Part shown: piece after piece, positions 1-64,000 of the stretch | How the letters are laid out: each line of letters starts with the position of its first letter | How positions within the stretch are numbered: the first letter of the stretch is position 1 | NCBI RefSeq assembly: GCF_000143415.4 | Contig: NW_003314290.1 | Coordinates: 434,001-498,000, forward strand | Origin: Selaginella moellendorffii | Taxonomy: Eukaryota > Plantae > Lycopodiophyta | Length of the DNA: 64,000 nucleotides | Direction: 5' to 3' | The notes under the pieces: model-generated | Told to the model about the DNA's origin: nothing | Seen by the model: only the letters and a program-made list of their open reading frames with translations | The model's database searches: none | Translations under genes and position numbers: made by a program

Positions 1-733
1 AAGTCTCGTAGGTGGTGTATTTGTTCCCGCAGAGAGATTTGAGGTGGGAGATCTGCTTGCTCGTCAAGTTTTCCGTGAGAGTGAGGACCTCTTGCCCCGG
101 GACGGTGGTGCGCGACATGGGCTTGTGGACGAACTCCACTAGTGGATCCTCCACGACCGGGGGATCTCTGGGAGACAAGAAAGATCGGTCGTGGATGAGC
201 GGGACGAATCCTGGAGTGAGGGATCCGGTTCTTGCAGCAGATGCCCAGTTGAGCAAGAACTGCGTGTGGGCGGAGCCATCGCACACGCGGTGGTGTCCCT
301 CCCAGCTGAGGGCCAGCCCCCCGCAAGCGAAGCGCGTCACCTGGATGATGAGCGGCACGCGGTTCATCCCATCGCCCAGCTCCAGCGTCGACGAGCCGAC
401 GAGATCCTTGACGTCGTTGCCGCGCTTGTCCAGGAAGGGAGCCAGCTCGGAGGAGCACACCGCCTCGACGAAGATCGCGCCTTCGTTGTTGAGATGGATG
501 CAGTGGCGGCCCAGCTCGTCGCGCCCGATCCGCCCCGCCAGCTCCGGGAAGTGATCCAGCACGGTTGCGAGCCCCGACTCGATGCGCGCGGCTGCTCCGG
601 CGGGGGCGTTCTCGTAGAAGAGGACGATGGGCATCTGGCTGGTGTGGAAGAGGTCGAGCGGCGTGAGGAGGACCAGCGGAGGGGCGGTGGCGGGGACGGA
701 CTTGGCCACGCACATCCGCGAGTGGATCTCCAT
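1..733 (-). CDS. BAHD acyltransferase, N-terminal part; runs off the window edge
   Basis: Manual minus-strand translation from ATG at 733: MEIHSRMCVAKSVPATAPPLVLLTPLDL...LATVLDHFPELAGRI...NNEGAIFVEA...PLIIQVTRFACGGLALSWEGHHRVCDG. It has the HxxxD motif and the typical YP/FPxLAGR and QVTxFxCGG blocks. Absent from the ORF track because there is no stop in the window. Confidence 0.9.
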   Translation of the reverse strand, partial: MEIHSRMCVAKSVPATAPPLVLLTPLDLFHTSQMPIVLFYENAPAGAAARIESGLATVLDHFPELAGRIGRDELGRHCIHLNNEGAIFVEAVCSSELAPFLDKRGNDVKDLVGSSTLELGDGMNRVPLIIQVTRFACGGLALSWEGHHRVCDGSAHTQFLLNWASAARTGSLTPGFVPLIHDRSFLSPRDPPVVEDPLVEFVHKPMSRTTVPGQEVLTLTENLTSKQISHLKSLCGNKYTTYET

Positions 734-1223
734 TGCCAAGAAACGATCGCAAAGAAGAAGACGATCGAGAAGAAGAAGTAATCGCTCTCTCGCTCGCGCT
801 CCAAGATCTACAAAGAAGAAAGCTCTCGGGGAGAGGAAGAGATTATATGGGTGTTTCTTAAGCTAACTCAAAGGGTGGCTATGGTTCTTCCACAATGCTT
901 GGATTGTTTCGGAGGGGGAGATTCTACTGTGTCGTGCCCGCCTGACACAGCCATTATTTGCGCCTGGCGTCTCGCGACTTGCGTGGAGGACGAGTGATCT
1001 CTCGCTCTCGCGGTCACGCGCGAGCGATGGATCTCTCGCCACGTCTACGTATTCGTACCCACTCCCTACGTAGACCATACGCTCCAACTTGCCTGGACGC
1101 TTGATTCGAATCTTTAGAAGTTTCCTCGCGTGGGCAAATCGCCACCGTTGGTCCTGAGCGATCCATGAAAGCGAAATGGAAAGACTACTAGCATAACGCT
1201 TGGATCCCACCAACTTTCTCTTG

Positions 1224-1507
1224 TCACATTGCTGTGACTTTGCAGATTGGGCAGAAGTTCTTGCGTACAAGCCACTGCTTGATACAGTTTACGTGGAACT
1301 TGTGACCGCAATCGATCTCGCCCAGATCCTCGCCATTCCAAAAGTCCTCCTGGAAAACAATGCCTCAAACTCTTAGTCAAAGTTCTTTACCTGGCAGATG
1401 CTACACTTGTGCTCGCCATCCCGAGAACTTCCACACTTTAGTAAGCTACGAGCTATCGATTTTTCGCTCAATCCAGTGCTCACCACCCCCATCCTCTCGA
1501 GAAGCTC
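1224..1507 (-). other. Duplicated copy of the last two RING exons (alternative terminal module or partial pseudogene)
   Basis: Exon 1507-1391 ELLERMGVVSTGLSEKSIARSLLKCGSSRDGEHKCSICQ and exon 1349-1224 EDFWNGEDLGEIDCGHKFHVNCIKQWLVRKNFCPICKVTAM*, with intact AG/GT sites. Confidence 0.8.
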
Positions 1508-1764
1508 CTGCAAAGATATTTCTCTGGACGGCCCAATGAAACGAAGATATTTCTCTGGATGGCGAAACGAAGCCTGCGTAGTTTCCAGGAGTTTCTCTCA
1601 CCTTTAAAGTCTATTATTGACTTCGGAAAACAAAGATAGTCTCGAGAATTCCTGCTTTAAAATGCCATTGAAAGAAAAGTCTAGAGTTTATTCTTTCTAA
1701 AAACTAGGATGTGTGTGGAATGAAAGAACAAGGACGTGAAACTCACAAGTTGACGTGCGCGAAA

Positions 1765-3613
1765 TCACGACACTGCTGTGGCCTTGCAGATCGGGCATAA
1801 GTTCTTATGTCCAAGCCACTGCTTGATACAACCGATGTGGAACTTGTGACCACACTCGATCCGCCCCAGCTGCTCGCCATTGCGATACTCCTCCTGGAAG
1901 CGAGAGCCAAACGTTTAGATCTCCTGTTCCAGAATCGCAGTTTTTTTCACCTGGCAAATGCTACACTTGAGCTCCCCATCCTGCCCGCACCCGGCAAACA
2001 GCGTACTGAATCGACACTTTTGCAATCCATGCGCTATCCTCTCCTCGCTCACTCCAATGCTTACGTTTCCCATCTTCTCTTCGAGAGCGAGGAGCTCCTG
2101 CGAGCCGAGTTTCTTCCAGTTTAGAACTTCCTTTTTGTGAAAACTCGGAGCTTACTTCGTAGGTCATGTTATCGACGTCCATCCTCCAGTCGCTGTGGCG
2201 ATCGTGGACCGCCATCCCGCCAAACAAGACGGTGGCTTCCAGCATCAACAGCTGCTGCAAAAAATCATCTTAGGCCTATAGAACCTAGACTGCCAAAAAC
2301 AGCTTTCCCTCACCTCATGCGTCAACTCCTCGTCGTTTTCAACCCGCTCCAACGCCAATAGGATCTGGATAGCAAGTTCCCGAAGAAGTGATCAACAGAG
2401 GAAGCTTTCTCTTTTTTACCTTCGCGAGGCCTTCCGCCATGAGCCGGGGACGATGGTACTCCCACCCAGAAGCCATTGTTGGTGTCGACCACTGATTGTT
2501 GTCACCGCTCGAGGAAACTTGGCCACCTTGTTGGCGAAACGAGCTCGAGGACGAGGGCGTCGCCGCTGCTTCCAGTGCCGCCGAGAGCAACGAGGATGGC
2601 GGAGCTTGCACTGGATTCGAGCTCGAAGCAGCAAGGTGGCGGGAGCCTCTCTCATGGCCACCAATCGGCCTCGGAGATGGCGATCTTCGACCGCTTCCAA
2701 AACAGTTCGAGATGTTCCGTTTTGTAAAGGCCTGGCTGCTCGATTCCGGCGTTTCTCTGGAATCCCTTCTCGCAAATGTCGATCGTTCCGGAGGATGCAG
2801 CGCACTCCTCACGCTCCTCGGGACCGTTTCGGCCGAGCTGCTTGGATCATAATTACGACTCCGGCCACGCGTGTCGACAGTGCCACCAGCCGGCCTTCTT
2901 GTGAGTGAGCTCGCGGAACTTAGTAACCGATCGTGGTCCGGCGCGGTTGAGTCTCTTGACAAACGCAGTGGCGACGAGGAAGAGGAGGCCCCGCCTTCTG
3001 GAGCATCGGCATTCCTCCTGGAAACCTTTAGCCTCTGCCCGTCTATCGAAGTTGACGACCTTCGCAAGTTATGAAGTCCTCTTTGGTTTCTTAGAGCTTG
3101 CTCTTCCGCCATCTTTGCCTTGCCGGAGCCGCCACTTCCAGTGCTTGTGCTGCCGCGAACAAACGAAGAGCTCTTTCGCTTGCAACTCAAGCTTCTCATG
3201 CTCGTCCCTGCCCCCAAAACGTTCGGGTAGGAGGCTCCTTCCAGCAGCGACAGATCAAAGACTTGCTCGTCCTCGTCGGAAAGGCTGGCGGCCGCGTGAT
3301 CTTCTCTTTCACGGGCCAGTTCGTTGTTTATGATGCGAATTCCTTTCCCCCGCTCGGAGTTTATCTTGCCCGTTTCCATCCTCCTCCGTGAGTTCGATGA
3401 CCCCGCTGTGTTGTCTCTAAGAAACTCCATCCTGTTGGATGCTCGTCTTGATCGGGAGCTGGGAAAGCACGAGACCTCCGTCATTCCCAGCCTTGATGCG
3501 AGGTTCCTCCCATGGCTACTACTGGGCTCTACAGACCTTGGTAATTGCGATTCATCCAAGCTCTTCATCAATTGCCCTGTATTCCATCGCCTTTGCTGCC
3601 TTGACCTCTCCAT
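1765..3613 (-). CDS. RING-H2 E3 ubiquitin ligase (MBR/RHG1A-like), multi-exon
   Basis: Long Ser/Arg-rich first exon, then spliced exons ILLALERVENDEELTHE / QLLMLEATVLFGG..DWRMDVDNMTYE / ELLALEEKMGNVS..KCSICQ / EEYRNGEQLGRIECGHKFHIGCIKQWLGHKNLCPICKATAVS*. Confidence 0.9.
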
Positions 3614-5160
3614 TCTTTCGGGTTCTAACTCAAGGGAATTGTAGCTCCTGAAACAAACGCGAGATCATCAAAGAAGGAAAAAAAAAAAAAAAAACGAGAA
3701 AAAGAAAAACACAAAGGTGATTTTACCTCTAGCCGACAAGATCCTCCACGCGCAATCCGTGAGCTTCCATCATCCCTGCCGTGTAGACTGAGACGATCCC
3801 TCACATTTGCCACACCGATGCATCAAATCTTTCGTACTGGCGGCGGACGGAAAATCTTCCTTGAATCTTCCGCGACAGGCGATTACGAGCAAAGGGAGGG
3901 AGGGAGAGAGAGAGGAGGAGACCTAGAATCGTATTTCACCGGCGACGATGTCCCCAACCAGCGCTAGCGCAGCGCCATAGCCGAGCTCCACTCCATCCAA
4001 TCCCTCGCGCGGTGCCCTGGCCGGATCACTCGAGACGCTCCTCTTCTCTCTCACCTTCTTTTTTGGCGTCTTTCATTCTTTTATTCCCACCCATACATTG
4101 TTAAACCCGAGCCTTCGTACGCCAACACCAAAAGAAAATAAAATAGAATATGCCCGTAATAGTTAACCTCAAAACTGCCGTAAAATAGAGCTCGCGATTG
4201 TTACCGTCGGATAGGCGGCAAGAGATCCCAGCCGTCCACGAGAGAAGCTTTAGACTTTTCCACTCCAGGCAATTATTCGCGGCAACAATGCAATGCTCTC
4301 CCCCGTAGCAATCAATGGACACAAGCACCACCACCACTTCCAAGCAAAGCAAGCCAAATTCCAATCTTTTCAATCCGGCACAAACCAAGGAGTATCAAGC
4401 ACACTGTTCTTTAGAGATTTCTCCATAGTTTATAGTTTTTGCGTCCACCGAGAGCTTCGAGACTATATCTCGCCACGAAAGGAATCCACAAAGAGAAGAC
4501 TTTAAACTCAAAACAATGAATGCTTCAACCATACAGCTACCTACGAACCCAACCGAGCAAGCAAAGCCACAAGCATACAAGCCCAGAGAGCCAAGTTTTT
4601 CTTTTTTTCTCTCTTCTTCGAGTCACCAAACACGACGAACAAGGGAAGAAACAAGCACTGTTGCTTGCTTGCAAGGTTGCTAGGCCAGCAGCGGATCAAA
4701 CTGACGCATCGAAGCATTAAAACAAAACAATCCCTGTCTCGAAACTTAAAGACAAAAGCTCTGAAAGGGAAGGAAACGCACCGGTTTAAATCTTTGCGTG
4801 AGTTTGGAAAAACCAATCTCTCTTATCCCGCGGCCGCTTCCGTAAGGCTCACAGAGGAGCATCCAATCGTGGCATCGACAGCGACGCCTCCTAGAAAAAT
4901 GTAACAGTTAGTGCCTCAGCATCACGCCTAAGTGTGGAAAGCTCACAGCGCGTTTACTTCGGGGTTGAGACGTCACTCTTGCTCACCAAGGCGCGGCTTT
5001 GGCTTGCATCACAACGACGTAGATGTTGGAGGAGTGGGACGAGAGTAATGAAAAGCTCAACTTCGCGATGGTCTGTCCATTCACCCATCCCGTGTCCATT
5101 CATTCTCCAAGTATATTTCAAACCAGCACCTCTGAAAAGAGGAAAGTGCCGGCCAGCCTC

Positions 5161-7249
5161 TTACAGTTCATCCTGCACGAAGTGACAACAGCGTTAGCAA
5201 GGTTGAATAGGAGCCTTTTGCAAAAAAGAAGATGCTCACATGATAATCATCGTCGTCATCATCCTGCGGCCAGGAAATGGAAAAAAGCAAAACCACGACG
5301 TGTAAATGTAGAGCACCACACGGAAAGGAAAAGAATCACTACGAACCAGTCGATGTCTTCTTCTCATCCGATCCCTCATGCGCTCCTTGCGCCTGTAGTG
5401 GTAGTCGTCGTCGTGTCTCGATCTTCTACGGTCCCTTTCAGCTCTGTGCGCCGCCGCCTCTTTCTAGATTCACGATGTAAAACCGTCATCTACGATGATG
5501 CAAAAGTCTGTACCTCCTCTTGTTCCTGTCTCCGCTTCTCAGATTCATCAAAAGCCTCTTTCTCCAACTGCAAAATGCAGCAAGTTTAAGGAGAATCATG
5601 AGTGTGATAACTTACATCCTTGTTGGCACCCCACGTAGCTTCTGCCACCGATCGGGCATATTCAGGATCATCACATACAAGGATATTGTCGAAGAGAGTT
5701 CCGGATTTCACCTGTCAATGCGCTTAGCGTTCCTTCGTTAAATGAGATAATTGTGCTTTTACCTGCCAAAGTTCTATACCGATGTACTTGAGATTCGGAA
5801 ACACATACAAGTCGGGATCGTCCTCAAATTCTGCCGAATGAACAGCAATAAGAACAATAAAGTCAAGACGAGAGAATACCTGGATTGTCAGCCCATGGCG
5901 ACCATTTTCCTTTATAGTTGGGATTTTTTATTTTCTGAAATGAATGGCTTCAATAAACGCATTTCAGGGGGAAAAAGAAAGATAATACCTTCGGTTTCCA
6001 TGGTCCTCTATAAGCAGGATTAGGCACGTTTGGTACTTTCCACACTCCATGTTCATCTTCATCCCAGTTGTCAGGCTGTTGAAACCAAAAGACAAGGATC
6101 AAAAAAAGAATTGCAAGGAAATTAAAACCTTTGTCGAGTCTGGGTCTGGAATTTCTGCTGGAATGGAGTCGTACCCCTGCATTACAACCAAGCATATATT
6201 CTCAAGATCGCGAGAAGAAGAATAAATACCTCTGGCTTTTTGTCATCTGGATCCACAAGATACTCTTTATCCTCCCAATCGGCAGGCTGAAAAAATGCAA
6301 AGAGCAAAGCGTAACAAATTTAAAAACGAAAGTCACACCAACCTTTTTAGCGTTTGGATCTTTGATCCGCTTTGGAGGTAGCATATCCCAGTCGGTATAG
6401 AGACTGCCCGAATCCCTCTCTCTGTTGTCGACGAGGATGCTGTAAGTCGCGTCTGGACGAATTATCAACGTATAAACGTGAGTGAGCTGGTCCGTCTCGC
6501 AAGGAACTTCCTTCCGAATCGGATAGTTCTGGCTCTTATACTGCAAAATCGTGTGGATCTTCTTTGTTTGAGTTCCACAAATGTCGGGACCAAACATTAT
6601 GCTGCAAAGAAAAAGGAAGAGAGAAAAACGTTAGAGAGGAATTCAACTCTATAATCTCAACCTGTAAGGTGTATCTCCACTAAATCGCTTTTGATTCATG
6701 TAGCCACTGAGCAACTTGATGTATCCCCCGCCACACTCGATCTTTTGTTCGTGCTTGACGGAGTACTGAATCACAAGCGTCTTTCCTTTCGTATTGAGCA
6801 CCGGGAACTGAGCCGAGATAGCGAAGTAACGAGAATCTGGATATGTCTGGATACCTGTGAAAACCAAACGGAAATATCACCACCCTTAGATCAAGCGCAA
6901 GCTTACATGGAAGAATGCGTACCCTTGTCATCAGGATCACCGTGCCATTTCCCGGCCGTGTGCCGCCAGTTCCCGGCTAGACCATCCGAGCGCTTCCAAT
7001 CGGATTGCACCCAGCTATGCTCCCATCCATCTGGAAGAACACACACGAGACCACGCCACACACAGTGTGTCAGGGTCAGCGAGGAGAATAAGGGATTCAC
7101 CAAAATCTATGAAACATTTCGAGCAATGCTGCTGCCATACCGTCGAATCGCTCCTCAAAGAAGATTTCCGCGGCGCCCGGAAGAGAAAACGCGAGGATCA
7201 CCGCGAACAGTCCCGGCAGGAGAGTGGCCGCGAGCTTGAAAATCCTCAT
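5161..7249 (-). CDS. CRT3: Calreticulin (CRT3-like), multi-exon
   Basis: Signal peptide then EIFFEERFD; [22 protein letters not shown]; [13 protein letters not shown]; Arg-rich C-tail; ends DDDYH|DEL*. Confidence 0.92.
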
Positions 7250-7487
7250 ATTTCCCTGCCGATCCAGCGGATTACGCTGAAATGCAGCCCAGCCGCGGAT
7301 CTACACAAGACGATCGTCGCAAAAGAATGATCGTTGCGGAAGAAATAGCCTACCTTGCCTGGAGCCCAGAGGCCTATGATCGAACCCTCGTCTACACGGC
7401 AATATCGTCCGGGAGACGCTTGACCGTTGACGGACGAGAGAGTCAACAAGAGTCAAGTCATCCTCTTAGAATATCCTCGTAGGGTTT

Positions 7488-9099
7488 ATGGCTTGCTTAG
7501 GATTCAAAGAGAGCGCCAGTGCCAATCGCCTCGACTGGATCCATGGCGTCCGTCCAAGATTGCGGATCAGCTGCGTGGTAAGCCGAATAATCGATCGGTC
7601 GAGGCCCGGGCGCCTACATTTTTTCTATCTATTGATGGATTTGTCTTGTAGAGAAGCAGCGATGCGTGGTCGGCTTTCGAGCAGAAGCAAAGGGATTTAG
7701 CGAGGCAGCGCATTTCGATTCGCAGGCTTGCTCCCAGCGGCTACGTGCTCAAGGATGGAGATGAGAAGCCGCGCAACATTCTGGAAGAGATTATTTGGTA
7801 CAAAGAGACAGAGGTTGCCGAGGCAAGTTGTTTTTCTTTCTCTTATTCTTTTGTGGATGGATCACACTAGATTTTTCCTTTGCAGATGAAGAAAAAGCTG
7901 CCATTGTATGAGATGAAACAAAAGCTTCCTCCGATCGATGGACCGGCTCGAGACTTTGTGAAAGTCTTGAAAGATCGAGCAGCGGAAACTGGACTCCCGG
8001 CGTTGATTGCTGAGGTGAAGAAGGCTTCTCCAAGTCGAGGGGTGATTCAACCCGACTTTGATCCGGTATAGTTTACTTGGCGGATTTTTTCTTCATTTTC
8101 TCGTTTCTGAAGTATCAAGTTCTCTTCTTGTTTCAGGTTCGTATTGCAAAGGCATACGAGAATGGCGGAGCTTCTTGCTTGAGCGTGCTCACGGATTCAA
8201 AATATTTCCAGGCATGCTAGCGTTTATGATTTTCTTAACATGAGATTTATATTGAGATTTTCAGGGGAGCTTCGAGAACTTAAGCTTGATTCGGGCAGCT
8301 CAAGTTCAGGCAAGAAATACTACTTGACTTTGAGCGTTTTTTTATTTTTGTTTGCTGATAATTTTCCTTGTAGTGTCCCCTGCTGTGTAAGGAGTTTATC
8401 ATTGATCCATGGCAAATATATTACGCTCGTGCAAAGGGAGCCGACGCGGTTCTTTTGATCGCGTCTGTCTTAACCGACGACGAGTTACGTTCCTTGATGA
8501 GAGTTGTGAAACAAAACGGCATGTCGGCTCTGGTTGAGGTGAGAAAGCTGGCTCACACCTGGATCTTCACTCGGGTTTTTTCTAGGTTCACAATGGAACA
8601 GAGATGGACCGTGTTTTGGAGCTACCTGGAATAGAGCTCATTGGTATCAACAATAGAAATCTTGGTAAGCGTGATTCGAGTTGCCAGCAATCTAACTGTG
8701 AGGGAAGAAACACGCAGAAACTTTCAAAGTGGACATTAACAACACCGTGAAGCTCCTCACCACCGCAAGGATGGATATAATCCATGCTTTGGGAATCATG
8801 GTTAGTCTATTTCCTTGGGAATGCTTGGGAATTCTCACAGAAAACATCTACAAAACCTTTCTCTGTGCTAGGTGGTGGGAGAATCCGGGCTCTTCACTCC
8901 AGAAGACATAGCAGTCGTTCAAAAAGCTGGAGTCCGCGCGGTGCGTACCATAGCTAGATAGCTTTTCTTGTATTGATTCTCAGACTTTTCTTCTCAGGTT
9001 TTGGTTGGCGAATCTCTGGTAAAACAAAATGATCCGGCAGCTGGGATCGCTGGTCTTTATGGAAGAGATATCTCCAAAGCAAAATCAAAGGCTTCTTGA
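7488..9099 (+). CDS. IGPS: Indole-3-glycerol phosphate synthase, plastid, multi-exon
   Basis: [73 protein letters not shown]. Confidence 0.95.
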
Positions 9100-9349
9100 T
9101 CGGTAAGTCTCAAGCTCTCTCAAGCTTTCGCATGGAAATCTATGATCATGTATCCATGGACTTATATTCACCATCTCCATTTCCCAAGGCACTGTTCTCG
9201 CGGCGTACAGCGATGCTAATAAACAAAGCGTGGTTTTTCCCGGGCATGGAATATGCGGTTTTTGAAAATTGAATATGGGTTTAGGTTAGAGGTTCCACGT
9301 GGCAGATTTTAGAGCAAGCATTTTCCCCGGCTACACATTTTCCCCGGCT

Positions 9350-10176
9350 ATGGCGGCCGCTCTAGTGCCTCGTCCTCTCCTTGCGCCTTCTCCCGCTTCT
9401 TCTTGCCAGGTCCAAACCCTAGGGTGTGTTAGCGGCGCCTGCTTGTCTCTCCGGCATCATCAGTCTCATCTCCATCAGCAATGGCGGATGCGCGCGCCCA
9501 GAGGACCGACGCCGCATTGGAGGATCTTTCGCGTCTTCGCTGAATCCACAGAGGCGGCGGTCGATTCGGATGCGTCTGTGGCGGCCGCGGACGATTCACA
9601 GGTCAGATCTTTTCACTTTGTGGCGTGAGGCCTGGATTGTTTGAAGATCCTGGCGAATGTAGGTTGAGCCAGAGACAGCGAAAGAAGAGGAGTCTGGGGG
9701 AGCAGCGCAAGAAGAACAAACGGAAGCAGAGAAGCTCGTCATGATGCTCAAGGTTTGTAGAGTTTGTTCTTAAAGTTTTCACGAGAGGTGTCTTGTGGCA
9801 CACAGGCCGAAGGCTCCATGCCCGACGTATCGATTCCAATCGTCCAAAGCTCTTTAGAGGTATGCCATCTTCGATCTCCATTTACAATCTTTGCTTATAT
9901 TTTTCTCTTCTCGTGCCAGGCAATGGAAGACGTTAGTGATGTGAGGATAACTACATTCGAAGGTTTGACGTCCATTTCGGTAAGCGGGGCTTCTTCTCTC
10001 TTTTTTTGTTTTTTATATCGCTCGAAAGCCTCACCGGGTTCCCAACCCTCCATTTTCAGCTCACTAAGAAGACAATCATCCAGGCAACAAATGTTGCGTC
10101 GGAGATCGTAGATACAATGGAAAAAGCAGGCTTTAGGATGCACACCTTGAACTTGGCAATTGACGATGAGGACTGA
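9350..10176 (+). CDS. Plastid-targeted HMA-fold-like protein (At5g14910-like), multi-exon
   Basis: Transit-peptide-like N-terminus; spliced core LVMMLK|AEGSMPDVSIPIVQSSLE|AMEDVSDVRITTFEGLTSIS|LTKKTIIQATNVASEIVDTMEKAGFRMHTLNLAIDDED*. Confidence 0.7.
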
Positions 10177-10489
10177 CGCTTCCTTTCCAGGTTCTTTTGG
10201 TTTCTAGTTCTTGTAAATTCACAAGAAACCAGGGTCGTCTCTCAGTTCTCCCAGCAAGAGAGATTTTTTGTCTTGAGAATCCAAGCTTGGGTTCCTTACA
10301 AGTTTTGAGCAAGTTTTAATTTGGTTGACGTTCAAGTTATAGCCATGAAGCACTGTCGCTAGTTTCTTTTCTACGCGTTTTAACATGCTAACGTCTCTTA
10401 TTATTTGTCCGAAGAAGTCTAATCTGATGTGTAAGTGTGGTTTCATTTTGCTTTGACACTAACTATCGCTCGGTTTTTTTTGTAGAAAG

Positions 10490-12330
10490 CTATAGAATCT
10501 GTGAGAGTTTGGTGACAGTAACAGGGAGACCTTTCCGCATTTTCACAGTTCCAAAATAAACAGCTTCGTCGTCTTCAGCAGGGTGCAACCTAGAAAAGAG
10601 CAGGTTTGTTAGCGTTTCTTAAATGTAGTTTTCCTGTTTCTTACGAGTATTTGGTTAGGATAAAATGCAGCAAAAGCGCGATCTCCAGTCTAGCTAGCTC
10701 AGATCCGGTACAAAATCTTGGGCCGCCACTAAAAGGAGTGAAGTACTTAACGCTTTGAGTCTGCAGCAAAGTTATGAGCCTGCTTCAGGTTAAGTTTTGT
10801 GTTTACCTTCCAGCGCCAGGGGTTGAACTCTAATGGTTCTGCGTAAAGTTTTGGATTGAGATGTATCGTGGTCCAACTGGAAACCACTTTCCAGCCCTTC
10901 GGTATCACATATCCTTCTATGAAGTTTCACGCTCAGGAAGTAAGACCAAATTTATATTCTGTCTGGGCTCTCACCTTCAGTTTGAACGTCTTGCAGAGCT
11001 ATCCTATGGGCAGATGTTAGCACGTTAGTGAGCCTCAGTGTCTCGTTTATAACCTGCTAATCTCTACAGTTAAAAACAGCTTCGGACTGTGCGACTTACG
11101 TGTTGAGTGAAGGTCATTTGAAGGTAATCATTCCATTCTAGTGGTTCGTCTGGACTCCTTTTGTTCCTTCGAATCTCAAGATGTTCTTCCTAAATGTATG
11201 GTTTGCAGGATATTGATGCTAAATATGAGCAGCGTACCTGCAGCTGATTTAGCGCTTGTGGATTAGCCAGAAGGTATTTGATCGCCATGGTCATTGCTGT
11301 CGCTGTTGTATCGTGTGCTGCAAAGAGCATGAACACGATGAAGTCGCTTATCTGTTCCAAGGTGAGATTCTTTCCATTGTCATCCTGTAGCAATTGTTGA
11401 AGGAAATCTTTGCGAGCTGTGCAAGGCTTTGTCGTTCTCTCCGCGACCATTTGCTCGACGAGCCTCACGATGTTTTGCCGTCCCTGTCACTCCAAAATAG
11501 TACAAGATTCTTCATTCAACAGGATCCAACTGAACCTTCATGGCTGTCCAGTACCGAGTTCCCGGGATTCTCAAAGGTATTGTCAAGCCGTACACCAAGT
11601 TGAAAAAGTCCTCCTTTATGGTTTTTGTGTTCTCTGCTCCAGGATCCATGCCCAGGACGTGACCAACAATACAGTCGAATGACAGCTGATCACAGAGCAA
11701 GCGATCGTCAAAGCCTGGATCCTTCTCTTCATTCTTACCGATTGTGCTTCGTCCTGGATCTTAACAACTCGTCCCTCCCAAGTTGACAAGAGACTGATCA
11801 CTCGCGCTTGAATTGTTTGCAGGAAATTGTCCTTGAGGCTCTGGGCTTGCATGAAGCTCACCGTCAAAGCTCGCATCCTCTTGTGGAGCTCGCCGCTGGC
11901 CTGCACCATCGAGAACTTGCCGAGGACGCGATCAACGCCAGCGGGATAGGAGCTCTGGAACAATTTCCCTTCGTTGGCGAGGACAAACCTGTTAAAGTCC
12001 GGATCAGTCGTCACGATCGTGGGACACCCGAACAGGTGCGTCTTGAAGATACTCCCGTACCTGCAAGACAAAGCTTTCCTCTTTTCAGGACGCTAAAGAA
12101 CAAAGTTCCTCAAATCCAGCAACAGACCGTGCGACTCTTTTCGCAATAAAAGGCTGAGGCACTCCGATCGGCCTGGTTGCGAGATACTCTAGAGTCTCGC
12201 CGACGAGAGGCCAGCCCATTCGTCCCGGTGGCAAATTCATGAATGGTGGCAGCATTAATCTCCAGACGAGCGCCAGGAAAACACACAAAGCAGCCATTGC
12301 TAGAATCCAGCTCAAGGTCAGTGCTTCCAT
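10490..12330 (-). CDS. Cytochrome P450, CYP85 clan (CYP90/CYP720/CYP724-like), multi-exon
   Basis: LPPGRMGWPLVGET, YGSIFKTHLFGCPTIV, FAAHDTT I-helix, ETLR, FNPWRW, heme motif FSGGPRFCTG. Confidence 0.93.
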
Positions 12331-13297
12331 TTCTTTTCTTTGTTCCTTCTTTCTTTTTGCTAGAAGACTTTGAGAGCTTTGAACTTGCAGCGAGAGCTTT
12401 AAGCTCGATTATTGGAAAGGAGAGAAAAGAGCGTGAGGAACTAGGTAAATTATTTGTCCACAGCCCAAAGAAAAAATTATGAAAAGGACGTTCGTTCTTT
12501 GTCGCGCTGCTCGGATTTATCCGCGCCTCGGATAAATCCGATAGTGTACGGTAGCTCTTTCGTTTTTTCCTACCTTTTCTGGCCCGCCAAAGTGACCGCT
12601 ACGATCCCGCCACGTGGACGGCGGGAGACACATTCCGTTACGTAATCGCGCTCCATCGGGCGGTGGGATTAGGATCTATCCACACTTGAACGTATTCTAG
12701 GTAGTGAAGTTTTGTGCGCGCTATTCCTTGTTCGAGAAGGGTTTGGGAATGGCGAGCGCCAGCGAGCTCGATCCGACGCCCCGGTGCTAGCTCTTGGAAT
12801 CGGGAGCGGCGAGGCGCTCTACATTCCGCGGCGCGGCGGCGGTGGCGGCGTCGGCGGCGGCGCGGGGATTTCATCCGGTACGTCTTCCTGCCCGCATTCT
12901 CGGGCTACCGCGCATAAATGCTGACGCTCCGGCTGTGGATTTTGGAGGCAGGCGATTTCTTTTATCCCCGGAGCGCTGGCATCGCGTGTTTTGTTGCTTG
13001 TGCGGGGTCCAACGTCGCTAGCGCGGCCTCTCTTTTTGCCAGAAACAATGCTGTCCCCCTCGTGACAGAGCCAGGTACACAAATTGGAGATCTAAATTTT
13101 AGATTTTAGCTTGCAATGGCTGGGGGCGATTAAAGAATCCTTCGCCAAAGTCAAGTTGGGAGGGAGATAAAATATATGGACAGCTTTCCTCGGAGACGAG
13201 CGCACAGGCTACAAGCATCATCCAATCTTTTTCCGTGGCTCCTTCGACGAAGAAGCACAGCGCAGAAGTTTGGTGGGTTTGGGAATCTAGAACACTT

Positions 13298-13398
13298 NNN
13301 NNNNNNNNNNNNNNNNNNNNNNNNNNNNNNNNNNNNNNNNNNNNNNNNNNNNNNNNNNNNNNNNNNNNNNNNNNNNNNNNNNNNNNNNNNNNNNNNNN
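13298..13398. other. Assembly gap
   Basis: Run of N. Confidence 1.
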
Positions 13399-13441
13399 GG
13401 GATTGGATCATCACAGGTTGCTATGAGACAGCACGTAGTCC

Positions 13442-16400
13442 ATGGGTTGCGTTTGTGGGAAAGATAGTAGCTCCGGAGCATTCGGGAATGCCAATTCCGG
13501 CCTCCTCACGAACTTTAACAGCTCTAAGGCTCCCAAGGAGGGCTTCGTGATGGTGGATGACTTGAGCGGGGATTTGAGTGATGATGGTGGGGATAAGCTG
13601 GGAGTTTCTGATGCGGACATTGGGCTGCCGAGGCTAGCAAGGCTCTCTAGTCAGTATCTTCCTGCCAGTGGCTGTAAGATTACGCAGGTTCCAGATGGCA
13701 ATTTCGAGCTCCGGTTCTCGTTCCTCTCGCAGAGGGGCTACTATCCGGAGGCTTTGGACAAGGCCAACCAAGACAGTTTTTGTGTACATACTCACTTCGG
13801 GAAGAATCCCAACGACCATTTTTTCGGCGTGTTTGATGGCCACGGCGAGTTTGGTGCTGAGTGCTCGCAGTTCACGAAGAAACACTTGTGTGAGAATCTG
13901 CTCAAGCATGGCTGCTTCACCGCTGACGTTGTCCAGGCCTATCAGTCGGCTTTTATCACCACGAATCTCCAGCTCCACCGCTCTCAGGTTGACGACTCCA
14001 TGAGTGGTACCACGGCTATAACAGTTCTTGTCCGGGGGAAGACTCTGTACGTTGCAAATGTTGGTGATTCCAGAGCCGTGCTTGCTGAGAGGATCAACGG
14101 TAAGCTGACTGCGGTAGATCTTTCGAGTGACCAGACTCCTTTCAGGACTGATGAGTGCGAAAGGGTCAAAACGTGTGGAGCTAGAGTGCTCACACTGGAC
14201 CAACTTGAGGGCCTGAAGAGTCCTGCTTTACAGTGCTGGGGTGGGGAGGAGGACGACGATGGGGATCCTCCCCGCTTGTGGGTGGCAAATGGAATGTACC
14301 CGGGGACAGCTTTTACAAGAAGCATAGGTGACACAGTTGCTGAACGGATTGGAGTGATTGCCGTGCCGGAGGTGGCATCTTTCGAGATCAATGGTACGCA
14401 TCCCTTCTTCGTCCTCGCAAGCGATGGCGTGTTTGAGTTCCTCTCAAGCCAGGATGTTGTCGACATGGTAAGCCGTAGTGATGGTTGGAGACTAGCATTC
14501 TTAATCTAATGGCATTCGGATTTTCAGGTAGCGAAACACAAGGATCCACGTGATGCATGTGCGGCGATTGTAGCTGAATCATACCGTTTATGGTTGCAGT
14601 ATGAGACCCGTACTGATGATATCACAATCATTGTTGTGAACATTGACGGCTTGGAAGAGGTACAAGCTTACTTTATTTGTGTGTGCATTTATGACTTCTC
14701 TTCTTCTGTCGCAGGAGAATCACAATCAAAATGCGGTTTTCCACTGTAAAGGTGCTGAGCTCCCGTTTAAGCCGCGGGATTACAGTGAACCCGCAGAGCA
14801 GGTGCGTCCAGCGAGCCATGAAGTGTCTGCTGCAAAGCTGCGAGCAATTGAAGCTTCTCTAGAGCATCAAACAGAATGGGTGCCGCCGTCTGAGCAGCAG
14901 ATAAAAACCGATGAAGAGAAGGTTTGCTCGTCTTATTTGTAAGCTGGTGTAAAAGCTTGACTCTGGTTAAGACTTCAGGCGCGAATCAAGCATGCTTTAC
15001 AGGGCAACTTTCTCTTTCACAATCTCACAGAGAAACAATGGGAAACGCTGTACAATTGTTTTGAAAAAGTACAAGTTCAACCTGGAAAGATTATAATTCG
15101 TCAGGTAGATCATCCCGTAATCATAGAGTGTTTACGAGAAATGCTTCTATCAACAGGGGGCCGAAGACGATCACTTCTACATCGTTGAAAGCGGCAAGTT
15201 TGACGTGTTGGTGGCTCAGGTAAAAGTTAAACGCGATAAAACAATTCTGGCATAACCGGCCAACGTGCAGGATGAAAATCAAAGCGAAGATGACTTGGGA
15301 ACAATTGTGAACCAGTACACTGCTTACAATAGCCCTTGTTTTGGAGAGCTGGCATTGATGTAAGTCGCTTTCTCGAGCATTTCATATTTTTTACTCAACA
15401 CTTTGGATGCTTATGCAGGTATAATAAGCCCCGTCAGGCGTCTATTCGCGCTGTTACCGAAGGTACACTGTGGATGCTGGGTCGAGAAGCATTTAGAGGT
15501 TTACTGTCGATGAACACTCGAAGATCCGCACTGAAACATCTGCGGGCTGTAGAAGTCCTTGCGACGTTGAATATAGCGCAGCTTGTCCGTCTCGCCGATT
15601 CATTATCGGAAGTTAGCTTTCAGGACGGGGCAGTGATAGCACAGAAGGTACAGTGACATTAGGTGTAACCAACGAGATACTGAGTCGTTTGTTTTCTTAC
15701 GCAGGGCGCTGAAATCTCTACTTTTTATCTCTTACGGAAAGGTTTTGTTGATGTAAAGCACCATGGAGCTTTAGAAAATCTGACCGATAGAAAGGGTGAG
15801 GGGGATTACTTTGGCGAATGGGTGCTACGGGGTGAGCCTTCACGTTCTTTGACCGCAGTTGCAGTTGGTGATGTTGAGTGCTGGGCTATAAGCAGGGAAA
15901 CTCTCGAGAAAGCTGTTGGCCAGCTGGACCGAGTCATCGAAGACAACATGAAGTATGGTGCTCTCGCTGCTCGGTGTGTCTGCGCTCTAACATTTACGTT
16001 TTCAGGCTGCGGGAGAAGATACTCTCTTTGAGAAAGCAGCAATCTGCAAAGCTGGAGACTCTGTCGATAACTAGTGATTTAGGAGACTTGGTAAGTTTGT
16101 ACGAGTCTACAGCTTTTGCAATTTAAAAAGTACGACGTCCACATGCAGGAATGGCAAGAAACTGTATACACGACAGATTGCTGCGAGGTTGGGCTGGTTA
16201 GTTTAAAGAAAACAGGTAATGCTACAGTTCGTGTGTTTTTTTTGTTCCTTTTACTTCATGCGTTGTCTCTCTTTGAAGAGCAGGACAGGTTTTTAGCATG
16301 AAGCGTTATCCCTTGGAAGTTATCAAAGCACTCGGAAGGGAGTCCCAAGTACTGCAGGAAAAGATTCTGTTTCAAGACTTGAGCCCGTCTTTGTACGTGC

Positions 16401-17403
16401 CGCAAGTGGTATGCACTTCTGCGGATGAGAGGTACGCTGCAATGCTTCTCAATTGCGCGTTGGGGGGGCCGCTGTCCCTGATATTGAACACGCCGCTCTC
16501 GGAAGACTCTGCCCGGTTTATTGGTGCTTCTGTCGCCATGGCGATTGACTCTATGCATAAGGTACATTTTGGTTTCTTGTTGGAAATTCTTTTCCATTGA
16601 TTCATTGCTTCGAGTCCAGGATGGAGTTGTTTACCGTGGAGTATCTCCAGATATGCTTATGCTGGATAGAAAAGGACGACTACAGGTGACTAACTCTCCT
16701 CTCTTTTTCCTTGTGTATCTTACCAATTTATTTTCTGTCATGGTGACGTGCAGCTTGCTGATTTTCGGTTTGGCAAAAAGCTGTTAGACGAACGAGCTTA
16801 CACTATCTGCGGCATGGCTGATTTTCTCGCCCCCGAGATTATCAGAGGTCAAGGTCACGGCTTTGGTGCTGACTGGTAAGAACAAGCGTTGTTTTTTCAT
16901 GCTTTTTCTCGGCAAATGTGTATGATATTTCTTTCAGGTGGGCTTTGGGAGTGCTCTTGTATTACATGGTACAGAACGAGCTGCCGTTCGGATCGTGGCG
17001 AGACAGCGAGCTGGACATTTACAGCAAGATTGCCGGTAGGCAGCTAGTCTTCCCTTCCACTTTCAGCGGCGAACTCGTTGACTTGATCGACAAGGTATTC
17101 ATTGATTCATTTATTCCAAGCCCAGTAACTTCTTTGTGTTTATTTCTCCAGCTGCTGGTCGTGGACGTCTCCCAGAGGCTCGGCAGCCGAGGCATGGAGG
17201 AGATCAAGGCCCAGCCGTGGTTCGCCGGCCTCGACTGGGAGGCGCTGCTCGAGTGCCGCACGGACGTGCCTTTCGAGGTGTTAAGTCGGCTCCAGTCGGC
17301 ATTGAAGACGTCACGGGCGGACGACAGCCATCATCTGCTCATCAGTCCCTCGGCTACATCCGAAGAGTCGAGCACTGCGCCGCAGTGGCTGGAGAACTGG
17401 TAG
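13442..17403 (+). CDS. PP2C phosphatase + two cyclic-nucleotide-binding domains + AGC-type kinase (At2g20050-like), multi-exon
   Basis: MGCVC N-terminus (myristoylation/palmitoylation-like); [23 protein letters not shown]; [16 protein letters not shown] and YFGEWVL cNMP motifs; [31 protein letters not shown]; ends WLENW*. Confidence 0.93.
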
Positions 17404-17411
17404 AGTGGCGC

Positions 17412-17517
17412 AGGAAAGCTTTCAGCAATCACAACTCGCAGGGCCTGGAGTGGTGGAGTAGCGAGGAAAGCTTTCAGCAATCACAACTCGCAGGGCCTGG
17501 AGTGGTGGAGTAGCGAG
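17412..17517. repeat. Perfect 52-bp tandem duplication just after the stop codon
   Basis: aggaaagctttcagcaatcacaactcgcagggcctggagtggtggagtagcg occurs at 17412 and 17464. Confidence 0.9.
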
Positions 17518-17721
17518 CAAAATCCTTTCAAGCTCCAGGCAGAGCTCTACCTCTCGCCAGCTTTGGCAGACTCGCGGCGATCCAGACACAAGAGAGACAA
17601 AGAGGATAAAGAGCTCGTAAGTTTCTCGATGGAACGGGAGAGGCGTATGTTCTTCGGCCGGTCACTCTTTCCGTGCTTAAAGCCTAAAGGTGTGGAAATA
17701 AACTCGGGTTATGTGTTTAAG

Positions 17722-17803
17722 GTGGATGTGCCGGAGTGGTTATCGGGCATGACTCGAAATCATGTGGGCTTTGCCCGCGCAGGTTCGAATCCTGCCATCC
17801 ACG
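17722..17803 (+). tRNA. tRNA-Ser(CGA)
   Basis: Acceptor GTGGATG/CATCCAC+G, anticodon arm CATGA-CTCGAAA-TCATG, long variable arm, GGTTCGAATCC T-loop, downstream T-run. Confidence 0.97.
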
Positions 17804-18173
17804 AGTTTGTGTTTTTCTAAACCATTATTTTGCTGGTGATCTCCCACTTTTATCTGTCAGAGACGAATTCAGCCCTTGCAACTTGCGAGCAAACACTTGC
17901 ATGCAGAGACAAATGCGTGTGGCCGCCGCGTGAGAGAGATCGAAAAAGTCAAAGGAATCGAACAAAGTCGTGTCGTATCGTATCATCGCCATGTACATCA
18001 AAGCTTGACAAAATATGATGCCCAAAAGCACAAGGGAAAAGAAGCTCTAGAAAGTAAAAGAGAGAGTTCTAAGGATTGGATCGCAGGTTGTGAGCACTCA
18101 ATCGTTTCCTCGTCCTCGCCACCCGTGCGTCGAGAGAAAAAAAGAGAGAAAAGAAAGAGGAAAAGAAGAAGGC

Positions 18174-18476
18174 TCAAGATCTTGCCTTTCGAAACCTGTT
18201 CTTGAGCCAGCTGAAAACACCGCCTCCCCTCGACGACGAAGACTTTGCCGAGGACTTTGCACTGGTGCGATGGTGGTGCTGACGGTGGCGATCGTCGTCG
18301 CTGTCCGGGGCCATGATCGTCTTCTTGGTGATCCCATCGCCCTTTCCGCCCCTGGTGTTGCTACTGCTAAATCTCTGCGCCGGCTCCACCGGGTTGTTAA
18401 GTCCAAGCGTGTCGGCCCAGCTCCGGCCTGACGATCCCTGCCTCCTGATCGACACCCCCCGGCTGAGAGAAGCCAT
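18174..18476 (-). CDS. Small basic protein with MASS-like N-terminal motif, copy 1
   Basis: MASLSRGVSIRRQGSSGRSWAD...GVFSWLKNRFRKARS*; intronless; paralogs at 33954, 36130 and 36884. Confidence 0.8.
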   Translation of the reverse strand: MASLSRGVSIRRQGSSGRSWADTLGLNNPVEPAQRFSSSNTRGGKGDGITKKTIMAPDSDDDRHRQHHHRTSAKSSAKSSSSRGGGVFSWLKNRFRKARS

Positions 18477-20379
18477 CACCGACGACGGCGACGTTGATTC
18501 CTGGTGGTGATCCACAGCTGCGTGGAGAGAATTCACTGCCTGAGGTGGCGTTGCGGTGGAGTCGAGTTCGTGATCTTGGTGCTGGCCTGCGAATGCGAAA
18601 GAAAACTCAGCAAAAGGATAAAATCAATCGCAACTCAAACTCCGAGGAAGAACAAACCGACCAGGAGAAAGCATTTCAATTCTCTCCCAGAAGCCAGTAA
18701 GCACAAGAAAAAGGGAGGGGGGGAAGAGAGAGAGAGAGAGAGGAAACAAAGAAGAAACCATACCTAGTAGATTCACTACGAACGCTGCTTCTCTCTCGGC
18801 AAAAAACGAAAGAACACCCAACTCCACAAAGGAGGAGAGAAATTTAAGCAAAGCACAAGGAGAGGAAGTCCCGCGGTCCCTGACAAGGAAAGAGAGGTCT
18901 GAGCCGCTGGAGCGCGAGTTAAATCGGCCCCACGGTACCGACAATCGCTGCCATCGCCGTTGCGTTGACGCACAGGACAAGACTTGCGCCCAAATCTAAA
19001 ACCCACCTCGTCGCGATCGATTGAATGCTCCCTTGCTCGTGTCTTGCCGCGGAGAAAGAATCAATCAACGCTCGCCGCGGTCGCGATTGCCTAAGAGGTA
19101 AAGTAGGTCTTTTGCCGCAGTAAACATGGTTAAAATTCCGAATTGTCGAGGAAAATGTAAAAGAAATATAATTAAAATAGAACCTAAGATAAAAAGTGGT
19201 TTAAGTTTTTCTTATAATAAATTATGTGAAGAGGCTAACCAAGTATTAAACATAGCAAAGGTGAATTATAAAGACTCTTGAATTTATCATTTTAGTGCAA
19301 GTATAGATGGATGCATGATGCTCATTTTGGAAACCATGGCAGAAATAGTTGACAGTAATATCGTAGCATGGCTATAATTTTAAGTGGTTTTTAATTAAAT
19401 TTTATAAAAGTAAGTGTAGCTAGTCTTTGGCTCTAATAATGGCTGAAACCAATTCACAATAAACACAATTTTGAAATTAGATTTTTATGACCATGATGAA
19501 TTTCTTTATGTAATTTGAGATTGACAATTGATTTATATATATATTTAATTAATTATAACTTTAATAAATGGTTTAATTTTTTAAAATTTACTACAAAATG
19601 TAAAACTTGTGATTCATTGTATTGGAGAGAACAATAGTAATTTTTAAAAATAATATTCTGTAAGCACAAATATATGGATAAAACCCTTCTTCTACAAAAT
19701 TATTTTTATGTTGTATATAACATTCCAAAAAGTAGAAATTTATAACATGACTAACTTTACTTATAAATATATATGATTGTATCAATTTTTTGGTTTGCTT
19801 AAACAAATCTGTAAGGGTAGTGGATATACCAAGAATATTCTTGGAAATTCTACGATATTCTACCATCTAAGGGTTGTTATTCATTTAGATTAATCTTGTG
19901 TTTATAAATTACAAACATGCTTATAATTATAAACTTTATTTCATCATTTGGATTAATAAGAAGGAATAACACCACTATTACGCAAACTAAGCATTGCTAC
20001 ATGCAACACGTAACAAATTATTAGTACTATAAATTAAATTATATAGTATTATTGTTAATTTTTTTTGTGACTATAAGATCAAAATATGAAAATTAAGATA
20101 CTAAATACTTATATAATAAAAAATATTTATCAAAAATAAAATTTTAATTTAATTTATATATTTTTATTTAATATAAATAATAGAGTGTGCTTAGCTAAGA
20201 ATAAATAAAAAAGAATAGGTTTCAATTGTTTTAGTAATAAATAAAAGAACAAAAACTAAATAAAACTTTATATTTAATTTTAAAGATAATCAAAATCTAA
20301 AATTTCATTATAATAAGATGTTAGTTTTACTACTTATATAAATTTTCCCGTGATAACTTAGTTTTTATCAAATATATAT

Positions 20380-20554
20380 TGTGAGTGCTTGGAATATGAA
20401 AAGGGAATATAGAAAATGTGCATATCAATTAGCCCAAAACCCTAGCTTATATACAGGAATAAGTGGTCCAGATTGAAACCAATCTGACAGCTACCAAAAT
20501 CTCATTATGATAATATTAGTATATGGCATTGTAGTTGTACACTTGGCCCTCACA
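20380..20554 (-). mobile_element. Solo LTR of the short-LTR Gypsy family (~175 bp)
   Basis: TGTGAG...CTCACA termini; ATAT on both sides (4-bp TSD); reverse complement of the copies at 20601, 33141 and 33514. Confidence 0.8.
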
Positions 20555-21249
20555 ATATCTATTACTTTGTAATATCAAAAATAATATTTTTATATACTAT
20601 TGTAAGGTGTATAATTACAATGCCGTATACTATTATTAGCATAATGGGATTTTGGTAGATGTCAAATTTGTTTCAATCCAAACCACTTGCTCTTGTATAT
20701 AAGCTAGGGTTTTTTGGCTAATTAATATATACATTTCTGTATTCTATTTTAATATTATACACTCACATTGGTGGAGATGAAGAGTAGTTGTGATTGTCTC
20801 TAAAAAATGCTTGGATTTGGAATTTTGTTTTAAATCTAGATTTTACATTGTCTAGATCTCCCTTTTCTTATAGCTTTTCTCAATTTTTATATTTTTTTTT
20901 TGTTCTTTCCTTTTTGTTCATCTTCATAGTAGAGTAGTAGCCTTCTCTTTCTTTGACTTTAGAGCAAAAACTGATGCAATTGCTTAATGCTATGTAGTTG
21001 CAGTTGAAGAATTAGACTTAGTTGATAGCAGCATATAATACAATGTTTTTTGCATTTACTACCAATCCTTGAGTCCGACTGGATGTTTTCTATAGGAATC
21101 ATAGGGATGATGTGTACCATTGGTTCAATCACTTCATAATGATTCCCATATATCATTCTTGGGATGATGTTTAGCATTTGTGTGAATTTTCCATATGTCT
21201 TCAAAAGATAGCACTACAATGGTATAATGGTTTGAGCATAGCCACTCCT

Positions 21250-21395
21250 AAAGATTGAAGCATTCTCCTAGATGTTTTCAAATGCACATTTGGACATGCT
21301 AACAATTCCGATAATGCCCTCTTAAAGATTGGAGCATTTTCTTAAATGTTTTCAAATGCATATTTGGACATGCCAACAATTCTGATGATGCTTTC
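21250..21395. repeat. Imperfect ~75-bp tandem duplication
   Basis: aaagattg(a/g)agcatt...atgttttcaaatgca(c/t)atttggacatgc(t/c)aacaattc occurs twice. Confidence 0.7.
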
Positions 21396-22635
21396 CAATA
21401 ATTATATTGTCTTCGTCAAAGGTTATGCAATTTGGCATTCTGTTTCAAAGGCTTTTACTTTGTGTAGAGTCAAATATGTTAAAATGGATCAAGTTGGGAA
21501 TGTTATACTTATCACTTTGTCAAAATCATGTACGACTTATGTATGCATTTGGTCCAGCCACCCTTGACAATGTTGTTCGTTTAACACAATGCTATGAGAC
21601 ATTTGTAAGTGACTAAATTTTTCCATTTTACTTTAGTCACTTAACCACACCTCCGACCACTTGGAGGAGTCTCACTCACAACCTTCTTAAGTCCAATTCA
21701 GGACTTGGGACTTGCTAGTCCCAAGAATGGCATCCATGCCACTCCTCCCTTGCACTTGGTCCAAGTGCTCCACGTGTCTAGTCCCAAGACCGATACCCAA
21801 AGGTACCACTGACATATTGGCCTGTTACGCTAAGGCCATGCCCATTCACCTTTGCCGCACTGGTGGGTCCAATACCACTTGCATCACCATCTCGTCTCTC
21901 CAAGACTAGGCCATCTATCCACAAGTGATTATCCCAGATCCACTCCTTAGCATCCTTAGGATGCCCACAGACATGGGGAATAGCCTTCCCCAACATCCCT
22001 TTGTCAGTTCCTGCCAAGTCCCTTTTCCGTCAATGGCCATGTTCACCAACACTGCCACTAGATCAAGGCCCGCAGGCCCGGCCACTAAGTCCCATTGTCC
22101 TCTGGGACTTCCTCACCATGTGACCGTATCCATAGTAACTACACTAGAGGATTGCTCCTCCTCCTTTCCCCCATTTGGGACTTCGGGACAACATTTTGGA
22201 ACACCGTGGCCCTACGTGAGCTCCGTGGGTACTCTCCCCACCTTCCGCCTTTAGGTGCTCTAGCCATGGGCTTAGAGCGAGGTTCCGTTGAGCCACACCA
22301 GGTATCCAAGTAGGTAGTGCCACCCACACTTGGACTGGGAGCATCGGCCAGTCGATCTCCCGGGGGAACTAGAGCCGGCTCTTGAACACTTCACCAAGCT
22401 ACCCTGCTTGTCAGTCCGTATTCACTCTAGTCTTGGACTTCCCAGTGGTCAATTCATCACCCAACACTGGGTCTGGCCTTCCTGGGCCAAACTGGCCTTT
22501 CCTGGCCAAACTGGCCTTTCCTGGCCAAACTGGCTCCACTGCAGTCCTCCCCCTTACTATACTTTTGGAGCTCACCAAACCCCTCAGGGTCTAGGAGACG
22601 AACGCTTTGGGCTTTCACCCTCTTAGACTCGAACA

Positions 22636-23212
22636 TGGACTCGGATTTGGACTTGGACTCGGACTCGGACTCGGGCTCGGGCTCGGTCTCGGCCTCGGCC
22701 TCGGTCTCGGTCTCGGTCCCAATCTCGGTCTCGATCTCAGTCCCGGTCTTGGTCCCGGTCTCGGTCTCGACTTCGGACTCCATCTTGGGTCCATCTCGGA
22801 CTCCACCTCGGGTCCATCTCGGACTCCATCTCGGGTCCATCTCGGACTCCACCTCAGGTCCATCTCGGACTCCACCTCGGGTCCATCTCAGACTCCATCT
22901 CGGACTCCACCTCGGGTCCATCTCGGACTCCACCTCGGGTCCATCTCGGACTCCATCTCGGGTCCATCTCGGGTCCATCTCGGACTCCATCTCGGATCCA
23001 TCTCGGACTCCATCTCGGGTCCATTTCGGACTCCATCTCGGACTCCATCTCGAGTCCGTTTCGGGTCCATCTCGGACTCTGTCTCGGGTCCGTCTCGGAC
23101 TCAATCTCGGATCCATCTCGGGTCCACCTCGGACTCCACCTCGGACTCCATCTCGGGGTCCTCTCGGACTCCACTTCGGACTCCAACTCAAGTCCATCTC
23201 GGGTCCATCTCG
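22636..23212. repeat. Hexamer (ctcgga/ctcggt) plus 11/12-mer (ccatctcggact/ccatctcgggt) tandem array inside the LTR
   Basis: Directly visible; equivalent arrays at about 28894-29172 (inverted) and 30190-30760. Confidence 0.95.
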
Positions 23213-26200
23213 AACACTTCCACGTGTCATGTATTGGTCCTTTTGGGTCCCTTTTTGGATCCTCGCTTATTGCTCGCTTCGTGCTCATTCCTTGAGCACT
23301 TCGTTGGGAGTTCCACTCCCACTCTCGACCTTTTCAAGTCGGAGCTTTTAGTCCAAATGTGTTACGCTCGTTTGGCTTTCACTTCGGCCACTACCACGTG
23401 GCACCCTTTCGGCTCCACTTTTGGGCCTAGGGATTTTGTGTCTCACAACTCCACCACTCATAGATGAAGTTCGATGTCCTCATCGAACGATAAACTATTT
23501 TATAAAGTAATACCAACTTGTATTACCATTTCCATCTTTGGCCCCTCGCCAATATTCGTCAATGGTCTGATATTGAAGGCTCATCATGCCTTCCCCATCC
23601 TCTAAGGAGTGTAGTCTCTCCAACTTAAAGACTGATTGGACCACTTGTGGTGGTTCTCTCCTTTTTACTGGTTTAGTTCTCACTAAACTTGTTAGAGACA
23701 CCTTCTCTAACTCAATCCCACTACTCATTCTCGAATGGTCTCACTTTCCATCAATATAACCCTTTGCACTTTGGAACCTTTTAATTTTGACTTCTCAGAG
23801 TCAATTTCCTAGGTGTTTAGGCACCATCATCCTCTCTTCAATATCGTGCCACCCTTGGCACTAAGTTCTAGCTATCGTAATTCGTGCTAGGGTTGTCCAT
23901 GGCCCTATCATTTGGCTACTTTACCACTCCATCCCTTGGAGCTTCCCCCTTCGCCAAATCGGAGCAATTGGGAATCTATCCTTGGAAACACATTGCTTTC
24001 TAATAATCTGTTAGCATCCAACACATTAGTGTTCTTGGACTAACTTTGCCATTTGACTTCTATCCCATGATTCCCGTGGCCCTTTTCTTAGCCACTAGTT
24101 TTTTGCTCCTATCCTTGATTGTTGCACCACGCAACACAGGATCGTCACCTCCATTCTCGAGGTATTCTTTCAATTCCATAGTAAAGACTTTGCTTTGCCA
24201 AGTCCAAAGGGTATTCACCCCTAGTACGTCTCCTTAGCATTTTCTGCTATGGGCTCTATTATGGCCCAACTTTGAGACCCTCCGATAGATCTTTTATAAA
24301 GACTACTTTCGTCGGACTTATTATGCCATCGCATTGACAACTCATTTCCCTTAGGTGTTCCTCCCACTTGGTCACCTTGACCAAGCCACACCATCATCAA
24401 TAGTTCTAATCAACACTTTAAATTTGGAACTTTATCCCTTAACCTCACAAGGACCTTGTCCTTGTTTTAGCCATAAGATCACATAGTGATCTAACCTTGG
24501 CACCTTAACAGGTTTGCCAATACATACTAGGTCTTCCAGACCTTTAAGTTGTTCACTATGACCCCAGGGGCATCCCCCACACTTGGCGGTGCACCCAAGC
24601 CAGCCCTTTCGGCCAAGGGTCCATAACAACTGAGACTAGGTGTCCCCGTCTCATTCACCACGACCTTGGTGCCACTTGGACCAAAGTGTTCAAATTAGAT
24701 ATGCTGAGCTTTCACACTAAGCAATCCAACCGTGTATCACGACTCCGAGGCATCCCTCGTTTGGCGGTGTGCCCAAATCAATCTCTCCACTGAGAGTCCA
24801 TGACCACCGAAATATGAGTGTCCTCATATTCCAAACCATCACCACGCCCTAGTGATTTGGGACTCGAACCCAAGCACTAGAGGGTCGGAACTCGAACCCA
24901 ACCTCTGTATATGCATCTACGGATGGCATCACACCGGATGCCTGGCGTGACTCCCCACACCGGTGCACCAACTTATATTCAAAGCGCGCTACAGATCACA
25001 ACTTAGGAACCTAGTTCCCCCGCACTGCCAAGTCCTCTCACTTGACAAGTCTGTGATCATGCATGGACTCCTCCATGCTCGGCCCCATGGCCCACCCTTT
25101 TTGAAGTTATCACCTTCAACTAGGGCATTTGTTCCCCCGACTTGCCAATCTCTTAGCAAGTCCTCCGACCACTGTAATATAGTTCCTGCATAAGCGTGAA
25201 AGTTCTTGGCCATCGGCTTTCGTTCAAAGCCCTCTTTTTGAACACTTGGGGACTACTTCCCTAACCTTGATAGCTTTGCCTCACGGCAAGCTTCAAAACC
25301 GCGCTTCTGCTGCGCCACTTTGATTTCGTGCATTTCATGAACCATTTACACTTGGCCTTTCTAGGTACTAAGCTACCTAGAATCGTCTTTAGAAACCTTG
25401 AAGCAACTTTGTCCCTTAGCTTGCTAAGGCCTCCCTTTTCGCAAGCTTTATAGTTGCCATATAGTCTAACATGGACAATTCCATATTTTAGACTCTCCAT
25501 GGCATCACAGTTGTTAGCAACAACATCCTCAAACACCCTCTTGATTCTCCACTCCCAACTTGCATAACCACCGTTGGATATGCCCTTCGATTTCTATGGT
25601 TCAATTCCATCCCAATACTACTTGCCTTTTGGCCCTATATGTTTCCTTTGGTTATTCTCCTCAAGACTAGGAGGATAGCTTTGCACATTTTACTATGCCT
25701 TAGCAAGTATTCTTAGGGATGAACCTACCCGATAACCTAGGGAGTGGTTCCTCAATCTTGGGCATGCTCACCTTATAATCCCACACATTGGGACTAATGT
25801 TGCTGCTTTTGGGCCTTTACATGCCCATCACTAGCCTTGCCAGAATTCCATTTTTGGCTTTGTCTAATTTGGGTAGACAGTCTTCTCCTATCTCCACAAC
25901 CTTGGACATCTGGATAACATCTACTATCCATCATTTGCTAGGGACTTAGTCCTTTGGGCCTTATCTATTGCCCTTGCGACACGAAACACCACCTCCTGGT
26001 GTTTTAGAGTGTTTGGGTGTCCCAATAATGGCCTCCTGACAATGAGCATTCCCGTTTACGACATTGACTTACTATATCACAACATAAGCAATTTATCCCC
26101 CGTAAGGGTATATTTAACTTCCTTATGCCATTAAGAAGTCTTGGGTAGCTACCTTCTACCCATTTAACCAATTATCTTGCACCTCTCGCTTAGTTGCCCC

Positions 26201-28361
26201 ATAGTTGTCAAGTCCTACAACTCATTGCTTGGTGCTTCCACACCTCCATCATTATCTGGGTCACCACACTCCAACTGCATGCCTTCCAGCTTAGGCCATG
26301 CCATTCCCACTTCCGTTGGGATTCCCTTGGCAAGGGGTTCTTATGAACCCACCATCATAACCTCCAGGTATTACACCTTGGCACATTTGGTGTCTCCACA
26401 CTATCGGCCCCACGAGCCTACCTTCATGACACTACTTATTAGTGTCTAGGTCTTTGCCAAGACCAATATAGTTATTCCTCATGCTAACTATCCGTTAGCA
26501 CCGCAACATAGAGTTCATACACAACTTTGTGTCAAAGTTGTTTTTCTTCCAGGAAACTCTTTCCCATGACTTTAGCATGGCACCTTCTGCCATCAATGAG
26601 ATACATACTGCTCTCATGATTATTCCTTGACTCTATTGGAGTCATTCAACCTTTTTGACTTTGTTAATCCGACGACCTATGACGTCCTACTTTTGAGGTG
26701 CTAACTCACTGGAATACAACTCCTTGTATTCATGTCCTACTCACAAGGACCATCTTTTGCAAGTGTTACTTCGACACTTGATTTGTTCTCTAGGGGCAAC
26801 CTTTCGCCCCTTAGGACCACTTGTCCATGTGATGAGAATACCAACTCATCCTCTAAATACACCCCCAACTCCTTGGGTTGTTCCAGCATTTATTAGAGGT
26901 AGCTCCGGCTACCATTTCAAGGACTTGTGTCCTTTTCTGTATTTGACCTCCTGCGGTCATTACTTTTGGTCTCAAATTCATGAGCACCAGCCTCAACTTC
27001 ATGAGGGTAATCTTGTGACTCCTTTATTGTTTTGGAGTCTGCATCTTGCCCGTGATCCTAACGATAGTTGTTTATTACAACTACATTAGCCCGTTTGCTG
27101 CATCAAACACTCATCTGGATCACATCCTCAACTCTCTGAGGAAACCCTTACACTGTTCCCAAGATCCCAAAGTCGTTCCATTATTGGCCCTTTTCTATCC
27201 ACCATGTTGTCTACAAGCTCACACATGAACTGTAATGGAGAGCCATGTCTTCCCGACCTGCTACTCCTCAAGGATAGGCCCACTCCTCGGACCTTTTGAT
27301 GCCAACACCAGTGGTGATATACTTGAGCACCAATAAAAGTTGGACTAAGGAACAGTTCCGATACCAAGTTGTAAGTGACTAAATTTTTCCATTTTACTTT
27401 AGTCACTTAACCGCACCTCCGACCACTTGGAGGAGTCTCACTCACAACCTCCTTAAGTCCAATTCAGGACTTGGGACTTGCTAGTCCCAAGAATGGCATC
27501 CATGCCACTCCTCCCTTGCACTTGATCCAAGTGCTCCACGTGTCTAGTCCCAAGACCGACACCCAAAGGTACCACTGACATATTGGCCCGTTATGCTAAG
27601 GCCATGCCCATTCACCTTTGCCGCACTGGTGGTCCAATACCACTTGCATCACCATCTTGTCTCTCCAAGACTGGGCCATCTATCCACGAGTGATTATCCC
27701 AGATCCACTCCTTAGCATCCTTAGGATGCCCACAGACATGGGGAATAGCCTTCCCCAACATCCCTTTGTCAATTTCTGCCAAGTCCCTTTTCCGTCAATA
27801 GCCATGTTCACCAACACTGCCACTAGATCAAGGCCCGCAGGCCCGGCCACTAAGTCCCATTGTCCTCTGGGACTTCCTCACCATGTGACCGTATCCATAG
27901 TAACTACACTAGAGGACTGCTCCTCCTCCTTTCCCCCATTTGGGACTTCGGGACAACATTTTGGAACACCGTGGCCCTATGTGAGCCCCGTGGGTACTCT
28001 CCCCACCTTCCGCCTTTAGGTGCTCTAGCCATGGGCTTAGAGCGAAGTTCCGTTGAGCCACACCAGGTATCCAAGTAGGTAGTGCCACCCACACTTGGAC
28101 TGGGAGCATCGGCCAGTCGATCTCCCGGGGGAACTAGAGCCAGCTCTTGAACACTTCACCAAGCTACTCTGCTTGTCGGTCCATATTCACTCTAGTCTTG
28201 GACTTCCCAATGGTCAATTCATCACCCAACACTAGGTCTGGCCTTCCTGGGCCAAACTGGCCTTTCCTGGCCAAACTGGCTCCACTGCAGTCCTCCCCCT
28301 TACTATACTTTTGGAGCTCACCAAACCCCCCAGGGTCTGGGAGACGAACGCTTTGGGCTTT

Positions 28362-30175
28362 TGTGAGACACAAAATCCCTAGGCCCCAAAGTGGAGCCGG
28401 AAGGGCGCCACATGGTAGTGGCCGAAGCGAGAGCCAAACGAGCGTAACACGTTTGGACCAAAAGCTCCGACTTGAAAAGTCAAGAGCGGGAGTGGAACTC
28501 CCAACGAAGTGCTCGAGGAACGAGCACGAAGCGAGCAAAAGGCAAGGCTCCAAAAAGGGACCCAAAAGGACCAACACATGACACATGGGAGTGTCCGNNN
28601 NNNNNNNNNNNNNNNNNNNNNNNNNNNNNNNNNNNNNNNNNNNNNNNNNNNNNNNNNNNNNNNNNNNNNNNNNNNNNNNNNNNNNNNNNNNNNNNNNNNN
28701 NNNNNNNNNNNNNNNNNNNNNNNNNNNNNNNNNNNNNNNNNNNNNNNNNNNNNNNNNNNNNNNNNNNNNNNNNNNNNNNNNNNNNNNNNNNNNNNNNNNN
28801 NNNNNNNNNNNNNNNNNNNNNNNNNNNNNNNNNNNNNNNNNNNNNNNNNNNNNNNNNNNNNNNNNNNNNNNNNNNNNNNNNNNNNNNNNNNNNAGTCCGA
28901 GATGGAGTCCGAGATGGAGTCCGAGATGGAGTCCGAGATGGACCCGAGATGGAGTCCGAGATGGAGTCCGAGATGGACCCGAGATGGACCCGAGATGGAG
29001 TCCGAGATGGAGTCCGAGATGGAGTCCGAAGTCAAGACCGAGACCGGGACCGAGACCGAGACTGAGACTGAGACCGAGATCGGGACCGAGACCGAGACCG
29101 AGGCCGAGGCCGAGACCGAGCCCGAGCCCGAGTCCGAGTCCGAGTCCGAGTCCGAGTCCAAGTCCGAGTCCGGAGCCTGAGAGGGTGAAAGCCCAAAGCG
29201 TTCGTCTCCCAGACCCTGGGGGGTTTGGTGAGCTCCAAAAGTATAGTAGGGGGAGGACTGCAGTGGAGCCAGTTTGGCCAGGAAGGGCCAGTTTGGCCCA
29301 GGAAGGCCGGACCCAGTGTTGGGTGATGAGCTGCCCACTGGGAAGTCCAAGACTAGAGTGAACACAGACCGACAAGCGGGGTAGCTTGGTGAAGTGTTCA
29401 AGAGCCGGCTCTAGTTCCCCCGGGAGATCGACTGGCCGATGCTCCCAGTCCAAGTGTGGGTGGCACTACCTACTTGGATACCTGGTGTGGCTCAACGGAA
29501 CCCGCTCTAAGCCCATGGCTAGAGCACCCAAGGGCAGAAGACGAGGAGAGTACCCAGGTGGCTCGCGTAAGGCCACGGTGTTCCGAAATGTTGTCCCAAA
29601 GGCCCAGACTGTAGAAAGGAAGAGGAGCAGTCCTCTAGGGTAGTGACCAAGGACACAGTCGTGTGGTGAGGAAGTCCCAGAGGACCGTGGGACTTAGTGG
29701 TCGGGCCTGTGGGTCTCGATCCAGTGGCAGTGTTGGCAAACACGGCCAGGGGCAGAAAGGGACTTAGTGGGGACTGACAGAGGGATATTGGGGAAGGCTA
29801 TTCCCCCTGTCGGTGGGCACCCTAAGGATGCTAAGGAGTGGATCTGAGATGACCACTCACGGAAGGTTTGTCTAGTCTTGGAGAGCCAAGACGGTGATGC
29901 AAGTGGTATTGGACTACCAGTGTGGCAAAGGTGATTGGGCATAGCCTTAGCGTAACGGGCTGCTATGTCGGTGGTACCTTTGAGCGTCGGTCATGGGATC
30001 GGACACGTGGAGCACTTGGACCAAGTGCAAATGTTGAGTGGCATGGATGCCATTCTCGGGGCTAGCAAGTCCCAAGTCCTGGGTTGGACTTATGGAGGTT
30101 GCGAATGAGACTCCTCCAAGTGGTCAGAGGTGTGGTTAAGTGACTAAAGTAGAATGGAAAATTTAGTCGCTTACA
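28362..30175 (+). mobile_element. Same-family LTR inserted in opposite orientation into the host LTR (solo LTR, or collapsed across the gap)
   Basis: Starts TGTGAGACA, ends GCTTACA; perfect 5-bp TSD GCTTT at 28357-28361 and 30176-30180; host LTR resumes at 30181. Confidence 0.88.
28598..28893. other. Assembly gap
   Basis: Run of N at the LTR tandem array. Confidence 1.
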
Positions 30176-31547
30176 GCTTTCACCCTCTTAGACTCGAACT
30201 TGGACTCGGATTCGGACTCGAATTCGGACTCGGACTCAGACTCGGACTCGGACTCGGTCTCGGCCTCGGCCTCGGTCTCGGCCTCGGTCTCGGTCTCGGT
30301 CCCGGTCTTGGTCCCGGTCTTGGTCCCGGTCTCAATCTCGACTTCGAACTCCATCTCGACTTCGAACTCCATCTCGGGTCCATCTCGGACTCCACCTCAG
30401 ACTCCATCTCGGGTCCATCTCGGACTCCATCTCGGACTCCATCTCGGACTCCATCTCAGGTCCATCTCGGACTCCACCTCGGGTCCATCTCGGACTCCAC
30501 CTCAGGTCCATCTCGGACTCCATCTCGGGTCCATCTCAGACTCCATCTCGGACTCCACCTCGGGTCCATCTCGGACTCCATCTCGGGTCCGTTTTGGGTC
30601 CATCTCGGACTCCGTCTCGGGTCCGTCTCGGACTCAATCTCGAATCCATCTTGGGTCCACCTCGAACTTCACCTCGGACTCCAACCTCGGACTCCATCTC
30701 GGGGTCCTCTCGGACTCCACTTCGGACTCCAACGCAAGTCCATCTCGGGTCCATCTCGAACACTTCCACGTGTCATGTATTAGTCCTTTTGGGTCCCTTT
30801 TTGGATCCTCGCTTATTGCTCGCTTCATACTCATTCCTCGAGCACTTCGTTGGGAGTTCCACTCCCACTCTCAACCTTTTCAAGTCGGAGCTTTTAGTCC
30901 AAACGTGTTACGCTCGTTTGGCTTTCACTTCGGCCACTACCACATGGCACCCTTTCGGCTCCACTTTTGAGCCTAGGGATTTTGTGTCTCACAATATTGC
31001 ATTTTCCACTTTTTGTTGCACATCCTTTAGCTCCACTTCCTATAGAAGATATATATGCCACAAATTTTTCCTTTCTAATTTACTAACTTACTTTATTTAT
31101 CTGACCACCACGGCCTTGGTGTTCATCAAATTCCCTTGTCAAAGTTCCCACATATTGTACCAGTTCTTACTTGGTCCTATGTGGTTTTAACAACTCACTA
31201 CACAAGCAATAGAGCGTTAATCATCCATCCATGGATTCCTAAATTCTCTCTTAATCCCCCTCCTTAGGTTAGACTAAATTTAAGGTTCAATTACACTCCC
31301 CACAAATACACCAAACTTCCAAGTTCCTAACATCCTTTGGTATAACAAGGCTTGATCATGGGACTCTCTAAATCCCAAGCCTTGGGTGCAACACTTGCTT
31401 TAGGACACTAGGGGAAACACTATGGCTTAATGGCCCAATATAGATACTCCTACTCCCCCACTTCTATCCCGAAGGGAAAGCCCAATCCCTTAGGAAGGGC
31501 AAAGACTAATGAGCCGTAAGATACTCAAGTGGGGCACCACTCTACAT

Positions 31548-32010
31548 GAGTTGGGAGCACCACAGTCAGTTTCCCTTCCAAGAGTAGATGTTGCTTTTGA
31601 ACACTTCCTTAAGTGGCCCCTCTAGCACCACTTGAGTCCATCCTCACTCCCACCCAATGCCCCTAAGCCCCAATTTCAACCTCAAGTCAATTTGAAAGCA
31701 CCATTGGAGAGTTTCTTCGAGACTAATTCTTGGACTTCACTATCCCTACTATATTTTTGGAACCCCTTGCAGCCCCTCCCCCCTTGGGAGATACAGGCTT
31801 TGTGCTTTCACCCCATGATCTGTATTAGTATTCGAACTCGATCTTGGACTCAGTTTTGAACCCAATTTCGCATCTCAGACTCAGTCTCGAATTTGGTCTT
31901 GGACTCAGTCTTAAATTTGGTCTTAGAGTTGGTTTTGGACTCGATCTCGGACTTAGTCTGTAACTAAGTCTTATAATCGGTCTTGGACTTAATCTTGGAT
32001 TTGGTCTCAT
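31548..32010. mobile_element. Highly diverged relative of the long LTR
   Basis: Blocks tgggagca..., ttgaacacttc, ctactatatttttgga, ctttg(t/g)gctttcaccc followed by an eroded hexamer array, in the same order as 22330-22780. Confidence 0.6.
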
Positions 32011-32214
32011 CCGATGAACTTTTTAACATTTCGGTCGTGCTTTTTAGAGATTTTTTAACCTACGACACATTGGGGAGTTGGTTGTTTATAGCAATGTGAT
32101 ATTATCTGGTATGTGCATAATTATGTTTGGTGCTAAGCTCATAATACTCCCCCTTGTGCTACAAAAGGATGGATAGAGTTAATTGTAGTTTCCTATTCAT
32201 TTAAGTTGGTGGCA

Positions 32215-32920
32215 TTTGATTGGATGGAGCATTTTTCACAATCAACTACTGGCAATGAGTATATTATTATTGCTTATAACTATTTAACTCATAGGGTGGA
32301 AGTATGTGCTTTTATTAACATGTTTGCAACTACTATTGGATACTTCCTTCTCAATTGAGTAAAATTCCTATTTAGATAATGATCCCGCATTTATAGCTAA
32401 AGCATTTTATGTTTTGACATCTTGGTTGGGGATACACCACACTTTCACAAGTGGTTATCATCCATAATCAAACAGTTTGATGAAATGACTTGTTTGGACC
32501 TTCAAAAGGATGATTGTGAAATACATAAATTTTCAATATTCAAATTGGGATGGTTATTTTGCATCTCTTCGGTGTATATATGTCATAGGGGTGTAGAGTT
32601 TTATTGATGCTTTACCATATAAACTCCTATATGATTATAATCCAATACTACCAATAGAGTTGGGTTTACCTTTATGATTGTTATGAGTTACCAATGCTAA
32701 GTCATGATTAATATTTGAGAAATATTTTTCCACTTGTCCAAATAGAGTTTGCCGAACACTTAGGTTGTATACAAGTGGAATAACAACGACACTATAACTA
32801 TTGTCCACATGTAGAGTACAAAATGGATGATTTGGTATTAGTTTATTTTCTGAATCTTACAATATATATTTATTTAAAAGGCTTTTTGCTCAGTGGAAAG
32901 GACCATATTGAGTGTTGCGG
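32215..32920 (+). pseudogene. Gypsy integrase remnant
   Basis: Fragments DWMEHFSQSTTGNEYIIIAYNYLTHRVEV, LDNDPAFI, PYKLLYDYNPILPIE and WKGPY (GPY/F motif), interrupted by stops. Confidence 0.7.
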
Positions 32921-33513
32921 CAAATTGGACTACCAGTTTATGAGGTTTGGCATGACATCTAACAAGCTAATCCTCTAGAATTATACATGTGCAACAAGAG
33001 AAATGTTTTATACAAAGAAATTAGGAATAATTGGCACCACTTATAGATACACCAATACCTCCTCCTAATGTCTTTTAAAATCTCAACCCATCCAGAAAAG
33101 AATCTTGATGGTCTTTCATTATTCCAAGACGAAGTGATGATGTATAGTTCAAATATATAGCTACAATGCTATATACTAATATTCATATAGTGGGATTTTG
33201 GTGGTTATTGGATTTGTTTCAATTTGGACCACTCCCTTTTATATATAAGTTAAGGTTTTTGGGTTAATTAATATACACATTTCTGTATTCCATTTCCATA
33301 TTCCATGCACTCACACCATCTTTATAATTATAATGTTAGTATGTCAACATTTAAGAAATAATTTTGATGAGTTATATTATATTTGATTCTTATATAAAGC
33401 AAATAAAAAAATTTATTTATCATAGTATATATAATTTTACTTATGTCTTTGTATTTTACCAATTATTAATCCTGTATAGGTTATATTATATTTGAGTCTT
33501 CTAAAAATAATAA

Positions 33514-33688
33514 TGTGAGGGCCAAGTGTACGGTTACGATGCCGTATACTAATATTAGCGTAGTGGGATTTTGGTAGCCATCATATTGGTTTCAATGCGG
33601 ACCACTCGCTCCTGTATATAAACTAGGGTTTTTGGGCTAATTGAAATGCACATTTCTGTATTCCTGTTCCATATTCCATGCACTCACA
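33514..33688 (+). mobile_element. Solo LTR of the short-LTR Gypsy family
   Basis: TGTGAG...CTCACA termini; ATAA on both sides (4-bp TSD). Confidence 0.8.
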
Positions 33689-33953
33689 ATAACAAATTTT
33701 ACTTATTATAACACATATAATTTTATATATCTTTTTGCATTTTAGCAATTATTAATCCTGTATAAACATCAATCTTCACATATAACATTTTAAACTAAAA
33801 GGATATAAAATATTGACTTTAAATGTTTTCATATGAAAACTTCCTTTTGATTATAAAAAATGAAAAAATAATAAATCTTGCCAAAATGGTATAATTTGGC
33901 TTGGCAAGTTACATTTCCTTGTATCAAGGAAGAAAAGGAAGATGAAGAATCTC

Positions 33954-34304
33954 TCAAAATCTCGCCCTTCGAAACCTGTTCTTGAGCCAACCGATTACAC
34001 CACCACCCCTGGACAACGAACAAGACGAAGACTTTCGCCGCTGCTCCTCCCTGTGGCTGCCACTCCTGTTCATCACCGTCGAAGACTTTGCACTGCTGCG
34101 ATGGTGGTGGCCTTGGTGATCGTCGTCGCTGTCCAGAACCATGATCGTCTTCTTTGTGATCCCATCGCCCTTGCCGCCCCTGGTGTTGCTACTGCTAAAT
34201 CTCTGCGCCGGCTCCACCGCGTTGTTGAGGCCCAGCGAGTCGGCCCAGCTCCGCCCCGACGATCCCTGCCTCCTGATCGACACCCCCCGGCTGAGAGAAG
34301 CCAT
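33954..34304 (-). CDS. MASS-like small protein, copy 2
   Basis: MASLSRGVSIRRQGSSGRSWADS...GVIGWLKNRFRRARF*; close paralog of 18174-18476. Confidence 0.8.
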   Translation of the reverse strand: MASLSRGVSIRRQGSSGRSWADSLGLNNAVEPAQRFSSSNTRGGKGDGITKKTIMVLDSDDDHQGHHHRSSAKSSTVMNRSGSHREEQRRKSSSCSLSRGGGVIGWLKNRFRRARF

Positions 34305-35006
34305 TGATGGACGTCGATTGGTGGTGAATGGTTCTTCTTACGATGTTGTTGCGGTCGTGATCTTGGCGGTGATGGTACTGCCCTGCGAATCCGATTAAAG
34401 TAAAGCCAGATTCACGAGAAAACAGAAGGAACACAAAGCCGATCACATTTCATGTTTTCTACGAAGAAATGAGTTCTCTCCAAGAAGCCAGTTTAGATCA
34501 CAAGAGAGGAAGTGGAGTCTAGGAGACAACAGAGAAAACGTGTAAAAACAAACTTCTATCACTGGAACGCATCCAACACAGAGAGCTAAACGAACACTCC
34601 CACGGTACCTGACAGTGAAAGCAAATCCTGAGCGCGAATTTAAATCGGCACAATCGCTGCCATCGCCGCTGCCAGACTAGAAGACACACATCGGGATAAT
34701 TTCCTCTATACTGGAACTTCAGGCATAGAACCCTATTTTCTCGACCCAGAAAGCCGCCACCGCCACCGCGCTAGCTCGAATCCTCGCTTGTCGCTCGCCG
34801 CAAAGCAAGAGAGGCATTCTATAGATTGCCGCAAAGCAAGAGAGGCTAGTCTAGATTTAAGGGCATTGTCCTCGCTGTTGCGCGTAAGTCCCGGTCTAAA
34901 GCGACTGGGTGTTGCGTTGCATGTCAAACACCATTGTCGATGGCGGGCTTGTCGTGGAGCTATGCTGACTTGCAAGGTGAACGCATTGAGGAAGGTGGGA
35001 CGCAAT

Positions 35007-35088
35007 GTGGATGTGCCGGAGTGGTTATCGGGCATGACTCGAAATCATGTGGGCTCTGCCCGCGCAGGTTCGAATCCTGCCATCCACG
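35007..35088 (+). tRNA. tRNA-Ser(CGA)
   Basis: Same as the 17722 copy except one variable-loop base (gggctctgccc). Confidence 0.97.
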
Positions 35089-35395
35089 TATATCTTGCCA
35101 TTCCCTTTTTTTTGCTCCAATTGTTGCTTCTTCCATGTCCCTTGCTAGTGGCAATGGCCTGCGAGCTTGGTTTCGTTCTTCCTGGTGTTTTCTTTCGCGT
35201 TCTACAGCATGGAGTCTAATCAAAGCAAAGATCATGAGTGTTTACGTGGGCGATTCATGAAGAGAAGCGGGAAATCTTCGCGATCGTCTTGCCTCCACCA
35301 CCATCGCGAAGTCCTCGGTTTCTTCACTGGGAAGAGGTGGTGCCTTGAGAGTGGTCTACGATTTTGATGTCTTTCTTTTCAGATTCTAATGTGTT

Positions 35396-35673
35396 CTACA
35401 ATTTAGACGCTTTTCTCGAAGAGATTCTTCCTTTGAGCCAGCCAAGAACACGAGACTTCTAGCCTCCAGCACCTCGCAATGCACCATCCTGCGTGCTCCA
35501 TGGCGAAAGCATGGCTGGATCCTCACCATTCGTGATATCCGAGAGTCGCCCCCGCGGCTTGATTGATCCTGGAGTTTTTGTGGAACATCCCTTGCTCTGT
35601 AAACGTCCAGATCTTTGCCGGAAGATCCGAACATCCCTGCCTTCGACACGAGCCCCTCTCTTGAGCGTCGCCG
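35396..35673 (-). pseudogene. MASS-like pseudogene
   Basis: ATG lost and frameshift before RRQG, but ATLKRG, WTFTEQGMFH and LGWLKGRISSRKASK remain, matching 36884-37222. Confidence 0.75.
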
Positions 35674-35847
35674 AATTCCAACAAGAAATTGTGTCAAAAG
35701 CGATGAGATTCTAACCCCGCGAGAAACGATTGAGTTTCTATCGGAGGATCTACCGCTTGACTTAATCACGTCAATCGTTTGACCAGATCGTAAACTACGG
35801 CCACGAGATATCTTCACAATGTCTGTTGCCACGTCAAATCTTGCAAG

Positions 35848-35912
35848 GCCAGAGTGGTTATCGGGCAATCATGCGAGCTTCGCTCGCGCAGGTTCGAATC
35901 GTGCCATTCACG
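35848..35912 (+). pseudogene. tRNA-Ser-derived element lacking the anticodon loop
   Basis: gagtggttatcgggca-atcatgcgagcttcgctcgcgcaggttcgaatcgtgccattcacg: 9-nt deletion removes the anticodon, and the 5' acceptor strand is lost. Confidence 0.85.
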
Positions 35913-36129
35913 GAAGGAAGCTGTTTTGTTGACCTTGTTTTTACTGGCATGTGAGGCGTCTTGTTTGGCTTGCCAGGCTTTTGTCGACCAAATGCTGGAG
36001 AATCTTCCAACCATCCAGTCTAGCACGAACACACATTTGTATTTACATGGATTTGATTTTACTCTCTGATAGCAACATGGTACTTGTGAAGATCACTCCA
36101 AGAGCTCCACAAGCGAAAAGATCTCTGAT

Positions 36130-36477
36130 CTAAGTTCTAGAGATCTTTCTCATCCTCCCCTTGATCCAGCCAAGAACACCGTGATGAGATCTCTGGTGGA
36201 GATCGGTGGCGCCACCATCGAAGTCCCCTGGCGATCCCAACGCCGCCGATGCTCCTCCGGCCCCATGAGATCCTCCTCCAGTGCCGGACGAGCTGTGGTT
36301 GAGAGTGGAGGGATGAGACGAGGTCTCGTGATTGATGATCTCGCCGCCTTGTGCCCCGGATCCCAGCGCCCGAGACGTCTGGAACATCCCTTCCTCCGTG
36401 AATGCGCAGTTCTCGGCCCAGCTCAACCCCGACGATCCTTGCCTCCGGAAAGACACCCCTCGCTTGAGCGTCGCCAT
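36130..36477 (-). CDS. MASS-like small protein, copy 3
   Basis: MATLKRGVSFRRQGSSGLSWAENCAFTEEGMF...GVLGWIKGRMRKISRT*. Confidence 0.8.
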   Translation of the reverse strand: MATLKRGVSFRRQGSSGLSWAENCAFTEEGMFQTSRALGSGAQGGEIINHETSSHPSTLNHSSSGTGGGSHGAGGASAALGSPGDFDGGATDLHQRSHHGVLGWIKGRMRKISRT

Positions 36478-36719
36478 GGAAGACCCAAAGCAAAATAGCC
36501 ACGAGAATGCTATAGTACAATGTAGATATTGATGAGATCGAACTAAGATCAAGCTAGGGACAGAGATCGGAAAGCCATGAGTACAACAATGAAACAAAGA
36601 TCTTGTCTTCTTTTATAGCAAAACCATGTATTGACGGTCAATGAAAGTATATTCGATATGTTCGTAAAGTTAACCTAGTGGGAGTAAAATGTGTTTGTGC
36701 ATGTAGTTGACTGCAAGTT

Positions 36720-36801
36720 GTGGATGTGCCGGAGTGGTTATCGGGCATGACTCGAAATCATGTGGGCTTTGCCCGCGCAGGTTCGAATCCTGCCATCCAC
36801 G
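36720..36801 (+). tRNA. tRNA-Ser(CGA)
   Basis: Same sequence as the 17722 copy; T-run terminator follows immediately. Confidence 0.97.
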
Positions 36802-36883
36802 TTTTTCATTTTTTCTGCTTTGTATTTCTTCGATCTTGCTAAATTTTTTCATCTTTTTGATTCTAACGTTCCCGCAATGTGTT

Positions 36884-37222
36884 CTACGATTTAGATGCCT
36901 TTCTCGAAGAGATTCTTCCCTTGAGCCAGCCAAGAATGCTCCGGGATCGCGATTTCTGGCCTCCAGCGCCATCGCAATCCACCATCGCGTCCGCGCTGCG
37001 AAATTGGAGATGCTTCATCGATCCTCCCCCGTGGCCAGTGCTAGCGCTGCGACCAAGCGTGGCAGGATGCTCACGATTTGTGATCATCTGATCGCCCCTC
37101 GCAATTGCAGCTTTGGATTGATTGTGGAACATCCCCTCCTCTGTAAACGTCCAGTTCTCCGCCCAGCTCAATCCCGAAGATCCCTGCCTCCGAAACGAGA
37201 CGCCTCTCTTGAGCGTCGCCAT
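36884..37222 (-). CDS. MASS-like small protein, copy 4
   Basis: MATLKRGVSFRRQGSSGLSWAENWTFTEEGMF...LGRSAST...ILGWLKGRISSRKASKS*. Confidence 0.8.
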   Translation of the reverse strand: MATLKRGVSFRRQGSSGLSWAENWTFTEEGMFHNQSKAAIARGDQMITNREHPATLGRSASTGHGGGSMKHLQFRSADAMVDCDGAGGQKSRSRSILGWLKGRISSRKASKS

Positions 37223-37700
37223 GGGGAAACAAATCCAGCAAAAATTTCTGTCAAGAACGATGAGATTTCGGCAGGAATCGCTAGAAAAGATGGAGTTTCT
37301 GAGGGAGGAAGCGAAGAACCCTACCGAAGAAAGCAATGGATCGCGCTCTCGTATTTGTTATAGCAGCCTACGTGGCACTATAGCAGGCATGGCACGATGA
37401 CGAATATAGAGTGATATAATCACGTCAAGCGTAGCTTGTTTCCATCGTCCAATTCAATGAACGTTTGTTGTTGAGGGTCATGGATGTCGAGCACCATGCT
37501 AGAGATTTTCTTTTAGATTTTTGTTGTATGGAACTGGTAGTTGATAGTGTGGTGGTTCCTGTGACTAGATTTAAAGTCATTTCAAGCCTGCCAAACTCAT
37601 GATTGGTATGAGCATATTCCTGATTTTTAATGGTTATGTATAATCTAAATTAAGCTCCAATAATCATTGAACTAGGTAATAATTAAATTTATAATGTGAT

Positions 37701-37772
37701 GTCGTTGTAGTATAGTGGTGAGTATTTCCGCCTGTCACGCGGACGACCCGGGTTCGATCCCCGGCAACGGCG
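37701..37772 (+). tRNA. tRNA-Asp(GTC)
   Basis: GTCGTTGTAGTATAGTGGTGAGTA...CTGTCAC...GGTTCGATCCCCGGCAACGGCG, the canonical plant tRNA-Asp pattern; T-run follows. Confidence 0.96.
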
Positions 37773-37829
37773 CAAATATTTTTTTTCTTTAGTAGATTCA
37801 GTATGCTTATTACGATATTTAGGGTTTAA

Positions 37830-39613
37830 ATGATTGACAGACTACTCAGAGCGCGCCCAGAGAAATTCGGGTCAATTGTGGACAATGCGGCTGATTTCCG
37901 ATTCCAGGTACAATTTTCCGAGGTTGCCGAGGACGAGATCGGCACTCCCTGCCTTGTTCGCCATGGATTCCGTGCTGGATCCGAGTATTTCTATCCAGCC
38001 AGGTATAAGTTCTTGTTTTCTTATTGTGAGATCTTGTTTAAATGGATGTTTTGCAGTGCTATAAAATTCTGTGGAGTGATAGCAGCATTGCTAAAACTCG
38101 GACGCGTCAGGGAGACTATGGGTTCGCCATACTCTTTCTTGTTAGCACTTGAAACTTTTTTTTGTTGATTTTCCACAGGACCTGGGATTTCCTGTTCTAG
38201 TGCTCTCCAGTTTTATCCTTTAAACGAAGGAGGACTTTTGGAGCAATATGATGCGAGCAATCTGGATGGCCAAAGGATCACTGTTGCTCATGAGCTTCGA
38301 AAGCTATTCCTGGTATTCGTTTCTTTGGATATATCTTTCATTTCATCCTTCTCATATAAATGTGTTGTTGACAGGCCTCGGACAATCGAGCTTTCAATCG
38401 GCTGTATGATTTTGTTGGCCACCGCTGGCTGAACGAGACAATGTGAGCGTTTTCAAGCAGCAGCATGACAAAAGAAAAAAAAACACACAAACAACTTTCG
38501 GATACACTGTAGGTGGCACGCAAATCTTCCCAGCGCAAGGCTTCGCCATCACCTCGCAGGAAATTTCTCGTCGTCCAGTGGCATGAACATTACTTGCAGA
38601 CCGGTTGGATTCGAAGAGCGCGCTGCTGTTCCTCCGAAACGGAGTGGTCTAACTCTGCCAGGAAACACTCCCTCGCAGGGACTGCAAGTAGGGAACGCTT
38701 ACATCGCAGATGGAAGCTTGGTAACTATTCATCCATTCTCTTCTTTCCGATCGGAAAACTCTTCTAAGAAATGACTTGCCAGGTGAACGAGCCCATGGAT
38801 TTCTCCGGGAAGAACTCCATCAGCCTTCTCGACCTCCAAAACCTCTTGATCAAAGTCACCCGACCGGACATCCACGTAAGTTTGCGTCTGTAAAATCAGT
38901 TTATATATCGCTCACGCTTTGGCTGCTGTATGAATGAAGTTAGATAATTCTCCTCTCGATCTGGACGAGGAAACATCAAAGCTGCTAATGGAAGCAATGT
39001 CTCAGTATCCAGCCGAGTCCTCCAATCCTCAGTACTATCACTACCCGGACGATTTTTGCAAGGTGAAGAACCATCTTATCTAGTTTGATCGTCTCATCGC
39101 AAAGAGTTCCTTGCAGCTGTTCTTGCCGGGGCTATGCCGGGTGCGCAGCAAAGGAGCTCTGCGGATTTACAACAAAGTTGGCCAGGCATTTGGCTTCACA
39201 ACCGAGAACGCGTAAGCAGCTCTTGCGATGGTTTTCCTAGTTTCGCGAAATCCTTCTCTCGCAGCTATGTCGTCGACGTAGAAACCGGGAGGAGCTTCTT
39301 CCTGGCCGCAACGATCTATACAAACGCAAACGGGGTTGTCAACGATGATCGCTACGAGTATGGCATTGCAGAGACGGTGATGGCGGATCTCGCCGAAGAG
39401 ATCGCTCGAGCAGTGTGGCAAATCCCGCCAGAGATCGTCAATCTGGATTGCACGCCATCAAGGCAGCAGCAGCGCGAAAAGATCGAGTCAAATGCTCGGC
39501 AAACGAGCCAAGCGACAGAGAAACCGCGAGATCTTCCATGCAAGTTGGAAGATCCAGCGAAATTCTCGTCGCGCGCGGCGAAATCTTCGTATGTTTACTT
39601 TGTCGATGAGTAA
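37830..39613 (+). CDS. Serine hydrolase with class A beta-lactamase/PBP-type motifs, multi-exon
   Basis: Spliced translation gives YFYPAS|AIK (SxxK), ASDNRAFNRLYDFVG (SDN), IYNKVGQAFGFTTENA|YVVD (KxG) and FFLAATIYTNANGVVNDDRYEY, with GT-AG introns. Confidence 0.78.
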
Positions 39614-39658
39614 CGCTCAAATTTTCATCTTGGCGGGCCTAGGTTTAGGGTTTATGCG

Positions 39659-42144
<2,486 letters not shown>

Positions 42145-42325
42145 CCAATAGCGCGTCTCAAAATGTTTTTCGGCCACTAGGTACTGAAAGAGTTTTGTAA
42201 CGCTGGCCGTGCATTGTCTCGTTGAATTTACATTTCTTTTGAGCGAGCTAAACTACCAATTGGTCCTGCATAACCAGCCAAGGCATCAGTTTGTGTCGCT
42301 CGCAATTCGTCACAGCTTACCATCT

Positions 42326-43656
42326 TCACTGGATGAGAAACCAATCTACTGGCAGGTCTCGAAGAAGGGCCTGCATGAAGTGCTTGCGCTGGAGCATGGG
42401 ACGCCCTGGGCCTCCTGTCCCGAGTTGTTTCTGAGCTTGAAATTCCCGTAGGCATATTTCCGAGGCGTCGCTGGTCTGCACAACGAAGGTTTCGTAAAAG
42501 CTTTCGTAAATCAGAGGACGAGCACAGTTAACGTACCAGCCTCCTCAAGTCCGAATATGTCAACTTCTCGGTCAGCTCTGCAATTCGCTGGAAGTCCACG
42601 TCGTCCGCAACAGATTTGTTGGTCAAGAGAGTCCGCAGCATGACTTCCCTGCCAGTCTCTTCAGGCAGCTGGAACTCCAGCGTTTTCGTGGCGTCCTGGA
42701 GCTCCTCAGCCTGCCTAGTTTAGTCGAAGCCAAAACAGTTTGGAGTGTTAGAAGCTAGAACAAGCACTGTCCGAGAGCTAGAACTCACTTTTTCGCAGCC
42801 ATTATGACACGGACGTGATCACTCGCCAAGAGCGTTTTCACCACTTCAACCAGCTTGTCCCAGTCCTTCTCTGCGATCAGCTCTTCGGTCTCATCGAAAT
42901 ACACGAGTGTCGGTTCTGCTGCCTTTGCCAGGCTAAACAGCTTTTCGATCGAGTCCGGTCCTCGCATCATGAGTCGTCGTCCCTGGAACCACGAAAAGCT
43001 TAACAAAGAGCGAAGAAAACAAGGACGGAAAGAACTGAAAAGAACCTCCACATAGACGAAGTTGAGGCGAGCTTCATGGCAAGCAGCTTTGGTCACCGTT
43101 CTTTTCCCGCAGCCAGATGGACCACAAAGAAGCAAATAGCCCGACTGCAACAAAGAGTCGAGACACAGATAAGTCACCTCGAAAGTTCCAGTGAGAAAGG
43201 ATGTGATCTCGCTGCGAAGAATTGTAGGCGCGTAGACCAAATCCCAGCCGATTGTCGGTATTCCTTCGAATCCAACCTCTCTGGACGAACGAGGCACCCT
43301 AAACTTCGTGATTTTGCGAAAGATTTCGAGTAAAGATTGCTCATCTCGATCAAAATCAGCCAATTTACCATGAAATCTTCGGTCCTCACGAACATGAGTT
43401 GCAGATCGGCCTCATGGAACCTCTGGCGGAGGCTGCCCCCATGCGCTTCCATATGCGCTCCAACGTTCCTAGCTACAGCACGCAAACCTGCCTCCTTGCA
43501 CAGCTTCTTGAGCTCTTCCGCATTGTAGCCCGCGGTGGCGATCACTGCCGCATCGACGCTGAAATCCGGCGAAATCCTCATGGGCTGCACGATCAGCGCC
43601 TCGATCACTTGCCCCCTCGCCTTGGCGGAGAGAAGCTCTTCGTCGGGAGCGTCCAT
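42326..43656 (-). CDS. Degenerate AAA-family protein (lid subdomain plus one divergent AAA domain), multi-exon
   Basis: TAGYNAEELKKLCKEAGLRA lid; LLCGPSGCGKRT; LFSLAKAAEPTLVYFDE; LPEETGREVMLR..DDVDF..LTYSDL; stop at 42326. Confidence 0.7.
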
Positions 43657-45435
43657 GTCGAAAACAAGGGCAAAATTTTGAGCGGGAATGCCTCACAACA
43701 ACGAATAGAACGATGCCGCGTGGAAGATTTTAAATAGAAGAGTTAGATTAAACGGTTTTCTACTGTAAACTGAGGGGATTCTTCCTGGAAATCCATTCTA
43801 GCGACAACTTTGCCATCTCGTGGACATTATTACGTGGGAAGCGCACGGGGTGTTTGATCTCTTAGAGCATTCGGATCTGGAATGGCTCCTGTGCATTTTC
43901 CTTGTGGATATACAAACAATGACGTGGACACCAAGTGTTAATTTACTCAAAATGTAATGCAAAGACATATATATATATACATATACATATATATGTGTGT
44001 GAATATTACAAACCTTCCCCTTTGAAAGAAGTAAAGTACTTTACCCTTATCTGAAGAAAATAAGGTAAATAAAAGAAAATAAGAAAAAATTAAGGAAAAA
44101 ATAAAGAAAAATTAGCAATTGTCAAAGCATAAATAGGGAAATAAGAAGGAGGCTTCTTATTTTAAAAGACTCTATAAAATAAAATGCCAAATAATAGTAT
44201 AAAGTATTTCGGCCAATACAAGATAAGTAAAAAGATTTACATCATTCAACTTGTTCAACACATAACTCAACATTTAAGAAAAAACAATCAAAGACTTTGC
44301 TAACAAAATAAAAGCAAAACTCTCAACTTAAACACACCTTACATTTAAATTAGTATGAGGAGAATGTAATCTCTTAGATATTTAGGGTTAAAAGTTTATA
44401 GAGTTCAAAATTTAAAGACCCTTAAAGAAAGGGGGTGCATTGTTGTTTATGAATTCTTTTCCTTTATATTTGAATTTGAATTGATTATTTTTTAATTTGT
44501 TCTTTTTAGTTATTTATAAAGTACATAAACACTCAATTCAACATTGAATTAAGAATAGAATCACAAAAGACAAAATTGGTTAAGATGCTAGAAGAAGAAA
44601 ATGCTGCAAATAAAAAAGAAATATTATGAATTTGCAGGAAAGGTTGGGAGATTAAAAAAAGGATAAGAAAGAGCAAAAGACAAAGTAAAAGAATTATATG
44701 GTTGATTAAAGGATTGACATCTACCTTGTGAAATCTTTAATTGATCTTCAAAGCTATCATCAAAATAATTAAATTCTTTATTAGCAAGAGTTCACTCAAA
44801 TTTGTAAATATTGTCTTCCTATTCAATCTAAACATCCTCTAAAAATCTGATTACATCATTTATAACTCTGTAATCAATGTTTTAATCACAATCGCAAAAT
44901 CAGAAAACACTAAAAATAGGAAAAAAAATATATAATCACATTCCATGGAAACTAAAGATAACAAAACATCAAAAATTGAAATAGTATCAACAAAATCATG
45001 CCACACAAACACTAAAAGCTTGATTTGAAAAGAATTCATTTGCAAGAACAATTGCCAAATGGCAACAATGATGTATTAACTACAACCTCCAATCATACAC
45101 TCTTTAATTGAACACTGCATAGTATGGCAGAAGAAAAAAATGCAATGAAGATCAAAGGAAAAATAGATAAATAATTATAAATCTTCAATCTGGCAAAAAA
45201 CTAATATAGGTTTAGATCAAGGGATAAGAATAAATCACAATTCGTAATACTAAGTACTTTTCAGAGATTATCTTCAACACCACTTACCTTCACCTGAATT
45301 GAATAAATATTTTAATTAGGTGGGGTTTAGACCCGTCCATATATATAGTAATGGATAGACCAAATTTAATCTCACCAACTATATTATTATAATTAGCATG
45401 TTTACTAGCAATTTAATGGTAAACTTTTGCTAAAC

Positions 45436-46975
45436 TATGATTGCAAAGGCAGCGGTGTGTCAAGGTAAAGATGCCGTGCTAGCTTGAGATTTCAAGGGCC
45501 TGAGCTATTAGGCAAGTATCTTCAAGACAGCGAAGAACACTCTTTAGGCCTTTGTGTTATCTGCCTTGATGAGGTAAGCCTCCAGTTTCGTTTGTTCCGA
45601 CGCTCAAGCAAACGTTTATCCAGGAGGATTCTTTGTGTTCAAAACGAGGGACTGATCGTGTTGTGAACCGATTTTTGGTGGAGATGGACGGTTTGCAAGA
45701 GTTGAATGATGTGATTGTCGAACAGGACTTCTCTACTCTATACCAATTAGAGTTTGTATCTAACCTTTTTTGCTCTATGTGCTTTTCAAGGATTGAGGCA
45801 GTGGAGCTTTCACTGTGGACACGCGAGCCTCTTCATCGGGAAGAGGTATTCGGACATGGTGGCCAAGCCGTCCTGGACGAAGGAAAGCCTTCTCACGCTT
45901 AAGAGGCTTTTGGCAGCTGGAGTTGATCTGGCCAAGCTCGCAAAATCAGCTCAGCTCGAAGGCTTGAGCGGGAGTCATCTCTCCGAGCTCGTGAGTTCCC
46001 CGGTTTTGCTTCTTGGAAGTTGATGGGAAAACTCCTGTGTGTTTCTTTCAGGTTGAGCACTGCTGAAATCTGCCAGCGTCACTTCGAGACGGCGCGCGAG
46101 AAATTGGGGAAGCGTTTAGCCAGAGTTGCAAGCGTCGATAACAATCGAAGGTGTTCCAATGCGTGACGGCTCTATGACAAATTTGCGTGCCTATTGCCAA
46201 GTCACGAAATTTTGTTCGTCCACTGAAAGATGGAAGCAATAAACAATTAACCTTAAGAGTCGAGACATAGATATAAGCCACCTGGAAAGTTTCCTGTGTA
46301 GAAAAAGGATACAATCTCATTGCGAAGATTTGTAGGCCCGTAGATCGAATCCCAGCCGATTCTCGGTATTTCTTCTCAGAAGGCACCCTTTGAAGCGCGC
46401 CTCCTGGACAAAACAGAGATTTTGCCTCGTCTCGATCAAAATCTGCCAGATTTACCATGAAATCTTCCAGATCGGCCCCATGGACCCCTTGGCGGAGGCT
46501 TCCCCCATGCGCTTCCAAATTGTTCCTATCTATAGCGCGCAAACCTGCCGAGTCGTTGCACAGCTTCTTGAGCTCTTCCGCATTGTAGCCCGCGGTGGCG
46601 ATCACTGCCGCATCGACGCTGAAACCCGGCGAAATCCCCTCATCGGCTGCACGATCAGCGCCTCGATCGCTTGCCTCCTCGCCTTGGCGGAGAGAAGGGA
46701 TTGTAGGGCAAACTTTTGCGCGGGAACACAACGAATAAACTGGTGCCGCGTGGAAGATTTTAAGAGATAGAGTTAAGATTAAATTCTAGCTCTCGTGTCG
46801 CATCATTGACGGATTCCCATCTCATGGATATTCTAGCGACGACTTTGCGCCATGCGAGGCACTTCATCTGCTAGAGCATTCCGATCCGGAATAGCGCCCG
46901 TGCGTTTTTCTCGTGGATATACGGTGCCCGATCAACAATGACGTGGACAGTAAGTGTTAATTTACTCCAAATGTA
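45436..46975. pseudogene. Decayed duplicate of about 41250-43960 (3' half of the NVL-like gene plus the 5' part and promoter of the degenerate AAA gene)
   Basis: Shared blocks GPELL(G/R)KYL, VNxFLVEMDGLQEL, LAAGVDLAKLA..LEGLSGSHLSEL, FSVDAAVIATAGYNAEELKKLC and upstream aacaatgacgtggaca..aagtgttaatttact, with deletions and frameshifts. Confidence 0.85.
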
Positions 46976-47328
46976 AGACCGACGATTTTGAAAGAAAGCC
47001 TTTGAAGCTATGCCGCAATGAAGCTTGCTGTTCCATCGCTAGGGTTCTCATCCTCTAGGGCTTGGGGCGAGGCCTGTGGCAGCGGCGGGGAGCCGCGGAT
47101 CTCTGGGAAGGTAAGATCTCACCGCGGGAGCGGCGCCTTCGGGAATCTCTTTCTGCCAGAGCTAGATTTTTCATTCTCTTGATTGAAATTTGGATTTCCA
47201 GGATCGAGGAGAGCGTCCAGGAATGCGGCTGTAATTCGCTCGACCATGCTGTTGCTGCCGTGTATCGACCGGTAGCGTGTTTCGTCCGCACGGATTTCGC
47301 CCAAATTTCGCTCCACTGCGAATCAAGG

Positions 47329-49799
47329 ATGGATGCATGGTCTACTCTCTCAATTTTGCTACTGCTGCTGCTAGTAGCGCCAGACGTGCATGGAAAATTC
47401 CTGGTGGAGAAGAACAGTCTCAGCGTGACCTCGCCAGATTCGCTCAAAGGCACGTACGATAGCGCTATTGGGAATTTTGGTGTTCCACAGTATGGTGGGA
47501 CTATGGTTGGAACTGTGACTTATCCGAAGGATTCGAGGATGGCATGCAAACCGTACAGTGATTCCGATACTTTCAGGAGGAAATCCGGTGGGCTTCCCAA
47601 CGTGGTGCTTGTCGATCGAGGAGGTGAGCTCACGATTCTTTGCTCACTTCTACTAAATTTTTCTCTCCAGATTGTTACTTCGCTTTGAAGGTTTGGAACG
47701 CACAAAACGCTGGAGCGGCTGCTGTACTGGTTGCGGATGATAGAACCGAGCCTCTGATCACCATGGACTCTCCAGAGGAGGACTCTGCGGCGTCCGAGTA
47801 CGTGGAAAACATCACGATCCCTTCGGCTTTGATCGAGAAAAGTTTCGCGGATAAGCTCAAGAGGGCTCTCTCGGACAACGAGATGGTGAACATCAACCTT
47901 GACTGGAGGGAGTCGCTTCCACATCCGGACGACAGGGTGGAATACGAGTTCTGGACCAATAGCAACGACGAGTGCGGACCGAAGTGTGATGCACAGAAGG
48001 AATTCGTGAAGAACTACAAGGGAGCAGCACAGATTCTTGAGCGAGGTGGCTACACACTTTTCACTCCTCACTACATTACCTGGTACTGTCCTCAAGCGTT
48101 CATCTTGAGTAAACAGTGCAAGTCCCAGTGCATCAATCATGGACGATACTGCGCGCCGGATCCAGAACAAGACTTTAACCGGGGCTACGATGGAAAAGAT
48201 GTAGTGGTAGAGAATCTCAGGCAGCTCTGCGTTTTCAAGGTTGCTACCGAGGAGAGGAAACCATGGGTATGGTGGGACTACGTTACTGATTTCCAGATCC
48301 GGTGTCCTATGAAGGAGATGAAGTACAATGAGGCTTGCGCGGAGGACGTTCTCAAGGCTTTGGGTAAGAACCTGCTTGTCTTCACTTATTTCACTGAAAA
48401 CTGTTTCTAATGTTGGCCTCTTCTAGATATTCCTGTGCACAAGGTGCGCGACTGTATGGGGAATCCAAACGACGACAAGGATAATGCTGTTCTGAAATCC
48501 GAGCAAGACGCTCAGGTTTGTGGTGTCTAATAGGCATAATTTTCTCTTACATTCGAAGCACAGGTGGGACATGGCAGCCGTGGTGACGTTACCATTTTGC
48601 CAACACTAATAGTGAATAACAGGCAGTATAGAGGTATCACTAGAGTCCTTGGAGAGTCTTACTGATATATCTTTGGTGCAGGCAAGCTGGATAAAGCCGC
48701 GGTGCTGAAAGCTATTTGTTCGGGTTTCCAAGAAACTACAGAGCCAGCCGTCTGTTTGAGTGAAGGTAGATTCCGATCATTCAAGGACTCTTCCGTTGAA
48801 GCTTTTTTCAGATATGCAAACAAACGAATGCCTTACGAACAATGGGGGATGCTGGCAGGACAAGAGCGCGAACGTCACCGCATGTAAAGTAAGTTATCAG
48901 ATTTTATTCTTGTTTGCAGTCAGCTTTTTCGTCTTTGCAGGATACTTTCCGTGGAAGAGTGTGCGAGTGTCCCATTGTGCAAGGCGTGCAGTACAGCGGA
49001 GATGGATACAGTCACTGTGAAGGTACTTGTGAAATCTATCTTCTCTGTGATAGTTCTAATGTCCTGCGTTGTTTAGCTCTCGGACCTGGGAGATGCAAAC
49101 TTAATAATGGAGGATGCTGGCAGCATACTCGAAACGGTGTAACTCATACAGCATGCTCGGTAAGAAAATTATCTAGCAGGACTCTTTACAAACAAAGTTT
49201 ACGCATGCAGGATAGACAATTGAAAGGATGCCAGTGCCCCTCCGGTTTCAAGGGAGACGGTTTTAACACTTGCGAAGGTGAGCACAAACCAAAAAGCTTT
49301 CAACGTTCTTATATAAGTTCCCGTGATTCTCTCCCCAGACATCGATGAATGTCGTGAGCGCGTCGCCTGCCAGTGCCCGGATTGTACTTGCAAGAACACT
49401 TACGGTAGCTATGACTGCTCCTGCAGCGGTGATCTTCTTTACATGCGAGAACACGATACTTGCATAAGTAAGTTCCTTGGGATGTTTCCACAGGCTTGAT
49501 TTTATTGGTTTCTTTCGCTTTCCAGGCAAGAAAGGCTCCACCGCGAAAGTTGGCTGGGTTGTCATCTTCACTGTTCTTGGTGGACTCTCAGCTGCCGCTA
49601 TCGCTGGCTACGTTGTTTACAAATACAGGCTCCGGGTAATATCAATTCGTGCTCGCTTGATCCAGCAAAACTTAACGTTCTCTACTGGAAACTTTTCCTG
49701 TAGTCTTACATGGATTCGGAGATTAGAGCTATCATGGCACAGTACATGCCGCTCGACAGCCAAAACGACGTGCATCACCACTTGCAAGAGGATGCTTGA
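47329..49799 (+). CDS. VSR: Vacuolar sorting receptor (BP-80/VSR), multi-exon
   Basis: [23 protein letters not shown] domain, [18 protein letters not shown] repeats, TM segment, [17 protein letters not shown] tail. Confidence 0.96.
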
Positions 49800-49896
49800 T
49801 TGTATATGTAACTATCAATGTTGTTACAACAGGACAGGTAAATGCATCGTTTTTCTTACTCGAGAAATCTCTGGTCTTATTGTGCTATGCGATCTT

Positions 49897-50908
49897 TCAA
49901 TCCTGTTCATCGGCCTCTTCTTGAGATCGAAGAAAGAGGTTGAGCTTCGATTTAAAGTTTGCCGGGACTCTCACAGGCTTGTAGTTCCTATCCAGGCAAA
50001 CAGCGGTGGCCTTGGCCTCCAAAACTGCCTGTGAAAGAAAGGAGAAGATTTTAGTTCCTGGAGACTTCACGGGACAAGAATCACCTCTTGGTTTGGAAGC
50101 TTGTAGATGGTTTGCTCGAAGAAGATCCTAGCGGCCGACGAGCTGCTGATCCTGGCAGTGACCACAAAGTCCTCACCGCTCTGGCTGTCTCGAGCGAATC
50201 AAAACTCTTGCAATCACAGTTTGCAAGAGAAGTTTGCACGTACTCGTAAAGGAGAGAGGAACTTCATCGAGAGATCCGACAGCGCAAGCGCCTCGCCAGT
50301 TCTAGCGATGGAGTCTGCGTTGATTCCCATCTCCTCGAAGAGCTCGTGCCGTGCTAGAAAAAAAAAAAGAAAAGCTCGAGCTTGTTTGGAGCGCTCTAGA
50401 GAAACTTAGAATCGTTTACCGTGCTGGCAGTAGCTCGCATAGATCGCGTTATTGACGACTCCATACTGATCTAGCTCATAGTCCCGGACTTTGAGCTTCA
50501 CTTCGTAAGGCTTTCTCATACTGAAAGAAAAAGTCACGAGTCAGTCCTTCGGAAAATCCGCATGCAATGAGCAATAGAAACCACGAAATCTAAGAAGAAA
50601 AGCATGGAGTTTAGCTCCACAAAATCACTCGAGCGACGGACTCTGGGGATTCACGCCGCCGCTCAGCGCGAGGAGCACGGATCTTGCATTCGTTTCTACA
50701 CTCCTGATGACAATATCTCATCGGCAGGAGCTCTAGCCAATGCGATGGCGGAATCTCAAAATCCCAAGGGGCAAAGCTCTCACCTGAGCGATCCGAGCGT
50801 CTGGAGACCATCGACAAAGCTGGACCTCACGGCAATCGATCTGGCGCAGCGCCGCGGCACGAATCCAGAGAAGCCGGGCAAGGCTCTCGCTGGAGGAAGA
50901 GCCTCCAT
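49897..50908 (-). CDS. Acyl-lipid thioesterase (ALT/MKS2-like, hotdog fold), plastid, multi-exon
   Basis: [25 protein letters not shown]|[26 protein letters not shown]|[25 protein letters not shown]. Confidence 0.9.
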
Positions 50909-50922
50909 TTTTTTGGCATAAA

Positions 50923-51022
50923 CCCTAAGTTCGTGATATTTAAACGATCGCTTGCCACGTGGATAACGGGTTTCCGGCAGCCGTCGATTCCTCCTATTTG
51001 ATATCATTTCACGAACTTAGGG
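50923..51022. promoter_or_regulatory. Candidate bidirectional promoter with a 14-bp inverted repeat around a G-box
   Basis: ccctaagttcgtga (50923-50936) and tcacgaacttaggg (51009-51022); gccacgtgg at 50954-50962; lies between divergent ATGs at 50908 and 51179. Confidence 0.55.
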
Positions 51023-51178
51023 CTCCATGGCTTGTGGCTCGGAATTGTGAGATCATCGCTGCGCAATCGGATCTCCAGGTCTGCAAGCTCAATCTGTGAT
51101 TGAATCGCGCCACGCGCAACCACAAGCTGATTGGAGATCCTGCGATTCTTTTCTTGCAGCGATCGAGCGCAATCGACA

Positions 51179-52361
51179 ATGCTTCCCTATTCCACCGCCG
51201 CCGAGGCCCAGGCGGCGCTGGGGCGGCCGCTAACGTTCCTGGAGACGCTGTGGCTCCAGCACACGGCCAATCGCAGCGATTATTTTCTCTACTGCCTCAA
51301 CATCGTTTATCTCTTTGTAAACTTCACTGTTCTTCCACTCCCCACGGTCATCCTCGACGTTCTCAAGGTGAGAGCCTTCGAGCGATTCAAGCTCCAGCCG
51401 GGCGTCCACACTACGATCAGCGACGCTCTTCGCTGCTACAAGAGCGTGATTTGGTCCTTTTGCACGGTGGTCGGGCCTCTCCAGCTCCTCTCTTATCCCA
51501 TGGTTAAGGTAAGTTTTTTTCTCGTTCTTCCATCTGGTTTGTTCTTCCGGGTTCTTAATTCTTTCGTGGTGGATGCACAGCACAGATGCTGGGATTCCGG
51601 ACGAGCCTTCCACTGCCGTCTTGCGGGGAGATTGTCAGCCAGCTCGCGGTGTATTTTTTGATCGAGGACTATGGGAACTACTGGATCCATCGCTGGCTCC
51701 ACTGCGGCTGGGGATACAAGAACATCCACTACTTGCACCATGAGTTCACGGCGCCGATGAGCTTCGCGGCCCCGTATGCTCACTGGGCCGAGATTCTGGT
51801 TTTGGGAATTCCATCTTTTGTAGGTCCGGCTCTAGTTCCTGGTCATATGGTTACTCTATGGCTCTGGATTGCGTTGCGACATATCGAGGCTATGGAAACT
51901 CACAGCGGGTAATGGAGAAAGATCTAAAGAAGTTCCTTTTGTCTCAAGATGATCGATCGTTTTTGACACAGGTACGATTTCCCGTGGAGCTTCACGAAGT
52001 TCATTCCTTTCTACGGCGGAGCCGAGTATCACGACTACCACCATTTTGTTGGAGGCAAGAGCCAGAGTAACTTTGCGTCGGTTTTCACGTACTGCGACTA
52101 CTTGTATGGCACGGACAAGGTATGGATCATGCAAGTCTCTAGTTTTTCCTGGCGCTTACGTTGGTTCCAACAGGGATATCGATACCAGAAGAGCCTGATG
52201 AAGGTAAAGAGTTCTCTCTCTCTCTCTCTCTCTCTCTGATGATGATGATGATGATCTCTCATCGCTCTATACTTCGATGTTCCTCGCAGATCACGAAGAA
52301 CAAACTTGGCGAAGAAACCAGCGGCTGGGTCGGCGATAGCGGTGATAAGAAGTCCAGTTAG
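51179..52361 (+). CDS. SMO1: Sterol 4-alpha-methyl oxidase, SMO1 type, multi-exon
   Basis: MLPY..EAQAALGRPLT N-terminus; His boxes HRWLH, HYLHH, HDYHH; APYAHWAE; THSGYDFPW. Confidence 0.94.
52214..52256. repeat. Compound (TC)n(TGA)n microsatellite in the last SMO1 intron
   Basis: Directly visible. Confidence 0.9.
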
Positions 52362-52957
52362 AAGTGAAGGCACTGTGCGCATAAAAAGGAATATACGCTT
52401 TGTAGAATATGCTTGGCGAATATGCCTGTATAGAACATGCCTGGCGAATATACTTTTTACATTTAAAATTGGGCCAACGGTCACTCGGCACGCGAGAGCA
52501 ATGCTATTCACGATGGCCCAAATTTTCTTTTCTCTTCCAAAATCGATGGCGTTCTCCCTCCCTGGCAGCTGGCGGATTTCGGCCACTGTCCCAAATAGGG
52601 TGTGAAATCAAGGCAATGCATGATCATCCATGGTCGTGGACCCCTCGCTTTTCCTTGGCAGCCCTAATTCTTGGCTTCTTCACAAGGGCGGGGTCCCTCT
52701 AGGGTTTTAGTCTTGGCGCAAGCATTGGCGGCCACGAAGCGCGCGATCGATCTACCCCGCGCGTGCTCGGAGGTACAATCCCTATTTCTTCTCGAAATAT
52801 GCGAGCTGGATCGCTTGGATTCTTCAGCCTGCCGCTCTTCTCCTTCTCGCCGCCGCCGCCGTAGCGCTCTCTTCCCTTTTCGGCTCCCTTTCTCTATATT
52901 TCGGTCATCCCGGCAGCGATCTTCTTCCCTTTTCTGGTCCTTTCCTTTTCTTCGATC

Positions 52958-54622
52958 ATGCGGAGGATCTTCCCGGGAAAGAATTCGGCAAAGGATGATA
53001 GGATTCTCCCCGGCAGAAAGGATGATCTCGCCAGGGTCAAGCAGCCAATGAGGAAGGAGAGGTCTCCCGCCGCCTCGGCTGCCAACGCCGCCGCCGCCGC
53101 CGCCGCTCTGTCGGCCCCGGATAGCAAGAACCAAGAAAGCCTGAGGCGGTCGTCAATCAGCGATCGAAACCGGCGCACGCATTGGTGCCCGTCGTGCCCG
53201 TCGGGTCCATCGGAGGAGGCAGAGAGGTGTGACACTCCTCCCAGCGGCGATGAGAACGTTTCATTCACGAGGGATGGTCCCAGCTCCGAGGAAGCCATGT
53301 CCCAGTTCCGGCTTGGGCTGCCAGAGGAGTGCCAGGACAAGCAGATTCTGCGGCCATCTATCAACGCGGCTCCTTCGCCCGAGCCGTGCGAGTGGACGAG
53401 TGGCTTACAGGCGGCTCTGGATCAGCTGGTCGTGGAGAGCAGGCAAGAGCTGCGATCAAAGTACGTGAGCGAGCCCCCGAGCCCGGCAACATCGCCTCCT
53501 TCGATTGCTATGCTGGAGAACTTGTCCTCTACGTCGTCGGATGTATCGCAGTCGGTGGACTTGGTGTCGCACTCGGTGGACTTACCCAGGCCGAAGTTCT
53601 CGAGATCGCTTTCTCGTTCCTCCAACGACGGCGCGTCGATCATGTCGAATCCTCGGTCGCACTCCTTCAGCGATTGGTCGTCCAGAGGTACCGTGGTTAC
53701 GACCACCAGTGACAAGGCTCAGGTGAGGTATCTCAGCGCTCGAGCTGTGGCCGAGAGGCTGGCCAAGGCGATCCGGGGGAACACTTCCAAGACGAAGGAG
53801 CTTTCAAAGCGTTTGCTCCCGCCAGTTCCTCAGACTCCACCTCGGAGTTCCGAGTCCATCGCCAGTCACAGCGCGAGCAAAGGTGGTGGTGGTGGAAACG
53901 GGAAGCAGATCATCGAGGGCCTCCAGCAGAGCTTGAGTGACATGACGCACGCCTTGAACACGCAAAACAGCCGGATCCAGCGGCTGACTGGCAGAAACGA
54001 GGAGCTTTTCAGGCTCTACCGTGGGAAGGAGAAGGAGCTGACGGAGCTGCAAACTAGAGTGAAAGACGAGGACGCCCGAAAGCGGGCAAGGGAGGAGGAA
54101 CTTAAGCAGGTAAGCAACAGCGGTCTTGGAGTTTTTTCTTTCCTTTCTAACATCTTTGCACAGGTCAAGGACAAGCTCAAGTACGTCCAGGAGAAATTCC
54201 ACGCGCAAAGCAGCGCCCAGAGCGAAGCGTCTCGCTTGCGAAGGCTGCTGGAGAGTGCCACGGACAGGATCTCCGAGCTGGAGCTCCAGGTAACGAATCA
54301 ATCCATGTTGTGGGATGTGATTCTTACAAAACTGCCTTTGCTCCAGGTGAAAGAGAGGGGTCAGAAGGTGGGATCGCTGGAGGTGGAGCTCAGGCACGCG
54401 CTGCAAGAGTTGAATCGGTACAGGGAGGAGATGCCGCGGGTGATCCGGCAGCGCGAGGGGATGAAAAGGGAGGCCGAGCAGCTGGGGCACGAAGCGCTCC
54501 GGATGAGCGCCGAGGCGGAGGTGTTGAAGCGGAGGGTCCACGAACTGGAGGAGGAAGTGATGATCCGAGATGGCCACCTCTCCATCCTCAGGAATAGTCT
54601 CAATAACAACTACGACTGCTAA
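52958..54622 (+). CDS. Unknown protein: Ser/Pro-rich N-terminus and C-terminal coiled coil; probably two short in-frame introns
   Basis: 554-codon ORF with a heptad-rich E/K/R/L C-half; GT..AG segments near 54110-54163 and 54289-54346. Confidence 0.75.
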   Translation: MRRIFPGKNSAKDDRILPGRKDDLARVKQPMRKERSPAASAANAAAAAAALSAPDSKNQESLRRSSISDRNRRTHWCPSCPSGPSEEAERCDTPPSGDENVSFTRDGPSSEEAMSQFRLGLPEECQDKQILRPSINAAPSPEPCEWTSGLQAALDQLVVESRQELRSKYVSEPPSPATSPPSIAMLENLSSTSSDVSQSVDLVSHSVDLPRPKFSRSLSRSSNDGASIMSNPRSHSFSDWSSRGTVVTTTSDKAQVRYLSARAVAERLAKAIRGNTSKTKELSKRLLPPVPQTPPRSSESIASHSASKGGGGGNGKQIIEGLQQSLSDMTHALNTQNSRIQRLTGRNEELFRLYRGKEKELTELQTRVKDEDARKRAREEELKQVSNSGLGVFSFLSNIFAQVKDKLKYVQEKFHAQSSAQSEASRLRRLLESATDRISELELQVTNQSMLWDVILTKLPLLQVKERGQKVGSLEVELRHALQELNRYREEMPRVIRQREGMKREAEQLGHEALRMSAEAEVLKRRVHELEEEVMIRDGHLSILRNSLNNNYDC

Positions 54623-57101
54623 CTTGTAATTAGCACAGCGTGAATAATCTAGCATAGATTTCCAGTTTGCAGTTCATTGCTAACTCACGGATTGTTTCTA
54701 TCGGATTGAGCAAACCGGTGGAAGTTCATTCCTCTCAGATCCTTTTTTAAAGATTATGCTCGCCGGGGTTTGGAAAATTTTGTAACTTGCTCAAGCTTAT
54801 CATTTTCAGGCATTTTTCCAGGAGAATGACTGGCACCTTTTCTACTCGTCACAGTGTACCTACAAGAGTTTCACTGATTTGCTTGACAACAGCAATAATT
54901 CTTTGTTCATGTGTTCAGGGAAGATTTTATAGATCATCACGCTGCTGAGATCGTCGACAGCGGCCTGGACGATCTCTTGCTGGGGTGTCGAGCCTGACGC
55001 CTTGATGATCCATCCAGTGGTAGGCCGTTGTCGACGATCATAATGCTCCACGAGAAAACGTTTGGAGATTCCATCCTCTCGACAGATGGACTCCTCAATC
55101 TCAGGGTCAAGCCGCAGACCTGGTGGATGATGAAGCTCTCCGATTCCCTCCACGTTCTTGGCTTGTAGTCTACTTGCATGTCTTAAGTTTCTTGGCTCCC
55201 TTTCATTTGTGATCGAGTTAGAGCTGGATTGGCAACTTGATCCTCCAGATCGAACGATAACTTCCATGGCTTTCCTGGGAGCAAAGGCAGCGGCATGGAC
55301 AAGCGCTTCTCCTCCTCGCAGCTTGCGTAGCTAAGATGCTACTGGGGCCAGTTCGAAGGGAGTGCGAGCAAGAGGGACTTGTATTCGCCCAAGTCCAAGA
55401 TGGCTTGTGTTGTCCCCTAAAGCCTCCCCATTTCCATCTCACCCGGGCGCGCGAGGCAAGATAGCGAGAACAAGGTAAATCACGGTTTACTGGTGAATCC
55501 AAACCCGTTAGTGTTTTTAACATGTTTAAAAGAAGCATCTTTTTGTATATTCTTTCACTGGAGAACAAACAAGCAGCAGCAGCAGCAACAAGGACATAAA
55601 GTCTTACGCTTCTTGATGGGCACCACAAGACTATAAACATCGGCATGGTCTGTTGAGTAGAGGCCCTTGCAGATGAATCCATTTGTAACATTTGGCTTCA
55701 CGTCGTGATCATCGACTTCTTGCTTGATCACGTCTTCTTGTTCTTCATCATCACCCATCTCTTCCTCGCCAGGAGCTTGTGCTTGGAGGAGGGAAGAAGG
55801 TCTTGGCGCGGGCTGCGCGGTCTCTCGGAAATGCTTTGATGGATCATCTCGGCTGGCGCTCTTCATCCGCTTCTCTTCTTCTTCTTTTTCTTCTACTTCC
55901 TTTACCTCTTCTGGTGCCTCTTCATGCGTCTTTAGCACACTCCAAGCAGCAGCATGCATCGCCCGGCCAGCGCTCTCTCGCGGAACTGCATTTGATCGAG
56001 AAAGTCGCGGCTTTGGTGGAGGCGGAGGTGTGAGGAGTCTCTCGCAGGGACACCTATCGCTCGGCCGGCGCTAGCTGTGGAATTTCTTGCTGCCGCTCTC
56101 TTCCGAAGCATTCCTGGCCGGCGCTTGGAGAAAAGGCCCCGATTTGGTAGAGGCGGAGGTGCCAGGAGTCTTCGATCGCCCGCTGGAGAAAGGCGTAGAG
56201 CCTTGGTAGAGGCTTAGGCCGGGACACCGATCGCCCGGCCAGCGCTAGCGGAGTAGCTTGGTAGAGGCGGAGGTATCGCCCGGCCGGCGCTGGCTGCACA
56301 AGATCTCATCGAGACGGATATGAAATTCAACGCCCGGAGTTCATCAATTTTATAAAGAAACTCGCTCGTGTATCACCCAGGAAATGGATCGCTCTTGTGC
56401 AGATGGTTACACAGATGTTTGAGGTCATAAAAAACGAGCCGGGTGGTGGACGTAGGCAGAAATCACTGCTCCACAACCTTTTGATCTCTTTCGCTGACGG
56501 TGGATATAAACGGAAGGGTCTCGTTTTGCAAGGCCGAGTCCGCTGGCTCAGTTCTTCTTAGTGACTCGTCGTGATTCGGCCACCCCAGCAAGTCTCGGAC
56601 AACATCCGACCAGGCAAACTCGAGAGCCTCGCTTGTCAATCGTACTCCAAGGTCGCTGCTCCAGAGGGAAGTTTCTGTCGATCTCCACAGATTTGGGGAT
56701 GATCATGTCAGCCAGGATGAGAGCAGTGGTCTGAGGCTGGTGATGGCGTGCTCGCGTTCGTTGCAAGGCTGAGTCCGCTTGCTGGGACTGCCGGAAGAAT
56801 TTAGTCCCTTGATTGCTAACGCGGTGAGATCAACCTCTAGATTTCTTTTCTTCTTCCTAACGCACATCGTGTTTTTTTATTATTGACGAAGCCCAGGAAA
56901 GGTGGTGGCCCTTCGCATAAAGCACACTGTAGGCGGTATCAATCTCCTGCAAGTAACAGGAGCCTCTCATTCGACCTTTGGCTTGTTCGTTCTCTAAAAG
57001 TTTTTCTCGGGGCAGAGTGGATGGCGCAGAAACGAGCCTGAGGTTTGATTGAATTCTTTGGCTTGTTCATAGCTCTGCTCATTGTTGTCGCTGTTTCTAG
57101 A

Positions 57102-57182
57102 GCCGACGCCTACAGCAGTGTGATTTTATGGGAGGTTGCCACGGAACTAGTTCCTTGTAGGGACGGAATGAATCCAATGCAA
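57102..57182 (+). pseudogene. Raf-like (EDR1/CTR1-type) kinase exon fragment
   Basis: ADAYSSVILWEVATELVPCRDGMNPMQ resembles DVYSFGVILWELAT..PW.GMNPMQV; bounded by AG and GT. Confidence 0.55.
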
Positions 57183-58749
57183 GTAAGCTCTTCTAGCACG
57201 AGGAGTCCTGCAAGCCGGATGATCTGCGACCGAAGCGATTGCCTCCAAAGATCTCCAGCTGGTCGCAAGTCTGGTGGAACTCCTCTTCGACTAAGTTGCA
57301 GCATGGACAATGACGCATGGGCGATGCAAGACGACGGAACAGTGTGACTTTCAATTCCTTCCATCAGCGTTCTGGATCTTAAACTGTGGACAAGCAAGTT
57401 AGTAGGACATGAAATTTACCTCAAGAGCAGTGAATTTTGGTAGAGCATTTGGACTCTTTCATGGAATGGACTCTTTCAATTCCTCGTTAAATCACAAGAG
57501 CCTGTGATTAAATTCCTGGTGTTAGATACCCGTTTGCCCAGCATCTCCTATTGTGCAGCTTGCTGAAGAACAGCTTTCTCTACTACAACTCCATCCATCA
57601 TAAGTGGCACCCGGTCGCTACTATTCTGCTTCTAGAAACCCGACCGCCAAGAGAAAGATCTGGCACCCGTCCTATGGTCTTCGTCTATCCGCGTCTATGG
57701 AATCAAATACGCAGGCTCCTGGATGCTGGAAAAGAAAAAATAATAGAGAAGAGAACAAAGCAAATGGTTTCTGAAAGATCTTACAAGGTGTTTTGGAGCC
57801 GAGCTCACGACTTCCGATGGAAGGTCTGGTCCCGATCCAGAAAGCCTCGTCACACGGGCTTGGCAAGGGCTCGGGTTCTATCCATCTCCATCGCCAGCGT
57901 CTTGGAGCCCGGATTCGTCCTTCTAGAGCTCGTTCCAGGTGAATCCATCCCCGCATTGCAGGCATGGGGTGCCCGCTAGCGATGGCAGAGTAGCGGATCG
58001 GGAAAATTTCGTGTTCTTCCGGGGGAATTCGAGGTAACAGGCTCTTCCGGCACTTGCGGAGAGGAATTCCGGGGAAATGCAGCTATAGGAGGAGGCTGCA
58101 ATGAGGAAGGCGATGAGCAGGGCGCGAAAGAAGGGATCCGCGCCCTTGGAACTGAGCAGGTATGTGGCAATGCAGGTAGATATCGATTCTTTTCTCATGA
58201 ACTCTTCTTGATCCAGGGATATGTATGGATTCATCTTGAGGCCACACCATTTGCAAAGGTACCGGGAGTTCACATCAATTTACAAGGTGCTTTGTAGTTT
58301 TAACGCGTTTTTCTGTTCGTTCTTCGTTTACTCTTTCAAAGTTTCTCACCCTGGCGAGTTGTGTAGGAAGAAGAAGCGGAGCATTTCTTGAGAACTTACG
58401 GTGATGCTGAGGATTTTTCAGCCCCCGTAGGAGCTGAAAAAGGCCATCTCTCAACATTCAACCAAACCACGAGTAAATGATGACGCTTAAGACCGATAGC
58501 GTCATAGGAAGCATCTTGAGGCCACAGGATTTGCAAAGATATCGCCCAAGCAGACGCGTTGGCTTATGGCAAGGTCAGTGAGAAATCTCTCTACGATCTA
58601 AATTTCTGTCTTCAAACCCTCCAGGAACTTCGAGCGGAAGGATTATTTGATCCCTCACAAGGTAAGTTCTTGTTCTTCTTTCCTTGGAGCTCCACAATTA
58701 CCATGTTCTTACAGACTTTCACCGGAAATCGTCCATCCCTGAGCATGCA

Positions 58750-58830
58750 AGTCACCACGACGTGGTGCTGTGGAACTCTATCATACATGGCTACGCACAG
58801 AGCGGTGACGGCGAGCAAGCTCAACTCCTT
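58750..58830 (+). pseudogene. Isolated PPR motif fragment
   Basis: HDVVLWNSIIHGYAQSGDGEQA matches the PLS-class consensus DVVSWNxxIxGYAQxG. Confidence 0.6.
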
Positions 58831-59500
58831 GGTGTGGAACTCGGCGGAAGGTACACACTTGGCCTTCCCCGTGTTAGGACACCGATGAACGCGCGAACGA
58901 AGACCACAACGCTGCTCAAAGGTGAGGACCTGGAAAGAGAGCATGACACATAACTTTGTCTTGAGTGTATCTTCAGGGGAAAACCCAGCTACTTCACCCT
59001 GTATTTCCTGGGCCTGGAGTCTCCCGTGGCTCTCGAGGACGAGGCAAAATCAGATGAAGCAGTGCAAGATTTCTGCTGATCGCTGAGTCATCAAGGACCT
59101 GAGTGTTTAGAAAATAAAGAGGTTTTGTTTCTCCATCACTAACTCCGCGTTGGAGCAAACTGAAAGCTGTCCATTTCTTGTGCTTACATGGATTGTCTAG
59201 TGATCTCCTGGAAAGAGCAAGAGCAAAGAACATAAAAATAAGCGATTTTTACACTTACAGGGATTTTTTATCCACATCCTTAGAATGTTACAGCAGGTAT
59301 GATCGCTCTGGAATTCAAGTAACCGTCTTCCACACAAAAACATTCAAGTTTTTAAGCAAGCTTCTTTCCCGAGCAAAAATATCGCCGCCTTTCGGAAACC
59401 CAAAACCAAGTGAATGAGATATCTAATCAACCGACAGAAAGATCACAGGTAAAATTAGAAACGTAAGTGCTAATGGAAGAAACTAAAAGACGAGGACGAC

Positions 59501-60394
59501 TCAGAACACATTTGGAGGCAATCTAGAGTAGACCTCCTGGTACCGAAGGAACTCAATCTTGATCCAGTAGAGATCAACCGTGAAGTGGTCTCCACAGTAG
59601 CTGAGAATGGCCTCCAAATCTCCGGCACCCCCAAGCACCTTGGCGGTGTCAAGCTCGATCTGGTAGCCCGGAATGCCCGGTCGATCACAGTCGACACCGC
59701 CATGCCCAACCCCGCTGAGCAAAATCCCCTGCTCTTCAACCAGCCACGCGACAGTCACGGGATGAAGCGCCTCCTCCCCAAACGAGATGGCTCTCGCCGT
59801 GATACCATCACCCGCGTCGTCTCGCTCGAACAACACCGCCACCATCTGCCTCATGCGCGTCTTCAAGTAGCACTTGAGCGCCAGGAAGATCTGGACCTTG
59901 GAGCCGGGGCTATGGAAGTAGGCGTCCTTGTAGGAGAGGAGCTCGGGCAGCGTCTGGCACTGTCCAACGTCGAGGATGAATCGCGGCCATGGGAAGCAGC
60001 CAGTCTCGGGCTCGAGCAGGTGGAGAGCGTCATGGTGGGCTTGCAAGCTCGCGAACTTGATGTTTCCACTTGGGGGATAGGCGAATCGGAGGTACTCCAC
60101 CATCCAGATCCAGTTTAGCGCCGGTCGGAAGCACCTCTGAACATAAGCAGTGATAAAAGATTGGTGTTTCCGCTCCACGGCAACAACTTTGCCGCCAGGG
60201 CGTACCACGCACGACGCCCCTAGCTTCCATAGCTCGCGGTAGCGCACGAGCTTGGCTGTGGTCCAGCGCTTACCCAGCACGCACTCTTCGCGGTTGTTCC
60301 ATGCCTCCCAGTCGAGGTCGTCGTCGTGCTCCGCCTTGCGCTCCACTGCCTCGAGCGCCCGCTTCAGCACCGCCTCAAACGACTCTCGCGGCAT
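59501..60394 (-). CDS. Intronless 297-aa protein, Uma2/Crinkler-REase-like (PD-(D/E)xK fold)
   Basis: GC-rich single ORF; WPRFILDVGQCQTLPEL..YF..VQIFLALK..MVAVLFER..ISFG..LSGVG..CDRPGIPGYQI pattern. Confidence 0.6.
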   Translation of the reverse strand: MPRESFEAVLKRALEAVERKAEHDDDLDWEAWNNREECVLGKRWTTAKLVRYRELWKLGASCVVRPGGKVVAVERKHQSFITAYVQRCFRPALNWIWMVEYLRFAYPPSGNIKFASLQAHHDALHLLEPETGCFPWPRFILDVGQCQTLPELLSYKDAYFHSPGSKVQIFLALKCYLKTRMRQMVAVLFERDDAGDGITARAISFGEEALHPVTVAWLVEEQGILLSGVGHGGVDCDRPGIPGYQIELDTAKVLGGAGDLEAILSYCGDHFTVDLYWIKIEFLRYQEVYSRLPPNVF

Positions 60395-61963
60395 CCTTAA
60401 CGGTTCACACCTAAAACCCTAAAGCTCTGCGCTTTATTAGTATCAAGAACAGGACGACTCAGCACCGTGGCTGTGGCGTGATCCTTATGACGAATAAGGT
60501 AGCTAATGTGGAACTAGATCTTGATCATGCATAAGAATGAAATGCTCAATCAATTATGTATAAAGAAGGTTTGAAACAGAGAATTTTTAAGCCTTGATGT
60601 CACTCATGGCACCAGTGTTAGTTGCCATGTTCCCTGAGATTAATAACGTTGATATTGCATATAGAAAGCAATTAAAAGAGCAAGAGAACTGCAAAAAAGC
60701 AATATTTAAAGAACTGGCTAGCCAACACTGCCAAAAAAGCACTTTCCATCTTTCTCTTGTGTGGTAGAAAAATTCTTTTTGCAAGATTGATCCTTCCACA
60801 ATTATAATAAAAAATGTTGAATGTGAAATTGTTGCAATTGTGGCTATAGATATCAAGAGTTATTTGTTGGCTAAGTCTTTTAATTCTTCTTTCATTGCCA
60901 CAACAGCATGAAATCAATATTGCGGGAACATTTATTAATTTCTGCTGAAGCTAATTGAGGAATTAGTTATCACATGTACTTAGACTGGATAAACATAAAG
61001 TAAGAATTTCTATATATTTTTTGTTAAGTATACAATCGGAAACTCATTTGCTAGTTTGCACTATAGTCTATTAATATTTTATTTTGGTTCGATTGGTTAT
61101 TTATAGAAAGTGTCTAAATCTATCTATTAGCATAATATTATTCTATATTTAGGTTTTTGAAGTTTTTGAGTTTGTATCGCTAATTTATTTGAGATATTAT
61201 TTAGCATTTTATGGAGTGTGTCGTCTATCTTTGTTTTAATGAACATTGGATAAGCTAATGCTAAATTGTAAGAAACTAGATTCAAGAGACAATCCATAGG
61301 TAAAGGGAAAGAGCCCATGAGTAATAATGCATTTTATTTTTCAATTGGTTAAAGGTATTAAATATTTTTTGGTTTGAATTAGGTAAATTCCTAAAAAATT
61401 TAACTCAAAAGCTTACATAAGTGAACCCCTTAATGGTATCCTTGAAGAACAGTGTTATGGATATGATTTTGATAGCACTTATCTAGGGAGTGAGGCTAGA
61501 AAAAATGAAATATATTGTTATTTTATTGCATATAAAATATTCAATATTTTTAATTATGATTTTAACCTTTCAATGCTAAGAGAATAGTAATAGAAAATAG
61601 AATTAGAATGACAACAATCAACACATACAAGATTTGGATTGGAGAGGTATGAGAAGAAAATTTAGAGAAAAGAAAAGTTGTTTAATCAATGTTACACCAT
61701 TTTCAATCCATTGCTTAATTCACTAACTCAAACCAAATAAATTGAGGACGATGATTTTTGGAATGACAATAAAAACTATCCTATTCTATGAAGTTTAAAA
61801 GGGACACCTTGAACTTCTTTTTCTTCAAAATTGGTGCCGCTTCTTCCAGGATTTTTACCTGTTGACTGCAAAGAACAACTGAGCATAACGGCTCACACCA
61901 GACTTTATCAAAAAAATATTGTAATGAGTTCCAATATTGTAATTTTAATTAACTTAGATTTAT

Positions 61964-62593
61964 TGTAGTGCACCTTATTTCTCTCCCCTTAAGCCAACTG
62001 AAAAAGGGGCAATTGCTTGATGAAAGAGCCCTTAATGACTATTTTATTTGAATTTATCCAAAATTCCAACGATCCATGGGTAACAGTATATTCAAATTTC
62101 ATCTCATGATCATATGCGCTACACTCACCCCCTAAGCCCTTAATGACTATTTTATTTCCCTAAGCCTTTAATGACTATTTTATTTCCATTTATCCAAAAT
62201 TCTAAAGATCCATGGGTAATAGTATATTCAAATTTCATCTCATGATTATATAATCACCCCCCTTTAGAAATGTCAATGTACTCATTGACTATTGGGTACA
62301 AAAGGAAGGATTCAATATGTACAATTTTAAATTTTAGGGGTAGAAATATACTTTGCTCAAGGGTATATTATATTTTTAAGTAGCCACTAATCAATGAGAA
62401 TCGAACCCATACCATTTGCTCTAATACCACATATAACTCACTTTATCTCTCTCCCCTTAAGCCAACTGGAAAAGGGGCAATTGCTTGATAAAAGAGCCTT
62501 TAGTGGCCATTTTATCCCCATTTATCCCCTAAAGTTCCAAGGATTTACAATAACAATATATCCAAATTTTATCTCATGATCACATGCGTTACA
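61964..62593 (-). mobile_element. TRIM (miniature LTR retroelement)
   Basis: Two ~160-bp direct repeats (61964-62123, 62432-62593); minus-strand PBS TGGTATTAGAGC (iMet type); PPT AGGGGGTGAG; flanks tttat/cttat; no coding capacity. Confidence 0.78.
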
Positions 62594-64000
62594 CTTATAT
62601 ATAAATGAGCCAAAATAAGATCTATCAACTATTCACCATTTCATCACAAAGAGTGCAAGCCATTCTTGAGTTCACAAAATGAAGATTTAAGCTTATGATT
62701 TGAGCTCAATTTTCAATTATAGTATTATATAAACATTATAAAATTCATAAAATTAAGGTTTATAGTGAACCTAATATTTTTACAACTCTACACTTTATAT
62801 AGATAAAAAAATTCTGGATGACACTTCTTATCCATGAATTTAAATATTTATTATATGCCATAATAGGGAGGTTCGTTAGAATATAACATAAAATAAGATT
62901 TTTTTTTGCACAAAAAGTAACTTTATCACTTTCTTAAATCTATACTATTTGTTCTCAAACTTTTAAATATTATATTTATCATGATTTAAATATTAATAAA
63001 TTTAAAATAAGATTCTTTTATAACTGTTTGAAAGAAAAAAAAATTGTTAATGTAAACTTGTTACATATAAAAGAGAGACTTGGTTCTTTTCTAGAATATA
63101 TTTTTGAGGGGTTTATTATAATATAATGTCTAGAATTTATAGATTTTTATTTATACTCTCATTAAAAGAGAAATATACACAAATATTCATGAATTCTAGT
63201 GTTGGTAATATTAACTTTTGCATGTAAATAACCAAAAGGAATGACTCAAAATATTGTTTATAAAGGTTTAAATATAAAGAGAAAGAGCTCATAACTAAGA
63301 GTATAATTATTTTTCCAATTGGTTAAGAGTCTTGAGATAGTTGGGGTTAAGTGTCTTCAAATTTGAATAGTACTAAATTAAATGACCTCCTAGAAAATAC
63401 AAATATAGGAGCTTACATTTAATATCAAAGAGGTCTCAGATCCAACTTTGGCTAGGAGTTTACATTCTAATTTTTCTTCCCAATGTAGTAATTTAAGGGT
63501 CAGAAGTTGCAATAGCTATTCCATTGCATAATACAATAAAATCATACAAAAGAAAGGAAAAAAGGATAATAAATATAAGTTTAAGATAGATGCAATGACA
63601 AAAGGTATAACAACCTAGGTGTAGGAAAATGTCTTTTTACTTATTTTAGAGAATTGCAAATCCATGACTTTTAAAAAATGCTTTATTTGTTTTTATCTTC
63701 TAGTGGAAATAATGGGAACAATTAGTATAACAATATATATGCTTTCATAACACATTATAATATTCCACCCCAAAAGACTATTATGAAATTTTTTTGAGAT
63801 GGTAAAGATAGAAATAGAGACATATAAGCGTTATGGGCAGTATTCCAAAAGGAAAACTCTCACAAGTATATGAAATGGAAAGTATGTTTTTTAATAAATT
63901 ATATGAAGTATAAACATTTTATATTATTAGTTGAAAATAAACATCAATACTCTTGAAAAATTTAATTAGCTCCAAAAGTCTTTTATAATTTAGCAATAGT

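Follow-up and report, generated by a model that had tools for sequence, protein, structure and literature searches.

Tandem tRNA-Ser(CGA) and MASS-like genes in Selaginella moellendorffii: a pairing most likely due to co-duplication

Why should a tRNA-Ser(CGA) gene stand repeatedly face to face with one kind of small protein-coding gene? The earlier note had described such a cassette at a locus of Selaginella moellendorffii and had proposed a paired Pol III/Pol II module, the question being whether the two partners are kept together by selection on the pair or were simply copied together. The repeated cassette itself is real: as established with ARAGORN, Rfam and the ORF coordinates, the window (the whole stretch of 64,000 nucleotides that was analysed) contains one array of five old units, all in the same orientation and arranged head-to-tail; its + strand carries three tRNA-Ser(CGA) genes that are intact and a fourth that is dead, its - strand intronless, convergent MASS-like genes. 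The features are:

17722-17803, + strand: unit A tRNA-Ser(CGA), intact (ARAGORN, Rfam), T5 terminator 9 nt downstream
18174-18476, - strand: unit A S-type MASS-like ORF, intact, 100 aa, stop codon 370 nt from the tRNA
18537-33929, no strand: repeat-rich interval splitting the array, with direct and inverted repeats, MITE-like AT-rich units and a gap
33954-34304, - strand: unit B S-type MASS-like ORF, intact, 116 aa, without a tRNA
35007-35088, + strand: unit C tRNA-Ser(CGA), intact (ARAGORN, Rfam), T8 terminator 18 nt downstream
about 35388-35748, - strand: unit C T-type MASS-like pseudogene, start codon gone and frame broken
35848-35912, + strand: unit D tRNA-Ser relic, dead, with a 9-nt deletion including the anticodon and the acceptor 5' arm lost
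36130-36477, - strand: unit D T-type MASS-like ORF, intact, 115 aa, Pfam DUF4666 at 26.4 bits
36720-36801, + strand: unit E tRNA-Ser(CGA), intact (ARAGORN, Rfam), T5 terminator directly 3'
36884-37222, - strand: unit E T-type MASS-like ORF, intact, 112 aa, DUF4666 at 31.6 bits, stop codon 82 nt from the tRNA
37701-37772, + strand: tRNA-Asp(GTC) (ARAGORN, Rfam), neighbouring gene outside the repeated unit, 478 bp upstream of gene E

The distance from stop codon to tRNA is 82-370 nt across the four tRNA-bearing units, and the tRNA starts proceed from C to D to E in steps of 841 and 872 bp, as head-to-tail repeats; the start of tRNA E is 242 bp upstream of the ATG of gene D, in divergent orientation. 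All four units of tRNA plus gene claimed by the earlier note are present, but tRNA D is a dead relic and gene C a pseudogene, i.e. the decay of the gene in one unit and of the tRNA in the next, which had also been claimed and which sequence comparison confirms. Equally, the fifth protein copy (33954, unit B) does lack a tRNA: homology to A, which spans 18151-18747 versus 33930-34539, ends 23 bp past the stop codon, at 33930, where AT-rich repeats begin. In unit length, orientation and homologous content the locus is a tandem array of the kind formed by local duplication, and its repetition goes back to duplicated DNA of shared ancestry rather than to chance. An assembly artefact as the source of the copies is ruled out, the copies being too diverged.

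Unit A is separated from units B-E by about 15 kb of repeat-rich DNA with an assembly gap inside. In this interval, direct repeats of 1.0 kb occupy 21603-22615 and 27369-28361 (95.7% identity), the element they represent recurs in inverted copies around the gap (28598-28893), and AT-rich units resembling MITEs lie at 20377-20767 and at 33150-33691. The gap is written as 296 N and lies outside every cassette. On its left, 28361-28597 reads as the reverse complement of 23448-23211, and on its right 28894-30175 as that of 22906-21604, a full copy of the repeat being found at 21603-23448; by repeat comparison the missing piece would measure 304 bp. As the two sides are collinear in one inverted repeat copy, joining A to B-E across the gap appears credible, and the reading frame across it is irrelevant because it sits in non-coding repeat DNA.

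The three intact tRNA-Ser(CGA) copies (A, C and E) score 60.6 bits each in Rfam and are predicted to be functional cytosolic tRNA genes, each with a cloverleaf, a long variable arm, the CGA anticodon and a run of at least five T within 1-18 nt. Relic D, 78% identical to the intact copies and changed in the 5' acceptor arm, has none of these attributes and gives no Rfam match even at E<=5; a sensitive Rfam scan found no further tRNA relics, such as one for unit B. The claim that the intact tRNAs differ by at most one base is borne out by alignment, tRNA A being identical to tRNA E and tRNA C one base off, in the variable-arm loop. Such likeness is, however, uninformative on the pairing, since it is expected from selection on a working tRNA, and the identity between units stops 3-15 bp outside the tRNA borders. 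Three of the five units still have a working tRNA despite their divergence, which shows the tRNAs to be of importance, though not necessarily at this spot; the three working genes of this one locus may make up much of the genome's tRNA-Ser(CGA) supply.

As for the protein genes, their assignment as MASS-like holds. D and E exceed the gathering score of Pfam PF15697 (DUF4666), which is 24 bits, while A (15.3 bits) and B (15.9 bits) lie under it and were assigned via homology to D/E and to family members, A and B having both end motifs of the family in common with D and E. The window ORFs contain the conserved N-terminal domain, in which M1, A2, L4, R6, G7, S9, R11-G17 and W20 are invariant among these ORFs and moss, fern and lycophyte homologues; in MASS2 this domain, the first approximately 29 aa, is needed for plasma-membrane localisation (PMC7156110). 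A basic W-[LI]-K-x-R tail is also present. Typical flowering-plant MASS proteins combine a C-terminal K/R-rich motif with a P-P-S-P MAPK phosphorylation site (PMC7156110), and this combination is not found here, P-P-S-P being absent from the translations of all four intact ORFs. Given the N-terminus-only pattern without P-P-S-P, which matches the MASS-L class known from Selaginella (PMC7156110), the proteins are filed as MASS-like rather than typical MASS.

The two protein subtypes recognized earlier are real, the tree grouping A with B (S-type, support 100/100) and D with E (T-type, 95/91), with the S-type copies on a very long branch; pseudogene C is 66.5% identical to unit E. The family tree, from which P0005 (a read-through) and P0007 (a partial model) were left out, places the S/T split neither before nor after the divergence of the lycophytes. 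A word search with ORF E alone matched one paralogue and nothing more, homologues in other plants being reached with a five-sequence profile search, and S. moellendorffii also has a dispersed family paralogue (P0001/P0003). The four intact MASS-like ORFs are new and missing from public annotation: exact look-ups and profile search in public protein sets gave no match to them, and exact look-ups of four long ORFs of the window were without match. Literature searches found no paper on DUF4666 by that name, nor any on grapevine VIT_06s0004g07100, a gene beside a tRNA-Ser-CGA.

Between units, conservation covers the coding sequence and the body of the tRNA, and nothing else. The spacers between stop codon and tRNA (82, 217, 299 and 370 nt) align as poorly as shuffled sequences (z = -0.5 to -0.9), and their lengths, 217-370 nt in units A, C and D and 82 nt in E, range more than four-fold. 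The units are old, dS being about 1.8 for D-E and 0.32-0.42 for A-B, and all indels among the MASS-like ORFs are in frame. The A-B pair differs at 18 synonymous and 14 nonsynonymous positions (pS 0.26, pN 0.061, pN/pS 0.23), with purifying selection supported by Fisher p = 1.8e-5, and for D-E pS is 0.68 versus a pN of 0.34 (p = 3e-7). The intact gene pairs under purifying selection include both genes without a live tRNA, B and D, with the proviso that a pairwise pN/pS pools selection on B and D before and after the loss of the tRNA. One partner has been lost or is dead while the other is intact in three of the five units (B, C and D): gene B is an intact ORF without a tRNA and with its 3' flank replaced, gene D is intact beside a dead tRNA, and tRNA C is perfect next to a dead gene.

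Absence of the linkage in related species had been named in the earlier note as part of what would refute a functional pairing. The linkage is absent at 22 loci encoding family members in mosses and other plants, taken from metagenome contigs, including three Sphagnum-like paralogue groups, and several with 10 kb on each side: no tRNA was found near the genes by ARAGORN at any of the 22, by Rfam at 20 of them (two duplicate loci being left out), or by blastn of the Selaginella tRNAs against all 22, and each locus has a single gene copy.

The likely explanation of all this, and the best one, is that neighbouring genes were duplicated together in tandem, each kind being under selection of its own. 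Tandem duplication of a unit of about 0.85 kb holding both genes, as the layout suggests, would reproduce the pairing automatically, and plant tRNA genes are well known to duplicate in tandem (PMC13437025, PMC13578239). The ancestor would have been a segment of some 0.85 kb that by chance held a tRNA-Ser(CGA) and a convergent small DUF4666 gene; repeated tandem copying within the Selaginella lineage, with unequal crossing-over as the probable mechanism, would have given five head-to-tail units. The two kinds of gene would then have come under separate selection, the tRNA bodies staying near-identical through the need to function as tRNAs, the protein genes retaining only their N- and C-terminal motifs, and the non-coding DNA drifting past alignment. 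Independent losses would have removed gene C, tRNA D and tRNA B, and later repeat insertions would have moved unit A about 15 kb from B-E. On this view nothing sets the tRNAs apart from other Pol III units or the ORFs from other small Pol II genes, and whatever interaction they have would at most follow from their close packing. A paired Pol III/Pol II module, as proposed, finds no support, given unconserved spacers, partners that decay independently and linkage absent from the 22 loci. Taken as found, the pairing carries little weight, as another tandem duplication that took a neighbour gene with it.

An improbable alternative is that TFIIIB/TFIIIC and Pol III on the tRNA gene halt read-through from the MASS-like gene and shield the next promoter, allowing Pol II genes to be packed at 0.85 kb, with the pair kept by selection. 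The packing is indeed very tight in unit E and between gene D and tRNA E, the three intact tRNAs with their T-run terminators look like complete Pol III units, and barrier or insulator activity of tDNAs is established in yeast and human, as cited in PMC13578239 and PMC13437025. However, the ORFs of genes B and D are intact although neither gene has a live tRNA beside it, their pairs having pN/pS well below 1, the spacers are conserved neither in length nor in sequence, and the 22 homologous loci of mosses and other plants have no adjacent tRNA, so that neither dependence of the genes on the tRNAs nor pairing across these species is seen. It is improbable, too, that tRNA-Ser(CGA) genes of lycophytes were co-opted as Pol III roadblock terminators or insulators for 0.85-kb packing of MASS-like genes, the pairing being maintained by selection at independent loci of Selaginella and related plants; were the tRNAs terminators or insulators, they would provide the first case in plants of a tDNA boundary element that goes with one particular gene family.

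Compatible with co-duplication, and similarly unlikely, is the use of the direct 82-bp tRNA bodies as substrates of unequal crossing-over that drove, or still drives, the size of the array. Apart from the tRNA, which lies in direct orientation at a spacing of about 0.85 kb, no stretch of 80 bp or more is shared across units at 99-100% identity. Yet the units, old and diverged to saturation, bear no trace of exchange in recent times; a crossover or conversion tract of that age would run past the tRNA borders, where identity stops. Nor could the first duplication have arisen by tRNA-anchored exchange, and for homologous exchange to be efficient, 82 bp is rather short.

Antisense or dicistronic coupling, in which the 3' UTR of the MASS-like mRNA would carry tRNA-related sequence as a mobility signal, an antisense regulator or a source of small RNAs, is very improbable. 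S. moellendorffii reportedly leads nine plants in dicistronic tRNA-mRNA transcripts (23 tRNAs, 49 transcripts; PMC8166872), and in unit E read-through across the 82-nt spacer into the tRNA is conceivable, an mRNA 3' end overlapping the tRNA in antisense being plausible there on the distance alone. In every unit, however, tRNA (+) and gene (-) are on opposite strands, so that no sense tRNA-like structure is possible in the mRNA and a sense dicistronic transcript is rejected; the spacers of A, C and D are far longer, and Ser-CGA is absent from the Selaginella list in the supplement of PMC8166872, although the pipeline of that paper covers annotated genes only and the window ORFs are unannotated. 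An origin of the tRNA-like parts as SINE or Helitron pieces carrying a neighbour gene, although repeats occupy the place expected for the unit B tRNA, is largely refuted and has a negligible chance, as three copies are full-length cloverleaf tRNAs with proper terminators, nothing outside the tRNA body is common to the units (hence no element body or shared termini) and the units are strictly tandem, not dispersed.

Among known systems, yeast and human tDNAs that act as insulators or Pol III roadblocks (Donze & Kamakaka and Raab et al. 2012, cited via PMC13437025) likewise lie between close Pol II genes, but the Selaginella genes persist without the tRNA, whose position is not conserved in other plants. 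The dicistronic tRNA-mRNA pairs of vascular plants (PMC8166872) also have a tRNA within a few hundred bp of a Selaginella protein gene, differing in strand arrangement and in the tRNAs listed. The Ser-Tyr-Tyr and Pro tRNA clusters of Arabidopsis (PMC7544208, PMC12308677, PMC13437025) resemble the array in their short head-to-tail units, local duplication and similar tRNA bodies; unlike them, the Selaginella array has five units only, is old and diverged, and includes a Pol II protein gene in each unit. The closest known protein family is that of Arabidopsis MASS1-3 (At1g80180, At1g15400 and At5g20100; DUF4666) and the N-terminus-only MASS-L proteins of early land plants (Xue et al. 2020, PMC7156110), with which the window proteins share small size (100-116 aa), intronless genes (as in MASS1 and MASS3), the N-terminal M-A-x-L-x-R-G-x-S-[FI]-R-R-Q-G-S-S-G, a basic C-terminus and the DUF4666 match, differing from typical MASS in lacking P-P-S-P and, for S-type A and B, in the sub-threshold Pfam score and long branch. 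S. moellendorffii has been credited with a single MASS-L gene (PMC7156110), to which the window adds four intact ORFs; the species thus has at least four intact, unannotated MASS-like genes under purifying selection and one pseudogene, and, since the published survey counts one, the history of this MAPK-substrate family in early vascular plants needs correcting.

The cassette of a tRNA-Ser(CGA) gene and a convergent, intronless MASS-like gene, present in five complete or decayed copies (units A-E), is real and old, and its coordinates and description in the earlier note proved correct by ARAGORN, Rfam and the ORFs themselves. The features of the array and of the repeats within it are:

17722-17803, + strand: tRNA-Ser(CGA) A (ARAGORN; Rfam, 60.6 bits)
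18476->18174, - strand: ORF A, 100 aa, intact
20377-20767 and 33150-33691: AT-rich units of MITE-like type, each consisting of one inverted pair of ~160-210 bp; ~80% identity between the sites
21603-23448 (full copy), 27366-28597 and 28894-30994: ~1.85-kb repeat family, direct and inverted copies
28598-28893: assembly gap, 296 N, in the repeat-rich interval between A and B
34304->33954, - strand: ORF B, 116 aa, intact
35007-35088, + strand: tRNA-Ser(CGA) C (ARAGORN; Rfam, 60.6 bits)
~35748->35388, - strand: pseudogene C, 66.5% identical to E, start codon and reading frame lost
35848-35912: relic of tRNA-Ser D, a fourth copy by comparison with the intact ones
36477->36130, - strand: ORF D, 115 aa, intact
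36720-36801, + strand: tRNA-Ser(CGA) E (ARAGORN; Rfam, 60.6 bits)
37222->36884, - strand: ORF E, 112 aa, intact
37701-37772: tRNA-Asp(GTC) (ARAGORN; Rfam)

All five units share one orientation, and units C, D and E follow one another strictly head to tail, at intervals of 841 and 872 bp between their tRNA starts; because of this arrangement, each tRNA lies beyond the stop codon of its gene (by 370 nt in A, 299 in C, 217 in D and 82 in E) and the tRNA of the next unit lies upstream of the gene promoter (e.g. 242 bp from the ATG of gene D to tRNA E). Units A and B are homologous (18151-18747 versus 33930-34539, 69% identity) over a span that begins 23 bp after the stop codon and reaches ~270 bp upstream of the ATG; past this homology the 3' flank of gene B is AT-rich repeat DNA, and tRNA B was therefore deleted or displaced. 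One of the MITE-like units occupies its expected site. At the other end, an exon-like ORF (16918-17403, + strand), which by eye resembles a protein kinase domain in its C-terminal portion, ends ~300 bp before tRNA A and illustrates the gene density of the locus.

Self-comparison resolves the 15.4-kb interval from A to B into direct and inverted repeat copies and MITE-like units, the direct repeats being 1.0 kb long (95.7% identity) and the inverted copies deriving from the same element. Since the two 1.0-kb direct repeats, 5.8 kb apart, enclose no gag-pol ORF, the ~1.85-kb family, which contains a hexamer-type microsatellite translating as GLGLGL / SDSDSD, is suggestive of a non-autonomous LTR-like element. 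The gap at 28598-28893 overlaps no cassette and sits inside one copy of this repeat: its left flank (28361-28597) corresponds in reverse complement to 23448-23211 and its right flank (28894-30175) likewise to 22906-21604, so that the flanks form a single inverted copy in correct order and orientation, with 304 bp missing versus the estimated 296. The common origin of the flanks and the agreement in size make the join of A to B-E credible, and the reading frame is immaterial there because the gap falls in non-coding, microsatellite-rich repeat DNA. A second gap (101 N, 13298-13398) lies outside the array. Elsewhere, an ORF at 52958-54619 (+ strand) stays open across two mini-introns of S. moellendorffii LOC9650557, both in frame (54 and 57 nt), and is identical to it at 513 of 516 positions outside them. 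This match assigns the window to S. moellendorffii, and on the same basis it may represent the second haplotype of the scaffold that carries the annotation.

Conservation from unit to unit does not extend beyond the tRNA body and the coding sequence. Identity around the tRNA stops within 3-15 bp of its borders, and alignments of the stop-to-tRNA spacers score no higher than those of shuffled sequence (z = -0.5 to -0.9). tRNAs A and E are identical and C differs by a single base in the variable-arm loop, with a T-run terminator 1-18 nt from each of the three. Such 99-100% identity amid otherwise old, diverged units shows selection on functional tRNA genes; it does not show either recent copying or a special tie to the MASS-like gene. 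The relic in unit D has lost nine bases including the anticodon, has a diverged 5' acceptor arm, retains 78% identity to the other copies and gives no Rfam match even at E<=5.

The ORFs also carry signs of constraint. Between A and B (dS 0.32-0.42), 18 synonymous and 14 nonsynonymous differences are found (pS 0.26, pN 0.061; Fisher p = 1.8e-5); between D and E, pS, which is saturated, is 0.68 versus a pN of 0.34 (p = 3e-7, with an uncertain mid-alignment); and only in-frame indels occur among the MASS-like ORFs. By these comparisons the units are old and the ORFs are under purifying selection. In three of the five units one partner is gone or dead and the other intact: unit C has a perfect tRNA next to a dead gene, unit D an intact ORF next to a dead tRNA, and unit B an intact ORF, with the tRNA absent and the 3' flank replaced. 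Independent loss of partners, together with selection on the ORFs, is the reverse of what an obligate module predicts.

The absence of the tRNA linkage in other species, which the earlier note would count against a paired module, was observed among mosses and a few other plants. Scanning metagenome contigs with the family alignment yielded 22 loci, including three Sphagnum-like paralogue groups with proteins 94-100% identical to the family homologues P0004, P0009 or P0012; several Sphagnum-like loci include 10 kb of flank in both directions, and almost every locus extends >400 bp past the stop codon. Within these contigs, ARAGORN found no tRNA at any of the 22, Rfam none at 20 of them (L013 and L016 being omitted as duplicates of L012 and L015), and blastn with the Selaginella tRNAs no match; the gene itself is present once per locus. 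The loci L001-L016 come from peat-moss-associated metagenomes and represent moss nuclear contigs of up to 58 kb with three MASS-like paralogues, and such contigs are usable as a substitute for plant genome context.

The simplest account, consistent with every test run and in our estimation quite probable, is that two adjacent genes would have been co-duplicated in tandem, each selected for its own function. That the tRNAs serve as terminator or insulator is improbable, given that genes survive without them, that the spacers are unconserved and that the linkage is absent at the 22 loci. In a family tree (two partial or read-through models omitted), A+B and D+E are sister pairs (support 100/100 and 95/91, respectively) and the order among A+B, D+E, the Selaginella paralogue P0001 and Diphasiastrum receives no resolution. 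The very long stem of the S-type genes (A, B) points to rapid change after duplication and to constraint later on.

The MASS-like identity of the genes is upheld by an N-terminal M-A-x-L-x-R-G-x-S-x-R-R-Q-G-S-S-G-x-S-W, invariant in ORFs A, B, D and E, which also share a basic W-[LI]-K-x-R tail; against Pfam DUF4666 (cut-off 24 bits), D and E score over the cut-off (26.4 and 31.6 bits) and A and B under it (~15 bits). A profile search finds family members in Sphagnum, Ceratopteris, Adiantum and Diphasiastrum, and one annotated Selaginella paralogue (P0001/P0003, XP_024521828/XP_024528283) outside the window. The four ORFs matched the public protein collection neither exactly nor among 62-196-aa relatives; they appear unannotated, although longer fused gene models may contain them. 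A by-product is an unannotated MASS-like cluster in a species credited with one such gene, a 'MASS-L' with the N-terminal domain only (Xue et al. 2020, PMC7156110). The same paper defines MASS proteins by this domain together with a K/R motif at the C-terminus and a MAPK site, P-P-S-P; unlike typical members, the window ORFs have the N-terminal motif without P-P-S-P, absent from all four translations, and are therefore MASS-like.

That tRNA genes of plants duplicate in tandem is well established (PMC7544208, PMC13437025, PMC13578239). A grapevine tRNA-Ser-CGA 222 bp from VIT_06s0004g07100 is reported as co-transcribed (PMC8166872, supplementary file 15), and a literature search for that gene returned no paper. 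The highest number of dicistronic tRNA-mRNA transcripts is reported in S. moellendorffii (PMC8166872), the entries for this species in the supplement including no Ser-CGA case. A sense tRNA-like signal in MASS-like mRNA is excluded because the window tRNAs, in contrast to such dicistronic transcripts, are antisense to the MASS-like genes.

What the first reader, a model, noticed from the sequence alone, without database searches (positions are those of the whole stretch)
37830..39613. Intron-containing plant gene with the class A beta-lactamase/PBP catalytic motif set
Seen: after splicing, the protein has FYPAS-AIK (the catalytic Ser codon is split by an intron), SDN and NKVG in the correct order, so the ORF track hides it. 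Known: SxxK, SxN and KT/SG define penicilloyl-serine transferases. The blocks FNRLYDFVG, IYNKVGQAFGF and FFLAATIY.N.NG..NDD.YEY recall uncharacterised bacterial (Bacteroidota-type) serine hydrolases, from memory. Seed-free plants retain plastid peptidoglycan machinery that is sensitive to beta-lactams. Inference: a domesticated bacterial gene that may hydrolyse beta-lactams or D-Ala peptides. No transit peptide is evident at the apparent start.
Basis: partly seen in the sequence, partly recalled or inferred. Interest (0 to 1): 0.8.

Follow-up and report, generated by a model that had tools for sequence, protein, structure and literature searches.

The report
Ancient bacterial-type penicillin-binding-fold gene in spikemoss
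This is a real, transcribed nine-exon gene of the spikemoss Selaginella moellendorffii for an enzyme with the fold of bacterial penicillin-destroying and cell-wall-trimming enzymes. The green plant lineage took the gene from bacteria very long ago and kept it from green algae to ferns and Ginkgo, and its function is still unknown.

Summary
Window 37830-39613 (+) is a nine-exon GT-AG gene of 435 codons. All eight splices, including the one that splits the catalytic Ser codon (AG|T), appear in intron-less transcript contigs from four separate studies.

The spliced protein is identical to residues 191-621 of RefSeq XP_024536539.1 (Selaginella moellendorffii). It passes Pfam PF13354 Beta-lactamase2. 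Its predicted structure (pLDDT 89.5) matches class A beta-lactamases and the cyanobacterial DD-peptidase PBP-A at Z 22-23.

S-x-x-K, S-D-N and K-V-G are present. The position of the class A deacylating Glu166 aligns with a conserved Leu, as in PBP-A, so it is probably not a true beta-lactamase.

This is not a recent transfer. Relatives occur from Prasinoderma, Mesostigma and Klebsormidium to mosses, lycophytes, ferns and Ginkgo, and no angiosperm was seen. Intron positions are shared as far as Klebsormidium, and four as far as Cymbomonas. One green-lineage clade is not rejected (AU p 0.65).

The closest bacterial relatives (Planctomycetota, Acidobacteriota; 45-48% identity) are exported proteins encoded directly downstream of lysA.

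The plant proteins lack any presequence. Those of Chara and land plants also have a C-terminal extension ending in Y-x-Y-F-V-D-E. The function is untested.

The parts
37830..38002 (+). Exon 1. The start codon ATG is at 37830, directly after an in-frame TAA. The exon ends with AG, the first two bases of the catalytic Ser codon.
   Evidence: A transcript contig begins at 37818 and is colinear through this exon. The N-terminus aligns with the start of the mature bacterial proteins.
38057..38121 (+). Exon 2. Its first base T completes Ser (S-A-I-K). The Lys codon is at 38064-38066.
   Evidence: The joint 38002|38057 is seen in 4 of 4 runs. This intron position and phase are shared with Physcomitrium, Diphasiastrum and Klebsormidium.
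38179..38312 (+). Exon 3.
38375..38442 (+). Exon 4, carrying S-D-N (38378-38386) and the block FNRLYDFVG.
38513..38720 (+). Exon 5. It carries the omega-loop-like segment WHANLPSARLRHHLAGNFSSSSGMN (38514-38588), which has no Asp or Glu. The Leu at 38553-38555 aligns with Ambler position 166.
38783..38875 (+). Exon 6.
   Evidence: The other allele reads GAC instead of CAC at the last codon.
38940..39062 (+). Exon 7.
39117..39211 (+). Exon 8, carrying K-V-G (39174-39182) within IYNKVGQAFGF.
39265..39613 (+). Exon 9. It holds the last core strands and helix (FFLAATIYTNANGVVNDDRYEY). From about 39425 it encodes the plant-only C-terminal extension, ending in SYVYFVDE (39587-39610), followed by the stop codon at 39611-39613.
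   Evidence: The extension is disordered in the model, with pLDDT below 50 for model residues 399-425.

Best explanation
This is an expressed nuclear gene of Selaginella moellendorffii. It encodes a soluble serine acyl-enzyme hydrolase with the class A beta-lactamase / PBP-A fold and no organelle presequence.

It descends from one very old bacterial acquisition by the green lineage and has since been inherited vertically. It is retained in green algae, bryophytes, lycophytes, ferns and at least Ginkgo.

Proposed mechanism (inferred, not shown):
- Ser58 (Ser54 in the fold model) at the start of helix 2 is activated by Lys61 and by Ser126 of the S-D-N loop.
- It attacks an amide (peptide-like) carbonyl held against the K308-V-G strand, forming an acyl-enzyme.
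- The position of the class A water-activating Glu166 is a Leu, so the enzyme should behave like a penicillin-binding DD-peptidase of the PBP-A type. That means turnover of a D-Ala- or diaminopimelate-type peptide, and slow or no turnover of beta-lactams. It should not behave like a beta-lactamase.

Shown here: the gene structure, its expression, the family, the fold, the motifs, the distribution and the shared introns. Inferred: the substrate class and the cellular location.
For: Gene and RNA: a nine-exon open frame, with all eight joints in transcript contigs of four studies.

Identity: the exon translations equal P0270:191-621, which is XP_024536539.1 of S. moellendorffii.

Family: PF13354 scores 26.8 bits against a cutoff of 22. 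Bacterial relatives score 56 bits.

Fold: the AF2 model has pLDDT 89.5. The listed Foldseek matches (top 50 of at least 500 with E <= 0.001) are class A beta-lactamases, BlaB or PBP-A. VIA gives Z 23.3 for LRA-5 and 22.9 for PBP-A, against 15-18 for DD-peptidases of other classes.

Motifs: S-x-x-K, S-D-N and K-x-G are conserved in every full-length green-lineage protein.

Position 166: the family's H-R-L Leu aligns with L158 of PBP-A and with V166 of LRA-5. The hhalign alignment to TEM ends at L162, and extending it without gaps puts Leu on E166. PBP-A is a DD-carboxy/endopeptidase that lacks the omega-loop Glu (PMC11189452).

Ancient vertical descent:
- Green-lineage sequences lie outside a bacterial clade with 99% SH-aLRT support.
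- A single green clade is not rejected (AU p 0.646).
- Eight of eight intron positions and phases are shared with Diphasiastrum, seven each with Physcomitrium and Klebsormidium, and four with Cymbomonas.

Link to cell-wall or diaminopimelate metabolism in bacteria: lysA (TIGR01048, above its cutoff) abuts or overlaps the gene upstream in 12 of 22 loci, and an M23+LysM peptidase gene lies upstream in a Bacteroidales locus.

No presequence: residue 1 onward aligns with the mature bacterial domain and folds at pLDDT 96.
Against: - No activity was measured, and no substrate is known for any member of this subfamily, bacterial or plant.
- The third motif is K-V/I-G, not K-T/S-G, so the usual hydroxyl contact to the substrate carboxylate is missing.
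- The assignment of Leu to position 166 rests on sequence-profile alignments of a variable loop. I could not superpose coordinates.
- The Selaginella omega-like loop departs from the family consensus: H-R-L-S-E...E-E-N becomes H-H-L-A-G...G-M-N.
- A cytosolic location does not fit a role on plastid peptidoglycan, which lies between the envelope membranes.
- Adjacency to lysA is only guilt by association.
Confidence: 0.6

Rival explanations
1. It is a true beta-lactamase that protects the beta-lactam-sensitive plastid division machinery by destroying antibiotics in the cytosol.
For: It has the class A fold and the acylation motifs. It sits on the path an antibiotic would take to the plastid. 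Its distribution roughly matches plants that keep plastid peptidoglycan (PMC4815162).
Against: No acidic residue aligns with Glu166 in any green-lineage member, and the 31-residue loop (model residues 146-176) of the Selaginella protein has no Asp or Glu at all. Among its closest structural matches, LRA-5 (Z 23.3) and PBP-A (Z 22.9) both lack Glu166 and are poor or inactive beta-lactamases (PMC12777564, PMC11189452). NCBIfam bla_class_A gives only 24-35 bits against a cutoff of 200 for the bacterial relatives. Physcomitrium, which has an orthologue, still forms macrochloroplasts on ampicillin at 100 ug/mL (PMC9434261).
Confidence: 0.08
2. It is a serine hydrolase of this fold that acts on something unrelated to peptidoglycan, such as an ester, a D-amino-acid amide or another small amide in cytosolic metabolism. 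The fold was re-used, as it is in family VIII esterases and D-amino-acid amidases.
For: The protein has no targeting sequence. K-V/I-G replaces K-T/S-G. About 120 residues of insertions, including extra beta-hairpins at model residues 174-213, remodel the cleft. Esterases, acyltransferases and D-amino-acid amidases share the fold at Z 15-18.
Against: The class A / PBP-A group stands clearly above those enzymes (Z 22-23 against 15-18). The bacterial homologues are exported and sit next to lysA or an M23+LysM peptidase gene, which points to the cell envelope.
Confidence: 0.22
3. It is a non-turnover binding protein: a sensor or scaffold that uses the cleft, and perhaps covalent acylation, to bind a ligand. 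The conserved C-terminal tail would mediate partner binding.
For: Chara and the land plants share a C-terminal extension with conserved D-C-x-P-S-S-x-W and terminal Y-x-Y-F-V-D-E motifs. The Selaginella omega-like loop has lost residues conserved elsewhere.
Against: All acylation residues are strictly conserved over the whole green lineage. The allele comparison is weak but leans towards purifying selection: 8 synonymous changes over about 305 sites against 7 non-synonymous over about 1000 sites. No partner is known.
Confidence: 0.08
4. It is bacterial contamination, or a recent lineage-specific horizontal transfer into Selaginella.
For: Identity to bacterial proteins is high (45-48% over 85% of the length).
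Against: The gene has eight spliceosomal introns that are removed in RNA. It is flanked by a nuclear tRNA-Asp gene and an AAA ATPase gene. There are two alleles. Intron positions are shared with a moss, another lycophyte, Klebsormidium and Cymbomonas. The green-lineage clade is not rejected.
Confidence: 0.01

Closest known systems
PBP-A (Tll2115) of Thermosynechococcus elongatus, a class-A-like DD-carboxy/endopeptidase (PDB 2J7V; PMC11189452)
   Same: Same fold (VIA Z 22.9, 244 residues aligned, rmsd 3.1). It has S-x-x-K and S-D-N. A Leu at the Glu166 position aligns with the family's conserved Leu.
   Different: Only 18% identity, and the profile E-value is 0.004. The plant protein is about 120 residues longer in the core, has K-V-G instead of K-T-G, has no signal peptide, and carries a plant-only C-terminal tail. 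Its activity is untested.
Class A beta-lactamases (TEM, CTX-M, BlaC; Pfam PF13354 Beta-lactamase2)
   Same: It passes the PF13354 threshold. The listed Foldseek matches (top 50 of at least 500 with E <= 0.001) are class A enzymes or their close relatives. The acylation motifs are in the same order and on the same secondary-structure elements.
   Different: There is no Glu at position 166. Identity is 12-17%. The NCBIfam class A equivalog threshold is missed by a wide margin. The protein is eukaryotic, intron-bearing and not exported.
LRA-5, a metagenomic class A 'precursor' (PDB 8EO5; PMC12777564)
   Same: It is the best structural match (Z 23.3) and the best PDB sequence match (E 2e-4). It naturally lacks Glu166 and confers no resistance.
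   Different: It is a 290-residue exported soil-bacterial protein, only 17% identical, with no plant relatives.
Uncharacterised bacterial 'serine hydrolase' lipoproteins encoded downstream of lysA in Planctomycetota and Acidobacteriota (for example loci L001-L003)
   Same: This is the true sequence family: 45-48% identity over 85% of the length, and the same conserved blocks along the whole protein.
   Different: The bacterial proteins have signal peptides or lipoboxes and no C-terminal extension. They keep H-R-L-S-E...E-E-N in the omega-like loop, which Selaginella has changed. No member has a tested function.

Membership tests
Pfam PF13354 Beta-lactamase2 | Whole-protein score at or above the gathering threshold (22 bits) | tested here: met
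   P0270:191-621 scores 26.8 bits, E 3.8e-6, covering profile positions 17-212 of 214. Single exons alone gave nothing.
Ambler class A beta-lactamase | Ser70-x-x-Lys73 at the N-terminus of helix 2 | tested here: met
   S-A-I-K sits at model residues 54-57, at the start of helix 53-75.
Ambler class A beta-lactamase | Ser130-Asp-Asn loop | tested here: met
   S122-D-N124 lies between helices 111-121 and 124-134.
Ambler class A beta-lactamase | Glu166 in the omega loop, the general base for deacylation | tested here: not met
   The family Leu (L157 in the model) aligns with PBP-A L158 and LRA-5 V166 and, by ungapped extension, with TEM E166. Model residues 146-176 of the Selaginella protein contain no Asp or Glu. 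The alignment is by sequence profile only; coordinates could not be superposed.
Ambler class A beta-lactamase | Lys234-Thr/Ser-Gly on strand beta3 | tested here: inconclusive
   K304-V-G306 lies on strand 299-308. Lys and Gly are kept, but the hydroxyl residue is replaced by Val or Ile in nearly all plant members.
Ambler class A beta-lactamase | NCBIfam bla_class_A equivalog score (cutoff 200 bits) | tested here: not met
   The closest bacterial relatives score 24.5 and 35.5 bits. The Selaginella exons give no hit.
Ambler class A beta-lactamase | Hydrolysis of beta-lactams with turnover | not testable with these tools
   This needs a nitrocefin or penicillin assay on purified protein.
PBP-A-type class-A-like DD-peptidases | Class A fold with a non-acidic residue at position 166 | tested here: met
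   Z 22.9 to 2J7V. Leu aligns with Leu158.
PBP-A-type class-A-like DD-peptidases | Sequence membership in the cyanobacterial PBP-A family | tested here: inconclusive
   The profile E-value is 0.004 and identity is 18%. No cyanobacterial member turned up among the 22 genome loci or the named hits.
PBP-A-type class-A-like DD-peptidases | DD-carboxypeptidase or DD-endopeptidase activity, and penicillin binding | not testable with these tools
   Biochemical assay needed.
Plastid peptidoglycan machinery of plants | N-terminal plastid targeting sequence | tested here: not met
   The first residues align with the mature bacterial domain and are part of the fold. An in-frame TAA precedes the ATG, and a transcript contig starts at 37818.
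Plastid peptidoglycan machinery of plants | Co-occurrence with the peptidoglycan pathway across plants | tested here: inconclusive
   Named in 18 algal, bryophyte, lycophyte and fern species plus Ginkgo, and in no angiosperm. Some eudicots keep most Mur genes (PMC4815162), so the match is not exact. No formal profile was computed.
Gene of bacterial origin fixed in the green lineage | Broad bacterial family; eukaryotic members form one clade restricted to one lineage and have spliceosomal introns | tested here: met
   The donor lineage is not resolved.

The most novel reading that the evidence does not exclude
The green lineage has kept, for about a billion years, a cytosol-facing PBP-A-like DD-peptidase that works with plastid peptidoglycan and was lost in angiosperms. 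It might, for example, trim or clear DAP-type muropeptides or D-Ala-D-Ala precursors outside the stroma, or process bacterial muropeptides. The C-terminal Y-x-Y-F-V-D-E tail, shared by Chara and the land plants, would dock it to a partner at the envelope.
Probability: 0.18. Interest if true: 0.75.

Novelty: new variant of a known kind. Interest (0 to 1): 0.55.

Why it matters
Plastids of algae, bryophytes, lycophytes, ferns and some gymnosperms still build a peptidoglycan layer, yet the enzymes that trim or remodel it are largely unidentified.

This gene family is a conserved, expressed protein with the penicillin-binding fold. Its distribution resembles that of plastid peptidoglycan retention. 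Its bacterial cousins sit next to the diaminopimelate decarboxylase gene. I found no study of it in the searched literature. It can be tested directly by knockout in Physcomitrium.

It is also a clean example of a bacterial gene that entered the green lineage before the chlorophyte-streptophyte split, because the shared introns date its residence in the nucleus.

If it has nothing to do with peptidoglycan, it is simply one more old bacterial-type hydrolase in plants.

Tried and rejected
- Exon-by-exon scans against Pfam, NCBIfam and PDB sequences gave nothing, because the exons are too short.
- The protein-atlas look-up of exon 9 gave only leads: Bacteroidota fragments, and PF13354 at 0.86.
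- A weak tblastn hit at window 47835-48065 (-) is noise, not a paralogue. No motif is kept.
- The first related-loci query was too short.
- hhalign of the family profile against TEM stops just before the omega loop, so position 166 rests on the PBP-A and LRA-5 alignments plus an ungapped extension.
- Complex prediction of the catalytic domain against the C-terminal 37 residues returned no answer (score 0.00). This is neither for nor against docking of the tail.
- Literature searches for this plant family found nothing specific.
- Accession EU935739 was not held; NC_013122 was used instead.
- The idea that the gene is absent from all seed plants was rejected when a Ginkgo fragment appeared.
- The RefSeq N-terminal extension (P0270:1-190) was considered and set aside. 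It translates straight through a tRNA-Ser gene, has no Pfam match, and is not supported by the four transcript contigs.
Full report
**The observation.** Reading the DNA and marking the GT-AG boundaries gives nine exons: 37830-38002, 38057-38121, 38179-38312, 38375-38442, 38513-38720, 38783-38875, 38940-39062, 39117-39211 and 39265-39613. The introns are 53-70 nt long. The spliced frame stays open for 1308 nt, which is 435 codons plus the stop. S-D-N is in exon 4 and K-V-G is in exon 8. The finding's coordinates are exactly the start and stop codons.

**RNA evidence.** I laid contigs from four runs of four different studies of the same organism on 37600-39900 (2301 letters, within the operators' limit). 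Every one of the eight joints was seen at the predicted GT..AG borders. One contig of 1340 nt runs from 37818 to 39621 and therefore holds the whole coding sequence.

These runs are only guessed to be RNA. Contigs that lack all eight introns are nonetheless what spliced transcripts look like.

A second allele is visible, with 15 single-base differences and an in-frame 12-nt insertion after 39441. Of the 15 differences, 8 are synonymous and 7 are not, over about 305 and 1000 sites respectively. This is weakly consistent with purifying selection.

- Single exons gave no Pfam, NCBIfam or PDB match.
- Exon 9 found 22 bacterial loci.
- In the large protein search, exon 9 found P0121 and, through its cluster, P0270. 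These are RefSeq XP_024528841.1 and XP_024536539.1 of Selaginella moellendorffii.
- Every exon translation lies, in order and without a mismatch, in P0270:191-621. All later whole-protein work used that stored record.
- Inside one local script the exon DNA was concatenated, only to classify the allele differences.

**The RefSeq model.** P0270 has 190 extra N-terminal residues taken from window 36476-37357. Residues 18-38 are the literal translation of a tRNA-Ser gene and match all three copies in the window. That part has no Pfam match. None of the four transcript contigs shows the splice it needs, and two of them run colinear through the proposed acceptor. An in-frame TAA stands directly before the ATG at 37830. 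I therefore take 37830 as the start.

**Family and fold.**
- P0270:191-621 passes PF13354 Beta-lactamase2 at 26.8 bits against a cutoff of 22.
- Full-length bacterial relatives (L001-L003, about 410 residues) score 56 bits. They align colinearly over all the Selaginella exons, with summed E-values of 1e-52 to 1e-54 for L002 and L003.
- An AlphaFold2 model built from 60 aligned sequences has mean pLDDT 89.5 and pTM 0.87.
- The listed Foldseek matches (top 50 of at least 500 with E <= 0.001) are class A beta-lactamases, BlaB or PBP-A.
- The independent VIA search gives Z 23.3 to LRA-5, 22.9 to PBP-A and 22-23 to other class A enzymes. DD-peptidases of other classes, esterases and class D enzymes follow at 15-18.
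- The core is about 120 residues longer than a class A enzyme, mostly through extra hairpins at model residues 174-213.

**Active site.** Ser54 and Lys57 start helix 53-75. S122-D-N124 lies between helices. K304-V-G306 is on strand 299-308. These motifs are kept in every full-length green-lineage protein.

The class A hallmark Glu166 is another matter:
- In the profile alignment to PBP-A, the family's conserved H-R-L Leu falls on Leu158. That is the residue PBP-A has where class A enzymes have Glu166.
- In one of the two alignments to LRA-5, the same Leu falls on Val166.
- The hhalign alignment to TEM ends at Leu162, and extending it without gaps again puts the Leu on Glu166.
- In Selaginella the whole segment between the end of helix 6 and the next strand (model residues 146-176) has no acidic residue.
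- In Selaginella the loop also departs from the family consensus: H-R-L-S-E...E-E-N becomes H-H-L-A-G...G-M-N.

PBP-A is a DD-carboxy/endopeptidase that lacks the omega-loop Glu (PMC11189452). Wild-type LRA-5 confers no resistance (PMC12777564). I could not superpose coordinates, so the position-166 assignment is an inference from sequence profiles.

**Distribution and age.** Named relatives come from the following:
- Green algae: Prasinoderma, Cymbomonas, Mesostigma, Chlorokybus, Klebsormidium, Chara, Spirogloea, Mesotaenium.
- Bryophytes: Physcomitrium, Ceratodon, Sphagnum, Calypogeia.
- Lycophytes: Diphasiastrum.
- Ferns: Adiantum, Ceratopteris.
- Seed plants: Ginkgo.

With a plant-only profile, every hit above 500 bits is one of these or an unnamed transcript. 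The bacterial hits begin directly below, and no angiosperm name appears. The lists are cut at 120 rows and many clusters carry no name. Absence from angiosperms is therefore likely, not proven.

In a tree of 70 sequences, the land plants plus Zygnematophyceae form a clade with 97% support. The other algae are unresolved beside it. All sampled Planctomycetota and Acidobacteriota form a separate clade with 99% support. Holding all 18 green-lineage rows together gives a better likelihood than the free search found, and is not rejected (AU p 0.646).

All eight Selaginella intron positions and phases recur in Diphasiastrum. Seven each could be resolved in Physcomitrium and Klebsormidium, including the intron inside the Ser codon. 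Four recur in the chlorophyte Cymbomonas. The gene was therefore in the nucleus before chlorophytes and streptophytes diverged.

**Bacterial context.** The bacterial proteins start with signal peptides, several with a lipobox Cys.

In 12 of 22 loci, all from Acidobacteriota or Planctomycetota, the gene directly upstream on the same strand abuts or overlaps the start of the hydrolase gene. It scored above the TIGR01048 lysA (diaminopimelate decarboxylase) cutoff in all eight loci scanned, and the other four were identified by tblastn with two of those proteins. Two further loci are cut off upstream. In a Bacteroidales locus the upstream gene encodes an M23 peptidase with a LysM domain. This ties the family loosely to the cell envelope and to diaminopimelate metabolism. 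It does not name a reaction.

**Features specific to the green lineage.** The green-lineage proteins start where the mature bacterial domain starts. In Selaginella these first residues are part of the fold at pLDDT 96, so there is no room for a transit peptide.

After the last core helix, Chara and the land plants carry an extension of variable length. It is disordered in the model and ends in [C/S]-Y-x-Y-F-[V/I/L]-D-E. It often also contains D-C-x-P-S-S-x-W, which Klebsormidium has as well. One unnamed eukaryotic transcript has a hydrophobic tail there instead. A docking test of the tail on the domain gave no answer.

**Reading.** The best-supported account is an old bacterial-type, PBP-A-like serine acyl-enzyme hydrolase that now works without export. 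It is more likely to turn over a D-Ala- or DAP-type peptide, or another amide, than beta-lactams. Physcomitrium carries an orthologue and still shows macrochloroplasts on ampicillin (PMC9434261), which argues against an effective beta-lactamase. The main rival is a substrate unrelated to peptidoglycan. Contamination and recent transfer are excluded.

**Novelty.** UniProt already labels the moss, Klebsormidium, Cymbomonas and Sphagnum proteins 'Beta-lactamase class A catalytic domain-containing protein', so the fold assignment is not new. I found no paper on the plant family in the searched library. As far as I can tell, the following have not been described before:
- the conserved introns, which date the acquisition;
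- the Leu at position 166;
- the lysA linkage in bacteria;
- the missing presequence;
- the conserved C-terminal tail of Chara and the land plants.

Other agents of this scan had already named this genome as Selaginella moellendorffii on other windows. I confirmed that independently.

Noticed in passing
window 36476-37357 (RefSeq model P0270 residues 1-190): The RefSeq model of this gene (XP_024536539.1) has a 190-residue N-terminal extension. It is translated through a tRNA-Ser(CGA) gene and lies antisense to a small minus-strand ORF (36884-37336). It looks like an annotation artefact.
   Followed up: partly
window 37701-37773; also 17722-17803, 35006-35089, 36719-36802: A tRNA-Asp(GTC) gene lies only 57 nt upstream of the start codon. 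Three tRNA-Ser(CGA) copies lie further upstream, part of the repeated cassette noted earlier for this window.
   Followed up: no
window 39621-39660: Gene spacing is very tight. Transcript contigs of this gene end at 39621-39627, and contigs of the next gene begin at 39638-39639. That gene is an AAA ATPase with a GPPGCGKT motif and an ATG at 39659.
   Followed up: no
L001-L003, L005-L008, L011-L014, L017 (about 500-1950 in each locus): In Acidobacteriota and Planctomycetota the serine-hydrolase gene is preceded by lysA (diaminopimelate decarboxylase), with abutting or overlapping stop and start codons. This looks like a conserved two-gene unit across two phyla.
   Followed up: partly
L025:1501-2964: The liverwort Calypogeia fissa orthologue is a single uninterrupted ORF of 487 codons, although it groups with land-plant sequences that have eight introns. 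It may be a retrocopy or a case of complete intron loss.
   Followed up: no
P0138 (EukProt transcript, species not named): This relative ends in a hydrophobic stretch (VPVILGVSVAVNVALVLVILS) instead of the Y-x-Y-F-V-D-E tail, which suggests a tail-anchored version.
   Followed up: no
window 20001-22000, 32001-34000, 44001-46000, 60001-64000: There are blocks of 27-37% G+C in a window that otherwise averages about 49%. They are probably repeat or transposon remnants.
   Followed up: no
L015, L018, L021 (Fibrobacterota and Bacteroidales members): These distant bacterial members have lost the Lys of the K-x-G motif (F-N-V-V-G or I-N-V-A-G), so part of the bacterial family may not be catalytic in the usual way.
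   Followed up: no
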